DNA of 64,000 nucleotides from Phoronis australis (lineage: Eukaryota > Animalia > Phoronida): positions 102,900-166,899 of the forward strand of contig NMRA01000752.1 of assembly GCA_002633005.1 (NCBI GenBank). Reading direction: 5' to 3'. The position numbers were made by a program, and so were the translations under genes. Positions 1 through 64,000 of the stretch are shown here, piece after piece. Positions within the stretch are counted from its first letter, which is position 1. Each line of letters starts with the position of its first letter. The notes under the pieces were generated by a model. That model saw nothing but the letters and a program-made list of their open reading frames with translations, was not told the DNA's origin and searched no databases.

Positions 1-889
1 CACTCCGATTTTGGTAGATTTTTTTTCTGACACCAAGGGATGCTTGAAGATGCCATTTATGCAAAAAAAACCTTCTGTTGCAATTTTTTCTAGGTTGGGC
101 CCTCTGGAGCCCTAGAATGACTGGACTGTTTCACCTCCGTGGCCACTTTCTGGGCACAACGGGAACTTTGCATTAAACCAATCTACAGCTGTTCAAAAGT
201 CAATTTCAAAAAAGTTCCCAAGAGTGCACATGCACGTTTAGTAGGAATTTTAATTTAAAAGCTGGGAAAAATATAACATCAACTAATATGTTAGCCACCA
301 GGTGTCAGTGCAAAATGATCCAAACAGCCAATCAAATGCCCGGAAAATATTGTGTCCATACCTTTCCCCTTCAAAAGTCGTCTGCTTGGCATGAAAACAT
401 TCATCAGAGGACAGTCAGCTGATGTTATCCTGCTGGCTAAGCTAGCTTGTTTACTGCTACTGACTACATTGGATAGTGTTAATGCTTAGATGGGTGTGCA
501 AGTAATAGGCATATACCAAGGGCCAAGGCTCAAAAACCAGCAGGCAGCAGTTAGGAATTGAGGAAAGCCAAATCAAGTGGCTACGAGTGTCATTGTACTG
601 AAACAATTCTTGGCACATTCCTGAATCATTTCGCGTTTTGCAAAGAATAGTTTTGGGACAGCTAAGGCTCTGCTGAAACCATGAATTATTGAACTAGTGT
701 GCAACTTCACAAATAGACTGGCAAGATGTCTGCCCCTTGTTGCATTCATGTGTTAGCTTCTGCTCAAATTTCTGAGCTGGAATTTTCAGATATTACCTGG
801 TCTAAGGCTACTGCAAACAAACGTATCAACATTGAGTGCAAGAGAAGTATCATTGCTGATAAGTTTTTAAGTTTTCGTAGCCCTAAAAA

Positions 890-1905
890 CATCAACATAA
901 ATGAAACATGTGTAAAACTGCTGCAAAAAATATATACAGATGCCACCACCAGAATACACATCGACAACCACGTCTCTGAAAGATTCAACATAGAGAAAAG
1001 AGTTCGACAGGGAGACCCAATTTCACCTAAACTGTTTACACTGACAATGGAAGAGATGTTCAAATCTTCAGACCTTCAAAGGGGAGTAAACATAGACGGA
1101 GAACATCTAACAGACCTAAGATTTGCAGATGATGTTGCTGTGTGCACAGAAGACCTAACACAATTAGAAACAAATTTAAATATACTGAATGAAGAAAGCA
1201 ACAATGTGAGATTAAAGATACACAAGGACAAGACAAAGTACACGACAAATTTTGAAACAGATGAACAAATAATGGTGGAGAACAAGATCATTGAAAAAGT
1301 CACACAATATAAATACCTGGGACAAACTATACTAATGGGAACCGTACGACCAATGAAATACAAATCCGAATAAGGCCTGGATGGAGTTGCTTTGGAAAAA
1401 ACAGAGAAACATTCCAAGATAAGAACCTACCCATATCCCTGAAAAGAAAAGTATTTGACCAGTGCATCATCCCCACAATCACCTATGGATGCCAAACATG
1501 GACCTTAACAAATCAGACAATTGCCAAGCTAAGAACAACACAGAGAGCAATGGAGAGAAAAATGCTTGGAATAAAATTACTAGACAGGATTCCACACACA
1601 GAGATAAGAGAACAAAACAAGAGTCATGGATATAATCAAGGCAATTCTGAAATTGAAATGGAGGTGGAGAGGACACGTGGCCTGAGCACAGGACAACAGA
1701 TGGACCAAAGGTGCACGGAGTGGCAACCCAGATATGGAAAGAGGTCAAGAGGACGGCCCCAAGCCAGATGGAGAGATGACATCGTGAAAACGAAAGGCAC
1801 AACATGGACGAGAGCAGCAAGAGACAGGACAAGTTGGAAGGCATTGTCGGAGGGCGACATCCTGCAGTGGATGGACAACGCCTAGGTGAGATGAGATGAG
1901 ATGAG
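890..1905 (+). mobile_element. 5'-truncated RTE-clade non-LTR retrotransposon (RT C-terminal half, frameshifted)
   Basis: ORFs 726-1373 and 1550-1885 carry VRQGDPISPKLF, LRFADD, YKYLG, MERKMLG and RPQARWRDDI, and end in a (GAGAT)n tail at about 1888-1905. The 5' boundary is approximate. Confidence 0.9.
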
Positions 1906-2243
1906 CTCTGAAGTACCCCATGAATTTTAATAAATGTCCACATTCTCAAAAACTCAAGCCCCCCCATTTTTAGTCTTGGTGCACGCATGCTTCTATCACA
2001 CTTAACAGAGGTAACAAAAATTGAAAGAGCTCTTAAAAAAGAAAAAAAAAACAAGCTAATGATGGAAATAATGTTGAGCCCTTAGAAAATTAAGGAGATT
2101 GTCAATGTCAGTTACATGTAAATATACATTATATGTCTTGCCACCACCATGAACCATTTGCCACAAATCAAATTTCACAGGGAAACTTCACAAACAAAAG
2201 GAAAGTTAAAAACCTATCCCAGTTACAAACATTCAATTGTTAA

Positions 2244-5200
2244 GAGACAGTCCATATAAAAACCAGTAGATTTTCAAAAATCAGTCTATACGTCAAAATT
2301 TAAAATAACTTCATTTTTTGTACATGAGTAGGTATCCTAACATAAATCCAAATGCCAAATTTTGTGCACTCAATGACTCCTAATTTCGCCGCTGGAGCAT
2401 GATAACACAAATTGGCACAATTGGGCATATTAGCTGTCTCAAAAATCGCATGCTTTCAGCAACAAAAATGAGTAACATACAAAATAGATCGAAAGCTATA
2501 TTTTGGTGGTTGGAATAACCAACGTATACTGTACATAATTATGTGCCATTTATCAAAATCTGACAGTTTTGTGCTAGACAGGGGAGATAATCCACAGACC
2601 ACTTTTGGGGGCTAATTTTAGTGGCCATTTTTGTGACCTTCTCACTGCCATAAAACACCTTGTAGCCTTATGTGACGTTTTGAACGTACAGTTAAAGAGT
2701 TAGTCTTGATGACTGAGCAATAAAAAATCTTGCCTCAACTTTGCACCTTAGTGAAAATTGTCTTGCAAAACTGTCTATTTTCATAGTTTGGAAATGACGA
2801 ACAGACTTTACAGACCATTTGAACAAACTTTTAGGCAAGAAGTCTGCTTTAAATAGTTATAGAAACCAAGTCTAAACTCTTTCAAATGAAAACAAGATGT
2901 TTTCCGGATTTATTACGCGGCTAGTATCAAAACTGAACCCGATGACCTTTGCCCACCTTTGAGGGAGTCAGTTGAGGTTAAGCTTGAGGATATATAAAAA
3001 AGGTACGTGTAACCCTCTTGTATTCTTTCATTTCTTTTGCATTATCAGGTTAATTTAAACACCCTGTAGAAATTTTAAATGGAAATACATGTAGATGCCT
3101 TTAAGATTAAACGAGAATGAATTGATAGTTGTAATGACTGGTTTTGAGAGAAGCAAGCGCATTTTAAAAAGACAAAATGGCGGACGATTTCGATGGGCCT
3201 TCATGTTCCTTTAGAGTTTATTCTGCAAAAAATCCGATCACAAAAGCTTTGTGCTTTAGTGAGTTATGTCAAAGACACCACTGAACATTTGCGATACAGG
3301 AAACTACCTCATAAAACAAGGCCTGTGCCAGAGTACGCACTCGTACTACCCAGATTCGGTGAATTTCTGACTGAACAGGACCAGTCATGGAAGAGTCAGG
3401 TAATGCTGGATGTTACTACTCTGCTCCTCTCCTCCTGAACGTAGCAGCCTTGTCAAATTCTACCGGCATTTCTGTTTCGAGATATGACTTAAGTAAAAGT
3501 CAGAATGGAAAGGATCTCTGTGATGGCAAGATCGCTCCACTCAAACAACATGCAAAGTACTTTGCAACCGAAGGTAACAATATCATAAAGTTTCTGGATT
3601 TGAAAGAAGCATTACTTTCCACTGGCCATGTGAAGGGATGTTATGTGTATGCATGTTCAGTCAATGCAACAAAGTCTTTTCCAAAATACTCAGTTCCTGG
3701 TATAAGCACATTCAAAAATTCCCACTATTCCACCCAAGGAATTCGCGTGTGGAAATCATTCCATGCAGGTGACGGTAAGTTCGTACAAGTACTGGGAAAA
3801 TGGGAAACCTATTTCTCTAAAATACACTAACATCTCTAGACGTGGCGGATTTTCATTACCAAGAATTAAGGTTGGCATTGTATCTAGTGAAGAGCCTCAA
3901 CAAAGTTCCCTTGTACCCAGCAAGGTTACTCGAATTTTTTCTTGCTACAGACGTAGAACTAGGTCAGCATTTGGATGTGGGTAACTACACTGAACATTTA
4001 CAGAGGGAAACCACGTATGACCACATCGCACGGCAGTGGTCAGAAGTGCTTTCAGATGCAAGAACCGGAGCGTCATTTGAGGCAGCCTCAGAGTACTATT
4101 TGGATGAGACGAATGATGAAGCAATAGGTTAGGCATTGAAAACAGGTAACGTGTCAACAAGATTTTAAGCAAAGGTAAAGAACTTTGTGACGAACATATT
4201 CGATGAAGGAGATAAGTCAGGTAAAAACGTTCACCCTCGGAAGACCCAAAATGGAGAAAACATTACGAGAACCCACTGGTAAAGTGTTTACCTGTGATAT
4301 TAAGTGAATCGCATATTGGTGGATTTTTTCGAGGTTGTCTGCAGCAATGTTTATGACGATGCAATTTCTGCTGAAGATGTTGTTATATCGTTAGGTTTAC
4401 TGAATGAAGTGGTAAATGAGCTCAACGTTTAGCCTAGTTTTGTATCATACCAGTCAAAGATGTGTGATATATGAAGTCGAGACCGTTACTTCTGTTTACT
4501 TCATGTCTGTCATGAATGAGTCATTAAAAAATTGTCTCTCGTGAATCATTTTCTAATGACTGTGAATGTGTACCTTTTTATACCACTGATGATCACACTG
4601 ACAGAAATATTCAGCGTTAGGGTGCCCGGTGTGTGGGGGGAACACCAGATTTCTGGCGACTGGTGGCGACTAATATTTGTAGAAACCAGCAGGGACATTA
4701 CAATATGAACCCAAAGTTACAATGACTATTGACAAGTTGAAAGATTTTTTGCACTGAACACTAGGGGGGCCATATCCACCTTGGGTGCCATCCTTTGCCT
4801 GTGGCACCAACAAGGCAGATAGAAAACAAGGCAGGGGTGAGTTCAGTAACACTAGAACCTCTTTAAAATTTATCCAAAACCACGTGTTCTCATTTGAAAT
4901 GCAGGGCAATATCTCGCGAAGTCTTGAATTATAGTAAGGTACTCGTGTTACTGCTCTTATTCTAGATGCGTCTTCAGTCTCTACGCAAACAAAAGCAGCG
5001 CCATCTACTCATTTAGAACCCCGCATGCCAGTTGATTTACGTTACATATTTTTTGTAATAAGCAATAATCATCAATGCCGTTTTCAGAGAATGGTAATTA
5101 ATAATGCTGTCTGCCTTTTCTCCAAAAACAAGGTTTTTATTTCGTGTTTCGCAAGCTAATTATATGTTCCAAGAGCCCCCTATTGGCAGCAGAGGCAACT

Positions 5201-5746
5201 GAGAACATGCAAAAAGGACGAAGTGCATTTCGTGTAATGCTTCGTACGCATAAACTACATTACAGGCAAGATTTTTTATTTTAGATTATAAACAGGTTAG
5301 GAATGACTAAACAAATTATTATAAAGTCAATTTCAGAAAAGGTGCGTTATGGCTTCTACAGAGTGCCAAATTTGGCCGAAAATGGCTTCAGTCAAAACCT
5401 GAAAAATAGCCGTTTTTGCCTCACAAATTCAAAACGCACAAATTTAAAAATGGATTTTGAAAATGATGCCGTTGAATTATTCAGCCACTGCGCTTTCATT
5501 TCGTATTATTAATTTGTTTTGACCTTACCACACATGCTAGTAAAATGCATTCAAACAGGCCTACTTCAACGCCCAATTTTGTTGCAAAATGGAGGTACAG
5601 GTCATAAAAAGAAAAATAATGAATGAAAATTCTTAAAAAGTGAGGTTTTTCTACATCTCAACAAACCAAATTCATGTGCTAAGTTTCAAAAAAATCGGTG
5701 ATTTTGAGTATAGACTCTACCTGTTGGTTTTTATATGGAGTCACTC
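2244..5746 (+). mobile_element. Decayed TIR DNA transposon, Sola3-like
   Basis: Left end TTAA|GAGACAGTCCATATAAAAACCA and right end TGGTTTTTATATGGAGTCACTC|TTAA are imperfect TIRs with GAG...CTC termini and a TTAA TSD, the Sola3 signature. A transposase remnant lies inside. Confidence 0.7.
3190..4300 (+). pseudogene. Fragmented DDE transposase of the Sola3-like element
   Basis: Broken ORFs 3193-4132. The segment SRYDLSKSQNGKDLCDGKIAPLKQH resembles a GKxxCD transposase motif. Boundaries are approximate. Confidence 0.55.
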
Positions 5747-6599
5747 TTAATACGCCTACATATTCTTAATTTGAAAAGGTGTCATTTATGGTAAATAATC
5801 TTTAGTTTATGTCACAGAACAAAAACTATTTTGCTTGATAAATTTGTAGTAATAGTGGTCTCAATCTCAAATGTAGTGGCAGTAGTTTTTACCAACGTGT
5901 GAGTGATCAGCACAGTGTGACTGCTTTTTATTAACTTCTAAGCCTATTTTGAGATCCTTTTATGTAGAATCATGAGCAGTGATTGGAGTTTGAGAAATAT
6001 AAAAATGGAAATATTGCCTGTGTTCTGTAATTTATTTATCTTGAAAATTCAAATGTTGCGCAGATTTCAGAATCTCACATTTTCAAGATTCTTGAATTGG
6101 AGATTTTAGAAAAGAAAAATTTTTTACTCTTCCAATTACGTGCTATTTCAAACAGGAAGCGTCAAATGAAATTTTAGCTCTACGGTAAAGAAGACGCTTT
6201 TCAATTTCAAACAAAAATATTGCCAACATGACCATTCCTCTATTTTTCAAAGGCTGAACTACTGTATTAAGGATGATAAAAATGTTTCTATGTTTTAAAT
6301 TGTTTGAAGGCAGCTGCACAGTGCAATCAATGCTAATAATGATGCTCATTTCTCTTAATGCTTATTTTTGTTCCTGAGCACTTAGACAAAATGAAATTCC
6401 AGTTGTTGGCCACAGTGTGTGCCAAGGTGAAGAGCATTTTGGTTATCTATTTCAGTTAAATAGGATTACTGTAGCAAGGTGTTTAGATAAAACGGTATTT
6501 AGGTTGTCAAAACTTTTTTTTTAATTTGGGTAGGGTGCAGGCTTGCAGAGATAATTTTTTAACTTTGTCTTTGCCATTAAAGGTGGGCTCAAAATTTGT

Positions 6600-7739
6600 G
6601 TTTCCTGGTTAACTCATTAAAGACATTGAACGGTTTGTATGCAAACTGTACAGCGAGTCATCAACAGTTAATAAAGCACGCCACCACATATTCAGGTTGA
6701 AGTCTGTGATCTGCCTCCTCATCATGATTGTTTGCTGCTACATCCTAAAAGAGCAAACTACCAGTGTGCCATTCAAAAAGGAGCCTTGCAACAGCATATC
6801 AGTGCACCATGTCCAGCTGCTAATGGGTGACTTTTGGAGCGGGGTATTCTGATGCTCCAATGGGTGACTCTGCCTTCAGCCCCAGAAAATGCCATGAAAA
6901 TGCTTTTTAATGGCAAGTGTAAAAGAAGTTGTAATAAAAAGGTGCTCTTGTTTGAAGTCAGGCATACCATGCTCTAAGTTGTGTGAATGTCCAGACTGCG
7001 TGTGAACACGTTGTCTCAGTCAAAAAAAAACTTTTGATGACAATAATGATATAAATGATGATGGAGTAGATGAAGAAACATAATAAGTGTATGCTATGTT
7101 GTTAAAGAACTTTAAATTTTCAACCTAATGGAGAATATTGACAGCATCTTTTTTCGTGCTCATGACTGACACTGCTCGGTGTGTCGTTCCCTGTGACAGT
7201 TGAGGGATAATGTTAAGTAATTATGACAATTAATGAAATTGATGAGAGAAAATGTGTTGCAGAAGCATTGGAAATGTGTGGTATTTACATGTAGGTTGTG
7301 ATGTCAAATCTTTATCAAGTTCCGTATGGTTAACAGTATAGTTCTTTTTCTAGTTCAGGATATAGTAGTATGTTTTCTGGCCAACAGGAGGCGCTGCTAA
7401 ACGTTTACTTTTTCTCTTTTCCGAGCAATTTTCCAACTAATGTCACAATATTTATCGCTTTCCTTGCTCAATAATTTCAAATGAACAAAACCCAATCAGA
7501 TTATCATTCAGTTTTTGTCTAGTGTTGTTGCTTTTTGAAGATTGGTTTTCTGTGTCAAATTTTGCAAAAAGTCAGATTTTTTGGGGCCAAATTTCTCGAA
7601 AACGTGCAAGTCAAACCTTGGGAACTTTTTAGATTCTTAAAGTATACTACTTAATTACCTTAAAAACACCAAAATTATCTTGCCCCCAAAAAGTGGTCAC
7701 GGAAGTGATTTTCTAGGCTTCCTAGAGTCGAATGGACTA
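6600..7739 (+). mobile_element. 3' remnant of an Academ-like DNA transposon
   Basis: About 6710-6775 translates as LPPHHDCLLLHPKRANYQCAI (LPP..D.L..H.KRANYQ C-terminal motif), followed by a Cys-rich and acidic tail. The putative terminus is ...GAGTCGAATGGACTA. Confidence 0.5.
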
Positions 7740-10700
7740 TGGCCTATGTCTGTATTTGTTATTATTATTATTATTACTATCGCACAGTGTCTGGTTGATC
7801 AAGAGTGTCCTTAACACAAAGCTTCGTTAGAAATAGTTTGTTGAATTAGAACAGAAATTTGAGCAAAAGTAACATAACCGGAATGTTGTTTGTCAAAAAG
7901 TACAGCAAAGCTAGTGAGAATTGGGCCTACTGTACTCTAGAAATTTAACGATTTAATCAGTTTACGGAAACTAAAGTATAATGGCACACTACAATCATTA
8001 TTTCTTTATTCAGCACTCTCAAGTCACCACAAAATTTTGGATGATATGCTTCACCCAAGTGTCACATTGCTTTCGTATTTCATGCTTCAATGTCATATTG
8101 GGTCAGGGGCAAGTTTTAGTCAAAAATTGGTCTAGGTGCATTGCTTATCCCAGGCCATCAGCTGTAGCTGAGTCCAAGCCAGCTACAGCTTCTTTCAGTA
8201 AAGTAAATTTTATGTAATCAGGGCCCTTCAAAAAGATCTCTGCAGTGTAGGCTTTTTACAGCATACTTCACGAATTTTTGTCCGACCTGTCGATGACAGG
8301 CCGTCGACCGGTCGTCTAGCCGACCAGCAGCCGACCAACAGTGGTAGACTAGGAGCCGTCTGCTGAGTCGCCTCTGTGGTCGGCACTTGGGTCGGCTAAG
8401 TGGTCGCTAAGCGTAGATGACCATTTTATGACTTAGCGGGTGATTTTTGGACAAACAAACATTAACTGTTCGCTGTTCGTTTACCAGTGGCAACTCCGGT
8501 CTTGACATCGGTTTATAAACTTTTGTTCAACTTTTGAATGGAAGTACATGTAAAATCGAATCAACCTACAAATACGAAGTGCGTTAAATTACACCAGCCT
8601 AAAACCTTATGTTGAATTAATGACAGCCTGGTAAAATCAAACGTTAAGTGATATTGCGGAGGCATAATTTCTAACTTTTGATATGAGACTTTTTATATAG
8701 TACATTATGCATTAAAACAAGCACGAAATTTGAAATTTACAGCAAAATTGCATGAAAATCAGAATACAACACTGGATATTTTACGACCTCATATGTTTTC
8801 ATGCCGCGGAATGCTCAACAAGCAGCACGCATTTGCGCTCATCCGTTATTGCTCTTGATCATCACTTCATCACGCTGTATTTTGCGCTTTACCACAGATA
8901 ATTATTGTTTATTTGTGTATAATTTCTTAATATGTTGGTACAGCAATAGAACCCAAGTTTATTTTAGGAACAACATAAACAATGGCTTGAACATAGCGCC
9001 GATATTAAATCATGGGCGCATGAAAACGGAAGACTGTGATCGGTTTATAGTGTCATCCATCATCATTTTGAAATTGTTGTCACTTTCGCAGTAAACAAAT
9101 TTTCGAAGCTAGGACCTTCCTATGTAGCCAGTTAGCTGTGAAGACTATTTTCAAAATATAGTAAGGTGCCACTGCGTATTGAGCTCAAACAGACCTCGAA
9201 ACTTCACACAGCCCGGATAGTTACGCTTGTCACCTCCTCGAAAAGCTTGTATCAACATGAGATCAAGACCGGCGAGTCTGCATGCAAATTCTGGAAGTCA
9301 ATTGGCATTCAAGTTGCCCGTTACGGCCGTGTAAGCGAAAAACATCCGACGTCATCTTCTTGCGTAATTCTCTGCCTTTTGTAACGAAAAAACGTGTGTC
9401 GTCGTTTTGAAATTAGTTCATTCGTGACACGAGCCACTTTCAAAATGTTTTCGACATCTCCCGTGACAACATTTCAGCAAAATTTGTTCTAAAATTCGGT
9501 TCACTGATATCAAAATTCCAAAAACATGTAATGAAGTGAAACCAATTCTGACCATTTATCGTGATGTTTACGCAACCTCGAGGGAGAGCGTTTGATTGAA
9601 GAATCTGGGAAAAAGAAACTGGCTAATAGGTGACGCAATATTTCATTGCGTCCAAAGTCGACGCAAAAGAACACACCATAATTTTAGCAGCAGAATAATT
9701 GTCGAAAACCAATTTTTGCAACGCTGGTAAATAATTTAGATTACTCTAGGAAGATTTTATTCGGTCAGTTTTTACCCACAACGGCGCAAATTTGTATATT
9801 CAATTTAGTAAACAGCTTCGCACCAAGGCTAGAGCCTTCCGAGCCCTTTGGCGTAAGAACAAAATACTTGGCGTTTCGCGTATACTCTAAGGGGTAAAAC
9901 TTTGAAAATAATATTTTCGGGGTAACCTGGTACATGTAATCCTAAAAAGTAGTCTGTGTTTTCATGTAGAGCGTAAAAATTATTAACCTAGTGATTCAAA
10001 AAGAACACTCTCGCGAACGAAAACGCACACAATTTTCAGCTCTATTACCCTAGTTAAAAACAACTTCTATAAGTTTATTGCGTCGGATTCTAGTGATCAC
10101 CAGGGTCAAAACTTTTAAGGGGGCGCAATTTCAAACCTTTGGCATGACTCTGTGATATAAAAATGGAATTAGACCGACTTTAATTCATCAGCAATGTAGA
10201 CACAACAGTTAAAGACACTGACTGCGTTTGTTAACGTCTTGTGGCAATGATAAAAATAAATGTTTCTACTATGATTGATAACAAGTTTTACTCTGATGAG
10301 GTATGATGCAATATGCATGTCTAATATGCAGATCGGCAGTTGCAAAAATATTTACTGGGTTTAATGAATCCGTTTGATATGAACCACTGCAAAAGTATGA
10401 TTACTAATTGTACATTTGAAGCACGCCTCATTAGAATAAAAACATACACATGCTTGATGATCCTGGGAGTACCTCTATTACAGACATGAATGAAGATATA
10501 TAGTTGTTACGCCATAGAGGATAATAACGCTTACATAATATCCCACTGAACCATCTACATCAGGCATATACAAAGGATACAGTATTTCAAAAGAATCCAC
10601 AACTACTCGTTTTTCGTAGTCATAACTACTTATTTTTCACAGTATTACTAAATCACGAACACCTAGATCTATTTAAGAAGTTACACAGTACGCTGCTACA

Positions 10701-13574
10701 CAACCTGCTCTCCCACATTTATGGGAGGCCTAATTTGCAAAATTCAACGACATATATTTTCCATGCAAGATTGAAACAAAGCGAAGCATGTTAACTCTCC
10801 AGGACCAAAAATAAATATCTCAAAACCAGAAATTTTACTTAAGCAGGAATTAAAACAATCCAATACATTGTGATTGTTTTCACACAGAAGACCAAAAAAA
10901 CAAATAAAGACCAAAATTCACCACGTCAAGACTGAAATCTATCACATCAGCACCTATAATTTATCAAGTGAGGACTAAAAATCCTTCACTTCAGCATCAA
11001 AATAAAATACGACCGAACTGAATATTTAATAAGCCAGGTTCAAAAACTTACCACGTCAGTAACTTTACACGCCAGAACACCACGTCACCATCCCCAAGCA
11101 TTGATCCTTCAAAGCGATAATGTCCGTACTATACGTATAAACAAGGGCTAAATGTTCAACCTCTTATCGACGAGACCTATTATCTTGGAAATGCGGTTGA
11201 ATTTATTTCGTCTAATCCACGTTTTACAATAGATGCCAATGTATAGGTACACACTTTATTGGCGTCATTGCATAATGGGTGACCACGTAGCCTCCGGGCA
11301 TGAAAACAATTCACTCCTGGCGTGATAAGTTTTCTGATGCAATAAATCCTGGTTGTCTATTGTTTTTGATTCTACAGAGATTTCAATTCCGGAATAGAAA
11401 ATGCGTGTACTGGATTTTTCCGCTTCAACTTTCCATTCAGCTAACTAGTGCACAGCACAGTGTTTTTACTATCCCGTGGCGGCTCCACTGCAACGAATTA
11501 CTTCTGGTACAACCTTCCGTAAATGACGTTCGTATTTTGCACATTTCTTCGGGGTAACAGTTTTCCAAGAGCTATATATTCATTAGACAAGTTTCTGTGT
11601 GGCATTCGGTTTTATTTTCTTTCTCAGGTAGTCCTTGAGCTCATGCTCAGAATATTTTGAAAACGCAACTCTTTCTTTACGCAGATACCGTTTTCTGCCC
11701 GTGGGCACCGACTCGCTGAATTCATCAACCAAACATTTATTTTTGAAAATGCCCTCAAAAGGGTACTTTTAAAACACAGTGTTGACCATAGTCGTCAGTG
11801 TAAAAAAGCGAAATGAACAAATTTGTACACACTGCTCAAGGCACTGTTGTGGACATACGGAAACGCCAACGTCTCTGTCTTACAACGCTCCGTGTGCTTG
11901 GCATATCTGATGAAGCGTTCTCATGCTGGAAACTTTTTTAAGACTGAACACCGTTTCAAAAAATTATATTTTTTCTTACAGCTGAGCACAGAATAATTAT
12001 TGTGCGATTTTAGGACTGAAACGGAACCAAATCTCGAGTGGTGACTCATTAGAATGGACAAAACTCGGGGAGGGGTGGCGATACAAGCAAGATTTTTTAT
12101 TTTCGCGCCAAACATGTAGTTGCCACTTCTCATTTAGCGTCACTTGCTACCTAAGGTGGCCAGATCATACGCTGTAAATATCACCAGACGCTTTGCTTCT
12201 CAAAAGTGCACCTTGATGTATTTTCTACCATTTTTGCCATCGCAATCGCTTTACCAAAGATTCACGCACATATGCCGCGTAGAGACAAATGCCTCTTCAC
12301 CACGTATTCACATCTTCCCGTTCACAATTGTTTTATTTTACATAATTTGTCAATATGATGTTGACAGAAAATATTTATTTTTGGAACAACGTGAACGACC
12401 AACTGATAGTGGCCTACGTGTCCATGTAACTAGCCCAGATTTTAACGTCACCGATACATGAAAACAGAATGCGCAAAGCTACAATTGACTGAAGCCTCAA
12501 CAGTGGCCATTCCGTGTTTGATGTCACCGTCTTAGTTCGTGGAAATCGTAACCATAGTATGAATTCGAAGTTAGAGCCATCTACGTCCGTGGGTTTAGGG
12601 CATTCTGGACAGTTAATTTCGCGCCTGTACTGCAAGGGTCAATACTATGAAAGTAAAATCCCCGGATGTTAGAACTCTTCGCGGTGTAATAACTCACCCA
12701 CTAATCCATCATCATGGGCGCGTAAATAGGAGACCGGTGAATAACTTAAAAAACGCAAAAATGATGCAGTTTGACGTTACACAAACAAAATCAATTGTGG
12801 GCGAAGACTGCGAAAAATAGCCGCGTTTACAAAATGTCTACAGCGTTGTATTGACCGGGAACATAACACTAAAACCTCGTGAGAGACCGTCTCGAGTTGG
12901 CAGCTCGAGCAACTCGGGGCGGTCTGGGATCAAGAGAAAAACCACAGGGTAGATCTCTGGTCGACAGATCTATTCGGTCGATTACATTTTATTGCCCGTG
13001 AAGGCTGCCTGAAGAAATATGACTCGCGCGTTTGTATTTTCGCCTTTCTCAACGACCTGTAAAAGATTCATCAACAAATTCCTCGTAAAACTCTAAAAAC
13101 AAGCGTTTTTCTCCCACGAAAACCGATGAAGTTTTGGCTGAGATATTTCACTTTCAGTCCAGGCTAGCCCTGCACACTGGAGAATCGTCACAAAAAATTA
13201 CTACGCGGTAATGCGGTTTCACTGTCAACAAAGGAAGGCGTCAAAATCGACTTATAATTGACCTATCGCCAAGATTATGACGGACGGCTTAATTGACCAA
13301 TCAGAACAAAGCATTCTTGGCACACCTTCGTCTGCGTTTCCAAGCCGCCATTATACCCGACAAACCACACGTAGTCGAGTAAAACTTACTTTAGTCTATA
13401 GATCAAGAAATTGTCCGCTAAGAATGGGGAAACGGTGTTAATATGGCGTGTGTAGCACCGACAGCCGCTATGCTGCTCCAGAATAATATCCCGTCATTTT
13501 TTGGCATGTCCTAAGCCGAAAACTGATGTTGAAAAGCTTAAACTATGGATCAAACTGTAGGCCCTTACAAACAT

Positions 13575-13895
13575 GAACTTAAGTTTTCATCGAAAAACTT
13601 AAGTTTTTGGTGTGAAAAACTTAAGTTTTCATTCACGAAAACTTAAGTTTTTGACGAAAACTTAAGTATTTTGGAACAAGTTTTTTGGAACGAACTTAAG
13701 TTTTCATAACTAAAGTTTTGAAAACTTAAGTTTTTCAAAAACTTAAGTTTTCTGAAAACTTAAGTTTTAAAAACTTAAGTTTTGGAACAAGTTTTTAGTA
13801 ACAAACATAAGTCATCAAAACTTAAGTTTTTGAAAACTAAGTTTTCCGAACATAACTTTTCAAGGAACTAACTTTTGAAAACTGCAGTTTTCTAA
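13575..13895. repeat. Array of palindromic AAAACTTAAGTTTT units
   Basis: Many perfect and degenerate copies of the 14-bp palindrome, separated by short variable spacers and decaying towards the right. Confidence 0.9.
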
Positions 13896-14767
13896 AAGCA
13901 ATAAGTTTCAATAAGACAGGCATTCAAAAATTTCGACTTTCACTAAAACAAGAGTGGAGTACAGTTACAAATTTAATGATTCTGATAAAGATTTAACAAA
14001 CTAGACTTCTATTAACATTTCATTAACAGTGATTATTTGCAGAAAATAAAATGCACTTCCTAAAATACACTAGATCCTTAAAATAAGTGAACATAAGTGA
14101 AATATCAAAATCTTAAAAACCATTTCAAAAATCAGTTCATCAAGAGTCATGCATACAATGCAGTGAAAACTAAATGAGGGTAATAATATAATTGCATCGT
14201 TCTCAGTCTGTGACAATTATGCGATAACTGAGGGAGAAAAATGGAGTGTACAAAAAGAGAAATCACTATCAAATCATGAAACACAACCAAAGAAAATGTG
14301 GTTACATAGCCAGGAAGGACTACAACAAAAGTCTACATTTCAACAGCAGACTTTTTCGACTAAAATTAAAGCAATGACACCAAGAATAACAAATCACTTA
14401 ATATGCAAAATCCAAGAATATCCGCAGAGACAAAAGCATAACATAAAACGTAACAGGTAACTAAAAGTTTATCGACAATGGCCACAGATCTGATTTTGGG
14501 AAGTACAATACTTATACTAGAAATAGTGCTTAGAATCACTTGTAATTGTTTTCAACCTTAAAAATATCAATTTAAAAGTCAAAGTTTCGTTTTCGTGACA
14601 ATTATAATAACAGAAAATCCAAAACACTCCATGGTGCGAACAAGTTTCACTAAAAGTAAGTACAACCTGGTTATACGAGATGAAAATTAGAAAACTTAGA
14701 CCTTTGACCACAAAAATATTCTTTTTCCTTTACTTTAAAGCTACTGAACTTCATACACATATCTATA

Positions 14768-15264
14768 GGGCCTTTCATACTAACATCGACGCCTCGAAGT
14801 TTTTGGGAGTTAATGTCAGTATGAACGCTTAAACTTTGGTCCTGGAAGGAAGTTAACAGCGCCAGTTAACTTCGCACTAAACAGGTGGATTTAATTGCTT
14901 AGCGTCAACGCTACCAAGCAGTATAAACGATCAACTTCGGTCCTATCGAAGTTATTGCCAGGGGCCACTGTTATCATTAACAATTGCATAGTAGTGTGAT
15001 GACTAATAGTTGCTTATACCTTGCTATAATAATCACCAATCAATTTAAAAATAAGTTTTATGTCAATTAACACATGTAAATGTTCCCAAGTTGTCACATC
15101 TTAGCGTGCAGTGCTACCTTGCGATACCTTCGATCACGACAGCGTCACCTACTGTTTACTTTGAAGTTCATTAACTACCGAAGCCATAATGAACGGTCCA
15201 GTTAACTTCGCACTATATGCCGATGCTCCTCTTAGACAAGAGTTAAGTCAATGTGAAAGGGTCC
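14768..15264. mobile_element. MITE, possibly PIF/Harbinger-like
   Basis: Left end GGGCCTTTCATACTAAC resembles the reverse complement of the right end, GGACCCTTTCACATTGAC, with TA at both flanks. CCAGTTAACTTCGCACTA is repeated internally. Confidence 0.4.
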
Positions 15265-17324
15265 TATGCTAGACCACAAGCCACTTGATCTTCTTTAGCT
15301 GGATCTGCTTGCTTAGCTTCACAGGCAAATAATCCATGTTTTGTGACTACAAAGGCGCGTTTCTGAGCTCAGATAACTGAAATCATAGGTTCATGAGCTG
15401 CAGTTCGTAAGTGCATACGTTGTGTTGTCTGGGTAGCCTTCCTTATCCAGCGATTGTTGAAGGCACACTCTGCAATAAAGACAACAAATTTTAATAACAG
15501 ACGGGTAAAAGCTATCAGTATAAGACAAATAACTTGCTGGATATTTATCGTGCTGTTTATACTACACTGATTTGTAAAACTTCCTGACTTATATCCAGAG
15601 CTTACAAAATAGTCTTCAAACTCAAAATTTAACCAATCACTCTCCAGAATTCAAGTGCAAGACTAGTCTGTAAGTTTACTTCAAGCATGCACTGCAGTGG
15701 GTCAGTTTTCCACATACTGTTTTGAATGAAGTTTTAATCCTGGATTCGCGACTTTCAAAACAATTTTATTCTATATAACTTGAATACAAAACATGCACAT
15801 GGTCACATATCATGCTATTACAATCTAGAACAAATCGTGCATATGATAAAACTTATCATGTTAATAAAAGTTGGATTTCAGGCTAACCAGGTATCGTGTT
15901 CTGTAACTTTTTAGTTCAAGTTCTATGACAAATTAATTAATATTTTTATCAAATGATGAAACTGTTGGCAACTGCAATAACTACAATTAACATTATATTT
16001 ATGAACTTTTCATTATTTTATTCGTTAATCTGATAAGAAAATTCACAACTCTACATAATGAGCAGAGCTAGTTGTATTCTAACTAGCTGTCTCCAGCCAG
16101 CATAGAACTTCTTACTAATGTTTCATGGACATTTAGCCGGCACAACCAGGGTTAGAACTGAAAGTTTAATCTCACATGTATACTTTCGCGTGTACTTTTT
16201 GAAACTTATAGCAAAACCAAGAAGCTGTACATTGACTCTACCAAATGGCTACAAGAATCAGTGAGCTTCTTAAAGATTATAAGCCCATTGGCTAAACCAA
16301 GGACATATTTCATATTGTTTCAAATTCAAACCCTGATAGCAGCACTATTTTTAACTCTTACTCAACAATGAAACATATGAAGCTCTACCTGCCATGTGGA
16401 TGTAGACAGCCCAATTTCACCCCTGGGTGATTGTTTCGATGCAAATGTTTGGCTGTCTAGTTCTTCCAAGTACTCCGCCAAGTTAATAGAGACCTGAAAA
16501 CAATGAGATATTAGCAAACATAACAATAGCTTATAGCTTCTTAAGAATCCAGACATAACCCATTTACAGGGAATTCTATCCGTTTTAGGGGGCCGGGGCC
16601 ATGGCCCCTTAGCTGTCCTCTAAATCCACCATTGGAGATACTGGCATGGTCTTCAGGAGAGGTCTTACGTAACCATAATAGTTTACAGTAAAAATAAAAT
16701 TATCTCATGTACTACAGTGAACATAAAAATAGTATATCCTGTACTCCTACCAATCACTTTACTGGCTGATATTTGCAAAGATATTAAATTGAGGTTCCAA
16801 TCAAATTTGTAGACGGAAATGAATAATAAATGCCCCTACTGACTGTCTAGTCAGTCCATATTCAACTCAACTCCTAGGTAAAGTTGTACCCAGATTAACT
16901 ATCACTTTCACCATGACACTGAAATATTTGCTTTCAATAAAACCATTCAAACTCGCATTGAGTGTGAAAATTTTAAGTGCGACATTCTAGTATTCCACAA
17001 CCTGGTAAAAATTCGAAAGCACATACTCAATCCCAAAGTCAAATCACACAGATTTTCCTTATTTGCATTGAATTATTTGGTGCAATTAGATAGGAATTAT
17101 GCAAGTTTCACTGTGCGTAACAATAGTTAACATCTTGACTGGTGAGAGTTCACTTGGGTACATTGTGACCTATGCCGGGGGTATTCCAGATAGGGTACTA
17201 GTAGTGGGATCGGAATGTCCTTTCGCATTCAATAACCTAGATCCTCCCGACAAATCTGAGCCAATCAGTCAAAATAGGCAATAGAATAGTTACATTGGTG
17301 ATTCCTAATTTTGAGAACCAGGCA

Positions 17325-17560
17325 CATGCACTCACCCAGGGGAAGCTCGAACGAGCACCCCCCACTTGCCGAAGTAGGCATGAAAGGGTCAGCCTCATAG
17401 AAACAAAAAAAATGAGAAAACGAGACACATGTCCACTAAAAAGCTGTAATTCAGGAATGCACTGTGCACAGCTCTGAACATACCCCGTTTTTTTAGTAAA
17501 AGGTCACCATGACCAAAATTTTGAGCACCCCCCATATATTTTAGGATGGGTGCGTGGATG
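17325..17560. mobile_element. MITE with 5-bp TSD (relatives at 37136-37380 and about 43008-43285)
   Basis: Termini CATGCACTCACCC...GGGTGCGTGGATG, flanked by AGGCA/AGGTA. It shares CACAGCTCTGAACATACCCCG with 37284-37304. Confidence 0.6.
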
Positions 17561-17576
17561 AGGTAAGTGAATCTTG

Positions 17577-17811
17577 TGTTGTAATCGGCAACATCATTGG
17601 CCCTTTGTTTTTCCTGTGGCGTCTTGTGATTGGTCTGTTTTTGTGTCTCCTATATAAGTCGTTGGCGCCACTGTCGGACGGGTATTTTTCAAGAACCGGC
17701 AATACGAGTCATCAATGGTTGCTCCACTTGGCGTCAACTGACTGACTGGCTTATATCTTCGTAAAAGTAAGTATTCTTGTGCCTAATCAGTGAACCTGTA
17801 GGAATACAACA
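17577..17811 (+). repeat. 5' LTR (235 bp)
   Basis: TGTTGTA...TACAACA inverted termini, TATATAA at 17651-17657, and a direct repeat of 26640-26886. Confidence 0.95.
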
Positions 17812-17813
17812 TT

Positions 17814-17827
17814 TGGCGTAGTTGGCA
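17814..17827 (+). promoter_or_regulatory. Primer binding site, tRNA-Ser type
   Basis: TGGCGTAGTTGGCA starts 2 nt after the LTR. It matches the complement of the metazoan tRNA-Ser 3' end (TGGCGTAGTCGGCA) with one G:T pair. Confidence 0.8.
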
Positions 17828-18203
17828 CTAGTTAGGGGTACCATAAGAGTATTTAACCGACTAGTTCAGACGGCTTTTACCTGTCCAGGGCTTTTTCTTT
17901 CGTCCGGGGGGAAAGTTGGAAGATTTAGTCGGTGCCGTGCTAACAGGTGGTTAGTACGGTGGCCAAGGGGTTCTTGGTCTTTAGGTAGAGTTGGTTGTAG
18001 GTTGCTTGGGCCTTATTTTTTGGGTTTTTGAGGTTTGTTTTTGGGTTTTTGGGTATTGTTGGGTTTGTTTGCCGGTTCGACTGGGTGTGGTCCCCTTTTT
18101 ACTTAAGTCACGTGGTTGGCAGTGTTTTGGTTATAAACACCGATTCATTCCCTTACCTTTAGCCCTTTTGTAACGGATATATATTGGCCGTTAATAGTCA
18201 ACC

Positions 18204-19781
18204 ATGTCAGTAGGTTTCAAAATTCCTGTTAACTACTGCCGTGAGTCAGACTTGCTAGATTTTCCGGGAGTTGACGAAGATATCGTCCTACAAATAGTTG
18301 ACTTCCGGGAGAGATGCCCTATCGGTCGTCACAATATCTACCAGATATCTGACGATTGGATAGTGACCAGCGCGGTGACTGACCGGGTGGATTATTCCTT
18401 AACCCCCAGTTCAGCTTCCCGAAACTCTGATTTGCCGGCGGGGTTAGCTCAAGTGGCTGACGCTTGCGACAGGCTGAATAGGTCCCCTAGTCCTCGTTTG
18501 GGTAGAACCACTAGATACCAAGTCGATGAGGGTAGGCGCGACAGTGGTATAAGTCCCGGCGTTTATACTCCTCCTAGTAGGCGAAGAGGGTATTCGGGGA
18601 ACATAGGAGGTAGGTATGACAGTGGTCTGGAGCCCGACACTTTTACTTCTCCTGTTCGCCCAAGGGGGTACTGGGCAAATAGAGAGGGAAGGCGCGACAG
18701 AGGCGGAAGTCCCGGCGCAAGAAATGCCAGGGGGTATAAAGTAGATTCGCATGCTCCTCATAATTTAGTTTTCAAGGGCTTGCGTAATACCTGGAAGGAT
18801 TTCCACTGGAAGTTTAGCCGTTTTGCGAGGGAAAACTTCTGGTCCGGGGATAAATGTTTAGCAGAGCTAAGTCTCTGCTGTGAAGGGGATGCACTCCGCT
18901 TTCTTTGTAATTTTACAGAAAGTCGGCCAGACGCATTGTATGACGAAGTAGTAGAAGCAATGAGGAAACGTTTTGGTGTTGCTTCAGGGGTGCCAGGAGT
19001 AGACCAACTACAATTTCACTCCGCATCCCAAAAACAAGCCGAGTCCCTACATCAATGGGCTGACAGGCTGAATCATCTGTATTTTTCGGCCTTTCCAAAC
19101 CCCTCAGATGGTGACCGCCATCAGGCTATACTCAGGTTTTGCTTGGGGTTAAGTGATCAGGATATAGGCAAGCAGGTGTTAAATGGTCGTCCAGAATCCA
19201 TAGACCAAGCACTGGATCTAGCCGTGTGGTTCTCTACGACGAAGGGCCTAATGCCATCGCGTAAGAGTGTTACTTTTAGGGGAGATGAACTGAGCGAGGA
19301 TGTTAGTAGGCTACGTCTCGTCTCTAGTCAGAAAAGGTCGCCCATTAGGTTTTCGCCAATTTCGGGTCGCCAATCCCCACCTGATTCCCCCAACAGTTCT
19401 CCCGGGTCTAGCAACTTAGCAGAGAGGTGCAGAGTGTTAGAGTCACGGGTAGATTTTTTGACAGAGGATAATAAAGCTCTGCATAAACAAATGGACAATC
19501 TGTCCAAAGAAATGAACCAAAATTTCTCTAAAGTTGAAGGTCGTTTTTCTAAAATAGACACCAATTTAGAGAAAATGCTGGGTTTATTAGCCTCGGGCCG
19601 AGCGTCTCCTAGGAAATCACCGTCCAGATCACCCGGCAATTCTCCACGAAAAGCCGGAGAGTGTTTCAACTGTGGGGAGACTGGGCATTATAAATATTCA
19701 TGTCCCAATAAACCATCGGCCAATGTAAGACTAGCCTCAACGTCTCCAGATTGTTTAAACTGGAACGGACTGAAGGACTAG
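18204..19781 (+). CDS. gag: Gag (N-terminal HhH-like motif, capsid region, coiled coil, CCHC zinc knuckle)
   Basis: Intact 525-aa ORF with a major-homology-like QKQAESLHQWADRL segment and the knuckle CFNCGETGHYKYSC. Confidence 0.92.
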   Translation: MSVGFKIPVNYCRESDLLDFPGVDEDIVLQIVDFRERCPIGRHNIYQISDDWIVTSAVTDRVDYSLTPSSASRNSDLPAGLAQVADACDRLNRSPSPRLGRTTRYQVDEGRRDSGISPGVYTPPSRRRGYSGNIGGRYDSGLEPDTFTSPVRPRGYWANREGRRDRGGSPGARNARGYKVDSHAPHNLVFKGLRNTWKDFHWKFSRFARENFWSGDKCLAELSLCCEGDALRFLCNFTESRPDALYDEVVEAMRKRFGVASGVPGVDQLQFHSASQKQAESLHQWADRLNHLYFSAFPNPSDGDRHQAILRFCLGLSDQDIGKQVLNGRPESIDQALDLAVWFSTTKGLMPSRKSVTFRGDELSEDVSRLRLVSSQKRSPIRFSPISGRQSPPDSPNSSPGSSNLAERCRVLESRVDFLTEDNKALHKQMDNLSKEMNQNFSKVEGRFSKIDTNLEKMLGLLASGRASPRKSPSRSPGNSPRKAGECFNCGETGHYKYSCPNKPSANVRLASTSPDCLNWNGLKD

Positions 19782-22700
19782 GTCTAAATTCAGTCCATGA
19801 TTCCCAATCAGGCCTGCCCAAAGATTATTCGACTCTGATTGGTTTGGTGGGAGGGATCAAAAATCAGTTAAAACGTGCAAATAAAAGAACCAAGAAAACT
19901 GTTCGTTCCACGGGGGTTGGGACGGATTCCGAAGATTCTTTCTCACTAGCAGATTCCGACAGTGATTCTAATCCGGGTTCTCTTGCTAGTAAGGATACGT
20001 TGACTGTAGATCCACCTATCAAGTCAGATCTAGATCGAGCGACTCCGAATGTAGAACGGACCGACTCTGATTCAATAAAATCATCGCCGGAGGTAGTAAA
20101 CATATGTAAACTATCTTCAGGTCGTACGTATTATATTCCCATAGAGTTGAAGGGTTTGAGGTTAAATAGTATCCTGGATAGTGGTGCCGATCGTATTGTA
20201 ATTTCTACCAGGGTATCTAAATTTCTCTCGGGCGTCCAAGCCGTGCACGAGGTAAAGGTGACAACGGCCGCCGAAGGTCTGGCTCTTGGGGGGTTCAGAA
20301 CCAATAACATTCCCATTACTATTAATTCCAAAACATATCGAACCTCACTGATAGTTTCGGATATTCAGGACGATTGCCTCTTGGGGTAAGATATCATGAA
20401 ACAATTGGGATGTGTTCTGAACATGAAAGAGGATAAACTGACTATTGAGGGGAAAACAATTCCAATGGAATACGGTAACCCATCCAGATATCTTCCTCCC
20501 GTTGTAGTGAACTCAAATGTTTCAATTCCTGCCAATACGGTGAAGAGGTTAAGTGGGATCGAATTTCCAAAGATTGCCCCCATGGTTATGTTTGATCCAT
20601 CGCCATCTCTAGATCCACGTTTTTCGATACCCCGCTCAATACATGACCCCCAATCCTGTTCTTCCCTTTTTGTTTTCAATTCATCGGAACATGGGGTAAG
20701 ATTAACAGGAGGGACTATCTTAGGGGTAGTGGAACCCGTGGAATCTGAAGGGGTAAAAGATACTCAGGTTCGGGAACACTGCTCAGTTAAGGTAGCTAAA
20801 TCAAAGGAAACTCCTGGGGGTGTTGAGACACTGTCGGGGTGATTACCAAGGCGAACTCCTGGGAATGTTAATGCACTTTCGGGAGGTTTACCAAAAAAGC
20901 TAACTTCGCTGTTTGACCAATCTTCAATTCATTTAAGTGAGGGGGAAAAGTCACAGTTGAAGAAGCTATTGTTAGAATTTGAAGATGTGTTCGCTGCCAG
21001 TGATTTGGATCTAGGAAATTTTACGAAAGTAGAGCATGTCATAGACACCGGGACAGCAAAACCTATTAAAATGGGTATGCGCCGGACGCCAGCCTGTTTT
21101 GTGCAGGAAGAGGATAATCTAAAGAAAATGTTAAATGCAGGAATAATTGTCCCCTCTATGAGTGACTGGGCCGCAGCACCTGTGTTAATCCGAAAGGCTG
21201 ACGGGACAGTGCGTTACTGTATTGACTACAGGGCGTTAAATAGTGTTACCCAAAAAGATGCATGGCCTTTACCATTAATTGAACAATGTATAGACCTTCT
21301 TGCTGGAAATGTTTGGTTTAGTAAGTTAGATGCAAATTCTGCTTATTGGCAAATCAAAATCCGTGAGGAGGACCGTAAAAAAACTGCATTCATTACAAAA
21401 TATGGTTTGTACGAGTTTCGCTCTATGCCTTTTGGTTTATGTGGAGCTCCTAGTACATTTTCTCGGGCCATGAGTCTGGTTTTACGAGGCTTGAACTGGA
21501 ACACGGTATTGGCGTTTCTAGACGACATATTAGTGTTGGGTATCAGTTTCGAGGACCACCGGTCTAATCTTACAGGCGTTCTTGCTCGTTTTCGGGAGTT
21601 CGGCCTGAGATTGAAACCCAGAAAGTGCGCCCTATTTCAAAAGAAAGTAGAATTTCTGGGTAGGACGGTGGGTCCGGAAGGGTTGGAGATGGGAAATGAC
21701 AACATTAAGAAAGTCTAAGAATGGTCTATTCCCCATAGTAAGAAACAGTGTCAAAGTTTCTTGGGTTTTGCAAATTACCATAGGCTATTCATCAAAGATT
21801 TTGCAAAATTAGCTGTACTTCTTTATGAGGTTACAGGGTCGAAGAAAACCTTTCAGTGGGACGACGCACAACAGAATGCTTTCGATCAATTAAAGGTAGC
21901 TCTAACAACACCACCTGTTTTAGCCTTTCCGAATAAAAATGACGAATTTATTCTTGATTGTGACGCCTCTGATAATGCTATTGGCTGTTGTCTTTCCCAA
22001 GTCCAGAACGGGTTGGAGCGAGTTATCTCGTACTCCAGCTTCGCTTTAGTGGACGAACAAAAACGTTATTGTACTACTCGGAAGGAGCTGCTGGCTGTTG
22101 TACGATTTACACACCAGTTCAGGCATTACATCTTGGGTAGGAAATTTAAAGTACGGACGGATCACAGTAGTTTGAGATGGCTTTTAAACTTCAAATCTCC
22201 TTTGGGACAATTAGCTCGTTGGATATTACAGTTACAGCAGTTTTCGGGTATGGAAATAATATACCGTCCCGGAGTTAAACATATCAATGCTGATGCTTTG
22301 TCACGTATTCCTTCGTCCTCCTGCCCGGCGTACAAGCTAGGGGTAGAACCCAAAGACCTTCCTTGTGGGGGTTGTCCCACTTGTTGCAAATGTCATAAGG
22401 AATGGTATAATTTCGTACAGGAAGTTGACGACACTATCCCTCTTGCACAACGCCCCCGGGCAGTTATGGTTGACAAAAGTACCAATACCCGTGCGCGATC
22501 TGTGTATGTGTCTGATGCGCACCAACACTCTCTGTTGGATAGTCAAAACGTTGCAGAAGAGTTTATCCCTGACGACTTGGGTGAGGAGGGGTTTGCATTA
22601 ACTATATGTAATCCCGAGTTGACGGATGTCCCTTGTATGGATGACTGTTTCCTAATCTCCATAGATAGAGAGGATCGAAATCCTTGTTTTGTGAGAGCAT

Positions 22701-24221
22701 TGTCAATAGAGAATGAAACAGACTTTGACCGCAAGCAGAGGGAGGACACAAATCTGACTTTCCTATTTGACTGGTTAGATAATGGTGTTGAACCTTCACA
22801 ATTCCGCTTGTTTATCGCCAGCGCTACGGCCAAATACTGTTGGCTCAATAGGGAGCGGTTTGTTGTGTCGAATAATCTATTATATTGGAAGGCTCCAGAT
22901 GAGGAAGATATTCTAAAACTAGTAGTGCCCGAGTCCTGCAAGTCAGATATTATAAAGCATTGTCATGACTTACCGTCCGCAGGTCACCAGGGAATTGACC
23001 GTACCAAAGCAAAGTTGAAAGCTAAGTATTATTGGCGTGGTATGGCCGCAAGTGTAAAATCTTATATTGAAACATGTGCTGCCTGTAATTTAAATAAGCA
23101 AGGTAGAGGCCGCCATGGTAAGTTTCCCTTAACTACATTCCATGCAGGGGTGCCCATGGAACGCGTCCATTTAGATTTCCTGGGTCCACTCCCTATATCC
23201 GATCAGGGCAATGAATATATCCTCATGATGGTAGACCAGTTTACCAAGTGGGTGGAATGTGTAGCCCTTCCGTCGCAGACGGCAGAGGTCACGGCGAACG
23301 CTGCACTGGACCAGTTCTTTAGTAGATTTGGGTTCCCACTGCAGTTGTTTACCGATCAGGGACGAAATTTTGAAAGTCACTTGTTCCGTCATATTTGTTC
23401 CCTTTTGAAAATCCAGAAAACAAGAACGACTGCGTATAGGCCCTCTTCTAACGGACAATGTAAGCGATTCAATCGTACCCTGATGGATGCAATACGTTGT
23501 TATGTCAGTCGTTTCCAAACTGATTGGGATATGTATTTACCCCAAATTGCTGGTGCTATCCGGTCTTGTGTTAATCGTCATACTGGCTTTACAGCTAATA
23601 AAATGATGTTGGGTCGGGAAATCATTCAGCCAGTAGACCTCATGTATCCACCGCCCTTACAGGATGCTGAGGACCCCATAGGTTATGTAAACTGGCTCTG
23701 TAAAGCGATTACTCAAACTCACGAGATAGCTAGAGGAACATTGCAGACTGCCCAAGCTGTTACGCGATTATGATGTGTCTATGGTCAAACGTTCATATAC
23801 ATGTAGTGTTGGAGATTTAGTCTATGCCCTTGATTCAGCTAGCGTTAAGGGGAAGTGTAAAAAACTATTACCCCCTTGGAAAGGGCCGGCCATTGTTCTC
23901 GAGGTCATTACTCCTTATCTATTTCGAATTAGACACGAGAATTTTGTGTCGGTAGTCAATCATGACCGTCTGAAACTCTGTAAGGATAGGTTTCAGGACC
24001 TACCTATCTGGCTTAAGGGAATGATCCAGGTAAATTCCACAGTGAACCGGGATAGTCTAGCAGAAGACACCGAAGTATACTGTTTTTGTAGGAGACCTGA
24101 TCATGGCGGGTTCATGATTGCTTGTGACGTATGTGATGAGTGGTATCATGGGGAATGTGTAAGCATTACCACTGATGACGCACTGCACATTGACCGGTAC
24201 ATCTGTCCTAGTTGTGAATAA
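19751..24221 (+). pseudogene. pol: pol: protease, RT, RNase H, integrase and C-terminal PHD finger (3 in-frame stops, 1 frameshift)
   Basis: Motifs ILDSGAD; CIDYRALN, MPFGL, FLDDIL; DCDASD, TDH; H..GH..CAAC, LDF, TDQG; WKGP; PHD. Stops end at 20389, 20842 and 21718, and the frame shifts near 23773. Confidence 0.93.
19754..19816 (+). promoter_or_regulatory. -1 programmed ribosomal frameshift signal
   Basis: T TTA AAC heptamer in the gag frame, a 6-nt spacer, then the stem GGACTGAA/TTCAGTCC. pol is in the -1 frame. Confidence 0.8.
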
Positions 24222-24243
24222 CATGGGCTTTGCAATATTTCAG

Positions 24244-24873
24244 ATGTTTCGATGTACCGATGTGAGGTTAAAGACTAATCCGGACTTACCTTGCATTACC
24301 GACGTCCCAAGTGAGCGGGAGGACTCTACGCAGCCACCGCCTCAACCAAGGGAGGAAGATCAATCCCCGGTGCAAGAGGTGTCCGTGATAGCAGCAAATA
24401 CGGGGGAATCAGACATCGACGAGTCTGTCTTAGACGACGACCCGGTCGTAATGGTCTCACCCCCACGGCCTATTAATGTAAATGTGCCCCTGTCAACCCC
24501 CGCAGATTTTCTGACCAGTCCTTCGTCCCCTATGATGGTAGATTCTGCGGTAGTGTCAACAGGTTCCGCAACTACGCCGCTGGCTTCGCTTGGTGAGTCT
24601 ATTTGGGCCCTTCCCGAATACTCCCACGGAGTGCAGATGGCAGAAGCCTTGTTACAACCCACTGATCAATATCAGTGTCCCCTGTGCCCCTTTACCATTC
24701 CTCTCGGTGAAGATGAAATGTTGTGCAAACATATTTTCACATGTCATCTGCCACCCTTGTTTTCAACTAACCAAGCTGACGTGGTTGCCAGCCCTCAGCT
24801 TCATCGAGAGAGATACGACTCTTTGGCCTATCTTTTTTCATTGTTGGAGGGACGTAGCATGAAAACTCGTTAG
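24244..24873 (+). CDS. ORF3 N-terminal part: acidic/Pro-Ser-rich region plus C2H2-like finger
   Basis: ATG directly follows a TTTCAG acceptor-like site, and the ORF contains CPLC-x14-HIFTCH. Probably once joined to the TatD ORF (frameshift near 24870). Confidence 0.55.
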   Translation: MFRCTDVRLKTNPDLPCITDVPSEREDSTQPPPQPREEDQSPVQEVSVIAANTGESDIDESVLDDDPVVMVSPPRPINVNVPLSTPADFLTSPSSPMMVDSAVVSTGSATTPLASLGESIWALPEYSHGVQMAEALLQPTDQYQCPLCPFTIPLGEDEMLCKHIFTCHLPPLFSTNQADVVASPQLHRERYDSLAYLFSLLEGRSMKTR

Positions 24874-24878
24874 ATCTT

Positions 24879-26300
24879 GTGGACAGGTGTAACCTGGTAT
24901 GCCGGGGCTTGAGCCAGCTGCCACGGGTACTCCCCCTTGATCAGATGGCGATGTCGGTAATGTCTACCACATTTGGCTGGGACAGAGTTCCGAGTTTCAC
25001 GTTAACACCTAGACTCAACTCGCCAGCCGCCTGCTTCCACTGGTATGTGATCACTCTTCTGCTCCAAAAATTACCTGAGAGTGACCGTGAGCGATGGTTT
25101 GTAAGTGCACATAATGTGAGGCTCCCTCAGTCCTTCTTGGACTCCTCGTCCGGAGAGGTCGGGCCAACGTCCTTTATAACCCCCAGGCCTCAGACCTCTA
25201 CTTCAGCCACTTCACCCCCCAAAAGACCTCGGACTTATGCCCAGGTTGCTTCCTGTCCTGAGGCTCAGTCTGCACTGCTCCCTCCTGTACCATCCAAGTC
25301 CCAAGTGGAGCGTAAACAGGTTCGTCCAAAGCGGTCGGCGGCGGCAACCACCTCCTCGGCGAAACGATCCGCTAAACTGCCATCTTTGTACGGTCCACAG
25401 TCGACCGCCAATCTGCAGCCTGCTGCATCAGCCCCAAAGCCAGAGGCAGTGGATTCGCATTTCCACCTAGATCGGCTGACCTTCGCGTGCCAACGGTTTT
25501 CCCCCGAATTGGCCGGCCGGCTGCTTACCATCCCTGAGATCACGAATATGACGGCCATGCTCCCTTGCCCCTCAAAAAATCCAGTCCATTTAACAGGGGG
25601 CATAGCGGTATTTTGTGATCCGATTCACTATAAGTTTGTGGAGAAATCCACTGAGGCGTTCCCTTCGGGTTGGAAGACTGCCATAGGCATCCACCCGAAA
25701 AACGCCAAGTCGTACAATCCGGCCATGGAGAAGGAGATTTTCAGGCTCCTCCGGTTGCCCAACGTTGTTGTGCTAGGTGAGTTGGGATTAGAAGAAGGCC
25801 ACGGTTGCGTTGAAGTACAGCAGCGAGTAGTCGTGTCGCTGGTGCGCGGTCTTGCCCGCTTCCAGACGGTTCACGGCACTCGTGTGCTTGTATTGCACCT
25901 TTGCTCCCGGGAGTCCACTTCACCCTTTCACTCTGGTCATCAGTACATGAGACGGTTGCTGAGTGACGTTCTGCCCAGAGCCCAACCAATCCATCTCCAT
26001 TGTTTTTCCAGTAATCCCCAGGAGGTGCGATCATGGATGAAGGCTTTCCCAAATGCCTATTTCGGCTTTGCTGCCACTGCTCGCCACTTTTCCTCTCCCC
26101 AAGCTAAAGCTTTGGCAGCCGTGCCCCTTAATCGGCTTCTTTTAGAGACCGATTCCCCCCATTTAGCGACGTCCTCTCGACCTATGGCCCCATATTTCAT
26201 TAAGGAAGTGGCCTGGAAAATAGCACGCCTGCGTCACTGTAATGCTGACTATTTATTGGAGCACTCGGCCAAGAACGCATGTGTTTTATACCGATTGTAA
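24879..26300 (+). CDS. tatD-like: TatD-family metal-dependent DNase domain protein (TatD domain about 25449-26297)
   Basis: Ordered TatD motifs VDSHFHLD, AIGIHP, LGELGLE, LVLH, IHLHCF, YFGF and VPLNRLLLETDSP in an uninterrupted 473-aa frame. Confidence 0.92.
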   Translation: MDRCNLVCRGLSQLPRVLPLDQMAMSVMSTTFGWDRVPSFTLTPRLNSPAACFHWYVITLLLQKLPESDRERWFVSAHNVRLPQSFLDSSSGEVGPTSFITPRPQTSTSATSPPKRPRTYAQVASCPEAQSALLPPVPSKSQVERKQVRPKRSAAATTSSAKRSAKLPSLYGPQSTANLQPAASAPKPEAVDSHFHLDRLTFACQRFSPELAGRLLTIPEITNMTAMLPCPSKNPVHLTGGIAVFCDPIHYKFVEKSTEAFPSGWKTAIGIHPKNAKSYNPAMEKEIFRLLRLPNVVVLGELGLEEGHGCVEVQQRVVVSLVRGLARFQTVHGTRVLVLHLCSRESTSPFHSGHQYMRRLLSDVLPRAQPIHLHCFSSNPQEVRSWMKAFPNAYFGFAATARHFSSPQAKALAAVPLNRLLLETDSPHLATSSRPMAPYFIKEVAWKIARLRHCNADYLLEHSAKNACVLYRL

Positions 26301-26625
26301 GTCCGGAGAGCGTCTCTAGTGAGTATTTCTACCACTAGGTGTCTGCTCTCCCATCCAGGGGGGTGGGTGGTTCCCCATAAGGGTGACTATTTATTATTTA
26401 TTTCATGTGTTCAGGGGTGCTGGCTCTTTGAACTTATATATTATTTGATGATACTTCTGTTCTTAACCCATGTGTATTATGCTCTCATTCTAGGGGAACT
26501 GTCCGTGTGCTACTAACATACTGAAGTTTCTTCTTTTTTGGAGGGGGGAGGAGGATCAAAATTTTTCGGGTGTTTTTTGATAAATTGGCAATGATGTTGT
26601 TTCCCGGGTGGGTCCCACGCTTTTT

Positions 26626-26639
26626 AGGGAGGAGGGGAA
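26626..26639 (+). promoter_or_regulatory. Polypurine tract
   Basis: AGGGAGGAGGGGAA lies immediately before the 3' LTR. Confidence 0.9.
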
Positions 26640-26886
26640 TGTTGTAATAGGCAACATCATTGGCCCTTTGTTTTTCCTGTGGCGTCTTGTGATTGGTCTG
26701 TTTCTGTGTGTTCCCCGTATGTCTCCTATATAAGTCGTTGGCGCCACTGTCGGACGGGTTTTTTCAAGAACCGGCAATACGAGTCATCAATGGTTGCTCC
26801 ACTTGGCGTCAACTGACTGACTGGCTTATATCTTCGTAAAAGTAAGTACTCTTGTGCCTAACCAGTGAACCTGTAGGAATACAACA
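26640..26886 (+). repeat. 3' LTR (247 bp)
   Basis: Copy of 17577-17811 with about 5 substitutions and one 12-bp indel. Confidence 0.95.
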
Positions 26887-27539
26887 TTTGGCGTAGTTGG
26901 CACAAATTATTGACCTGTAGTGATATGAGATTTCAAAATCAGGAGCTTCCAAGAATTACTACGAACATAGACATAAGCACACACAACCAATGCCAGTATA
27001 CCCAACTTGGGAAATGTTTACACTTTGCCTTGGTAGTCCCCCCCCCCCTTGCATTGATCACACTGACACAACCTCAGAAGACAGAAATATAATAGAGTAA
27101 ATTATAGCCTTATGTGAACGTTATGGCTTCCTCTGATGGACCTCCAGGTGTATATTACGCGTTAGAAGTTTAGATAATTCACACACAGAATGAGTCCATG
27201 TCGGTATGTGACAGCGTGACTCGTTAGTGGCTGACAATAACAGCTGAACTTAACACGTTCGATGGAAATCACACCACCGATTGTGGCCAATCGATTTTAG
27301 AACGCTCTCTGGCACTAACCTGACTTCCAAAACTTGTGAAATGTCTTCTTGCTCGCTCTGCTCGTAGTAATATTAACTTCATTGTCGCGGGCTAGCCACC
27401 ACACGACTTTTTTTCGAAGTTGACTGTCGTTATAAAATTCAAACTGATGACTTCCGGTGGAAACTGCCTTACGAATACAACTCAACACAGAGGAAACTTG
27501 CACAATAACTACGTTTTTTAAGAATTGCATGAGTTCTAT

Positions 27540-29786
27540 TGATTACATTGTTTTGACCAGGTCAGTGTCTCAGTTGATTAACATTGGGTGCATTCTTACT
27601 GCTGTTGGTCACCGGATGTTCGTCTACATTTAAATTTACAAAGACGTGCTATCTCTTCTTGAAAGGGGTTGCCCATGTCCTTCAGGACTCTTTGTGGCAC
27701 CTTGACCTTCTCGAGGAATGCCCGCTGGGTACTTACGTGGTGTTTAGTGGTGATAGCTGTGTCCTTAACGCATGATATGGTTTCATAGCCAGAAACTAAA
27801 CTACTCACTTCTGGTCCAGCTACCATTCATCTTCTCAGTGCTGCAGGATCGTCAGTTAGCTCAACAGCTCCACCATCACTTTTGATGACTGCATTGTTTT
27901 GTTCGTGAGCTTGATCTATCACCATTGCCGAAAACTCACATTTTGATTTGTGAATGACAAAGTTCCTCTTGTGAAACTCCTTGGAGACATCTTGGTGTTG
28001 GTGATCAAGAGACATCATATCCCACCATTGCTTTGGGAGCCATCTGGCATAGTTTGTATTGTTGTTCGCGAAGAAGTATGGAATCAGTTCTGTCAAGGAT
28101 TCTCGGTAGGGTTCAAAGTGCCCTTCCCTAAAAGAGCGGACCAAGAGAAAGATGGCAAGTTCTATATCCAGCACCAGATTCCAAAACTCCCCCGCCTCTC
28201 ACGCCAGTCTTCAAATGCCATGGGAGTATTGCCAGACACCTCACACTCGGAGCAGTGGTCACGCTGAACTTCCTTCATCAATCTGTACAAGCTGCATGCT
28301 GTGATTTTGTGGGCAAGTCTTGTCCTGGTGACACTTGACACTGTCAGGAATGACTCTACTGTACCAGATGATGCCACACTTGCTTCAGCAATAGTTCTAG
28401 TCCATCCACTGTCTTCTAGGAGGGTCCCTATTGATTTCAGTGCAGCCATCTCAATGTGAAGTCCCCCGAACATGATGACGAACTTGTCCTGTCCATACCC
28501 TCTGACCACTGCCACTGGATATGCTTAGCAAGAGCAAACAATGGCTGGTCAACAGCTATAACTGGTGTTTGTCCTGGGTTCAGGAAAGCCACTGTGTTTT
28601 GAATCTGATGCATGCAGTGCTTGATTGTGGCAACCGAGTTGGCCTGGTGAAGAATTATAGGCATTACTGAGGTAAGGCTCACTTCGAATGACTGGCTGAT
28701 GTTCTGTGCAGCATGATGGGTTGCCCGTGACACATTTACCCCGTCTCCAATGGTCTCGGTTAGTGATATCTTTTCCAACCACATGTAATCTTTCTTCATG
28801 TGCGACTTGATTGACTCGGGTGTAGGGTAAATATGACTTGTAACTGTAGGAGGATTGGGATTCTTTGTGATGCAAGCTGGTCGAACGCTGTGAAATCCTC
28901 AGGAAGCTCTGGGACTTTCTTGACCTTGACCTCAGGATTGAGTTTCAGTGCTTCACGTTCTTCACCAGGGTATTCAGAGCTTGGGTGCTGAAAGAGGGAC
29001 ATACTTGTACCATGGATGGAAGATTGAGCTGTAGTTGCAGTCGGGTTGTGGTAAATGTTGTCCACCGCAGAAGTCGTGAACACATGCTTTTGCAGGACTG
29101 GTGGGCGGACGACTCCATCTTCAACGTACTGTGCCACAACAGTCTCTCTAAGGTGGGCTGAGATTTTACGGACCCTATCATAGGAAACACTGATTCCGTT
29201 CTCATGGAGCATCACAATCAGTTGTCTCTTCCTTGTTTTGGCAAAGAAAGACAATCCAACATACACGGCAAAGGGGGTCTCCGGGTCCTTGGCATGCCTG
29301 TTAAATTGTGATCCAGGGGATGTGGCTAACTGCTGAAACAAAAGTACTACCTCTACCACTACACCCGTACACCCTATGCATAATATATAATCAGCTATTG
29401 ATACAAGACAAATGCAGCATGACCAAAGAATTGCCCAGATAAAAATCATGTAAATTGACCGAATTGAAGAGTATAATTGTCTATATCTGGACAATATATG
29501 TAATTGAGAGTGTTCACAGTGTCCAAAATGAATTGGGCATACCCAAGACTATAACATTGACCCCAAGATCGCTAAAATCGGTTGGGTATATACTGATTTA
29601 CAAGGAAAATCATTATCACGAACACTGGACGGCGGCCATCTTGAAAAATGGCCGCCATCTTGGATTTTCAGGTGGCTAGTCGGACAGATCTCTTAAGTAT
29701 GCTATTATGAATCATCATGGAAAATTTGGTGCTTGTATCATCATTTGCACATTTCTGGTGCATATTTGCACTTATCTGCCCAGCTA
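27540..29786 (-). mobile_element. Academ-like DNA transposon, internally deleted and 3'-truncated, with transposase pseudogene
   Basis: Frameshifted minus-strand ORFs contain AVDNI, VDQPLFALAK, FGGLHIEM, NYARWL and DQAHEQNN. The 5' terminus TAGCTGGGCAG is at 29786. Confidence 0.75.
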
Positions 29787-30129
29787 TTACGCAACTGCTA
29801 CTCTAGCCTAAAAATAGCAGCCGACCAGCTGGTCAGCTGATGGCCGGTCGGCTAAAGGGTCGGCTGTGGGGTCGCCTTATGAATCGGCACTGCGGGCGGC
29901 TGCCGGTCGGCTAATTTTTAGCCGACAGGTCGGCAAATTTGCCGACCGGTCGACGGCTAGTCGTCGACCAATTTCCGACCGGGCGGACAAAATTTCGTGA
30001 TGTGTGCTGTATTGTTCAGAAACATGGCTATATTTTTCCTGTCTTATATACACTATAAGTACATCTTTTGTTTTAGATACTGGAATAGACAGTGACACTC
30101 TGTTCCTGGTGTATGGGAAAGCGTCCTTT

Positions 30130-30560
30130 AACAACTGTTCTACAACTGCCCTTGATTGCTTTCAAAAAGCGGTAATGAAATAAGGTGTACCCTTGCGAGT
30201 TAGATGTGACCATGGTGCATTCTTGGAAATGTTCCGCGGTCTGGACAGAGGGTGTGCCATTCAAGGAAAAAGTGTGCACAATCAAGGATAGAAAGACTGT
30301 GGCGAGATATAAGGCGTGGTGTCACCAATGTGTACAATGAGATGTTTCATTTTTAGAGGAGAAACGTGTTTTGGACCTAGATGATCGGCTGTCCTTTTGG
30401 TGCTTGCACTATGTGTTTTTACTCAAAATTAATCAATCATTGAAAGCCTTTTAAGGTCAATGGAACCACCATGGTTTGTGAACAGAGAAGGGCAAGTCAT
30501 CATACTGGCTGTTTGTTCTTCAAGTGTTGGCACTGCCGTACAGCAATCTCACTGCTGTAC
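30130..30560 (+). pseudogene. Integrase-like DDE transposase remnant (IS3EU-like)
   Basis: Reading across frameshifts gives P.RVRCDHG, GKSVHNQ-IERLWRD, WCLHYVF and QWNHH. Confidence 0.6.
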
Positions 30561-31519
30561 TTGAGCTGATCGAGAAACATGTCTACAAATGCTGATCTAC
30601 ATACCCAAGAATGAATAGCTCCACAATGTTCTCCATGTCCTCTCTCAAGTAACAACCTATCTTGGCTTGACGAACTTGTATCTTCACTATACATTAGAGA
30701 AACTCACAGCTTACAAGTGTATCAGAAAACACTGCGATTTGTAAATTCTATTACAAGTTCATATTCATAGGCGAGGTGCTCATGTTAGTTTACCAGTTGA
30801 AATGGTCTTTCACAAGCTAGTAACTTGTCATCTGTTATACTAGAGTTTCTGCATTGGGTGGGAAGGATTCGTTAAGTTGTTAGTTTGGTCTGTCAATTCC
30901 TTCCTGTGTATGTTTGACGTTGTAATTTGTGGGATTCTGCTCTCGACTGGCTTTAAATGTGATTTTAAAGCCTTGATATTTGTGGTCATGGCTATATTGC
31001 TGTTCAAAGACCTGTGACTATGATCAAGCTTCAGTTAGAAGCCTGGGCATTAATACACTTCTGACAAGGTCTTGATTGGATTTATTTTTAATTACTAGGC
31101 CAAACCTACGATGAAAAACAGAAAACATCCTCATTATCAGTCATCCCCAAGGATGTGTCAGGGTATTAAAAAATTTTTACAGCTTTTCTTACATAATTCA
31201 TGTTCTCAATGGAAATAACATAAAATTACTTTGTGCCAATTTTTATTGGGACATCCCATAGCTCCTATATCAGCTGAATGCTTTTGGGACACCTGATATT
31301 ACCACCGTTGTTGAAGGTGAAACTGCTATTCCTAGGCAAATCTCAAACACTTGCATTGCTAAACAATTTCATATATTGTGTTATACAGTCCTTCAAACAT
31401 ATCTTCAAAGAAACAGAAGTATTGTTATGGTAATCCTATAATTCAGATGTCATGCCTCTGGACACCGTATGGTTTCTCAATTAGAGAGACACGGTCCCTT
31501 TATTAAAGGCATCTCTACT

Positions 31520-31803
31520 CAGTGGCGGATCTAGGATACCATAAGGGGTGCCCAACATGTTGCCTTGGGGAATTGGGCAAAGCGCGATTTTATGTGCACA
31601 GGGGCCCGAAAGTTGCGGGTGCCGGGATGTGGACTTTCCCTTCAGAAAATCTATCGGTGGACATGATTCCTCTGGTATGTGAGCCCCCCTCATCCGCTAC
31701 CGGTCCTAGTTGCTGAAGTCTATATTTCCTCACGGTTCACGCTGTTGCTGTTTCATTTTGCGTGCGGCAGCCAGGGGGGGCGACCCCCCTAAATCCGCCT
31801 ATG
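31520..31803. mobile_element. hAT5-like MITE
   Basis: Termini CAGTGGCGGATCTAGG...CCTAAATCCGCCTATG with a perfect 5-bp TSD, CTACT. Confidence 0.75.
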
Positions 31804-32198
31804 CTACTTAATGTTTTAAGGTCAAACGCACGGCATGTTTAAGAGTTCTCGCAAATCCCTACTCGTACTTAGCTAAGAAGTGCAAGAAACATTCATTTCC
31901 CTGTATGAAGGCCATTACCGACGTAAGGTAAAAAACAGAAAAAAACACGATCAAACGCATTTTAATGCGTTTGACCGTGTTTTTTGTTTCTGTTTTTTAA
32001 AAAATGATGCTGTGGTCAGAAAAATTTATTAAAAGACTTTTTTCACTGGCCAATTTAATGCATTTTACGGCATTTTAGTTTTTAGTACTTCAAAGAACAA
32101 ACAATAACATGTCACCACTTTCTCACAAAAAACTTTTAGCATACCCTGTCTTCACTGAGCATTTGACGTAAAAATATATTATAAAAATGGCCAGCACT

Positions 32199-32352
32199 CA
32201 GGGGCACATCCAGAATTTTGAGTTAGGGGGGGCAGGGCGTAGTATTAGCTCGTCAGACATTTGCACCCCCGTACTACCAAATGGAATCTGGGAGAATATT
32301 AGGGGAGGGCATGGACCCCTTACCTCTCCCCCCGACCTTAGATTCGCCATTG
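32199..32352. mobile_element. Short MITE with 5-bp TSD
   Basis: Termini CAGGGGCACATCCAG...TTAGATTCGCCATTG, flanked by GCACT/GTACT. Confidence 0.5.
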
Positions 32353-33449
32353 GTACTGCCTCGTATAAAAACGCAACCTCACAATCTACACGACAGCCTG
32401 TCACCACTGAGCAAGACTGTAATACCTCCTGGTACATCTTCAGTGATCAAGCGAATAAAACCTACAACTGTTGGCACAGCACTGTGAAAATCACCGTGAC
32501 TCCAAGGTCAGTCATACACTCATCGTCACTCACAGCATTGCCTCGTTTATACACCTGTATTTAAAACAATTTCACGTTGCATGCTGATCTAACGCAGAAG
32601 CCACCGTTATACTGTTGCTGGGCGCTACACTCCACAGAGGTGGATTATGATTCATTTGATACGAGTGTGAGTGTTCCTTATTCGTCAAATGCAAAGTGGG
32701 ATGGCTAACGACCTTTTAGGCTAATCAAATATCGGGTCAGTTGGGGCGTAAACTGACTGACATCGAACCATGCGTCATAGCTGAGCAAATGACAAAGTCT
32801 TATTGGTCCCACAGTAAATGGGCGGTAACTTGACACATTTGGGAAGTACATTTCGAGTCAACTCTGACGTGCTTCAATGACTCGTAACGTGTCAAAAAGA
32901 CCCGTCAGAAGGTGACGCTGGAGGCGTTCCATACTGTCTAGCTGTGCTGTCTCAAGGTCAATTCAGTGCTCACGCGCAGGGAAGCCTTGTTGACTGTTAT
33001 TTATAAACATTGTTTTACGTTTTGATGTTAGAACTTCAAAGACTATTTGTTAAATTCTAAATTGAATATGTGCTTCGAAAGCTGAATCCAATTTACAATT
33101 CCTAAGTTTAAAACTAAAGTATTGACAAAAAGTTACTGAATTACTTTACATTGCGCAAGCGTGTTTTTACAAATGTTGTGTCATGTGGTTGAAAGCTTTA
33201 TACACGTCGAGTTTTTCGGCAAAAAGGCCGTTTTTTCGGTTCATGTGAGAAAACGGCAAGCCTCGAGATTTTGAAAAAAATTTCCAAGAGGTTTGGCCCA
33301 TGTCATAAATCTGAGACTCGTGTAGGATTCGCTATATCTATGGCTTTCAGCATGCTCCCTTTGAACATCTCAAAACGAAACGCGTGCCATTTCCCTTTAA
33401 AGCAGAATAGAAGAAAATAACTCACACATCTCTAACTTAAGAACAACAC

Positions 33450-33830
33450 TACAAATTCCTAGGAATACACTTTCATGGAAAGTCCACGTAACGGAAACCG
33501 CAAACAAAATTTCTAAAGTGAACTTCGTATTATCTAAACTCAATCACTATTTTCCCACTCACGTCTTACAATTAATAAAGTGTATATTCAGTGTAACTCT
33601 CTAATTCTATCTCGACTCACATATGGAATAACTGTTTGGGCATTGGAGATTGCAAAGGTTAAAAATGTTACAAAAACCTATGCAAATGGTCACCAAATCT
33701 CCGTTTCATAGCCACACTCGCCCAATTTGTAAAAGTCTTACTTCGTCAGGATATATTTACACTATCTTGCTTAAAGTTCTACTACAAATTTATAAACAAA
33801 ATGCTCCCTAGATTCTTTGACAATACATAA
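33450..33830 (+). mobile_element. Degenerate 3' fragment of a CR1/L2-group LINE
   Basis: Broken-frame motifs KFLGI, LSWKVHV, YNSLI and LTYGITVW. Confidence 0.55.
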
Positions 33831-34603
33831 TTCATCCAAGAACATCGACCACTTCGGAAAATCATACGTGGAACAGCACCATAATAATTTCTCGTTTACA
33901 TTACTTATAATACAGACTATCGATCATAATAGTAAGGCAAACAATCAAAAAGATTGCAAAGCCAGAGGCACTAAGGAAGGCCAACTACGCAGTGCTGGAT
34001 GGATGCCTGCCTCTGGCTAGCAGGGGACTTGAGAAACGACTGGTCACTAAAAAGGAGTCTGCCGGGCCTTTTCATTTCTCCTCCAACGAAAAAAAAATAT
34101 AAACGCAAAACAGACTGTACATGTATTACCATATTACATATCTTTTGAACAACTGCAATTCCCAGAATGCGTTTTGAATAAAACAATAACTCATTCCTTA
34201 TTAGGTTTTTCTCTCTTCTTAAAATACATTATAAGCAACTAAATTTGCTATGTTATCAATTGTTTTGTATGCTCGAATGTTTAGAGATTCTTTGTCGTCG
34301 TTGGCCAGCTCTAATGCTTCCATTTGGGATTGTGTCAGTCAGTATTGTAATTAGTATAGTTCAACAAAAAAATTCACAGTAAACAACATTGCAGGGTTCA
34401 TTATGGGAGCTAATGGGCTGGCAACTAGACTTCTCAATGCCATTGAATGACGTAAACATCATCTAGTTTTCTGCACGATCCTGCCATATGCACAAAGACC
34501 ACTCGGCCGAAGTAGGGCCCTAGGGCCGGATAGGGCCCGATGATTACGCGAAGCGCCTTGAATCAGAAGCAAATTCTTCGAATTTAGTTATAATTGAAGT
34601 TAA

Positions 34604-36265
34604 ACGAGCATGCCACCCAAAAAACAACCTAATTTGTATCAATTTAGATCGAGTAGTTCTACTCCATAACGACACGTGTGGTTGCGTTACCTGACACCTG
34701 ACGGCAGATGGAAGTGTTGAAATTATCCAATTACGTCATTGGTTTCACACGCATTCTGTTCAGGAGTTCACAACACGAGTTACTGGTGTCAGCTTATCGC
34801 TTGGAATCATCATTTAGCACCAATAAATCATCAAACTTCGATGCAAAACCCATAAAAATACACCGAGTTCTTACAAAAACGTGTTGTTTTATTTCGCTCT
34901 CACGGATTTATTGGTATTTGGACACACCGTAGCCTACAAAGTTCGGCAGGCCAATAAGGTCCGTAGCAGGAGTTTCGGGTGTGTTCGGAGATAATTTTGA
35001 AGTACATCCCGTGAGATACAGACAGGAGAACATAGATCTGTGTTGTTTAGACTTGTGATTTTCTGAGTTATAAACACGAAACGCTTGTGATCCTGGCCAG
35101 TGGCTCGGAACCCGCCGATCAGGCCCGTCGCGGCCGGCCAGATTGACTCGTTATCCCGGCCAGTGGCTCGGAAACTGATCAGACATCACGAACAAACCAG
35201 CCAAAGTTCAGTGGAAACTAAACTTCCAGTCAAGATATACTAGTGAGCCCAAGTAATGTGCACCTGATTATGTTGGTAAATTTGCCACGAAACTGCAAAT
35301 CTACTTGCTCGTCGGGGCCACGAATTCAGTTGCGCTTTGGCCACAGCACCGTCAGGGCAGAAGTTGTACATTGACAATCATCATTTTAGTAATGTAAATG
35401 TAAATAAAGATTCCCCTAACACCTGGTCGTGGGGTGGAAATCGACTTGTTTCACAACAGTTTCTGCCAGCAAACACTAAATTAGCATGAGCTCAGACGGC
35501 CTCGCGGTGTCCCGTCAATTAGTTTTATTGCACCTAAAGACGGTAACGCAGTGATTTATTCATTGCTGGCTTCTCAAAGCATTTCGGCACTCACGAACAC
35601 TCCAAAGGCATTACAAATTGCATGTAATAAGACAGACTTTGTTTCAGTTTGATATAAGTATTGGTTAGGGTGAGAATAATTCATTTTGAAACAGAACGAT
35701 CAGTAATAAACGCCAACATGGCAACTCGCAATCCCGACTTAGCATGAGATGAGCTAGAGCGGCTCATCAATCCCGACTTCGCAGGTGGATCGTTAAGTTT
35801 TACAGGCTATCAATTCGAAGAGGAATACAGTAATGAAGAAATACTAGAGAGGCGCCGTGAACAAGCTCAGACAACGGAACGTATGGAGAGGCACTGTCGA
35901 CGTCGTCTGCAGGCCACAGACACGGAGATGTTTCACGGTCTCATACTTGCTATTTACAGCTTACATTTCATTCTTCACTATCATGAGCCACTTCCTAAGC
36001 ATTTTGGACTCTCGAGAAAGTAAAAAAAAAGTTATACGCGCTTTCCTCGCGGCTGCTTAGTTTGGACAAGCGGCAACGATACACCGCAACTTAGCGGCAT
36101 TCACTGTGCATATGAACCACTGACGTCGCTGGCGTCGTTTCTCACCTTCCTCACACGTTAACGCGACACCTTTTCGCAAGGTAAGGTCGACCATATGCGA
36201 GGCGATGTGGAAATAGACCGATTAAGACGGCAAAAAAGACTAATTAAATCGGGTGGCATTCGCCT
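34604..36265 (-). mobile_element. Non-autonomous Kolobok-like element, copy 1
   Basis: TTAA|ACGAGCATGCCACCC...GGGTGGCATTCGCCT|TTAA. It is a reverse-complement copy of 50439-51972. Confidence 0.85.
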
Positions 36266-37135
36266 TTAAGGGTACCAGTAGCTGCAGCAATTTTGTTGTT
36301 GTTGTTGTCCATCTATATCCTATCTCTAACGGATAGGCTGGGGCTAGACCTTTTCCGCGGGGGGTTCGATCGAACCACCCGAAGCACTCCTCCCTAGCTA
36401 CGGGACTGATGTTTCATCACGAACTGTTATGACAAGAGTGTTAACTCTTGATGCTGATACGCCCTCCTCCAAACGAGACCGGTGGTTGACGCAATACAGT
36501 TATTTTCGGAGTTTACTTATTTTTGGCTAACGGAATGACATTGACGTAGTATTGGTTTCACGATTTCGGCACCAATCAGGTTCATGAAACTTATTAGTTG
36601 TCTTAGACTTTTTAAAAATTCAAGAGTGATGACGTGACTTCAGATGAACGTGGAAATGTTCGTTGTTTTGTGTTTGATACGTTCGATAGCTTTTAGAAGT
36701 GGTTTAGTGAGATTGCAAATGAGTTTGAACGTTTTTGATTATCAGAATTATTTGAGATGCTGTATACATTATTGTATTTGTATAGTTTCCAATGGCAAAG
36801 CAAATACATCGCCAAAAACTGTCACTGTATTTTCATGGCTAAGAGAACAATTGAATGGTAAAATGACAAAGAAGAAGCTTAAGTTTTTTCACGCTTAGTT
36901 TAGGCATTTACGGTGTACATGGTATAACTTGCTAAACGTTGTACAATAAACTTTATACAATGTACGCTCATGGTACCATAAGTCTGAAAATTTTTAAATT
37001 CGGCAGCTTTATCGACCAAATAAAGGAGCGACATGTACGGTTAATCCAGTTTCCCAAATGAACAGCGTCAGCAATTATCAAATTTAAGACTTTCTAAAAG
37101 ACAGGCCAGTGTTTACTTCAGCACGTTCTAAGGTT

Positions 37136-37380
37136 CATGCGCGCAACCAGGGAGGGGGGCTCCTTGGACTCGAAGTGGGCAAAAAGTCCACCCCAGAAAA
37201 ATAAAAACTCCGAAAAAGTAAAAAACTAGACTAAAGTCCAGTAAAAAGACAGGAACTGCCAAAATTCTGCGAATGCACAAAGTCACAGCTCTGAACATAC
37301 CCCGTGAATCTTAGTAAAGGGACAACGTTCTAAAAAATTCGAGCTCTTCCCGGCCCAACTTTAAGCTGGGTGAGCGCATG
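37136..37380. mobile_element. MITE
   Basis: TIRs CATGCGCGCAACCAG...CTGGGTGAGCGCATG; related to 17325-17560. Confidence 0.55.
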
Positions 37381-37619
37381 TGGCTTATTTACAAAATAAA
37401 CTTAAGTAAAGGTACCATTAACAACGTAGATCCACTCTTAACCACGCATTGGTCCTCATTCAACGTCGTCACATTTTCCATTTATAGGTCCCCATTTGTG
37501 AATGTACATGTACATGTACAGCCAATGCCGGAAAACCAAATTACATCCCGAATACAGTACAAATCGGGACTTAAAGCCAGAAATTCTCGGTACGATTGTA
37601 GACTCAAGCAACCTCAGTA

Positions 37620-38634
37620 GTAGTTCTCTCTATTGAAGATTCAAATACACTCCTACTGGGTCACCTCAATGCCGTAAAAGACGATACAACTATGGAGATC
37701 GACCAACTGGGAGGTCGGATTGAAGTGTTGGAGCGTAACGGTCAGACCTCTGTTGCTGTTGAATATCATGAAATCAAGACAGTAGAGCAACATAACGTTC
37801 CTTTCAATGAAATCGAAACCACTGAAGCCTTGGTTAAAGATATTTTAGCCGAGATTGGTCACCGGTGAACTTAATAAGGTCTAAACGATTGCCGAGTCTA
37901 GGCACCGGTAAGCCAGCCTCCCGTTCAGTAACGCTAGGACCTCGCTAAAAAGCAAGACTTCGCGAGATTACGTGAGATAATGCCGTGCGTTTCAAATGAG
38001 AACATGTGACTGTGGTTAGATTTAAGCTAGGTCCTAGCGTTACTGAACGCGCGCAAGGTCTGACTGAAGCTGAACTGAACACACAAGCAGAGAAATTTGC
38101 GATTCTTCCCGAGAATGGAAAGCTCAAAGATTCTGTATTGCACAGCAGAGTATAAATTTGTTATTCAAAAACTCAAACAGAGAGGTTGCTCGAATTAAAC
38201 TGCAAATAGTTACTAAAAGTGGTTCCGGACGGGAATGATTACAGGTTCACTGGCAGTGATCATTTGGGACGGTGAGAAAAACAGCAGAAAATATTGTGAA
38301 TAATGCAGAAATACAGGGAAGCTCAGAGTCTTTCCTTGGAATGTAAATGCCTGGACATCAATTAACAAATGTCTGAGAGAGAAAGTAATTCGTGGGTCTG
38401 AAGCAGACATTTTCTGTATCGTTGAAACACATTTGCTTAAAACCGTTAGTATTTTTGTAGATGGGTTTGTTTGGTACAGCCATAATGGAAACACTATGCA
38501 TAGGCATGCCATTAGACCGTCTGGTTGATTAGAGCATTTGCTTAATCACTTTTATTACAGAAATATACTGTTAAGGTTGTTTGATAAATCTCATGATAGA
38601 ATAATTGGACGGCAGTTTAGTAATGCGATTTCTG
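37620..38634 (+). mobile_element. 5' part of an old LINE (ORF1 remnant plus N-terminus of the APE endonuclease)
   Basis: From about 38320 the decayed frame reads LRVFPWNVNAW...ADIFCIVETHL...VDGFVWY (WNV and E-T motifs of APE endonucleases). The ORF1 assignment is weaker. Confidence 0.6.
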
Positions 38635-40050
38635 TTAAATGCACGACACTTTTCATTGCTCACAGACTTTATTCCGTTACGTTCGTATTTTCGGAACAAA
38701 ACTCAACTCTCAACTTAACATTGATACAGTAACTGACCTAGCGATATAATTAAAAGACACAAGATATTTCGAAACATACTTGTTTCATTCTCAAGTGAAG
38801 ATAAAATGACGCAGTAATGCCACCACAGAGTATACATTGTACAGTGTAAGGTGACGACACACACAGTGAGACACGGCAGGTGTGAAATACTGCAAAGAAT
38901 GACAAATGAAGGGGGGTAATAGGAAAAGAAAGTCACGCATACAAGTGTAACGTGCAGCGCGACCCTGTTTGCTGCTCATTCAAATCAGGCTACTCAAAAG
39001 CAATTAAAAGGGACTCTAATACTTTTCAAAGGCAGCACATCTTGCTCCACGTAGCGCATTGACGTGTTTTCCACAATTTTTTGAGTGGTGATTTTACGTG
39101 CGTGGCATTGCAGAAAATGATCTTGAATGGCGCCATTTTGAAGATGCAAGGATAACCGACGGGAAAGACTGCAAACCGTTTGACTAATATAACATTGTTT
39201 GACGTTTGAACAAGACATTCGTTCATAGGGCATACAAACTCATAAACAACATTACACTGTGCAACGGGGCGGACTTTCGCTTTAGAAATGTTTTTTTCAT
39301 GGCCAAGTTGGAGGTCTTCCTTTTCTGATAATAAATAATAACATCGAGGTATTCATCAGGCTTACAAAATTTAACATTGTCCCTTATAATTTTCTTAATG
39401 GCGTGTTCGTCCTGGTGGTAATTATTAGACATGACATTTTTGTAAAATATCTTTTTGTTGACACCGTGCAGGGACTTCATAGCTAATTCTGGACACAAAT
39501 CGCTTAATATGGAAATCCACAAAAGCATTGGTATACCCAATATTCAACAGTGTTTGTCTTCTGCAATCTACCTCTTGACTGAACAATAGCCAGTGGGACG
39601 ACACCGAATACGCCCTCTTTAGGAAGTTGACCACAACGGCGACCCTATACCGCTCAGGGCACTCACTTTTGGAGTGGAGACAGAAACCTTTATCAGTAGG
39701 CTTGTGCTAAACTGATGTAGAAAATTCAGATGGAGAATGGTTCACAAGAACGTCCACAAATGGAATCCTGTCATTTACAGAAAGATCGTGGGTAAACTTC
39801 AATACAGAGTGACGCTCATTTGTACCATTTCGCCATACAAATGGGAAATTGTTTTGCAAAAAGATTGTGTGAGCATGGGCTCTCCTCTGGGTCCCACTTT
39901 CTCGGAATTTTATATGTTTGAAATGGAAAAAAGGGCTAGCAATGTGATTGGTGGTATTCCTATCTATGTACGTTATGTAGATGATATTTTTGTTTATTGT
40001 GCCTTTGATGATTTGTTATCAGTACGTGATGTACTAATCATTTCAGATTT
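38635..40050 (-). mobile_element. Penelope-like element copy 1, with an inverted RT segment (about 39790-40050 on +)
   Basis: GIY-YIG remnant CYISQT..LSRRL..H on the minus strand and RT motifs VSMGSPLGPTFSEFYM and YVRYVDD on the plus strand. Homologous to 58151-59140. Confidence 0.88.
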
Positions 40051-41822
40051 ATAAAGAATAAGCACAACTGCACTGTTTGGGGCTTTAAAACTGAAGAAAT
40101 ATTGTGGTTTCAATAATTAGTGACAAACTTGCCTGCAGATGAAAAAATTATTCCATCATCAAAGTGTAACATTAACGGGCTTTCTACTGACAATAAGACA
40201 ATCGATGCAGTCACTGAATGTTATTTCCACATAATGTGTACAAAATTGAAATGTTTTTACCATTAGTATAAAGCTTTTCTTCTGGAAGGAAAAGTTAATG
40301 TCACTCAGTGAGAAAGGATAGGTATTTATACCAGATGCTTTTGGTTTTCATTTCACAGAGATCTAGTTTCAATAGTCTATAGAAGCGCTTGTAAAACAGG
40401 TCCAGTTTCGGCACATGGCTTTGCTCCAGGCAACCTCTTCAACCTCATATAGATCATTGAAGGTAAGCACAACAGAATATCACTTGACTTGTTTTGTGCC
40501 CAAAATCTGATCCTGAACTAGACCAGAGTGTCTGCCACTTCGTCTTCTTTAGCTTCAATCCAGCATGTTTCTTCCAGGAAAGGAAATTAGCTATTGTCCA
40601 CAAATGACTTATTGCCTATAAAAGGGTATCCTCACCAACGAGGCTGACTTGTGTAGCAGTCAGATATAGTTCCTCTTCATACACAAACAACACGTTGTCT
40701 TATGGTAACTTCGTACTGCGATTCACATTTCACCAGGGCCACTGAGATGTACATTGTGCCATGCAGCACTAATGGTGTGTGGAAATGCTGTGGGAAGAGA
40801 AAGGAGTAACAAAGCTTATTCGTCGTCTCCGATGAAGAAAGAAGGCTTTAACAACAGATCTTCACTGGCTGGGGAGATCTTGCTGGTTAACTGCAGTCAA
40901 CTGCTTAAAACCAATTTTTGTCCATTCAGGGTCGATGCAGAAGCGATGCATATCTCCTCTACACGGTACAAGCCCTAAAACCTAAAAACAAGGGTCACGT
41001 GAAAACAGACAGGATAGATTTTCATTTCAACTTGTAATAAATTTCCGGAAGACATAGGATAGGGAGTAAACAAATAGTCTAATGGATATTTACGTACCCT
41101 TTGGCATTGGACTTGGATTGTAATCTCACTAACCAATATCGAGTTAAACATTCAGCATTCATTGATGTAACTGTCACTGATAAACCTGCTAGAAATCATT
41201 CCAAACAATAATACTGCTTTAGTGTACGAAAAGATCCCGAGTGCTACGTCAAGTATCGTAACACGCATCACAACAAACAAAGATTAACCCGACTGGCGAC
41301 TACTGCGAAGTCGACATCGGCGAGTATCTCAGTTAACAGGCATCGGTAGAATAAACATGGAATAATCGTTAAAATAATCACAAACCTTATCTTTGTATAA
41401 GGTCGTGCTTATTTTCTCTCATAGAAGCACCCTTTCCACGCACCCTTTTCAATCTCAGATTCAGGTGGCACGGCTACAAACCATTTCACCATGTATTTAA
41501 AGGGCTCGCGAAATAGAGGCTGTTAATCTATCACCACTAGTATGCGCGCGCCCTCTAGTTAATGTAAATTCTCCGAATAGCCTCATTCGCAAGACACACG
41601 CTGCATGTAAATCTCATAGATAAGGAATGCGACTTGTAGCCTGTGAATAAACAAGTGGAGCTTAATGCTACTGTTTACTTAACAGAAACTATTCAGCAAG
41701 TTTTATAATTCTTGGACAGTCCACTGATTTAGAATGATCCAAAGGTCAATTGAAAACATTACACGTGGCGGCCATATTCGCAATCTTGAAGAATATCGTG
41801 TAAAATGCACCGAATATTCACA

Positions 41823-44800
41823 ATGGTTGAGCAAATGAAACACATCCAAATTACAAGGCATTGCTAATTGCAATTAAACTACTATCTTTGTTGAAAAAAA
41901 ATTGTTTTGGGCAATGGAGTGCCAAGGCAAACATGCGACTAAAACCGCCATCTTGTTAGAGATGGTTTATAGCTGCCTAATCTTGGATCTGATCTTGAGG
42001 AAAAACTATGAGTAGACTTGAAGTCATTCAGAAGTTTCAGGTTTTATGTGTCAGTAAACAGGCCCGTACTTTACGCCGCAAATAATTATTTTACGCCATA
42101 AATAACTACTTTACCCCTCTAACAAGAATTACCTTACGCACGTAATTCAACGGCGAAACGTTGGCCCATTTGGCCACCGATACACCATGACGTAACAAGG
42201 GAGACTATATGTAGAAGTAAATGCCTTACAACTAGCTTCTGTAAGCTACAAAGCAGCTAAAGAGCTCTCAAAAAGTAATGTGGTTTGAATGCCTTAAAAT
42301 CCACCTAGAAACAAACCAACAGAAAATATTTTTTTATCTGCTATTTTGGCATACTAGCTAGCGCAGTGTGATAACGTGCAGGCATTTTCAAATTTCGAAT
42401 TGAATGTGATCGATAAATGATTGTTCTTCATCCAGTGTGCGTTTCCATTCTTTTAAATCCAATACACGCCCACGGTAAGTTCACTATAGGCAGTTCTCCG
42501 TCGTTGCCTAAGCAAAATCCGGACATTTTATAACTGTTGTGAGTTCTTGCTCTGAGAAAACCCCTACGAGCATGTTTGCAGTATCCGGGAAAAGTAGTCT
42601 AAGTCTAGACCTAATAATCGTTTACTTTTCCATGCAAAAGTATAAAAATTGAACCCGAGTTTGAAATTTTGAGACATTTTCGGAGTAGTGAACCTTCAGA
42701 ATAGTGGCTTGTTCCCGTTTTCAGCGATGTAAGTAACACGCAACAATGCAACCAGTTACAAAATTTCTTTAAGCCATTCCGTCCCAGTAAAAAATGAGGT
42801 GTAATAAAATATTCAAGCACACCTGATTTGAAATTTTGACAGAGAGTAACTCGTGAACGTTCTATTTCTGGACCACAATACATATCCGAATTTGAGTCCC
42901 ATTCTTATGAGCAACTGCAACGGCATCCTCATTTCCGTTTCATCTCATGAACATAGAGCTGAGAGTCATCGTTTTTATACAGATTTCCCTCCCCCCCCCC
43001 CTTGTTACATGGGCGCACTTAGGGGGGGGAGTGGGAGGAAGGCTCAGGAGGCTCAAACGAGTGCCCCAATTTGACAAATTTGACAAAAATGTCCGCCTCA
43101 ACGAAACAAAAAGTCCAAGTGAACGAGACAAAAGTCCACAAAATCCACCGGAAGGCGCGGATGCACGGTTCTTGGACCTGAGCCTAGTGGCCCGGTTTTT
43201 TTAGTCCTCGGTGGTTTCTTTCAGTAAAAGGTTCACATGCCGAAAAATTCGAGCCCCCCTATATTTTAGGATGGGTGCGCGCATTAATTAAGATGCGTCA
43301 GGGGCCTTACTGAAAACCCTACAGTGTCGACCTTTGCAAAATATCAAAGGTCCATCGTTCTAGAAATTCGAACCACCCCCAGCGCAATGCTGGCCACGGG
43401 CGTGGAATATTTTATATCTCTAAGCTGAGAAGTGTGAGCAGTCCCGTGTTAATAAACCAAATTCTTTACAAATGGAGCGAATAGAGTAACGTAGTAATAC
43501 GCTCTTTTGTCGCTCTTGAGCAGGCCACCACCATCAATATACAGGTCCCGCCTGAAGGTGATCAAATAGAGGTATCCCCTATATCAATACATGTATAGGA
43601 TCCCTTCACCCGAACGCGGTTTTACCGACTATAATGCAGTCATAAGCCTACTAGCCAATGTCCCCACCTTAGCTAAAATCGCCGTTTGTGATCCACTTAC
43701 TTACATAAAAGAAAAAAAATCACCTGCTTCAAGCCTTGGAGAGAAAACATCGAGTACCCTTCGCTACACACGGAGTCAAGTACATCCGATATATGCGGGT
43801 CGTTCACTTCATGTTTTTCTCTATAAATCAGAGCACCATTCATCCTTCGACAGTCAAACCAAGAAACTAACTCGATGCGTTTCGACAAGTTGGTAAGTTC
43901 GGTATTTCAGTGGCGTATTCTACATTTTACAGTTATAATTCGCTCTTTTAGAGCTATTACTATTACGAGGAAGAGATAGCTTAACTTTACTGTCATTGTT
44001 AATCTCGCTAGGACAGAAAAACACCACAACGATGTGAGGCAAAATATTGACTGCACACACAAGCGACCAAGGTGTGGGAAGTGAACTTCTTTAGGCGCAG
44101 GCTTTTATTCTCGGTTTGAGAATGATAATGGACGCTAGTGCATGTATCTTAGGATGCATGTGTAAACGTTATGCGCATAATTTTTGTTAACAGTCGACGA
44201 GCACGTATTCTTAAAGCCGTTAATTAATTATTTTCTGAGAAAATGATTTATTTGGGGGGAAAATTAATATTAACGGCAACAATTCACTATTTAGGGTGTA
44301 CATTTATTTACGCGTGTTAATCATTCTGCGCCCCTACGAGTTAATTGCACTGCAAATAATTAGTTAAAGCCGTAAGTACTAAACTCACAACGTAATTAAT
44401 GTTGTTCATTTAACCAACGATGGGGTGATGTTGACTTAGGCAGTGAATGCCGTGAAAGCGAGTTTCATAACTCTTACATGTACCTTCCAGCACATTGGAT
44501 CAACAAACAGTAGACGTAATTGTAATAGACTCCGCGGTAATTTGCATCAGAAAGCATCTAACAATGCACTTTACGCAAAAACAGCACGGCCTCTATAGAA
44601 CGCGACGAAGCACGTGCAGTGTTTCCACAAATTACATAACCACCACAGGCGCTTGGGTTTATCGCAAATGACGTCACTCAATAATATATATAAGAAAACA
44701 TAAAGGTTGGACACTCGAAATCTGTTTGCTCAGAATTTTCTACTCAAATGTGCATAGAACTCCACGCAACTAGCATCGGACAACACTTAGAATACTTTCT

Positions 44801-46031
44801 TTCATTTGATCTCTTCAAATTGCCGTCGAGTGGGGATTTGGCGACAAAAATGCCAAAAGAATGCCAAAATCACAAATTCAAGGAAGTGATTCCGTGATGT
44901 CATGGCAGACGGTCTTCGCACATCCGGGTTTTTGAAGGACGCTCGCAAGCTAAGTCCGAAAGTCTAATTTCGCGCGGCTTTCATCATCAATCCCTCGACT
45001 ACTTGATCATGAGAAGCAGAGAGCACTTTATTGCCAAATAAATGTAATTACTCACATATTTGTGTCAAATATAAATTATCCTGATACTATATTGATATGC
45101 GAAGTTTTTTGTGTATTGTGATTTCTCATGAAGGTTTTACTTTTGGCCAAAACCATTGAGTTAACTCGTCGGCCACGCACATCGTAATACTTGCACGGAC
45201 TGCGTTTCCTGGCCGAGTGTGTGTTGTGCTTCAATCAAAAAAGTGCGTGATGTCAAGATGAGAAACAAGATACGCCAGTTTATGTAATAAAATTCTAAGT
45301 TAAGGGCTAAAATGAGCCGTCAGTGGAATAAAGTTACAAATAATCATTAAAATACTAACTTTAACATTCTCAATTAGTTGAGTTTTAGATTAGAATTATT
45401 GAATTTGAAATATAGGTTGCTTGCTCAAACTCGAAGTTTCACCTACGACAGGCGTACAAGTTGAAGCACAACTGAAATCCGCCATGTTTACTATTTCAGG
45501 TCCTTGAATTCAGAGTTTTGAGATTGTTTTGGAAATTCCATCGCCAATTCACCACTCACGAAGACAGTTAATGGGATCTAGGAAAGATAAGGCTCCGAAG
45601 GTTCATGCAACACGAGACTGAGGGAGGTGCACGCAGATTTTATTTGGATTTTGGGCGGTTGAAGTTGGGAGCCTCGGCCTGGCAAAGTTTAAGTGTCCAA
45701 CCTTTATGTTTTCTTATATATATTATTGAGTGACGTCATTTGCGATAAACCCAAGCGCCTGTGATAACAACAATGTCTGTACAAAGCGAACAACAAACAA
45801 TCGATACAGTGTTTTTAATAAACAAGAACAAAACTGAAGCAGGCTTTAGCAGAACGTCCTGCTTACATGTAAATGGCTCATGATGCATTTGATTGTCTCG
45901 TCGGGTTGGTTTCAGCCGCCGAAGCAATTTGGGACGCCAGAGTTTTTCTGGGCGTGTTAGTGCAATTTCAATTCAGGCACAGCAAAACAACCCGCAAAAT
46001 TGCAATACGCACTTGCATAAAGTTGTCTTTG
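41823..46031 (+). repeat. Arm A of a long inverted duplication (arm B is 59141-64000)
   Basis: Colinear reverse-complement match, e.g. 41824 TGGTTGAGCAAATGAAACACATCC against the window end and 46020-46031 against 59141-59152. Each arm carries its own insertions. Confidence 0.93.
44644..45763. mobile_element. Non-autonomous TIR element with 8-bp TSD (P-element- or hAT-like)
   Basis: TIRs of about 70 bp starting CACAGGCGCTTGGG, TSD ATAACCAC/ATAACAAC, and the empty site is visible in arm B near 59405. Confidence 0.9.
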
Positions 46032-49000
46032 AAACAAGAACTTGATTTATACTAGCAGCTGCTAGGATGGTACCGGATAGATAATTCCTTTGTCCTAGAA
46101 AGAACGCGTTATTACTGACTTCGTCTTAGAAGTATTTGATTCTAGGACTAATGTCGGAAAATCTCGCATCTAAGACCTCCTCAAGTTTATCTAACTTTCT
46201 TCCGTCGGAGATTCAACCACCGACACAGTAATCAAATTTTATTTGTTGGCATTGGATGTTCGAATACAGTTAAGACAGCAGTAGGAAAAAGTTTGAAAAA
46301 AAACAAGACACCAACAAATAGCATGAGGACTTTCAGCGACGCGAAAACGAAATTATGAGACCAGCTGCACGGATATTGCAGGTTTGTGGATTAACAGCAC
46401 GAGATTACGTGTCGCTGTATAAACCTGAACAACTCAGATGTAAATGTATCATGAATGGTCTTTCGAGAGCTTAGAGAGTGTTGGTGTCAGGTGTGAACGT
46501 GAGGTTTGAAAGGAGGCAACGACAAAGGCTGTTGCAGGGATGAGGCAATAGTCTGACATAATGTGCCCGCATTTTGATAACCAGTTTGATGCCCGTTATT
46601 TAGTGGGGAAAACTGATTCTCAAAATTCGGGCACGTTGTATCAGACCATTACCTTGAGCGCTGGTATTTCTGTTATCCGACTTTCACCTTATGAACTTTT
46701 GTTTGGCTTAATGCGAAGGGTCGGCTGTTTTGATTTAATTTGGGGATGAGTAACAAAACTCGACGCGTCAAATAAGGCATATCAGCATTTCTTGTTTTTA
46801 TGAATTCATTTGGTCGTTTTTGAAATATACTTCTTCATTCTTGTTGCATCTTACGATATTTTAAATTTGGCCGTTTTCGAACCACCAAAACAGCTTTAAA
46901 TATGACCTCAACAAGCAGTCTCGAATGAAGTTTTACCTCTGCAACCACGTACGAATAGTTCTCGAACCATATTCATAAGATAGCCATGTTATGATTATTT
47001 CTAGACACCCTCAGACTCAAACAATGACAAAGTCGACCAATGTCATCGCTTTGCTGGTCATCGTTGCATGTCTGGCGCTCTACGTCAGGTGAGAGAGTTA
47101 TATCCGTGTTTCGTATTCTCATGTCATCTCAAAAAGTTGCAAAATAAGGTCACATAGATCTACATCATCTCAAGCCATGATGTCTTGAAAATGTGTTAAT
47201 TTATTCCATTCAGATCCACGTATAAACGAGGGGACACTCAAGTGTCAGAAATATTGCTCGTAGTTAAGTCATGAACAGTAAAAAACTCAGTTCACTGCCT
47301 TTCACGAGCTTGTGACCAGAATCATTAAAGAGGCCTGGAACTCGAAAAACAGTCCAAATTGCACGATTCAGAGTGGTTCTCTGCCACTGGAACACAATTC
47401 AACCTGCACATCAGGTATTTTTACGGTTTGTGCGTAAATATTTTGAATTTTGTTTGTTGTTGATTCATCTTTCATGAGAGGTACTAATTGTTTAATAACG
47501 GTTAACAAAAACACTTAGCGAAAAGTTGCCGAAACCCGGGTTTTGGTACCAGTTTAATACACACACTTTTCGTGTTTGATGTTTCTTAAATTGAAGTTAT
47601 CTTTTCTTTACCCACTGAAACACTGTTCATACAACGAAAGAAATATTTACTCAGCACTGTTTCTTGAAAGACACTGGAATTATTGCTGTGTTTGCAGCGT
47701 CTCGGAAGCACATCTTAAACTAGGCGCGACCAGGTTGGATGAAGTCAGGCGTGAACGCTCCTCGCAAAAGTCGTCCTTGGAAAACGAAGAGAACACAGAC
47801 AGTTTGGAACGCAAAGTTCAAAGGGAACTCGGCCACCATATGGAATGAAGCTGCTTCAGTAATCTTCAGGAAACACTCTTAAAGTGTCTTAAAGGAATGA
47901 AATGTAGTGGAAATATCTCACAATCATTTCGAAAAAAATATAAATATCTCTGAACGCATTCATTGCATTTTAGTTTTATCTCAACACGGCACAGCCTTGC
48001 TTCGTTGTAAAAGTCTACCAAATGTCAAGACCTTAGGCGAGCAATGATACAATGAGAGATGCTTCGTACTCTCGTTCAGACAGGAATATAATTACCGGAG
48101 ATTACAGATAAAGCACCCTTAATCAAAAAGCTTCAATGAACGTTTTTTTCCGAAATCCTGGGTAGGACTTAGACCGCTTGCACTGGTGAAATTGGTTTCG
48201 ACTTACCCTCTGACAGGGCGCCACCTATACTGAAAAGTGGCCTCGTGGAAACATGATGAACGACGGGTTCGAGTTTCGGTTGGCAGAAACTTTTCAGTCT
48301 TTTCACTAGGTCTCGTGATGGGGTAATATTATTATTTCAAATAAAACAATAAAACATACAAATGCCTGCCGATGACGTGAATCGCTTACTACCATTGCTT
48401 TGACGTACATGTAGAGTTATTCCCAGCACTCGACCTGTATGATAAAAAGTAGAGAAGTGGTAAGTATAACTACATGTGTATAGCAGACAGCAAATCTGTT
48501 TTCTGCTGTTTGTGTCTTGGTCAATTTTAATGCATTCACACCGCACTACTTTTTGGGAAATCTCTCGCTGCTACATGTATATAGCTTAGCTACATATACA
48601 TGTAGACGTTTGCTTCTATTCTCCCTTGTTACCCTATGGTGCAGCCACCACGAGCGTTCAGTGCAGATGAATAACATAAACCCACATATAATCGTCTGCA
48701 CGATCCCGTCATGTACGACAACACCACTCGTACGAAGTTGGCCGGGTATGGCTTGATGATTACGTGAAGCTCTTTGGATTTGTAGCAAATTCAAAATTAT
48801 TACTAACTTAGTTATTGTCGTTAGTAGTACCAGCACATCTACAGTAGCTGCAACAATTTTTTGCGAAGCATATCAGCATAAAATTCCCGGTCAAAATTAT
48901 TTTACAGTTGGACCATTGTATAACGATTCATACTCATTCTTCCATTTATTGAAAACATTGGTTATTGGTAATAACGTTTCCATTATCATCGTATACCTCC

Positions 49001-49149
49001 ATGGGTATTCTCTTTCTAAAGTACAGGTGTCCAAATTCTTAATATACTTCCACAATTCGGTTGGGTTATTGAAATTTAAAGATTCTTTAAGGTCAGCTTG
49101 ATCTCTCAGTTTTTCATCATCCTGTGAACTTTAAGAAATAGTACCTGAG

Positions 49150-50016
49150 CGTTTTGAAATTGGCATCTAAGTAAAGAGCATTCTTCCCGACAGCCGTTGC
49201 ATTTCAAAAACCTTTTTCCTTGAAACTTAAATCTTTCCAAAGCTCGGACAATTCAGCACACCAATAAGGTTTGCTTGTTTTAAAGTCCCTTATCACCTTC
49301 TTTGAGTTACTGCAAAATAATTTTCTGTCCATCTCATAAATTACACACTTACAAAACCTACTGTACATATAGTAAATCTTTTCTTGGGCTGCTCTTCAGA
49401 CCAAAATAGAGTCAATTAATTCTCGCATTACAATATTAAAAATTTAAGATTTCATTAAGTCTTCGGGAATTGACCGCACCTTATATCTCTGGGGAATCAA
49501 TGCCAACTTCATTTAAATGTGAAGAGTTCCTATCATAATGTACTGAAAAGTCGAGGGCATGTATAAAATGATCTGATAAATGGCAAACAACAGAAAGCTC
49601 ACTCAAGGGATCAAATTTGTCTACTAATTCCCCGGTCGTATAAATTTCAAATTTCAGACGATTAGATAATTTTTCATGTTGTATAAGGACGTTGTCAACA
49701 ACGGAAGAACCTCTTCCCCATACGGATGTATAGTTATCTTGTTCGGGACTTACTTGCCCCTTGAGAACACAGAACTTTGAGTCAATACAAAACTCATTGA
49801 AGGAATCACCCCGTCTATTATTAGAGCCATCTGCTTGGGAATTCGACATCCTGTACATAACACTTCATGTCTCTTGTACGGGCATTAAAGTCTCCATACA
49901 ACTATACAGAATCAACTTCATCGAGAGAATACAATTGACATAACAAATGAGCAGAAGTGTACGGGCCGTATCTCCAAGGGGAATTTTCTGGAGGTATATA
50001 AAAGACAAATACATGC
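49150..50016 (-). mobile_element. LINE APE endonuclease C-terminal remnant
   Basis: Broken minus-strand frames read YIPPENSPW, GDFNA-like sequence and RRGDSFNEFCIDSKFCVLKG...YTSVWGRGSSVVD. The fragment continues at 58117-58150, beyond the Gmr1-like insertion. Confidence 0.7.
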
Positions 50017-52458
50017 TGTCAGAATAAATATTGATTAAGTAATTAGTAAGAATTGATCCATTTAAGTTGCCCAAAATTTGTGCATATGTACTTTTAAATC
50101 ATAGGGTCAGACTTGTTGACAAGTATTTTAACGTCAAAATCTTATTTTTAGATGGTGTTTACAACTTTGGGTTCTGGGGTCAAAGTACTCTAGAGATTCT
50201 AGAATATTCTGAGAACAAATTGTAACAGCCAATAATATTAGTGGATAGGATCATGTGGTTTTTATTAGCCATTCACTAAATAAGTAGAATGTTATGTTAT
50301 GGGCTGAAATCAACAAGATAATTAGATGAGCTATAGTAGTTGAAGCATGAAGACTTGCTGCAGTGTACAGAAGCAGTTGTATGACAGAGCCATCTCGTGG
50401 AAGATTCTAGAAGGGATCTTGGCAAGGGCAAGGGTTAAAGGAGAATGCCACCCGATTTAATTAGTCTTGTTTGCCGTCTTAATCGGTCTAGGTCCACATC
50501 GCATACGGTCGACCTTACCTTGCCAAGAGGTGTCGCGTTAACCTGTGAGGAAGATAAGAAACGATGCCAGCGACGTCAGTGGTTCATATGCAGAATGAAT
50601 GCAGTGAATGCCACTACGTTGCAGTGCATCGTTCCCGCTTGTCCGAACTAAGCAGCTGCGAGGAAAGCAGGTTTTTCGTTTTTTTTTACTTCCTCGAGAG
50701 TCGGAAATGCTTAGGAAGTGGCTCATGGTAATAGTGAAGAATGAAATGTAAGCTGTAAATAGCAAGTATGAGGCCGTGAAACATCTCCGTGTCTGTGGCC
50801 TGCAGACGTCGACAGTGCCTGACGAATGCCGGTTTTACCAAATAACTCCATACTCCTGAGCTTTTCACGGCGCCTCTCTAGTAATTCTTCACCACTGTAT
50901 TCCTGTTCGAATTGATAGCCTGTAAATATAACGATCCACCTGTGAAGTCGGGACTTATGAGCTCTAGCTCGTTCTAAGTCGGGATTGCGAGTTGCCATGT
51001 TGCTGTTTAATACTTAGCGTTCTTTTTCAAAATGAATTATTCTCACCCTTACCAAACTTATACAAAGTCTGACTCATTAGATGCAATTTGTAATGCCTTT
51101 GGAGTGTTCGTGAGTGCAAATGATTTGAGAAGCCAGCAATGAATAAATCACTGCGTTACCGCGGCTTTAGGTGCAATAAAACTAATTGACGGGACACCGA
51201 GGCCGTGTGAGCTCATGCTAATTTAGTGTTTGCTGGCAGAAACTGTTGTGAAACAACTCGATTTCCATCTCACGGCCAGGTGTTAGGGGAATCTTTATTT
51301 ACAGGTGCACATTACTTTGGCTCACTAGTATGGTATTTTCTTGACTGGAAGTTTAGTTTCCACTGAACTTTTGCTGGTTCATGTTCGTGATGTCTGATTA
51401 GTTTCCGAGCCACTGGCCGCCGGGATAATGAATCGATCCGGCCGGCCGCGACGGGTTTGACCAGGCTCCGAGCCACTGGCCAGAATAACAAGAGTTTTGT
51501 GTTTAGAACTCAAAAAATCACAAGTCTAAACAACACAGATCTAGGTTCTCCTGTCTGTATCTCACGGAAAATGCTTCGAAATTATCTCCGAACAGACCCC
51601 AAACTCCTGCTACGGACCTTATTGGCCTACCGAACTTTGTAGTCTACGGTGTGTCCAAATACCAATAAATCCTTAAGAGCGAAATAAAACAACACGTTTT
51701 TATAAGAACAAGATGTAGTTTTAAGGGCTTTACATCGAAGTTTGATGATTTATTGGTGTTAAATGATGACTTCAAGCGATAAGTTGACACCAGTAACCGG
51801 CGTTGTGAACTGCTGAAAAGACTGCGTGTGAAATCAATGACGTCATTGGATAATTTCAACACCTCCGTCTGCCGTCAGGTGTCAGGTAACGCAACCGTAC
51901 CTGTCGTTATGGAGTAGAACTACTCGATCTAAACTGATACAAATTAGGTTGTTTTTTGGGTGGCATGCTCCTTTAACTAACAGGGAGTTAACTAAGAGCT
52001 TGTCACTTGCATTGTGGGTAGTAAGATACTACCTGAAGCGTTGCGTCATCAGCCAGAGACTGTGACCAGCAAGAAGAGTCGCGGGTAGAAGAAATTGCCT
52101 GCAAGTGTTGCATCACCAGAGACGGTGACCAGCAAGTACACTGTCGCTATACAGTGTGTGTGTAGTTCGAAGATTCACCAACAGGACAGACATCCAACAA
52201 GTGGAGAGTCCTAGCTTGGATAGCAGATAAGACATTTGATTGTTTGGTTGTTTGATTAAAGTAATCTTTAAAGAGGGCGCTAGCGTAGTTACTCTTTTTA
52301 GTTGATTACTTAATTACCAATAGGTTTTATTTGTCTAATTAGGGGTTATCATATAATAAATTAATTACTGTATTTGAATATTCACTCTCCATCTACGCAC
52401 AATCTCAAAGCATACATGTAGCTACCTTTTAAACAAACCCACATTCAATCGTCGGACA
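50017..52458 (+). repeat. 5' LTR interrupted by the Kolobok-like insertion
   Basis: Matches 57222-58116 once 50439-51976 is removed. Confidence 0.92.
50439..51972 (+). mobile_element. Non-autonomous Kolobok-like element, copy 2, with THAP remnant
   Basis: TTAA|AGGAGAATGCCACCC...GGGTGGCATGCTCCT|TTAA. The 3' LTR shows the empty site GGGTTAACTAAC. A THAP-like CIVPACPN...FF..P..KW...VC remnant lies at about 50625-50810. Confidence 0.9.
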
Positions 52459-52585
52459 TTTGGGGGCTAGTCAAGGAGAGTTAAATAAAGGTTTACGTGG
52501 TTGTGTTGAATTGTTTTGAATCCTGTAATTACTGTTTGAATATTAATTAATAAAGTGCATTCTGGGAATAAACCCTTCCTTTCAA

Positions 52586-53905
52586 ATGGATTTTGAAAAG
52601 TATATTGCGCAAGCGAAACAATTCGGTTATACCGGTTTAGAGTTAAGGAAGTGCGCAGAGGAGCTCTTGCGGCAGGCCTCGGAACGTGAAGAGCGCGCCC
52701 ACAAACGAGAGCTGGAAAAGGCAGAGCTTGCACGGGAACAAGCAGAGCGGGCCCAAGCGATTGAGATTGAGAAGCAGAAGACACTGCAACTCCAGATTGA
52801 GATCAAAGCGACACCTAGTGGTGGGGCTCCAAGCAGTGGTGTGCGTACCAGCCGTCCAATACTGCCAAGGTTCGACGAGCGCGTCGAAGACATGGATGCC
52901 TTCCTAGACAGATTTGAGACGTTCGCCACAAGCCAGAAATGGGATAAATCGGAGTGGGCTGTGGACTTGAGTCCATTGTTGACAGGTAAAGGCCTGCAGG
53001 TGTTCAACAACATGCCGTCCGACCAAATTAACAACTATGACCAACTAAAGGTGGCGCTGCTGCACAGGTATGAATTAACCGAAGATGGGTTCCGACGAAA
53101 GTTTAGAGAGTCCAAGCCTGAAAAGGGTGAAAACGTGTTCCAATTCGGGGCAAGACTGAAAAGGTTCTTTGACCGATGGACACAACTGGCGGAGGTCGAG
53201 GTGACTTATGATGGACTCAGATACTTACTGATCCGAGAACAGTTTCTGGGAGTATGCCATCCTGAGATGTCCGTATTCCTGAGGGAACGGAAACCGAAGA
53301 CCTTCGACGAGATGTCGGCCATTGCTCAACAGTACATGGACGCCAACTGTACTGGTTTGTTGGGCAAAGGGTGCGCAAAGAAAGACTTGCGACAGGTAGC
53401 CAGAAGACAGATACCGCCAAGCAACACAGAAGAACGATGGACAGAAACTCCTCGTTCGTCAGTGACCAGAAACAAGGGTGACAAAGAGTGTTTCAATTGT
53501 CATCGGAAAGGTCATCTAGCAAGGGACTGTGGAATGAAAGACTTCCACTCCAAAAGATTCGCTGCAGGTAAGCAGTCGTCGGCCTCGCAGCAGGAACGGG
53601 CCAAGACAGAAGACACCAAGAAGTCGGTAATGTGTCAAGCTGTGGTAGCAAAGGGTAGTCCAATAGAACAGCACATAGTTGATGGCTGTCTGAAATTAGT
53701 CGATGGGACATCAATGCCAGTAGAGAGAGGGGCCTGTGACAAGCACAGAGAGCCTCCCGCTGACCACAACATGCCCGTTTGTGACGGTTACGTCAACGAA
53801 ACAAAAGTACGCATGATGCGTGACACCGGATGCAGTGGTGCAGCGGTGAAGACGTTCCTAGTCAAAGAAAGTCAACTGACGGGGAACAACACATCTGTGT
53901 GTTAA
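52586..53905 (+). CDS. gag: Gag (SCAN-related capsid, CCHC knuckle) and start of protease
   Basis: Motifs YELTEDGFRRKFR, LIREQFL, CFNCHRKGHLARDC and MRDTGCS. Confidence 0.9.
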   Translation: MDFEKYIAQAKQFGYTGLELRKCAEELLRQASEREERAHKRELEKAELAREQAERAQAIEIEKQKTLQLQIEIKATPSGGAPSSGVRTSRPILPRFDERVEDMDAFLDRFETFATSQKWDKSEWAVDLSPLLTGKGLQVFNNMPSDQINNYDQLKVALLHRYELTEDGFRRKFRESKPEKGENVFQFGARLKRFFDRWTQLAEVEVTYDGLRYLLIREQFLGVCHPEMSVFLRERKPKTFDEMSAIAQQYMDANCTGLLGKGCAKKDLRQVARRQIPPSNTEERWTETPRSSVTRNKGDKECFNCHRKGHLARDCGMKDFHSKRFAAGKQSSASQQERAKTEDTKKSVMCQAVVAKGSPIEQHIVDGCLKLVDGTSMPVERGACDKHREPPADHNMPVCDGYVNETKVRMMRDTGCSGAAVKTFLVKESQLTGNNTSVC

Positions 53906-56900
53906 TAGATGGGACAGCACGATCCTTCCCCATAGCGAAGATTGGGGTAGACACTCCATACTTCGTTTGTGAAATCGAGGCAATGTGTATGCGAACACCG
54001 ATATACGACCTCATCATAGGGAATGCTGTTGGCGTCAGCAAGGGTCTTGATCCAAATTGGCAGCCACAAGGCAGTGTCATGTCCACAGTCACTACTAGAG
54101 CACAGGCTAAGAAGAGAGAGAAACCTATTAAGACTTTGGCGGTGACTCCATCCGGAGTGGAAAGTCTCCACGTCAGCAAATTGAAGGACGAGCAACAATA
54201 TGATCCTTCCCTGCGTAAGCTCATGGAACTTATTGAGAAAGACAATCCAGCAAGAACACGTGGTAGAGGTCAATACTGGTATGAGAAGCAGAAGGGAGTC
54301 CTGTACCGAGTGTGTGCTGATAACACCAAAGAATTGCGTCAGATAGTTGTCCCTGTCAAATATCGACAACAGGTTATGACGCTAGCTCACGAGTCAATCG
54401 TAAGTGGGCACCTTGGTGTGAAGAAGACCAGTGATAGAATAGCCAGTAGCTTTTATTTGCCAGGAGTTGTCAGTGACACAAATCGTTTCTGCAGATCATG
54501 TGGCATCTGCCACCGAACAACTCTTAAGGGCATGATCTCTAAAGTGCCATTGTGTGAGATGCCACTTATGGAAGAACCGTTCCAGCGTATCGCTGTTGAT
54601 TTGATTGGTCCTGTGTCGCCAATCACAGACAGAGGCAACCGGTACATTCTTACCATCGTAGACTATGCCACAAGATACCCGGAGGCAGTCCCTCTACCAA
54701 GAATAGAAGCTGAGCGAGTTGCAGAAGCACTGTTTGAAACCTTCTGTAGACTTGGCTTTCCACGAGAGGTGCTTAGTGACTGTGGAACAGAAGTTCTGAA
54801 GGAAGTTGCACGGCTAATATCCATGAAGCAACTGTTCACCACTCCGTACAATCCGAAATGCATTGGATTTTGTGAGCGTATTAATGGTGTACTGAAGAGT
54901 ATGCTTAAGAAAATGTGCCAAGAGCGTCCACAAGACTGGGACCGGTACTTACCAGCAGTACTGTTCGCCTACAGACAGGTACCACAAGTGAGCACAGGTT
55001 TCTCGCCATTTGAACTGTTGTATGGTAGAACCGTGCGAGGGCCCATGCAGGTGCTTAAAGAGTTTTGGACAGGCAATGAAACACCAGACGTACGGAATAC
55101 TTATGAGTATGTCCTCGACTTGCGGCATCGTCTGGAAGAGACATGTGAACTGGTGCGGGAAAACNTCTCGCCATTTGAACTGTTGTATGGTAGAACCGTG
55201 CGAGGGCCCATGCAGGTGCTTAAAGAGTTTTGGACAGGCAACGAAACACCAGACGTACGGAATACTTATGAGTATGTCCTCGACTTGCGGCATCGTCTGG
55301 AAGAGACATGTGAACTGGTGCGGGAAAACTTACGAAATGCTGGTGAAGCATACAAGCACCATTATGACAAAAAGACACGAAATCGTCGCTTCAAAGTGGG
55401 AGACCAAGTCTTAACATTGTTACCAACTGACAGTAACAAGCTGCTACTGCAGTGGAGGGGTCCCTATGAAGTGACCGAGGTACTCAACAAAATGGACTAC
55501 CGAGTAAGGGTTGGTAGAAAAACCATGACATACCATGCTAACCTGTTGAAACTCTACATATCTCGTGACCAAAGTGGGGCTGCAAGTAATGATGATACAG
55601 ATCAGAATTCTGACATCGCAGCCATAGATGTACTTCAGCCTGAAATGGACAATGAAGTTGGTGTTGTCGATGATGAACATCTACTAGTGCTGGGATCGAC
55701 AAACCAAAAAGAAACGTACAAAGATGTCAAGATACCAGACGAGCTCACTACTAGCCAACGAAGGGAGGTGATAAGTCTACCAGGAGGGTACTCTGACATC
55801 TTTAGTGAAGTACCAGGTACGACACATCTGGTGGAGCACAAGATTGAGACCATCAGTGAAGAACCGGTGAGAGTCAAGCCGTATCCCCTGCCATATGCCA
55901 CACGGTCGGTTGTGCAGGAGGAAATTGACAACATGTTAAAGTGTGGAGTCATAGAACCATCCGATGCTCCCTATAACTCTCCGGTGGTATTAGTGAAGAA
56001 GATGGACGGTTCAAATCGATTCTGCATCGATTTTCGTCCTTTGAACTCCATCACCAAGTTCGACTTGGAACCGATGGGCAATCCTGATGACATCATGGCT
56101 AAGATCAGTAAAGACCAGTTTTTTATGAAGATTGATCTAAGTAAAGAATACTGGTAAGTCATTGTCGCCGAAGAATCGCGGACCAAGACCTCGTTTGTAG
56201 TACCAAGTGGCTGCTACAAGTTCGTAAAGATGCCATTTTGTCTGGTAAATTCGGCAGCGACCTTCAACCGCATGAGGAAGATGTTGGCAGGAGCACATAA
56301 TACAGAACATTATGTGGATGACATTCTGTGCCATAATAAGACCTGGACTGAACACCTTGCCACCTTGCGAGACACCTTCCAACGTGCGCGAGAAGCTGGA
56401 CTAACGATTCGACTCACCAAGTGTTCGGTTGGATCTCGTTCCGTCGATTTCGTTGGACATGTGGTCGGTGAAGGGCACCTGGCAATGGATGAAGAAAGTT
56501 TGAGACGCATCCGAGATGCACCACGACAAAGAACGAAGAAACAAGTTCGTACTTTTCTTGGGTTGGCTGGCTAATACAGGAAGTTCATCCTAAACTTCGC
56601 TGAAATCGCCGTCCCATTTACTGAGCTCACAAAGAAGAAACAGCCTAACAACGTGCAGTGGGAAGAAAAAGCTCAGCAGCATGCATTTGACACTCTTCGA
56701 GACCTGCTGACGAGGGTCCCCATACTGAGATTACTTGATTTCAGTAAATCTTTTATTGTTCAGACTGATGCGTCAGATACTGGAATAGGCTGTATTTTGT
56801 TGCAGGAGTATGATGATGGCAGGTTCCCAGTAGCATGTGCTTGTAAGAAATTGTTACCTTGGGAACGGAATTACTCAGTCATAGAGAGGGAATGTTTGGC

Positions 56901-57120
56901 TGCGGTATTTGCCATCAGAAAATTTGCGAAGTACTTGTATGGTAAAGAATTTATCATTCATACTGACCATCAACACCTGGCTTACATTCAAAAAAGTAAG
57001 TTAGTCAATGGACGCATCATGAGGTGGGCCTTGTTTTTGCAAAATTATCGATTTAAGGTTGAAGCTATCAAAGGCTCAGAAAATGTTGGTACTGATTACC
57101 TGAGTAGGTTAGAGTATTGA
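53830..57120 (+). pseudogene. pol: pol with integrase preceding RT and RNase H; premature stops
   Basis: HESIVSGH..CGIC, VDLIG, SDCG and ERING come first, then CIDFRPLN and YVDD, then TDASD and TDH. Stops end at 56157 and 56574. Confidence 0.92.
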
Positions 57121-57221
57121 AGATTCATGGAAATTGGGTAATAGATCTAAGTGTTAATCAATATTTAAGTCTTCCATGTTGAGAAAATCTTAAGAAGTAC
57201 TTTCTTGAGGAGGGGCTTATT

Positions 57222-58116
57222 TGTCAGAATAAATATTGATTACGTAATTAGTAAGAATAGATCCAATTTAAGTTGCACAAAATTTGTGAATATGTACTTT
57301 TAAATCACAGGTTCAGACTTGTTGACAAGTATTTTAACGTCAAAATCTATTTTAGATGGTGTTTACAACTTTGGTATCTGGGGTCAAAGTACTCTAGAGA
57401 TTCTAGAATATTCTGAGAACAAATTGTAACAGCCAATAATATGAGTGGATATGATCATGTGTTTTTTATTAGCCAATCACTAAATAAGTAGAATGTTATA
57501 TTATGGGCTGAAATCAACAAGATAATTAGATGAGCTATAGTAGTTGAAGCATAAAGACTTGCTACAGTGTATAGAAGCAATTGTACGACAGAGCCATCCC
57601 GTGGAAGATTCTAGAAGGTATCTTGGCAAGGGCAAGGGTTAACTAACAGGGAGTTAACTAAGATCTTGTCACTTGCATTTTGGGTAGTAAGATAATACCT
57701 GAAGTGTTCCGTCATCAGCCAGAGACTGTGACCAGCAAGAAGAGTCGCGGGTAGAAGAAATTGCCTGCAAGTGTTGCATCACCAGAGACAGTGACCAGCA
57801 AGTACACTGTCGCTATGCAGTGTGTGTAGTTCGAAGATTCACCAACAGGACAGACATCCAACAAGTGGAGAGTCCTAGCTTGGATAGCAGATAAGACATT
57901 TGATTGTTTTGGTTGTTTGAGTAAAGTAATCTTTAAAGAGGGCGCTAGCGTAGTTACTCTTTGTAGTTGATTACTTAATTAACAATAGGTTTCATTTGTC
58001 TAATTAGGGGTTATCATATAATAAATTAATTACTGGATTTGAATATTCACTCTCCATCTACGCCCATTCTCAAAGCATAGCTACCTTTTAAACAACCCAC
58101 AGTCAATCGTCTGACA
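57222..58116 (+). repeat. 3' LTR (about 895 bp)
   Basis: TGTCAGA...TCTGACA termini, preceded by the PPT. Confidence 0.93.
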
Positions 58117-58150
58117 CATGTATAACAAATTTATAATCAGAAATCACATT

Positions 58151-59140
58151 GGCTGTACTTCGGGAGCAAGTTTTCGGTTATACAGAATTGGTTAAATGCA
58201 CGACACTTTTCATTATTCACAGTCTTTATTCCGTTACGTTCGTACTTTTGGAACAAAACTCTACTCTCAACTGAACATAGAAACAGTAACTGACCTAACG
58301 ACATAAATAAAAGACACACGATACTTCGAAACATACTTGTTTTATTCTCAAGTGAAGCTAAAATGACGCAGTAATGCCATCACAGAGTATAAGCTGACGA
58401 CACACACAGTGAGACACGGCAGGTGCGAAATTACTGCAAAGAATGACTAATGAAGGGGGGTAACAGGAAAGTCACGCATACAAGTGTAACGTGCAGCGCG
58501 ACCCTGTTTGCTGCTCATTCAAAACAGGCTTCTCAAAAGCAATTAAAAGGGACTCTAATACTTTCAAACGCAGCACATCTTGCTCCACGTAGCGAATTGA
58601 CGTGTTTTCCACAATTTCTTGACGGGTGATTTTACGTGCGTGACATTGCAGAAAATGATCTTGAATGGCGCCATTTTGAAGATGCATGGATAACCGACGG
58701 GAAAGACTGTATACCGTTTGACCAATGTAACATTGTTTGACGTTTGAACGAAGACATTCGTTCATAGGGCATACAAACTCATAAACAACACTACACGGTG
58801 CAACGGGGCGGACTTTCGCTTTAGAAATGTTATTTTTCATGACTTCCTATTCCGATAATAAATAATAACATCGATGTAATCATCAGGCTTACAAACTTTA
58901 TCCCTAATAATTTTCTTAATGGCGTGTTCGTCCTGGAGGTAATTATTACGACATGACATTTTTGTAAAATATCTTTTTGGTGACACCAGTCCGACGTGAA
59001 GGGACTTCATAGCTAATTTTGGACACAAATCGCTTAATATGGAAATCCACAAAACCATTAGTATACCCATTATTCACCAGTGTTCGTCTTATGCGATCTA
59101 CCTCTTGATTGAACAATAGCCAGTTGGACGACACCGAATA
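58151..59140 (-). mobile_element. Penelope-like element copy 2 (5'-truncated; GIY-YIG domain and pLTR)
   Basis: ORF 58472-58840 reads VVYEFVC...CYIGQT..LSRRLSMH...ESLLI..KPVLNEQ. The 3' end repeats an ORF-start-like FNQFCITENLLPKY segment. Confidence 0.9.
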
Positions 59141-62100
59141 CAAAGACAACTTTCTTCAAGTGGGTATTGCAATTTTGCGGGTTCTTTTGCTGTGCCTGAA
59201 TTGGAATTGCACTAACACGCCCAAAATTCCTCTGGCGTCCCAAATTGCTTCGGCGGCTGAAACCAACCCGACGAGACAATCAAATGCATCATGAGCCATT
59301 TACATGTAAGCAGGACGTTCTGCTAAAGCCTGCTTCAGTTTTGTTCCTGTTTATTGAAAAAAAATTGTGTCCATTGTTTGTTGTTCGCTTCGTACAGATA
59401 TTGTTGTTATGTAATTCTGGAAACACGGCACGTGCTTCGGCGCGTTCTATAGAGACCGTGCTGTTTTTGCGTAAATTGCATTGTTAGACGCTCTCTGATG
59501 CAAATTACCGCGGAGACTATTATAATCAGGTCTACTATTTGATGATCCAACGTGCTGGAAGGTACATGTACGAGTTATGAAACTCGTTTTCACGGCATTC
59601 ACTACCTAAGTCAACATCAGCCCATCGTTGGTTAAATGAACAACGTTAATTACGCTGTGAGTTTAGTACTTACGGCTTTAACTAATTATTTGCAGCGCAA
59701 TTAACTCGTAGGGGCGCAGAATGATTAACACGCGTAAATTAATTTACACCCTAAATAGTGAATTGTTGCCGTTAATATCAATTTTCTCTCCAAATAAATC
59801 ATTTTCTCAGAAAATAATTAATTAACGGCTTTAAGAATACATGCTCGTCGACTGTTAACAAAAATTATGCGCATAACGTTTACACATTTATCCTAAGATA
59901 CACGCACTTGCTTTCATTATCATTCTCAAACCGAGCATAAAAGCCTGCGCCTAAAGAAGTTCACTTCCCACACCTTGGTCGCTAGTGTTTGCAGTCAATA
60001 TTTTGCCTCACATCGGTGTGGTGTTTTTCCGTCCTAGCGAGATTAACAATAACAGTAAAGTTAAGCTACATGTATCTCTTCCTGGTAATAGTAATAGCTC
60101 TAAAAGAGCGAATTACAACTGTAAAATGTAGAATACGCCACTGAAATACCAAACTTACCACCTTGTCGAAACGTATCGAGTTAGTGTCTTGGTTTGACTG
60201 TCGAAAGATGAATGGTGCTCTGATTTATATAGAAAAACATGAAGCAAACGACCCGCATCAATCAGATGTACTTGACTCTGTGTGTAGCGAAGGGTACTCG
60301 ATGTTTTCTCTCCAAGGCTTGAAGCAGGTGATTTTTTTTCTTTTATGTAAGAAAGTGGATCACGAACGGCGATTTTAACTAAGGTGGGGACATTGGCTAG
60401 TAGGCTTATGACTGCATTATAGTCGTAAAACCGCGTTCGGATGAAGGGATCCTATATTGATATAGGGGATACCTCTATTTGATCACCTTCAGGCGGGACC
60501 TGTATATTGATGGTGGTGGCCTGCTCAAGAGCGACCAAAGAGCGTATTACTACGTTACTCTATTCGCTCCATTTGTAAAGAATTTGGTTTATTAACACGG
60601 GACTAGTCACACTTCTCAGCTTAGAGATATAAAATATTCCAGGCCCGTGGACAGCATTGCGCTGGGGGTGGTTCGAATTTTTAGAACGATGGACCTTTGA
60701 TAATTTGCAAAGGTCGACACTGTATAGCTTTCAGTAAGGTCCCTCACGCATCTTAATTAATGCGCGCACCAAGCCTAAAATATATGGGGGCTCGAATTTT
60801 TCGGCATGTGAACCTTTTACTGAAAGAAACCANCTAAGTGCGCCCATGTAACAAGGGGGAAGGGAAATCTGTATACAAAACGATAACTCTCAGCTCTATG
60901 TTCATGAGATGAAAAGGAAATGAGGATGCCGTTGCAGTTGCTCATAAAGAATGGAACTCAAATTCGGATATGTATTGTGGTCCAGAAATAGAACGTTCAC
61001 GAGTTACCCTCCGCCAAACTTTCAAATCATGTGTGCTTGAATGTTTTATTACACCTCATTTCTCACTGAGACGGAATTTTTTAGTCTGAGAATGGCTTAA
61101 AGAAATTTTGTAACTGGTTGCATGTTGCGTGTTACTTACATCGCTGGAAACGGGAACAGGCCACTATTCTGAAGTTTCACTACTCCGAAAATGTCTCAAA
61201 ATTTCGAACTTGGGTTCAATTTTTATACTTTTGCATGGAAAAGTAAACGATGCTCTGGTTATCTGTAGTTTCACGGAGTTGAGAACCTATACCGAAAACA
61301 ATGTCCAGGATTGATTTCATGTGCATACGAAATTGCCCGTAGGTTTGACGAGTAAGGAAAAATGAGTGTGTACTTGGATATTTTAAAAAGGGTATCAAAC
61401 CCGGATTTGGCCAATTGACAGATACTAAAAATGACTTTCCCATCCAGTTCTCTGAAATAAAATAATGCTCTGTAACCCTTGACAACCCTCAATTAGTATC
61501 CTTACAAAGAATGTGAAGTAGGTATAGATGAATTATCAACCACGTTTCATTCATCAAATCCTTGTCAAAGTTGCATCATTTCACAGCGGAACTGAGCTAG
61601 TTTAGGGCCGCTGCACCTAAACCTCACCCGACGGAACCGTACGCACGGAGGTCGAAACTAAATGTAATTAAAAGTGTACCCTGTCCCTGCCAGTCTTCAT
61701 ACAGTCAGACAGTCACAAACAGTCTTATTAAAGTTTTAAAAAACTTCCCCTGGTCGTTGCAGCCTTGACCAGTGCCTCGGATGTTGTCCCTGCATGAGAT
61801 TGATCCAGGAATCGCGATTGGCATTGTTTGGAACAGAGCTCAATTTTAAACAATGTAACCAATGTCTTAAGACTATTCAACTCTTGCACACCATTTAAAT
61901 GGTTACTACAGTGATGAACACAAATACATGCACAATACTTTATCCATGTCAGTTCCCACTCATTAGCAGAAAACCGCAGTAATGAACTGTAAGAGTTCTG
62001 GTTTCGGAATTGTGCACATTCGAAATAGTGAACTTTGGAAGGTAGCGAACCTTCGGAATAGTTGACTTTTGGAATAGTGAACTTTTGGAGTAGTGACACG

Positions 62101-62471
62101 TAACTTTGGAATTTTTTTCCATCAGATCTGTTGCTCGTATGAAGTCTGCGAAGCTGTGTATCACTGACACTGATTGACAAGAGAACACTTTCTTCACTGA
62201 ACGAAGTTTTTATTAGGTCTAGACTTAGGCTACTTTTCCCGGATACTGCAAACATGCTCGTAGGGGTTTTCTCAGACAAGAACTCACAATAGTTATAAAA
62301 TGTCCGGTTTTTGCTTAGGCAACGACGGAGAACTGCCTATAGTGAACTTACCGTCGGCGTGTATTGGATTTAAAAGAATGGAAACGCACACTGGATAAAC
62401 AACAATCATTTAACGATCACATTCAATTCGAAAATTGAAAATGCCTGCACCTTACCACACTGTGCTAGCTA

Positions 62472-63464
62472 CATAGGCGGATTTAGGGGGGCCCAGGGGG
62501 CCCGCCCCCCCCCCTTGGCTGCCGCAAAAAAATCAAACAGCAAGAGCGTAGGGAAGTTTATTAATTAACCCAGGTAATGAAAATTATACGGATGAAACAA
62601 GATTTAAATGTGTGCAGTTTTAGTGTGTTGGGGGGGGGCTCAGATCCAATTTCAAGTGTCAAATTCGGAACACGGCGCATTCGTAACGGAACTATGGCTA
62701 AGTAGCCCCCCTATAGGCTCTCCCGCGATATCCCAGGCGACCGGCAGTGGCGCTGCGCACTACGACCCCGTTTGCGTCGTATGCTCCACAGTGCTATGAA
62801 GAAAATTTACTTCATTTTTTAAAGAAAATGGAATCTGAGTGACGATGAAAAAACAGAAGCTGTTGGTAAGATGTGAATTTTAATCGAAGCCTTAGTGAAT
62901 CACTCAGAAACTCATAATTCTCTCTTTCTCAAACCTTAACTTAAGACGATTTCCAAAGCAATCCCGTCATTATTGCCAACACGAAAAACGGATTTGGTCT
63001 TTTGGGCATTTGAAGTCTACTTTAAATACAACAAATTTGTTAAGAACCGATTGCACAAAATATAAAACATGTAATAAGCATTACAAAATGAAGTAGGTTT
63101 CGCGCGCAAACGCTGTGAACCGCAAACAAGTAGGTCTCTTTATATCAAATTAGTGTGTAAGTCGCGGTGGTGTAGTGGTAAAGCATGCGCGCTAGATGCG
63201 CTAGGTCGTGAGTTCGAGTCCGTATATCGTGCACTTTTTCCTGTTTGACACGTTCTTCATTTTTTTTTTTGCTTTATTTTTCTTGGATAATACTTTAGGA
63301 ATCAAGGGAAATGTTTGATTTTTAGAGGAAAAAACAGAAAAATTTCCCCCTCCCGACCTCACCCCATTCGGTGCTATACGCATCATCAATCGTGGTTGGC
63401 GCAAATGCTTACAGCCGGACAAAATATTGCCCCCCCCCCTTGTGATATCCTAGATCCGCCACTG
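62472..63464. mobile_element. hAT5-like non-autonomous element, same termini as 31520-31803
   Basis: CATAGGCGGATTTAGG...CCTAGATCCGCCACTG with a 5-bp TSD, AGCTA. The empty site is in arm A near 42355. Confidence 0.85.
63161..63225 (+). other. tRNA-derived Pol III promoter-like sequence (pseudogene or SINE head)
   Basis: A-box-like TGGTGTAGTGG and B-box GTTCGAGTC, followed by a T-rich tract. No complete cloverleaf. Confidence 0.45.
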
Positions 63465-64000
63465 AGCTAGTATGCCAAAATAGCAGATAAAAAATATTTT
63501 CTGTTGGTTTGTTTCTTGGTGGATTTTAAGGCATTCAAACCACATTACTTTTTGAGAGCTCTTTTGCTGCTTTGTAGCTTACAGAAGCTAGTTGTAAGGC
63601 ATTTACTTTTACATATAGTCTCCCTTGTTACGTCATGGTGTATCGGTGGCCAAATGGGCCAACGTTTCGCCGTTGAATAACGTGCGTAAGATAATTCTTT
63701 TTAGAGGCGTAAAGTAGTTATTTACGGCGTAAAATAATTATTTGCGGCGTAATATGCGGGCCTGTTTACAGACACAAAAAACCTGAAACTTCTGAATGAC
63801 TTCAAGTCTACTCATAGTTTTTCCTCAAGATCAGATCCAAGATTAGGCAGCTGTAAACCATCTCTAACAAGATGGCGGTTTTAGTCGCATGTCTGCCTTG
63901 GCACTCCATTGCCCAAAACAAAGCTTTTTCAACAAAGATAGTAGTTTAATTGCAATTAGCAATGCCTTGTAATTTGGATGTGTTTCATTTGCTCAACCAC

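Follow-up and report, generated by a model that had tools for sequence, protein, structure and literature searches.

The window analysed here, a 64-kb stretch of DNA from Phoronis australis, carries an LTR retrotransposon with three non-canonical modules: a helix-hairpin-helix (HhH) domain on Gag, a PHD finger at the end of the integrase, and a TatD nuclease encoded by a third open reading frame (ORF3). The locus raises the question of whether these modules mark a distinct Gypsy lineage and what they do for the element. A preliminary description had proposed such a lineage, and we regard it as virtually certain that HhH, PHD, and TatD together define one.

We found that the element in the window is a Gypsy LTR retrotransposon, present as a decayed copy on the forward strand. 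It has the direct TG...CA LTRs, the primer-binding site (PBS), the polypurine tract (PPT), and the order gag-protease-RT-RNase H-integrase of Ty3/Gypsy elements, and all the parts named in the preliminary description were found about where it had placed them. The 5′ LTR (17577..17811, 235 nt), whose left end was set by the empty-site joint at 17576, contains a TATA box (17651-17657) and a donor-like GTAAGT (17767-17772). It is followed by the PBS (17814..17827), which we take to be tRNA-Ser-like. This exact PBS was found in none of 294 loci, the relatives carrying different ones, and a search of the eLife PBS supplement gave no match; no tRNA genes were found within the window. The gag frame (18204..19781) is open, and its 525 aa include an N-terminal HhH-like domain, a capsid-like core, a coiled coil, and a CCHC knuckle (19659-19709; zf-CCHC in Pfam). 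In the gag register lies a slippery heptamer, T TTA AAC (19754..19760), with pol in the −1 frame, and TTTAAAC occurs in 10 of the 14 assessable clade members. Gag-Pol would be produced by a predicted −1 frameshift at this site.

The pol region (19712..24221) is broken. It encodes a protease, RT (21188-21667; RVT_1, 1e-31), RNase H (21857-22243; 1e-31), a Cys/His motif (about 22325-22450), integrase (22925-23443; H2C2 and rve), an SH3-like part, and the PHD finger (24081..24215; 2e-11), the protease likewise being matched in Pfam. A dUTPase-like match after the protease was weak (E 0.035), was found in none of the relatives by profile, and was dropped. Past pol, a pyrimidine tract, an acceptor AG (24242-24243), and the ATG of ORF3 (24244) lie within 24228..24246. 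ORF3 is in two pieces: the first (24244..24873) includes a low-complexity region and a C2H2-type zinc finger (24676-24750), and the second (24858..26300) includes the remainder of a helical domain, a linker, and TatD (25449-26291; Pfam 1.8e-27) with the ligands H, H, E, H, H, and D. The PPT (26626..26639) and the 3′ LTR (26640..26886, 247 nt) complete the element.

The damage described earlier was read again in the sequence: pol is interrupted by three in-frame stops (20387, 20840, and 21716), and the catalytic Glu position of the integrase is a Lys (23462-23464), differing from the 17 other stretches compared. In addition, there are frame breaks in pol (near 23730-23773) and ORF3 (near 24858-24873). 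The catalytic residues of RNase H are visibly intact, and thus TatD is not required as its replacement. The LTRs are nearly identical, as had been claimed, but the count of about five substitutions and one indel has to be corrected to four substitutions, one 13-nt indel, and one 1-nt indel.

The end of the element had been placed at 26886, where other copies do terminate. The window copy, however, reaches 26902, because 16 nt beyond the 3′ LTR (26887..26902; spacer and a copy of the PBS) belong to the inserted unit according to the empty-site joint. At this joint, 17576 meets 26903 without any letter in common, so a target-site duplication is absent. The window copy thus differs from a canonical integrase insertion, which has a 4-6 bp duplication and ends at the CA of the LTR; this applies to the window copy only, since none of the relatives had both LTRs plus flanks. 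The copy is inserted in a repeat of high copy number (flank depth 430-960 vs 18-72), not in an evident promoter, which speaks against histone-guided insertion.

To place the element, we used an RT-RNase H tree whose rows were elements with the Gypsy domain order, mostly from one metagenome-assembled genome (MAG) and with no named reference elements. The window element was nested among them, and its clade was well supported (0.998 in FastTree, 90 rows; SH-aLRT 99.8 in IQ-TREE, 37 rows; both read by bipartition). Among the assessable of its 15 members, HhH was present in 13 of 13, PHD in 9 of 9, and TatD in 9 of 9, whereas the 67 rows outside the clade and its sister group had HhH in 0/21, PHD in 0/42, and TatD in 0/11. 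The modules therefore segregate together, as the lineage proposal had required, in one clade from at least four assemblies. A diagnostic RT motif was found in 15/15 clade members and 0/75 others. Furthermore, six contigs of one MAG (G001) that were chosen by RT similarity alone and were long enough to judge all carried PHD and TatD, a second MAG provided one further complete member (L310), and 10 contigs, drawn from 4 assemblies, had an identical domain order.

The sister group has HhH and sometimes TatD, but never PHD, which means that the modules were gained stepwise and are separable. For instance, L207 is complete with HhH alone, and L209 is complete with HhH and TatD but without PHD. HhH is the most widely distributed, followed by ORF3 and then by PHD. 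These complete relatives weaken the earlier suggestion that the three modules work together. They also make the lineage useful, as it keeps a stepwise record of three captures and its sister elements without PHD or TatD are natural controls. Our literature search, which did not cover Repbase, found no paper describing the lineage, and no clade member was found among viral contigs. The clade RT motif was not found in the supplements of PMC6238403 (names and accessions, one of them cut), a source on mollusc Gypsy clades C, AB, CsRN1, Cigr-1, and MolGy1-16. Metagenome and genome scans (8-9 of 64 parts each) gave 160 loci, mostly bacterial TatD, and the ORF3 domain occurred in only 2 of 251 genomes of the family of G001.

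The labels HhH, PHD, and TatD given earlier fit the sequences, to different degrees. The window copy's own Gag N-terminus (18222..18401) is divergent and matched no Pfam family, and the HhH label depends on the relatives, with 10 of the 12 aligned N-termini matching HHH_3, and on a structure model of the window domain. The best match of this model was ComEA (probability 0.92, TM 0.60), with an E value of 0.36 that is not significant taken alone. The domain shares sequence family (PF12836) and predicted fold with the HhH domains of ComEA and EEPD1, differing in that it is located on a retrotransposon Gag, for which our literature search found no report. It likely grips DNA.

The PHD finger is of the CXXC1/BPTF/PHF8 type. 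Its nearest solved structures are CXXC1, BPTF, PHF8, PHF2, and DIDO, and it has the C4HC3 ligands and aromatic cage of H3K4me3-reading PHD fingers. The positions Y/F, M, and W, which we presume to form the cage, were kept in all 18 scorable of 19 stretches. There is good reason, from these residues, to expect that it reads H3K4me, and it likely tethers integration to H3K4-methylated chromatin. PHD fingers are reported in many retrotransposons (PMC6673714). The same source describes, for chromoviruses and CopiaMBD, a chromatin reader at the integrase end of pol with a proposed role in steering insertion. The present element differs in that its H3K4me3-type PHD points to active rather than silent chromatin, and no chromodomain was found at the integrase C-terminus (Pfam, E 0.1). 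The lineage would thus supply a natural integrase with a predicted active-chromatin reader.

ORF3 has the order low-complexity region, zinc finger, helical domain, linker, and TatD. The TatD domain has the N-terminal HxH and the E, H, H, and D ligands of group II, and the metal ligands were preserved in 27 or 28 of 28 stretches. Its dN/dS of 0.13-0.22 in 6 pairs, which are not independent, indicates purifying selection. Meanwhile, TatD distances follow integrase distances (Spearman 0.74, 14 elements; distances not independent), and the two trees have 7 of 11 splits in common. ORF3 TatD is very probably an active nuclease.

By sequence, this nuclease is kin to animal TATDN2. Profile scores were highest for YcfH (128 bits), followed by TATDN3 (56) and TATDN1 (53). 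In the TatD tree, for which the TATDN2 set was picked by similarity to one protein, the element TatDs formed one clade (0.938), which grouped with TATDN2 to the exclusion of most bacterial TatDs (0.972). They were sister to animal TATDN2, not nested within it; the branches were long, and two bacterial rows fell inside the TATDN2 side. Both have a C-terminal TatD after a long low-complexity N-terminus (PMC10711561, PMC10085689), the HxH motif, and all metal ligands. However, the element ORF3s are intronless, multicopy, and element-borne, with about 30-35% identity even among themselves, and their TatD is preceded by a domain absent from 148 of 150 TATDN2-side proteins. This zinc-finger helical domain is conserved, has 150 residues, and is predicted to fold confidently; it matched no Pfam family and no fold (best Z 3.1, which is not proof of a new fold). 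The lineage thus supplies both this domain and a divergent TATDN2-like nuclease family with many naturally open frames. Fused pol-TatD proteins numbered 0 among 7320 candidates of 1447-4130 aa, weak evidence as the length range was set by the alignment. The Atlas yielded generic TatD clusters only.

Among known elements, the closest in design are the Juno/Vesta LTR retrotransposons of bdelloid rotifers, in which the slot of env is taken by an ORF3 for an enzyme, described as a DEDDy 3′-5′ exonuclease with intact catalytic residues and a putative function (PMC5408684). Both ORF3s are putative 3′ nucleases. The present ORF3 has an unrelated fold (TatD TIM barrel) and a zinc-finger helical domain, is linked to a PHD-integrase and an HhH-Gag, and co-diverges with pol over a deep clade.

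How ORF3 is expressed was approached with three RNA runs from a single study. One-strand RNA from 24243 onward was about 22-, 8-, and 4-fold deeper than over gag-pol (hand means), the library strand being not on record and the reads coming from other copies, mostly 90-99% alike. X5 and X6 had many opposite-strand reads too, and opposite-strand reads were present over pol. An acceptor-like site past the pol stop was found in 14/19 PHD stretches, compared with 9/40 TatD-less elements and 731/4800 random windows. The env of errantiviruses is made from a spliced message. These elements (Drosophila gypsy and env-carrying relatives) share with ours three ORFs, a −1 frameshift site, and an acceptor before ORF3 (PMC13524379), but the ORF3 here matched TatD only in Pfam and encodes a nuclease, not an envelope protein. 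The splice sites noted earlier are thus present as sequence, but their use did not show, as no spliced read was listed in the alignments despite a depth of 11 at the acceptor in X7. An internal promoter may also start ORF3 RNA. We still think it likely that the message is spliced, with the nuclease translated from a subgenomic RNA.

What, then, does the nuclease do? The likely benefit of the add-on modules lies in selecting sites for insertion and in removing RNA that would restrain the element. Human TATDN2 is reported to degrade the RNA strand of R-loops and hairpin RNA (PMC10711561), and the ORF3 nuclease is likely to work in trans within the nucleus, degrading the RNA of RNA:DNA hybrids or structured RNA. 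We propose this RNA-clearing role tentatively, at somewhat less than even confidence. The explanation as a whole, a Gypsy clade with frameshifting, PHD targeting, a DNA grip by HhH, and an RNA-clearing nuclease, is in our judgment slightly favored to be correct.

That the nuclease instead serves the cDNA of the element or its site of integration is possible but unlikely. Here TatD would trim 3′ ends or leftover primers, or cut abasic sites, in the particle or intasome together with the DNA-binding Gag, much as in the cooperation of modules that the preliminary description had suggested. TATDN1, TATDN3, TatD, and YcfH are reported as 3′ exonucleases and AP endonucleases (PMC10085689), TatD was so far found only in HhH-group elements, and the kept PBS and absent duplication of the window copy indicate that members of the family can fail to process their ends. 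However, ORF3 RNA greatly exceeds gag-pol RNA on the strand in question, which fits a role directed at the host; the complete element L207 has HhH but lacks TatD; and TATDN2, the closest cellular group, is reported to spare DNA (PMC10711561).

The RNA-clearing role can be extended to an origin, which we consider rather doubtful: an old and widespread Gypsy branch (molluscs, echinoderms) would have captured a TATDN2 ancestor, combined it with a zinc-finger domain of no known fold, given it its own message, and used it to clear R-loops at H3K4me3-marked active chromatin, where the PHD-integrase steers insertion. If true, this would be the first retrotransposon-encoded R-loop resolvase, and one coupled to histone-mark targeting.

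Less probable still is that ORF3 suppresses host silencing or is a weapon against competitors, degrading small RNAs, antisense RNA, or the nucleic acids of rivals. In this view, the zinc-finger helical domain would bind a protein of the host, and hybrids would not be the target. The separate abundant ORF3 RNA together with the opposite-strand reads over pol, and the conserved, confidently folded domain without a known match, would suit this, and a silencing role has been floated for the rotifer DEDDy ORF3 (PMC5408684). Finally, we can practically dismiss passive cargo, or a chimera in which a Gypsy element adjoins a host gene unrelated to it. The complete element is not covered by any one contig or long read, and public annotations label the relatives as ordinary TatD genes, but the shared domain order, the purifying selection and co-phylogeny of TatD with integrase, a DNA depth that stays even through the 30 bins, and derivatives whose deletions connect RT with PHD and integrase with ORF3 refute a chimeric origin of the architecture, a possibility that the description had raised. 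Among the genes annotated as "TatD" in molluscs, sea urchins, and symbiont MAGs, many are probably retrotransposon ORF3s.

A TatD profile search retrieved 164 loci, bacterial for the most part, and all five TatD loci with pol matches shared the order integrase, SH3-like part, PHD, and TatD. One of the five came from G001, a GTDB genome labelled Sedimenticola, which gave 44 PHD matches and 150 RT matches, most of the latter in long open frames (contigs L195-L294); this genome is probably a symbiont bin with much animal-host retroelement DNA. We examined 100 of its contigs, 88 taken off the RT list in roughly falling score and 12 for TatD, and mapped the domains by profiles. The resulting RT-RNase H tree had 90 rows, mostly from one MAG and with named Gypsy references not among them, and it placed the window element in a clade of 15 (support 0.998). 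The same clade was supported at 99.8 by IQ-TREE on 37 rows. Among its assessable members, many contigs being too short to score, HhH was found in 13/13, PHD in 9/9, and TatD in 9/9, in line with the preliminary description, which had named co-segregation of the three modules in a single clade as a test of its candidate lineage. Furthermore, an RT motif was diagnostic of the clade (15/15 members vs 0/75 others). The window element, L003, and L006 had been found via TatD, and the six scorable G001 members were chosen by RT only. In addition, locus L310 from a second MAG is a member with all three modules, and 10 contigs, drawn from 4 assemblies, each carry the full set.

In the sister group (8 rows), HhH was present in 3/3 and PHD in 0/3 assessable rows. 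It includes two complete elements, one with HhH and TatD (L209) and one with HhH alone (L207), and the next outgroup, L210, is a complete element with none of the three. In the remaining 67 rows, domain profiles detected HhH in 0/21, PHD in 0/42, and TatD in 0/11 assessable rows. Since there are relatives without one or two of the modules, these need not act as one machine, and the joint function first proposed for them is weakened. The simplest history is that HhH was gained first, then ORF3, the third gene, and PHD last; a secondary loss of ORF3 in L207, whose tree placement is ambiguous, is possible.

The window element is an LTR retrotransposon, and by its anatomy it is a Gypsy element; errantivirus and chromovirus identities were both rejected. 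Its LTRs (17577-17811 and 26640-26886) are ~1.7% apart, so that their claimed near-identity stands, while the counts become 4 substitutions and two indels (13 nt and 1 nt) rather than about 5 substitutions and one indel. Other cis signals that had been claimed are also seen in the sequence: a PBS after the left LTR, a purine tract before the right LTR, and T TTA AAC before pol. The gag frame is intact and ends in a CCHC knuckle. Downstream of T TTA AAC, pol lies in the -1 frame and encodes protease, RT, RNase H, integrase, and, at its terminus, PHD; TatD sits in a third frame. Between RNase H and integrase (~22325-22450) there is a conserved Cys/His motif, found in 38 stretches and in a wider range of elements than the HhH group, which probably binds zinc. 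The window copy is dead, because pol has three stops and one frame break, the integrase catalytic position is Lys (the stops and the Lys were noticed earlier), and ORF3 is split by a frame break into the zinc finger and the remainder. The ORF3 break is absent from most other-copy RNA reads in two of three runs.

Reads and one DNA contig run from 17576 straight into 26903, the two sides having zero letters in common. Thus, the inserted unit takes in 16 nt past the right LTR (26887-26902, a spacer and PBS copy ending in CA), and this empty-site joint reveals no target-site duplication. The joint is located at a palindrome, TTG/CAA. Other copies of the family terminate at 26886, and the aberrant 3′ end would be explained by incomplete primer removal, the cDNA having integrated with the primer end still on. 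The insertion target is a high-copy, transcribed repeat (flanks 17000-17576 and 26903-27500), with a DNA depth of 430-960 vs 18-72 inside the element. Internal-deletion derivatives of the family were found as DNA (joints 21366/23973, 23318/25124, and 19242/19441), and the 23318/25124 form was also seen among RNA reads.

The solved structures closest to the element PHD are CXXC1, BPTF, PHF8, PHF2, and DIDO, which we take to be H3K4me3 readers, and 18/18 scorable copies retain the cage positions. HHH_3 matches were found in 10/12 Gag N-termini. The window's own Gag N-terminus gave no HHH_3 match in the profile search and is without the glycine conserved in the others; ComEA was the top-ranked structure for its model (E 0.36).

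Of 28 stretches, 27 or 28 retain the TatD ligands (two HxH His and E, H, H, D), and dN/dS is 0.13-0.22 in six measurable pairs. TatD distances track integrase distances (Spearman 0.74, 14 elements), with 7/11 splits in common. The HxH is given as a mark of TatD group II, namely TATDN2, TATDN3, YcfH, and YjjV (PMC10085689, available part), and YcfH scores far higher with the element TatD profile than TATDN1 or TATDN3 does. In a tree that included 145 proteins from a search seeded with protein P0043, in which three clusters among 10 looked up were named TATDN2, the element TatDs formed one clade (0.938) that grouped with the TATDN2 group (0.972), apart from 39/41 bacterial rows. Because the element TatDs are its sister on long branches, their ancient acquisition from the TATDN2 lineage is likely, not proven. 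Two bacterial rows, L064 and L086 (the latter with a Fibrobacteria label), are placed within the TATDN2 side of the tree, possibly by transfer from eukaryotes or as a tree artefact. The named relatives of the window TatD (9/57 matches) are from oysters, pearl oyster, abalone, sea slugs, zebra mussel, and sea urchin. A legend on the giant squid Hox cluster shows a "TATDN2" annotated within the cluster, next to transposon-derived gene names (PMC6962438, legend text); it might be an ORF3 of this kind.

Upstream of TatD, ORF3 encodes a zinc-finger helical domain of 150 residues (model pLDDT 92.5), which had no match in family and structure searches; its helical part is present in 30/57 TatD homologues. 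At L005:242-4016, a pair of 142-nt direct repeats with a purine tract surrounds a 593-aa zinc-finger TatD frame. Neither gag nor pol was detected within this interval, which is perhaps a non-autonomous element with ORF3 alone.

In 14/19 PHD stretches, the pol stop is followed by an acceptor-like tract, its AG, and a nearby ATG; the corresponding figures are 9/40 for TatD-less elements and 15% for random windows. We examined ~18% of each of three RNA runs (one study, same species label). Hand-calculated mean depths in one direction were 8.7, 6.2, and 2.7 over 24243-26639 and 0.4, 0.8, and 0.6 over gag-pol; in run X7 the depth steps from 0.7 to 11.6 at the acceptor. These reads would be sense in libraries of the usual stranded type, and opposite-direction reads are equal or nearly equal in number in the other runs, X5 and X6. 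A separate ORF3 message is well supported. No spliced read was listed in the RNA runs, and we infer that splicing is the origin of the message. Donor-like GT[AG]AGT lies 10-80 nt upstream of the PBS in the window and in five of eight related leaders (L196, L198, L199, L201, L202, L205, L207, and L213), among which the PBS sequences vary widely.

We propose that Gag-Pol would be produced through the -1 frameshift, that HhH would enable Gag to hold DNA, and that PHD would tether integrase and give a preference for H3K4-methylated chromatin. The ORF3 nuclease would be translated from the subgenomic message. Human TATDN2 breaks down RNA in R-loops and in hairpins (PMC10711561, available part), and we tentatively suggest that the ORF3 nuclease may act in trans against structured RNA, or RNA within hybrids, that restrains the element. 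The substrate of other TatDs is DNA, on which they act as 3′ exonucleases and AP endonucleases (PMC10085689); that TatD here handles cDNA ends or abasic sites seems rather unlikely, and that it destroys small RNA or rivals less likely again. Passive TatD cargo and a chimeric locus were both rejected.

The element has a counterpart in rotifer Juno/Vesta, with a DEDDy exonuclease as ORF3 (PMC5408684, available part), and, as in chromoviruses, the reader is borne on the integrase. PHD fingers are already known from retrotransposons (PMC6673714, available part). A mollusc survey (PMC6238403) mentions neither PHD nor TatD in its text and readable supplements, nor does the available text of PMC13524379; the survey may well have assigned such RTs to a MolGy clade already, without recording the extra modules. 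We found no description of the lineage in the literature searched, which took in few subscription journals and neither Repbase nor supplements of preprints. The additions here are the tree nesting of HhH, TatD, and PHD, the relationship to TATDN2, the domain that matched no family or fold, and the step in RNA depth. The window also holds an RT fragment (717-1370) and a second LTR-type element (52547-56154), with a SCAN-like gag and the integrase early in pol, which we take to be Gmr1-like.

What the first reader, a model, noticed from the sequence alone, without database searches (positions are those of the whole stretch)
24244..26300. LTR retrotransposon carries a TatD-family nuclease where env would be
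Seen: between the pol stop (24221) and the PPT/3' LTR lies an intron-free ORF with all TatD motifs in order (DSHFH, GIHP, GELGL, H, HCF, LLETDSP), preceded by a C2H2-like finger and low-complexity linkers. Established: TatD proteins are metal-dependent TIM-barrel 3'-5' exonucleases/AP endonucleases, and third ORFs of Gypsy elements are normally env-like. I do not know TatD as a standard LTR-element gene. Inference: this is a captured and retained nuclease. It could process or proofread cDNA, handle abasic sites, or clear cytoplasmic cDNA to avoid DNA sensing. The long non-TatD N-terminus suggests an old lineage gene rather than a recent mRNA capture.
Basis: partly seen in the sequence, partly recalled or inferred. 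Interest (0 to 1): 0.93.

Follow-up and report, generated by a model that had tools for sequence, protein, structure and literature searches.

The report
Retrotransposon lineage carries TATDN2-derived nuclease
This decayed Gypsy-type jumping gene belongs to an old lineage of marine-invertebrate elements that carry a TatD nuclease gene where related elements keep a viral coat gene; the nuclease is closest to the cell's TATDN2, is likely made from its own spliced message, and would probably act on RNA, but its activity is untested.

Summary
The TatD gene is real. It lies between pol and the 3' LTR of a complete Ty3/Gypsy element (17577-26902): Pfam TatD_DNase 1.8e-27, TatD fold, all seven catalytic positions present. 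It is not one ORF here: this copy is frameshifted near 24860-24873, and pol is broken too.

It is a lineage gene. In two host-contaminated symbiont bins, 15 of 15 contigs whose integrase ends in a PHD finger carry this TatD directly downstream. Three more such loci came from metagenomes. These integrases form one clade (100/99). The nuclease nests inside the TATDN2 subfamily, apart from host mollusc TATDN2-type genes, and is under purifying selection (dN/dS 0.13). It adds a conserved C2H2-plus-helical domain with no structural match. A splice acceptor precedes its ATG in 17 of 19 elements, and likely-sense RNA steps up there (9.0x vs 0.4x in one run); no splice junction was seen.

Best guess: a separately expressed, RNA-directed accessory nuclease of the TATDN2 (R-loop RNase) type. 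Activity is untested. Closest known: DEDDy exonuclease ORF3s of rotifer Juno/Vesta. Five paper searches found no TatD-bearing LTR element; Repbase was not searchable. This scan noted the same layout earlier in a sea urchin (e1-7881919).

The parts
17577..17811 (+). 5' LTR, with 7-nt terminal inverted repeats and a GTAAGT donor-like site at 17767
   Evidence: 4 substitutions and 2 indels against the 3' LTR
17814..17827 (+). Primer binding site (tRNA-Ser type; assignment recalled, not tested)
   Evidence: similar sites follow the LTR in L102 and L168
18204..19781 (+). gag, open frame; PNMA-like capsid region and CCHC knuckle
19712..24221 (+). pol, broken: protease, RT, RNase H, integrase. Stops at 20387-20389, 20840-20842, 21716-21718; frameshift near 23760-23773
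24081..24215 (+). PHD finger at the integrase C-terminus; marks the TatD-carrying clade
   Evidence: PF00628 E 2.2e-11
24227..24243 (+). Pyrimidine tract and CAG: predicted splice acceptor directly before the ORF3 ATG
   Evidence: 17 of 19 elements, against 50 of 450 and 203 of 1900 control windows; RNA step
24244..24873 (+). ORF3 first frame: acidic/Pro-Ser low-complexity region, C2H2 finger (24676-24753) and the start of the helical domain; ends at a frameshift
   Evidence: N-domain profile E 1.2e-7
24858..25448 (+). ORF3 second frame, N-part: rest of the conserved helical domain (about 24876-25088) and a disordered linker
   Evidence: E 1.6e-9
25449..26300 (+). TatD nuclease domain, class II (HxH), TATDN2-derived. 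H201, H203, E308, H347, H381, E430, D432 present (numbering of the second frame)
26626..26639 (+). Polypurine tract
26640..26886 (+). 3' LTR
26887..26902 (+). Extra 16 nt repeating the spacer and PBS after the 3' LTR; right end of the insertion; no target-site duplication
   Evidence: empty-site joint 17576 to 26903 with 0 shared letters in X1, X5 and X6

Best explanation
This is a dead copy of a Ty3/Gypsy LTR retrotransposon whose lineage carries a third gene encoding a TatD nuclease closest to host TATDN2, likely captured once long ago, likely made from its own spliced message, and predicted to act as an RNA-directed 3' nuclease that would clear RNA from R-loops or structured element transcripts. 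Shown: the element anatomy; the TatD domain and its catalytic residues; tight linkage to a PHD-tipped integrase clade; placement within TATDN2; purifying selection; a conserved acceptor-like site; and an RNA step at ORF3 (about 0.9 for this part). Inferred: splicing from the LTR donor, catalytic activity, RNA as substrate, and the benefit. The likely benefit is that the protein works in trans in the nucleus, removing RNA from hybrids at element copies so they stay transcribed and give co-transcriptional silencing and replication conflicts less to act on. The C2H2-helical domain and basic disordered arm would supply targeting. The PHD finger would steer integration to marked chromatin.
For: Context: 15 of 15 contigs with integrase reaching through the PHD have TatD downstream on the same strand; 1 of the other 106 integrase contigs does (my tally of the tables). 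L002, L003 and L009 show the same order. gag, pol and ORF3 are all open in L098, L102 and L168. Integrase tree: 14 PHD+TatD rows form one group, 100/99. TatD tree: 35 family rows form one side of a branch (SH-aLRT 99) inside a 99-supported TATDN2 group; Elysia chlorotica has both an element-type and a host-type protein. One profile scores 11 named TATDN2 at 165-222 bits, E. coli YcfH 136, human TATDN3 58.5 and TATDN1 52-54. 143 of 163 relatives covering all seven catalytic positions keep all seven. dN/dS is 0.13 in the one close pair, and pN<pS in 190 of 190 pairs. No transmembrane segment in 7 of 7 intact ORF3s, so not env. First-mate-minus depth over ORF3 vs gag-pol: 9.0 vs 0.40 (X7), 6.4 vs 0.88 (X6), 3.0 vs 0.63 (X5), means computed; DNA depth shows no ORF3 excess. 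Human TATDN2 degrades the RNA of R-loops, has minimal activity on plain RNA:DNA duplex and none on D-loops, and needs the two glutamates that match E308 and E430 here by motif (PMC10711561, passages). It protects germ cells (PMC12709183, passages).
Against: No activity was measured. Substrate is transferred from one human protein to a domain at most about 40% identical to anything known. Other TatDs prefer ssDNA or AP sites (PMC10085689, passages). No LTR-to-ORF3 junction was listed. Library strandedness is not on record; X5 and X6 also have opposite-strand reads along the element; reads are mostly 90-99% alike, so from siblings; the three runs are one study, 18-19% read. The TatD tree is a quick LG+G4 search with long branches and lacks eukaryotic TATDN1/3. 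Basic clusters suggesting nuclear import were found in only 4 of 7 intact ORF3s. Many non-PHD contigs end too early to count as TatD-negative. No evidence bears directly on silencing.
Confidence: 0.45

Rival explanations
1. ORF3 is an auxiliary enzyme of reverse transcription. It would enter the particle or pre-integration complex and trim RNA or cDNA ends, displaced strands or abasic sites.
For: TatD enzymes are 3'-5' exonucleases on ssDNA/RNA and AP endonucleases (PMC10085689). Strand-displacement intermediates resemble three-stranded hybrids (inference). This copy's right end keeps a PBS copy and has no TSD, a single odd event that points at cDNA end processing.
Against: The gene is outside gag-pol and appears far more transcribed than gag-pol. 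The element has its own RNase H. Human TATDN2 has minimal activity on plain RNA:DNA duplex. Complete elements in the same bin lack any TatD (L176-L180).
Confidence: 0.25
2. ORF3 is a cytoplasmic counter-defence nuclease that would destroy small RNAs, their precursors or stray cDNA to blunt piRNA/RNAi or DNA sensing.
For: Separate expression like a viral accessory gene. The rotifer DEDDy ORF3 precedent, where a silencing-related role was entertained (PMC5408684 Discussion). TATDN2 cuts hairpin RNA.
Against: No small-RNA or localisation data. The 2'-O-methylated 3' ends of piRNAs resist many 3' exonucleases (recalled). The parent subfamily often has a nuclear-type N-terminus.
Confidence: 0.18
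3. The nuclease fold is kept mainly as a nucleic-acid-binding scaffold; the selected function lies in the C2H2-helical domain or in binding, not cutting.
For: The N-domain is conserved in 111 of 116 long members (most helped build the profile). Earlier scan notes report catalytically degenerate TatD fusions in flatworm elements (e1-8578028, untested here).
Against: All seven catalytic positions are kept in 143 of 163 relatives, and 18 of 20 locus-derived domains keep all five motifs.
Confidence: 0.08
4. The ORF is a passively carried or recent host TATDN capture without benefit to the element.
For: This copy is broken. Rotifer enzymatic ORF3s showed no clear departure from neutrality within a genome (PMC5408684).
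Against: Monophyly with the integrase clade, deep divergence with saturated dS, dN/dS 0.13, and a family-specific domain absent from host-type TATDN2.
Confidence: 0.03

Closest known systems
Juno and Vesta LTR retrotransposons of bdelloid rotifers with DEDDy exonuclease ORF3 (PMC5408684; abstract, methods, passages and Discussion read)
   Same: Gypsy-type element; a non-env, enzymatic third ORF between pol and the 3' LTR; a 3'-5' nuclease with intact catalytic residues; function untested.
   Different: Different fold (TatD TIM barrel vs RNase D-like DEDDy). Here it is tied to a PHD-tipped integrase clade across several invertebrate hosts, under clear purifying selection, and fused to a C2H2-helical domain. 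The paper's passages name no TatD.
Host TATDN2 (class II TatD; human R-loop RNase, PMC10711561; germ-cell genome guard, PMC12709183)
   Same: HxH class II site, both required glutamates by motif, long disordered N-terminus with C-terminal TatD domain; nearest host subfamily by tree and profile score.
   Different: Element-borne and without introns in the loci seen; separate long-branched clade; extra C2H2-helical domain; activity not tested.
env ORF3 of errantiviruses such as Drosophila gypsy (position and splicing recalled; general statement in PMC5408684)
   Same: Position after pol; predicted expression from a spliced subgenomic RNA using an LTR-region donor.
   Different: No transmembrane segment and no env homology; a soluble nuclease fold.
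E. coli TatD/YcfH and human TATDN1/TATDN3 (PMC10085689)
   Same: Same Pfam family and fold.
   Different: Much lower profile scores (52-136 bits vs 165-222 for TATDN2); short stand-alone housekeeping genes.

Membership tests
Ty3/Gypsy LTR retrotransposon | Two direct LTRs with TG...CA ends, PBS and PPT | tested here: met
Ty3/Gypsy LTR retrotransposon | gag, then pol in the order PR-RT-RH-IN | tested here: met
   (protease below the Pfam cut-off in this copy, above it in L098)
Ty3/Gypsy LTR retrotransposon | Target-site duplication | tested here: not met
   Empty-site joint 17576 to 26903 shares 0 letters; right end runs 16 nt past the LTR. Applies to this insertion only; siblings could not be tested
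Named Gypsy clade (MolGy, Mag A/B/C, CsRN1) | RT/IN placement among reference elements | not testable with these tools
   No Repbase/GyDB references available; the tree has unnamed rows only
TatD DNase family (PF01026) | Profile match above cut-off and TIM-barrel fold | tested here: met
TatD class II | N-terminal HxH plus E, H, H, E, D active-site residues | tested here: met
   definition from PMC10085689 and PMC10711561
TatD family | Metal-dependent nuclease activity | not testable with these tools
   Needs an assay
TATDN2 subfamily | Phylogenetic placement within the TATDN2 clade | tested here: met
   quick tree, long branches, no eukaryotic TATDN1/3 rows in the tree
TATDN2 subfamily (host ortholog) | Groups with the host's own TATDN2 and sits at a host locus | tested here: not met
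   Separate clade from mollusc host-type proteins; lies inside LTR elements
TATDN2 subfamily | R-loop RNase activity | not testable with these tools
   Needs an assay
env glycoprotein | Transmembrane anchor and env homology | tested here: not met
   Maximum 19-residue hydropathy 0.97-1.55 in 7 intact ORF3s; no env family hit in Pfam for 52 relatives
Juno/Vesta DEDDy ORF3 | DEDDy exonuclease domain | tested here: not met
   Pfam and fold give TatD only
Spliced subgenomic ORF3 message | Reads joining the LTR donor to the ORF3 acceptor | tested here: inconclusive
   Acceptor conserved and coverage step seen; no junction listed at about 10x depth

The most novel reading that the evidence does not exclude
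A widespread, undescribed Gypsy clade of marine invertebrates is defined by a PHD-tipped integrase plus a spliced accessory gene that joins a possibly new zinc-helical fold to a domesticated TATDN2 R-loop RNase. The element would use it to strip RNA from its own loci and evade co-transcriptional silencing in the germ line. Many public 'TATDN2-like' and 'bacterial TatD hydrolase' entries would in fact be this transposon gene.
Probability: 0.3. Interest if true: 0.88.

Novelty: new variant of a known kind. Interest (0 to 1): 0.72.

Why it matters
LTR elements rarely keep a captured enzyme as a third gene. Here one is kept with intact catalytic residues across a deep clade with at least 150 clusters at 50% identity, and there is a second carrier lineage (L166). 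Its parent, TATDN2, resolves R-loops and protects germ cells, so the gene gives a direct way to test whether retrotransposons manage their own RNA:DNA hybrids or counter RNA-guided silencing. It also flags an annotation trap: the ORF3 of L101 is filed in NCBI as a Sedimenticola TatD hydrolase (P0002), and mollusc relatives carry host-gene-style names.

Tried and rejected
No whole genome is held for the window, so copy number and sibling TSDs could not be counted.

Viral contigs gave no family member: 0 relatives, and 4 weak loci without pol (checked). The metagenome scan stopped at 9 of 64 parts; 6 of its 80 loci were family-level and the rest looked prokaryotic. The genome pattern scan gave 21 loci, of which 8 were family members.

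No RNA holder was listed by index; RNA runs were added by species label. X8 laid only 2 contigs.

The N-domain model (pLDDT 94) has no Foldseek match in PDB or BFVD at E<=0.001, best VIA-align Z 3.3, no Pfam hit and no usable Atlas hit. This does not show a new fold. The Atlas gave only a weak lead for full-length P0006: a nematode TatD cluster at 0.75.

My first N-domain profile ran into the TatD columns and was discarded; one search replaced it. The loose acceptor test (19 of 19, but control 116 of 300) was replaced by a stricter one that I set after seeing those sites. dN/dS was saturated for most pairs; only L086/L102 is a close pair.

The TatD tree used 92 rows of 126 prepared (near-duplicates and surplus bacterial rows dropped; 7 selected proteins had no extractable domain). 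The integrase tree dropped 4 loci (1 duplicate, 3 short).

Paper searches for TatD with LTR retrotransposon (2 hits), retrotransposon (21), Gypsy (3), retroelement (4, 3 listed), and Repbase+integrase (0) listed nothing on this gene (listings only). PHD+integrase+Gypsy (9 hits, listing only) showed none on this clade. PMC6238403 has no 'ORF3' or 'nuclease' passage and PMC8556966 no 'TatD' or 'PHD' passage (term searches only; supplements not read, and their element libraries may include these elements unnamed). Rejected: single intact ORF; env; recent host capture; bacterial origin.

Full report
OBSERVATION. The window holds a complete LTR element from 17577 to 26902. The LTRs (17577-17811 and 26640-26886) differ by 4 substitutions and 2 indels. 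[quoted passage not shown] Reads of the same species label show the empty site inside a high-copy repeat.

The second matches PF01026 over its whole profile (E 1.8e-27). Its AlphaFold model (mean pLDDT 77.8) matches TatD structures first. The two His of HxH, E308, H347, H381, E430 and D432 are present. Most laid DNA contigs and 17 of 26 RNA reads differ from this copy at the break, so the break is probably private to this dead copy. One otherwise invariant motif residue (312) also differs here.

IS IT A LINEAGE GENE? A protein search gave 48 hits. About 41 are relatives at 28-38% identity, many of them long, named from oysters, pearl oyster, abalone, sacoglossans, zebra mussel, a sea urchin and symbiont bins. 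A profile search filled its 150 rows with 50%-identity clusters at E<1e-84. Among 52 long members scanned, TatD was the only shared Pfam domain.

DNA context came from three routes. (i) Metagenome contigs: of 6 family-level loci among 80, three have integrase-PHD directly upstream, two are too short, and one (L004) lacks pol. (ii) A motif scan of prokaryote genomes: 8 of 21 loci were family members, all in two Sedimenticola bins that are evidently contaminated with animal DNA. (iii) Whole-bin searches (150 of 170 integrase candidates scored in G001): 130 integrase matches lie on 121 contigs. All 15 whose match runs through the PHD finger carry the TatD downstream on the same strand. Of the other 106, one does (C1247, a second lineage without PHD). 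Of 18 contigs with a TatD match above 350 bits, 15 have integrase-PHD upstream, two begin inside ORF3, and one has an RT fragment upstream. Many non-PHD contigs end too soon after pol to count as negatives, but five that run through to the LTR or the next copy have no TatD (L176-L180). L098, L102 and L168 have gag, pol and ORF3 all open. In an integrase tree of 34 rows, the 14 PHD+TatD elements, this one included, form one group (100/99).

ORIGIN. In a TatD tree of 92 rows (quick search, LG+G4), 35 family rows form one side of a branch (SH-aLRT 99). They sit inside a 99-supported group with named TATDN2 proteins, apart from the host-type mollusc proteins; Elysia chlorotica has one of each. The tree lacks eukaryotic TATDN1/3 and the family is long-branched, so I added a score test: the same profile gives 11 named TATDN2 165-222 bits, E. 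coli YcfH 136, human TATDN3 58.5 and TATDN1 52-54. The HxH motif makes it class II (PMC10085689, passages).

SELECTION. All seven catalytic positions are kept in 143 of 163 relatives that cover them, out of 176 examined. The one close pair gives dN/dS 0.13 in the TatD domain and 0.4 in the N-terminal part. pN<pS holds in 190 of 190 pairs, most of them saturated.

ARCHITECTURE. Upstream of TatD the family shares a C2H2 finger joined to a helical domain. It folds with confidence (pLDDT 94) but has no clear structural or family match. A profile of it hits 111 of 116 long members (partly circular), both halves of the window's ORF3, and the second lineage. Among 126 other TatDs it hits only P0042, P0133 (weak) and one Patiria 'TATDN2' (P0055) that may itself be element-borne. 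There is no transmembrane segment, so this is not env.

EXPRESSION. A pyrimidine tract with YAG and an ATG within 6 nt lies just after the pol stop in 17 of 19 elements, against 11% of control windows (threshold set after seeing the sites). Donor-like GT(A/G)AG sites lie in the LTRs of the window, L002, L009, L098 and L168 and of L102. In RNA run X7, first-mate-minus depth is 0.72 in the bin before 24243 and 11.6 in the bin after. It averages 9.0 over ORF3 and 0.40 over gag-pol and falls towards the 3' end, which argues against simple 3' bias. X6 and X5 show smaller ratios and also opposite-strand reads. DNA depth shows no ORF3 excess. No LTR-ORF3 junction was listed, strandedness is not on record, and the reads come from sibling copies. 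A separate ORF3 message is likely; splicing is inferred.

MECHANISM. [quoted passage not shown] Fish tatdn2 guards germ cells against R-loop damage (PMC12709183, passages). ORF3 keeps that layout and those residues, lies outside the polyprotein and appears more abundant than gag-pol. I therefore commit to a trans-acting, RNA-directed accessory nuclease that clears hybrids or structured RNA at element copies (0.45). Rivals are a cDNA-processing helper (0.25), a cytoplasmic counter-defence nuclease (0.18), a non-catalytic scaffold (0.08) and passive cargo (0.03). None of the functional steps was tested.

KNOWN KINDS AND NOVELTY. Enzymatic ORF3s are known from rotifer Juno and Vesta elements (DEDDy exonuclease, GDSL esterase; PMC5408684). 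That lead came from earlier scan notes and was then read. Five searches pairing TatD with retroelement terms listed no description of a TatD-bearing LTR element. The library lacks most subscription papers, and Repbase, Dfam and GyDB could not be searched. The scan itself noted the same layout in a sea urchin (e1-7881919) and degenerate TatD fusions in flatworm elements. Those are unchecked notes; my tests used different DNA. Verdict: a new variant of a known kind, interest 0.72. The host of the window is not known; relatives point to marine invertebrates.

Noticed in passing
window 26887-26902 and 17570-17576: The insertion has no target-site duplication, and its right end runs 16 nt past the LTR through a copy of the PBS; it may be an aberrant cDNA end or a non-integrase insertion.
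   Followed up: partly
window 17000-17576 and 26903-27500: The element sits inside a high-copy repeat with 20-40 times higher DNA depth; its type was not identified.
   Followed up: no
window 52547-57120: A second LTR element with SCAN-domain gag and integrase before RT (Gmr1-like order; name recalled); no TatD match in the window outside the finding.
   Followed up: partly
window 18204-18320; L098:1291-3225: Gag of this lineage seems to begin with a helix-hairpin-helix motif (HHH_3, E 0.003, below cut-off, in L098; similar by eye in the window, L102 and L166).
   Followed up: no
   Followed up: partly
L166:7518-9032; L157; L158; L004:1912-3690: TatD ORFs outside the main family that share the zinc-helical domain; L166 follows an integrase without PHD. 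L157-L159 may be the missing ends of truncated neighbours L130 and L133.
   Followed up: partly
L004:242-383 and 3867-4008: A pol-less TatD ORF between LTR-like repeats. The 5' copy stops exactly at a donor site and joins an unrelated exon-like stretch, suggesting a retrocopied spliced transcript.
   Followed up: no
window 23318-25124: A sibling copy with a 1805-nt internal deletion exists in DNA and RNA runs.
   Followed up: no
window 17880-24242: Runs X5 and X6 show steady opposite-strand RNA across gag-pol, possibly antisense or host read-through transcription.
   Followed up: no
window 13577-13901: AT-rich array of 15-17-nt palindromic units.
   Followed up: no
window 717-1373: Another reverse transcriptase fragment (RVT_1, E 7.5e-19).
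   Followed up: no
P0055, P0043, P0049, P0051-P0054: A long-branched TATDN2-like group near the element clades, including a Patiria 'TATDN2' with a weak N-domain hit; may be a third element-borne lineage. No context was available.
   Followed up: partly
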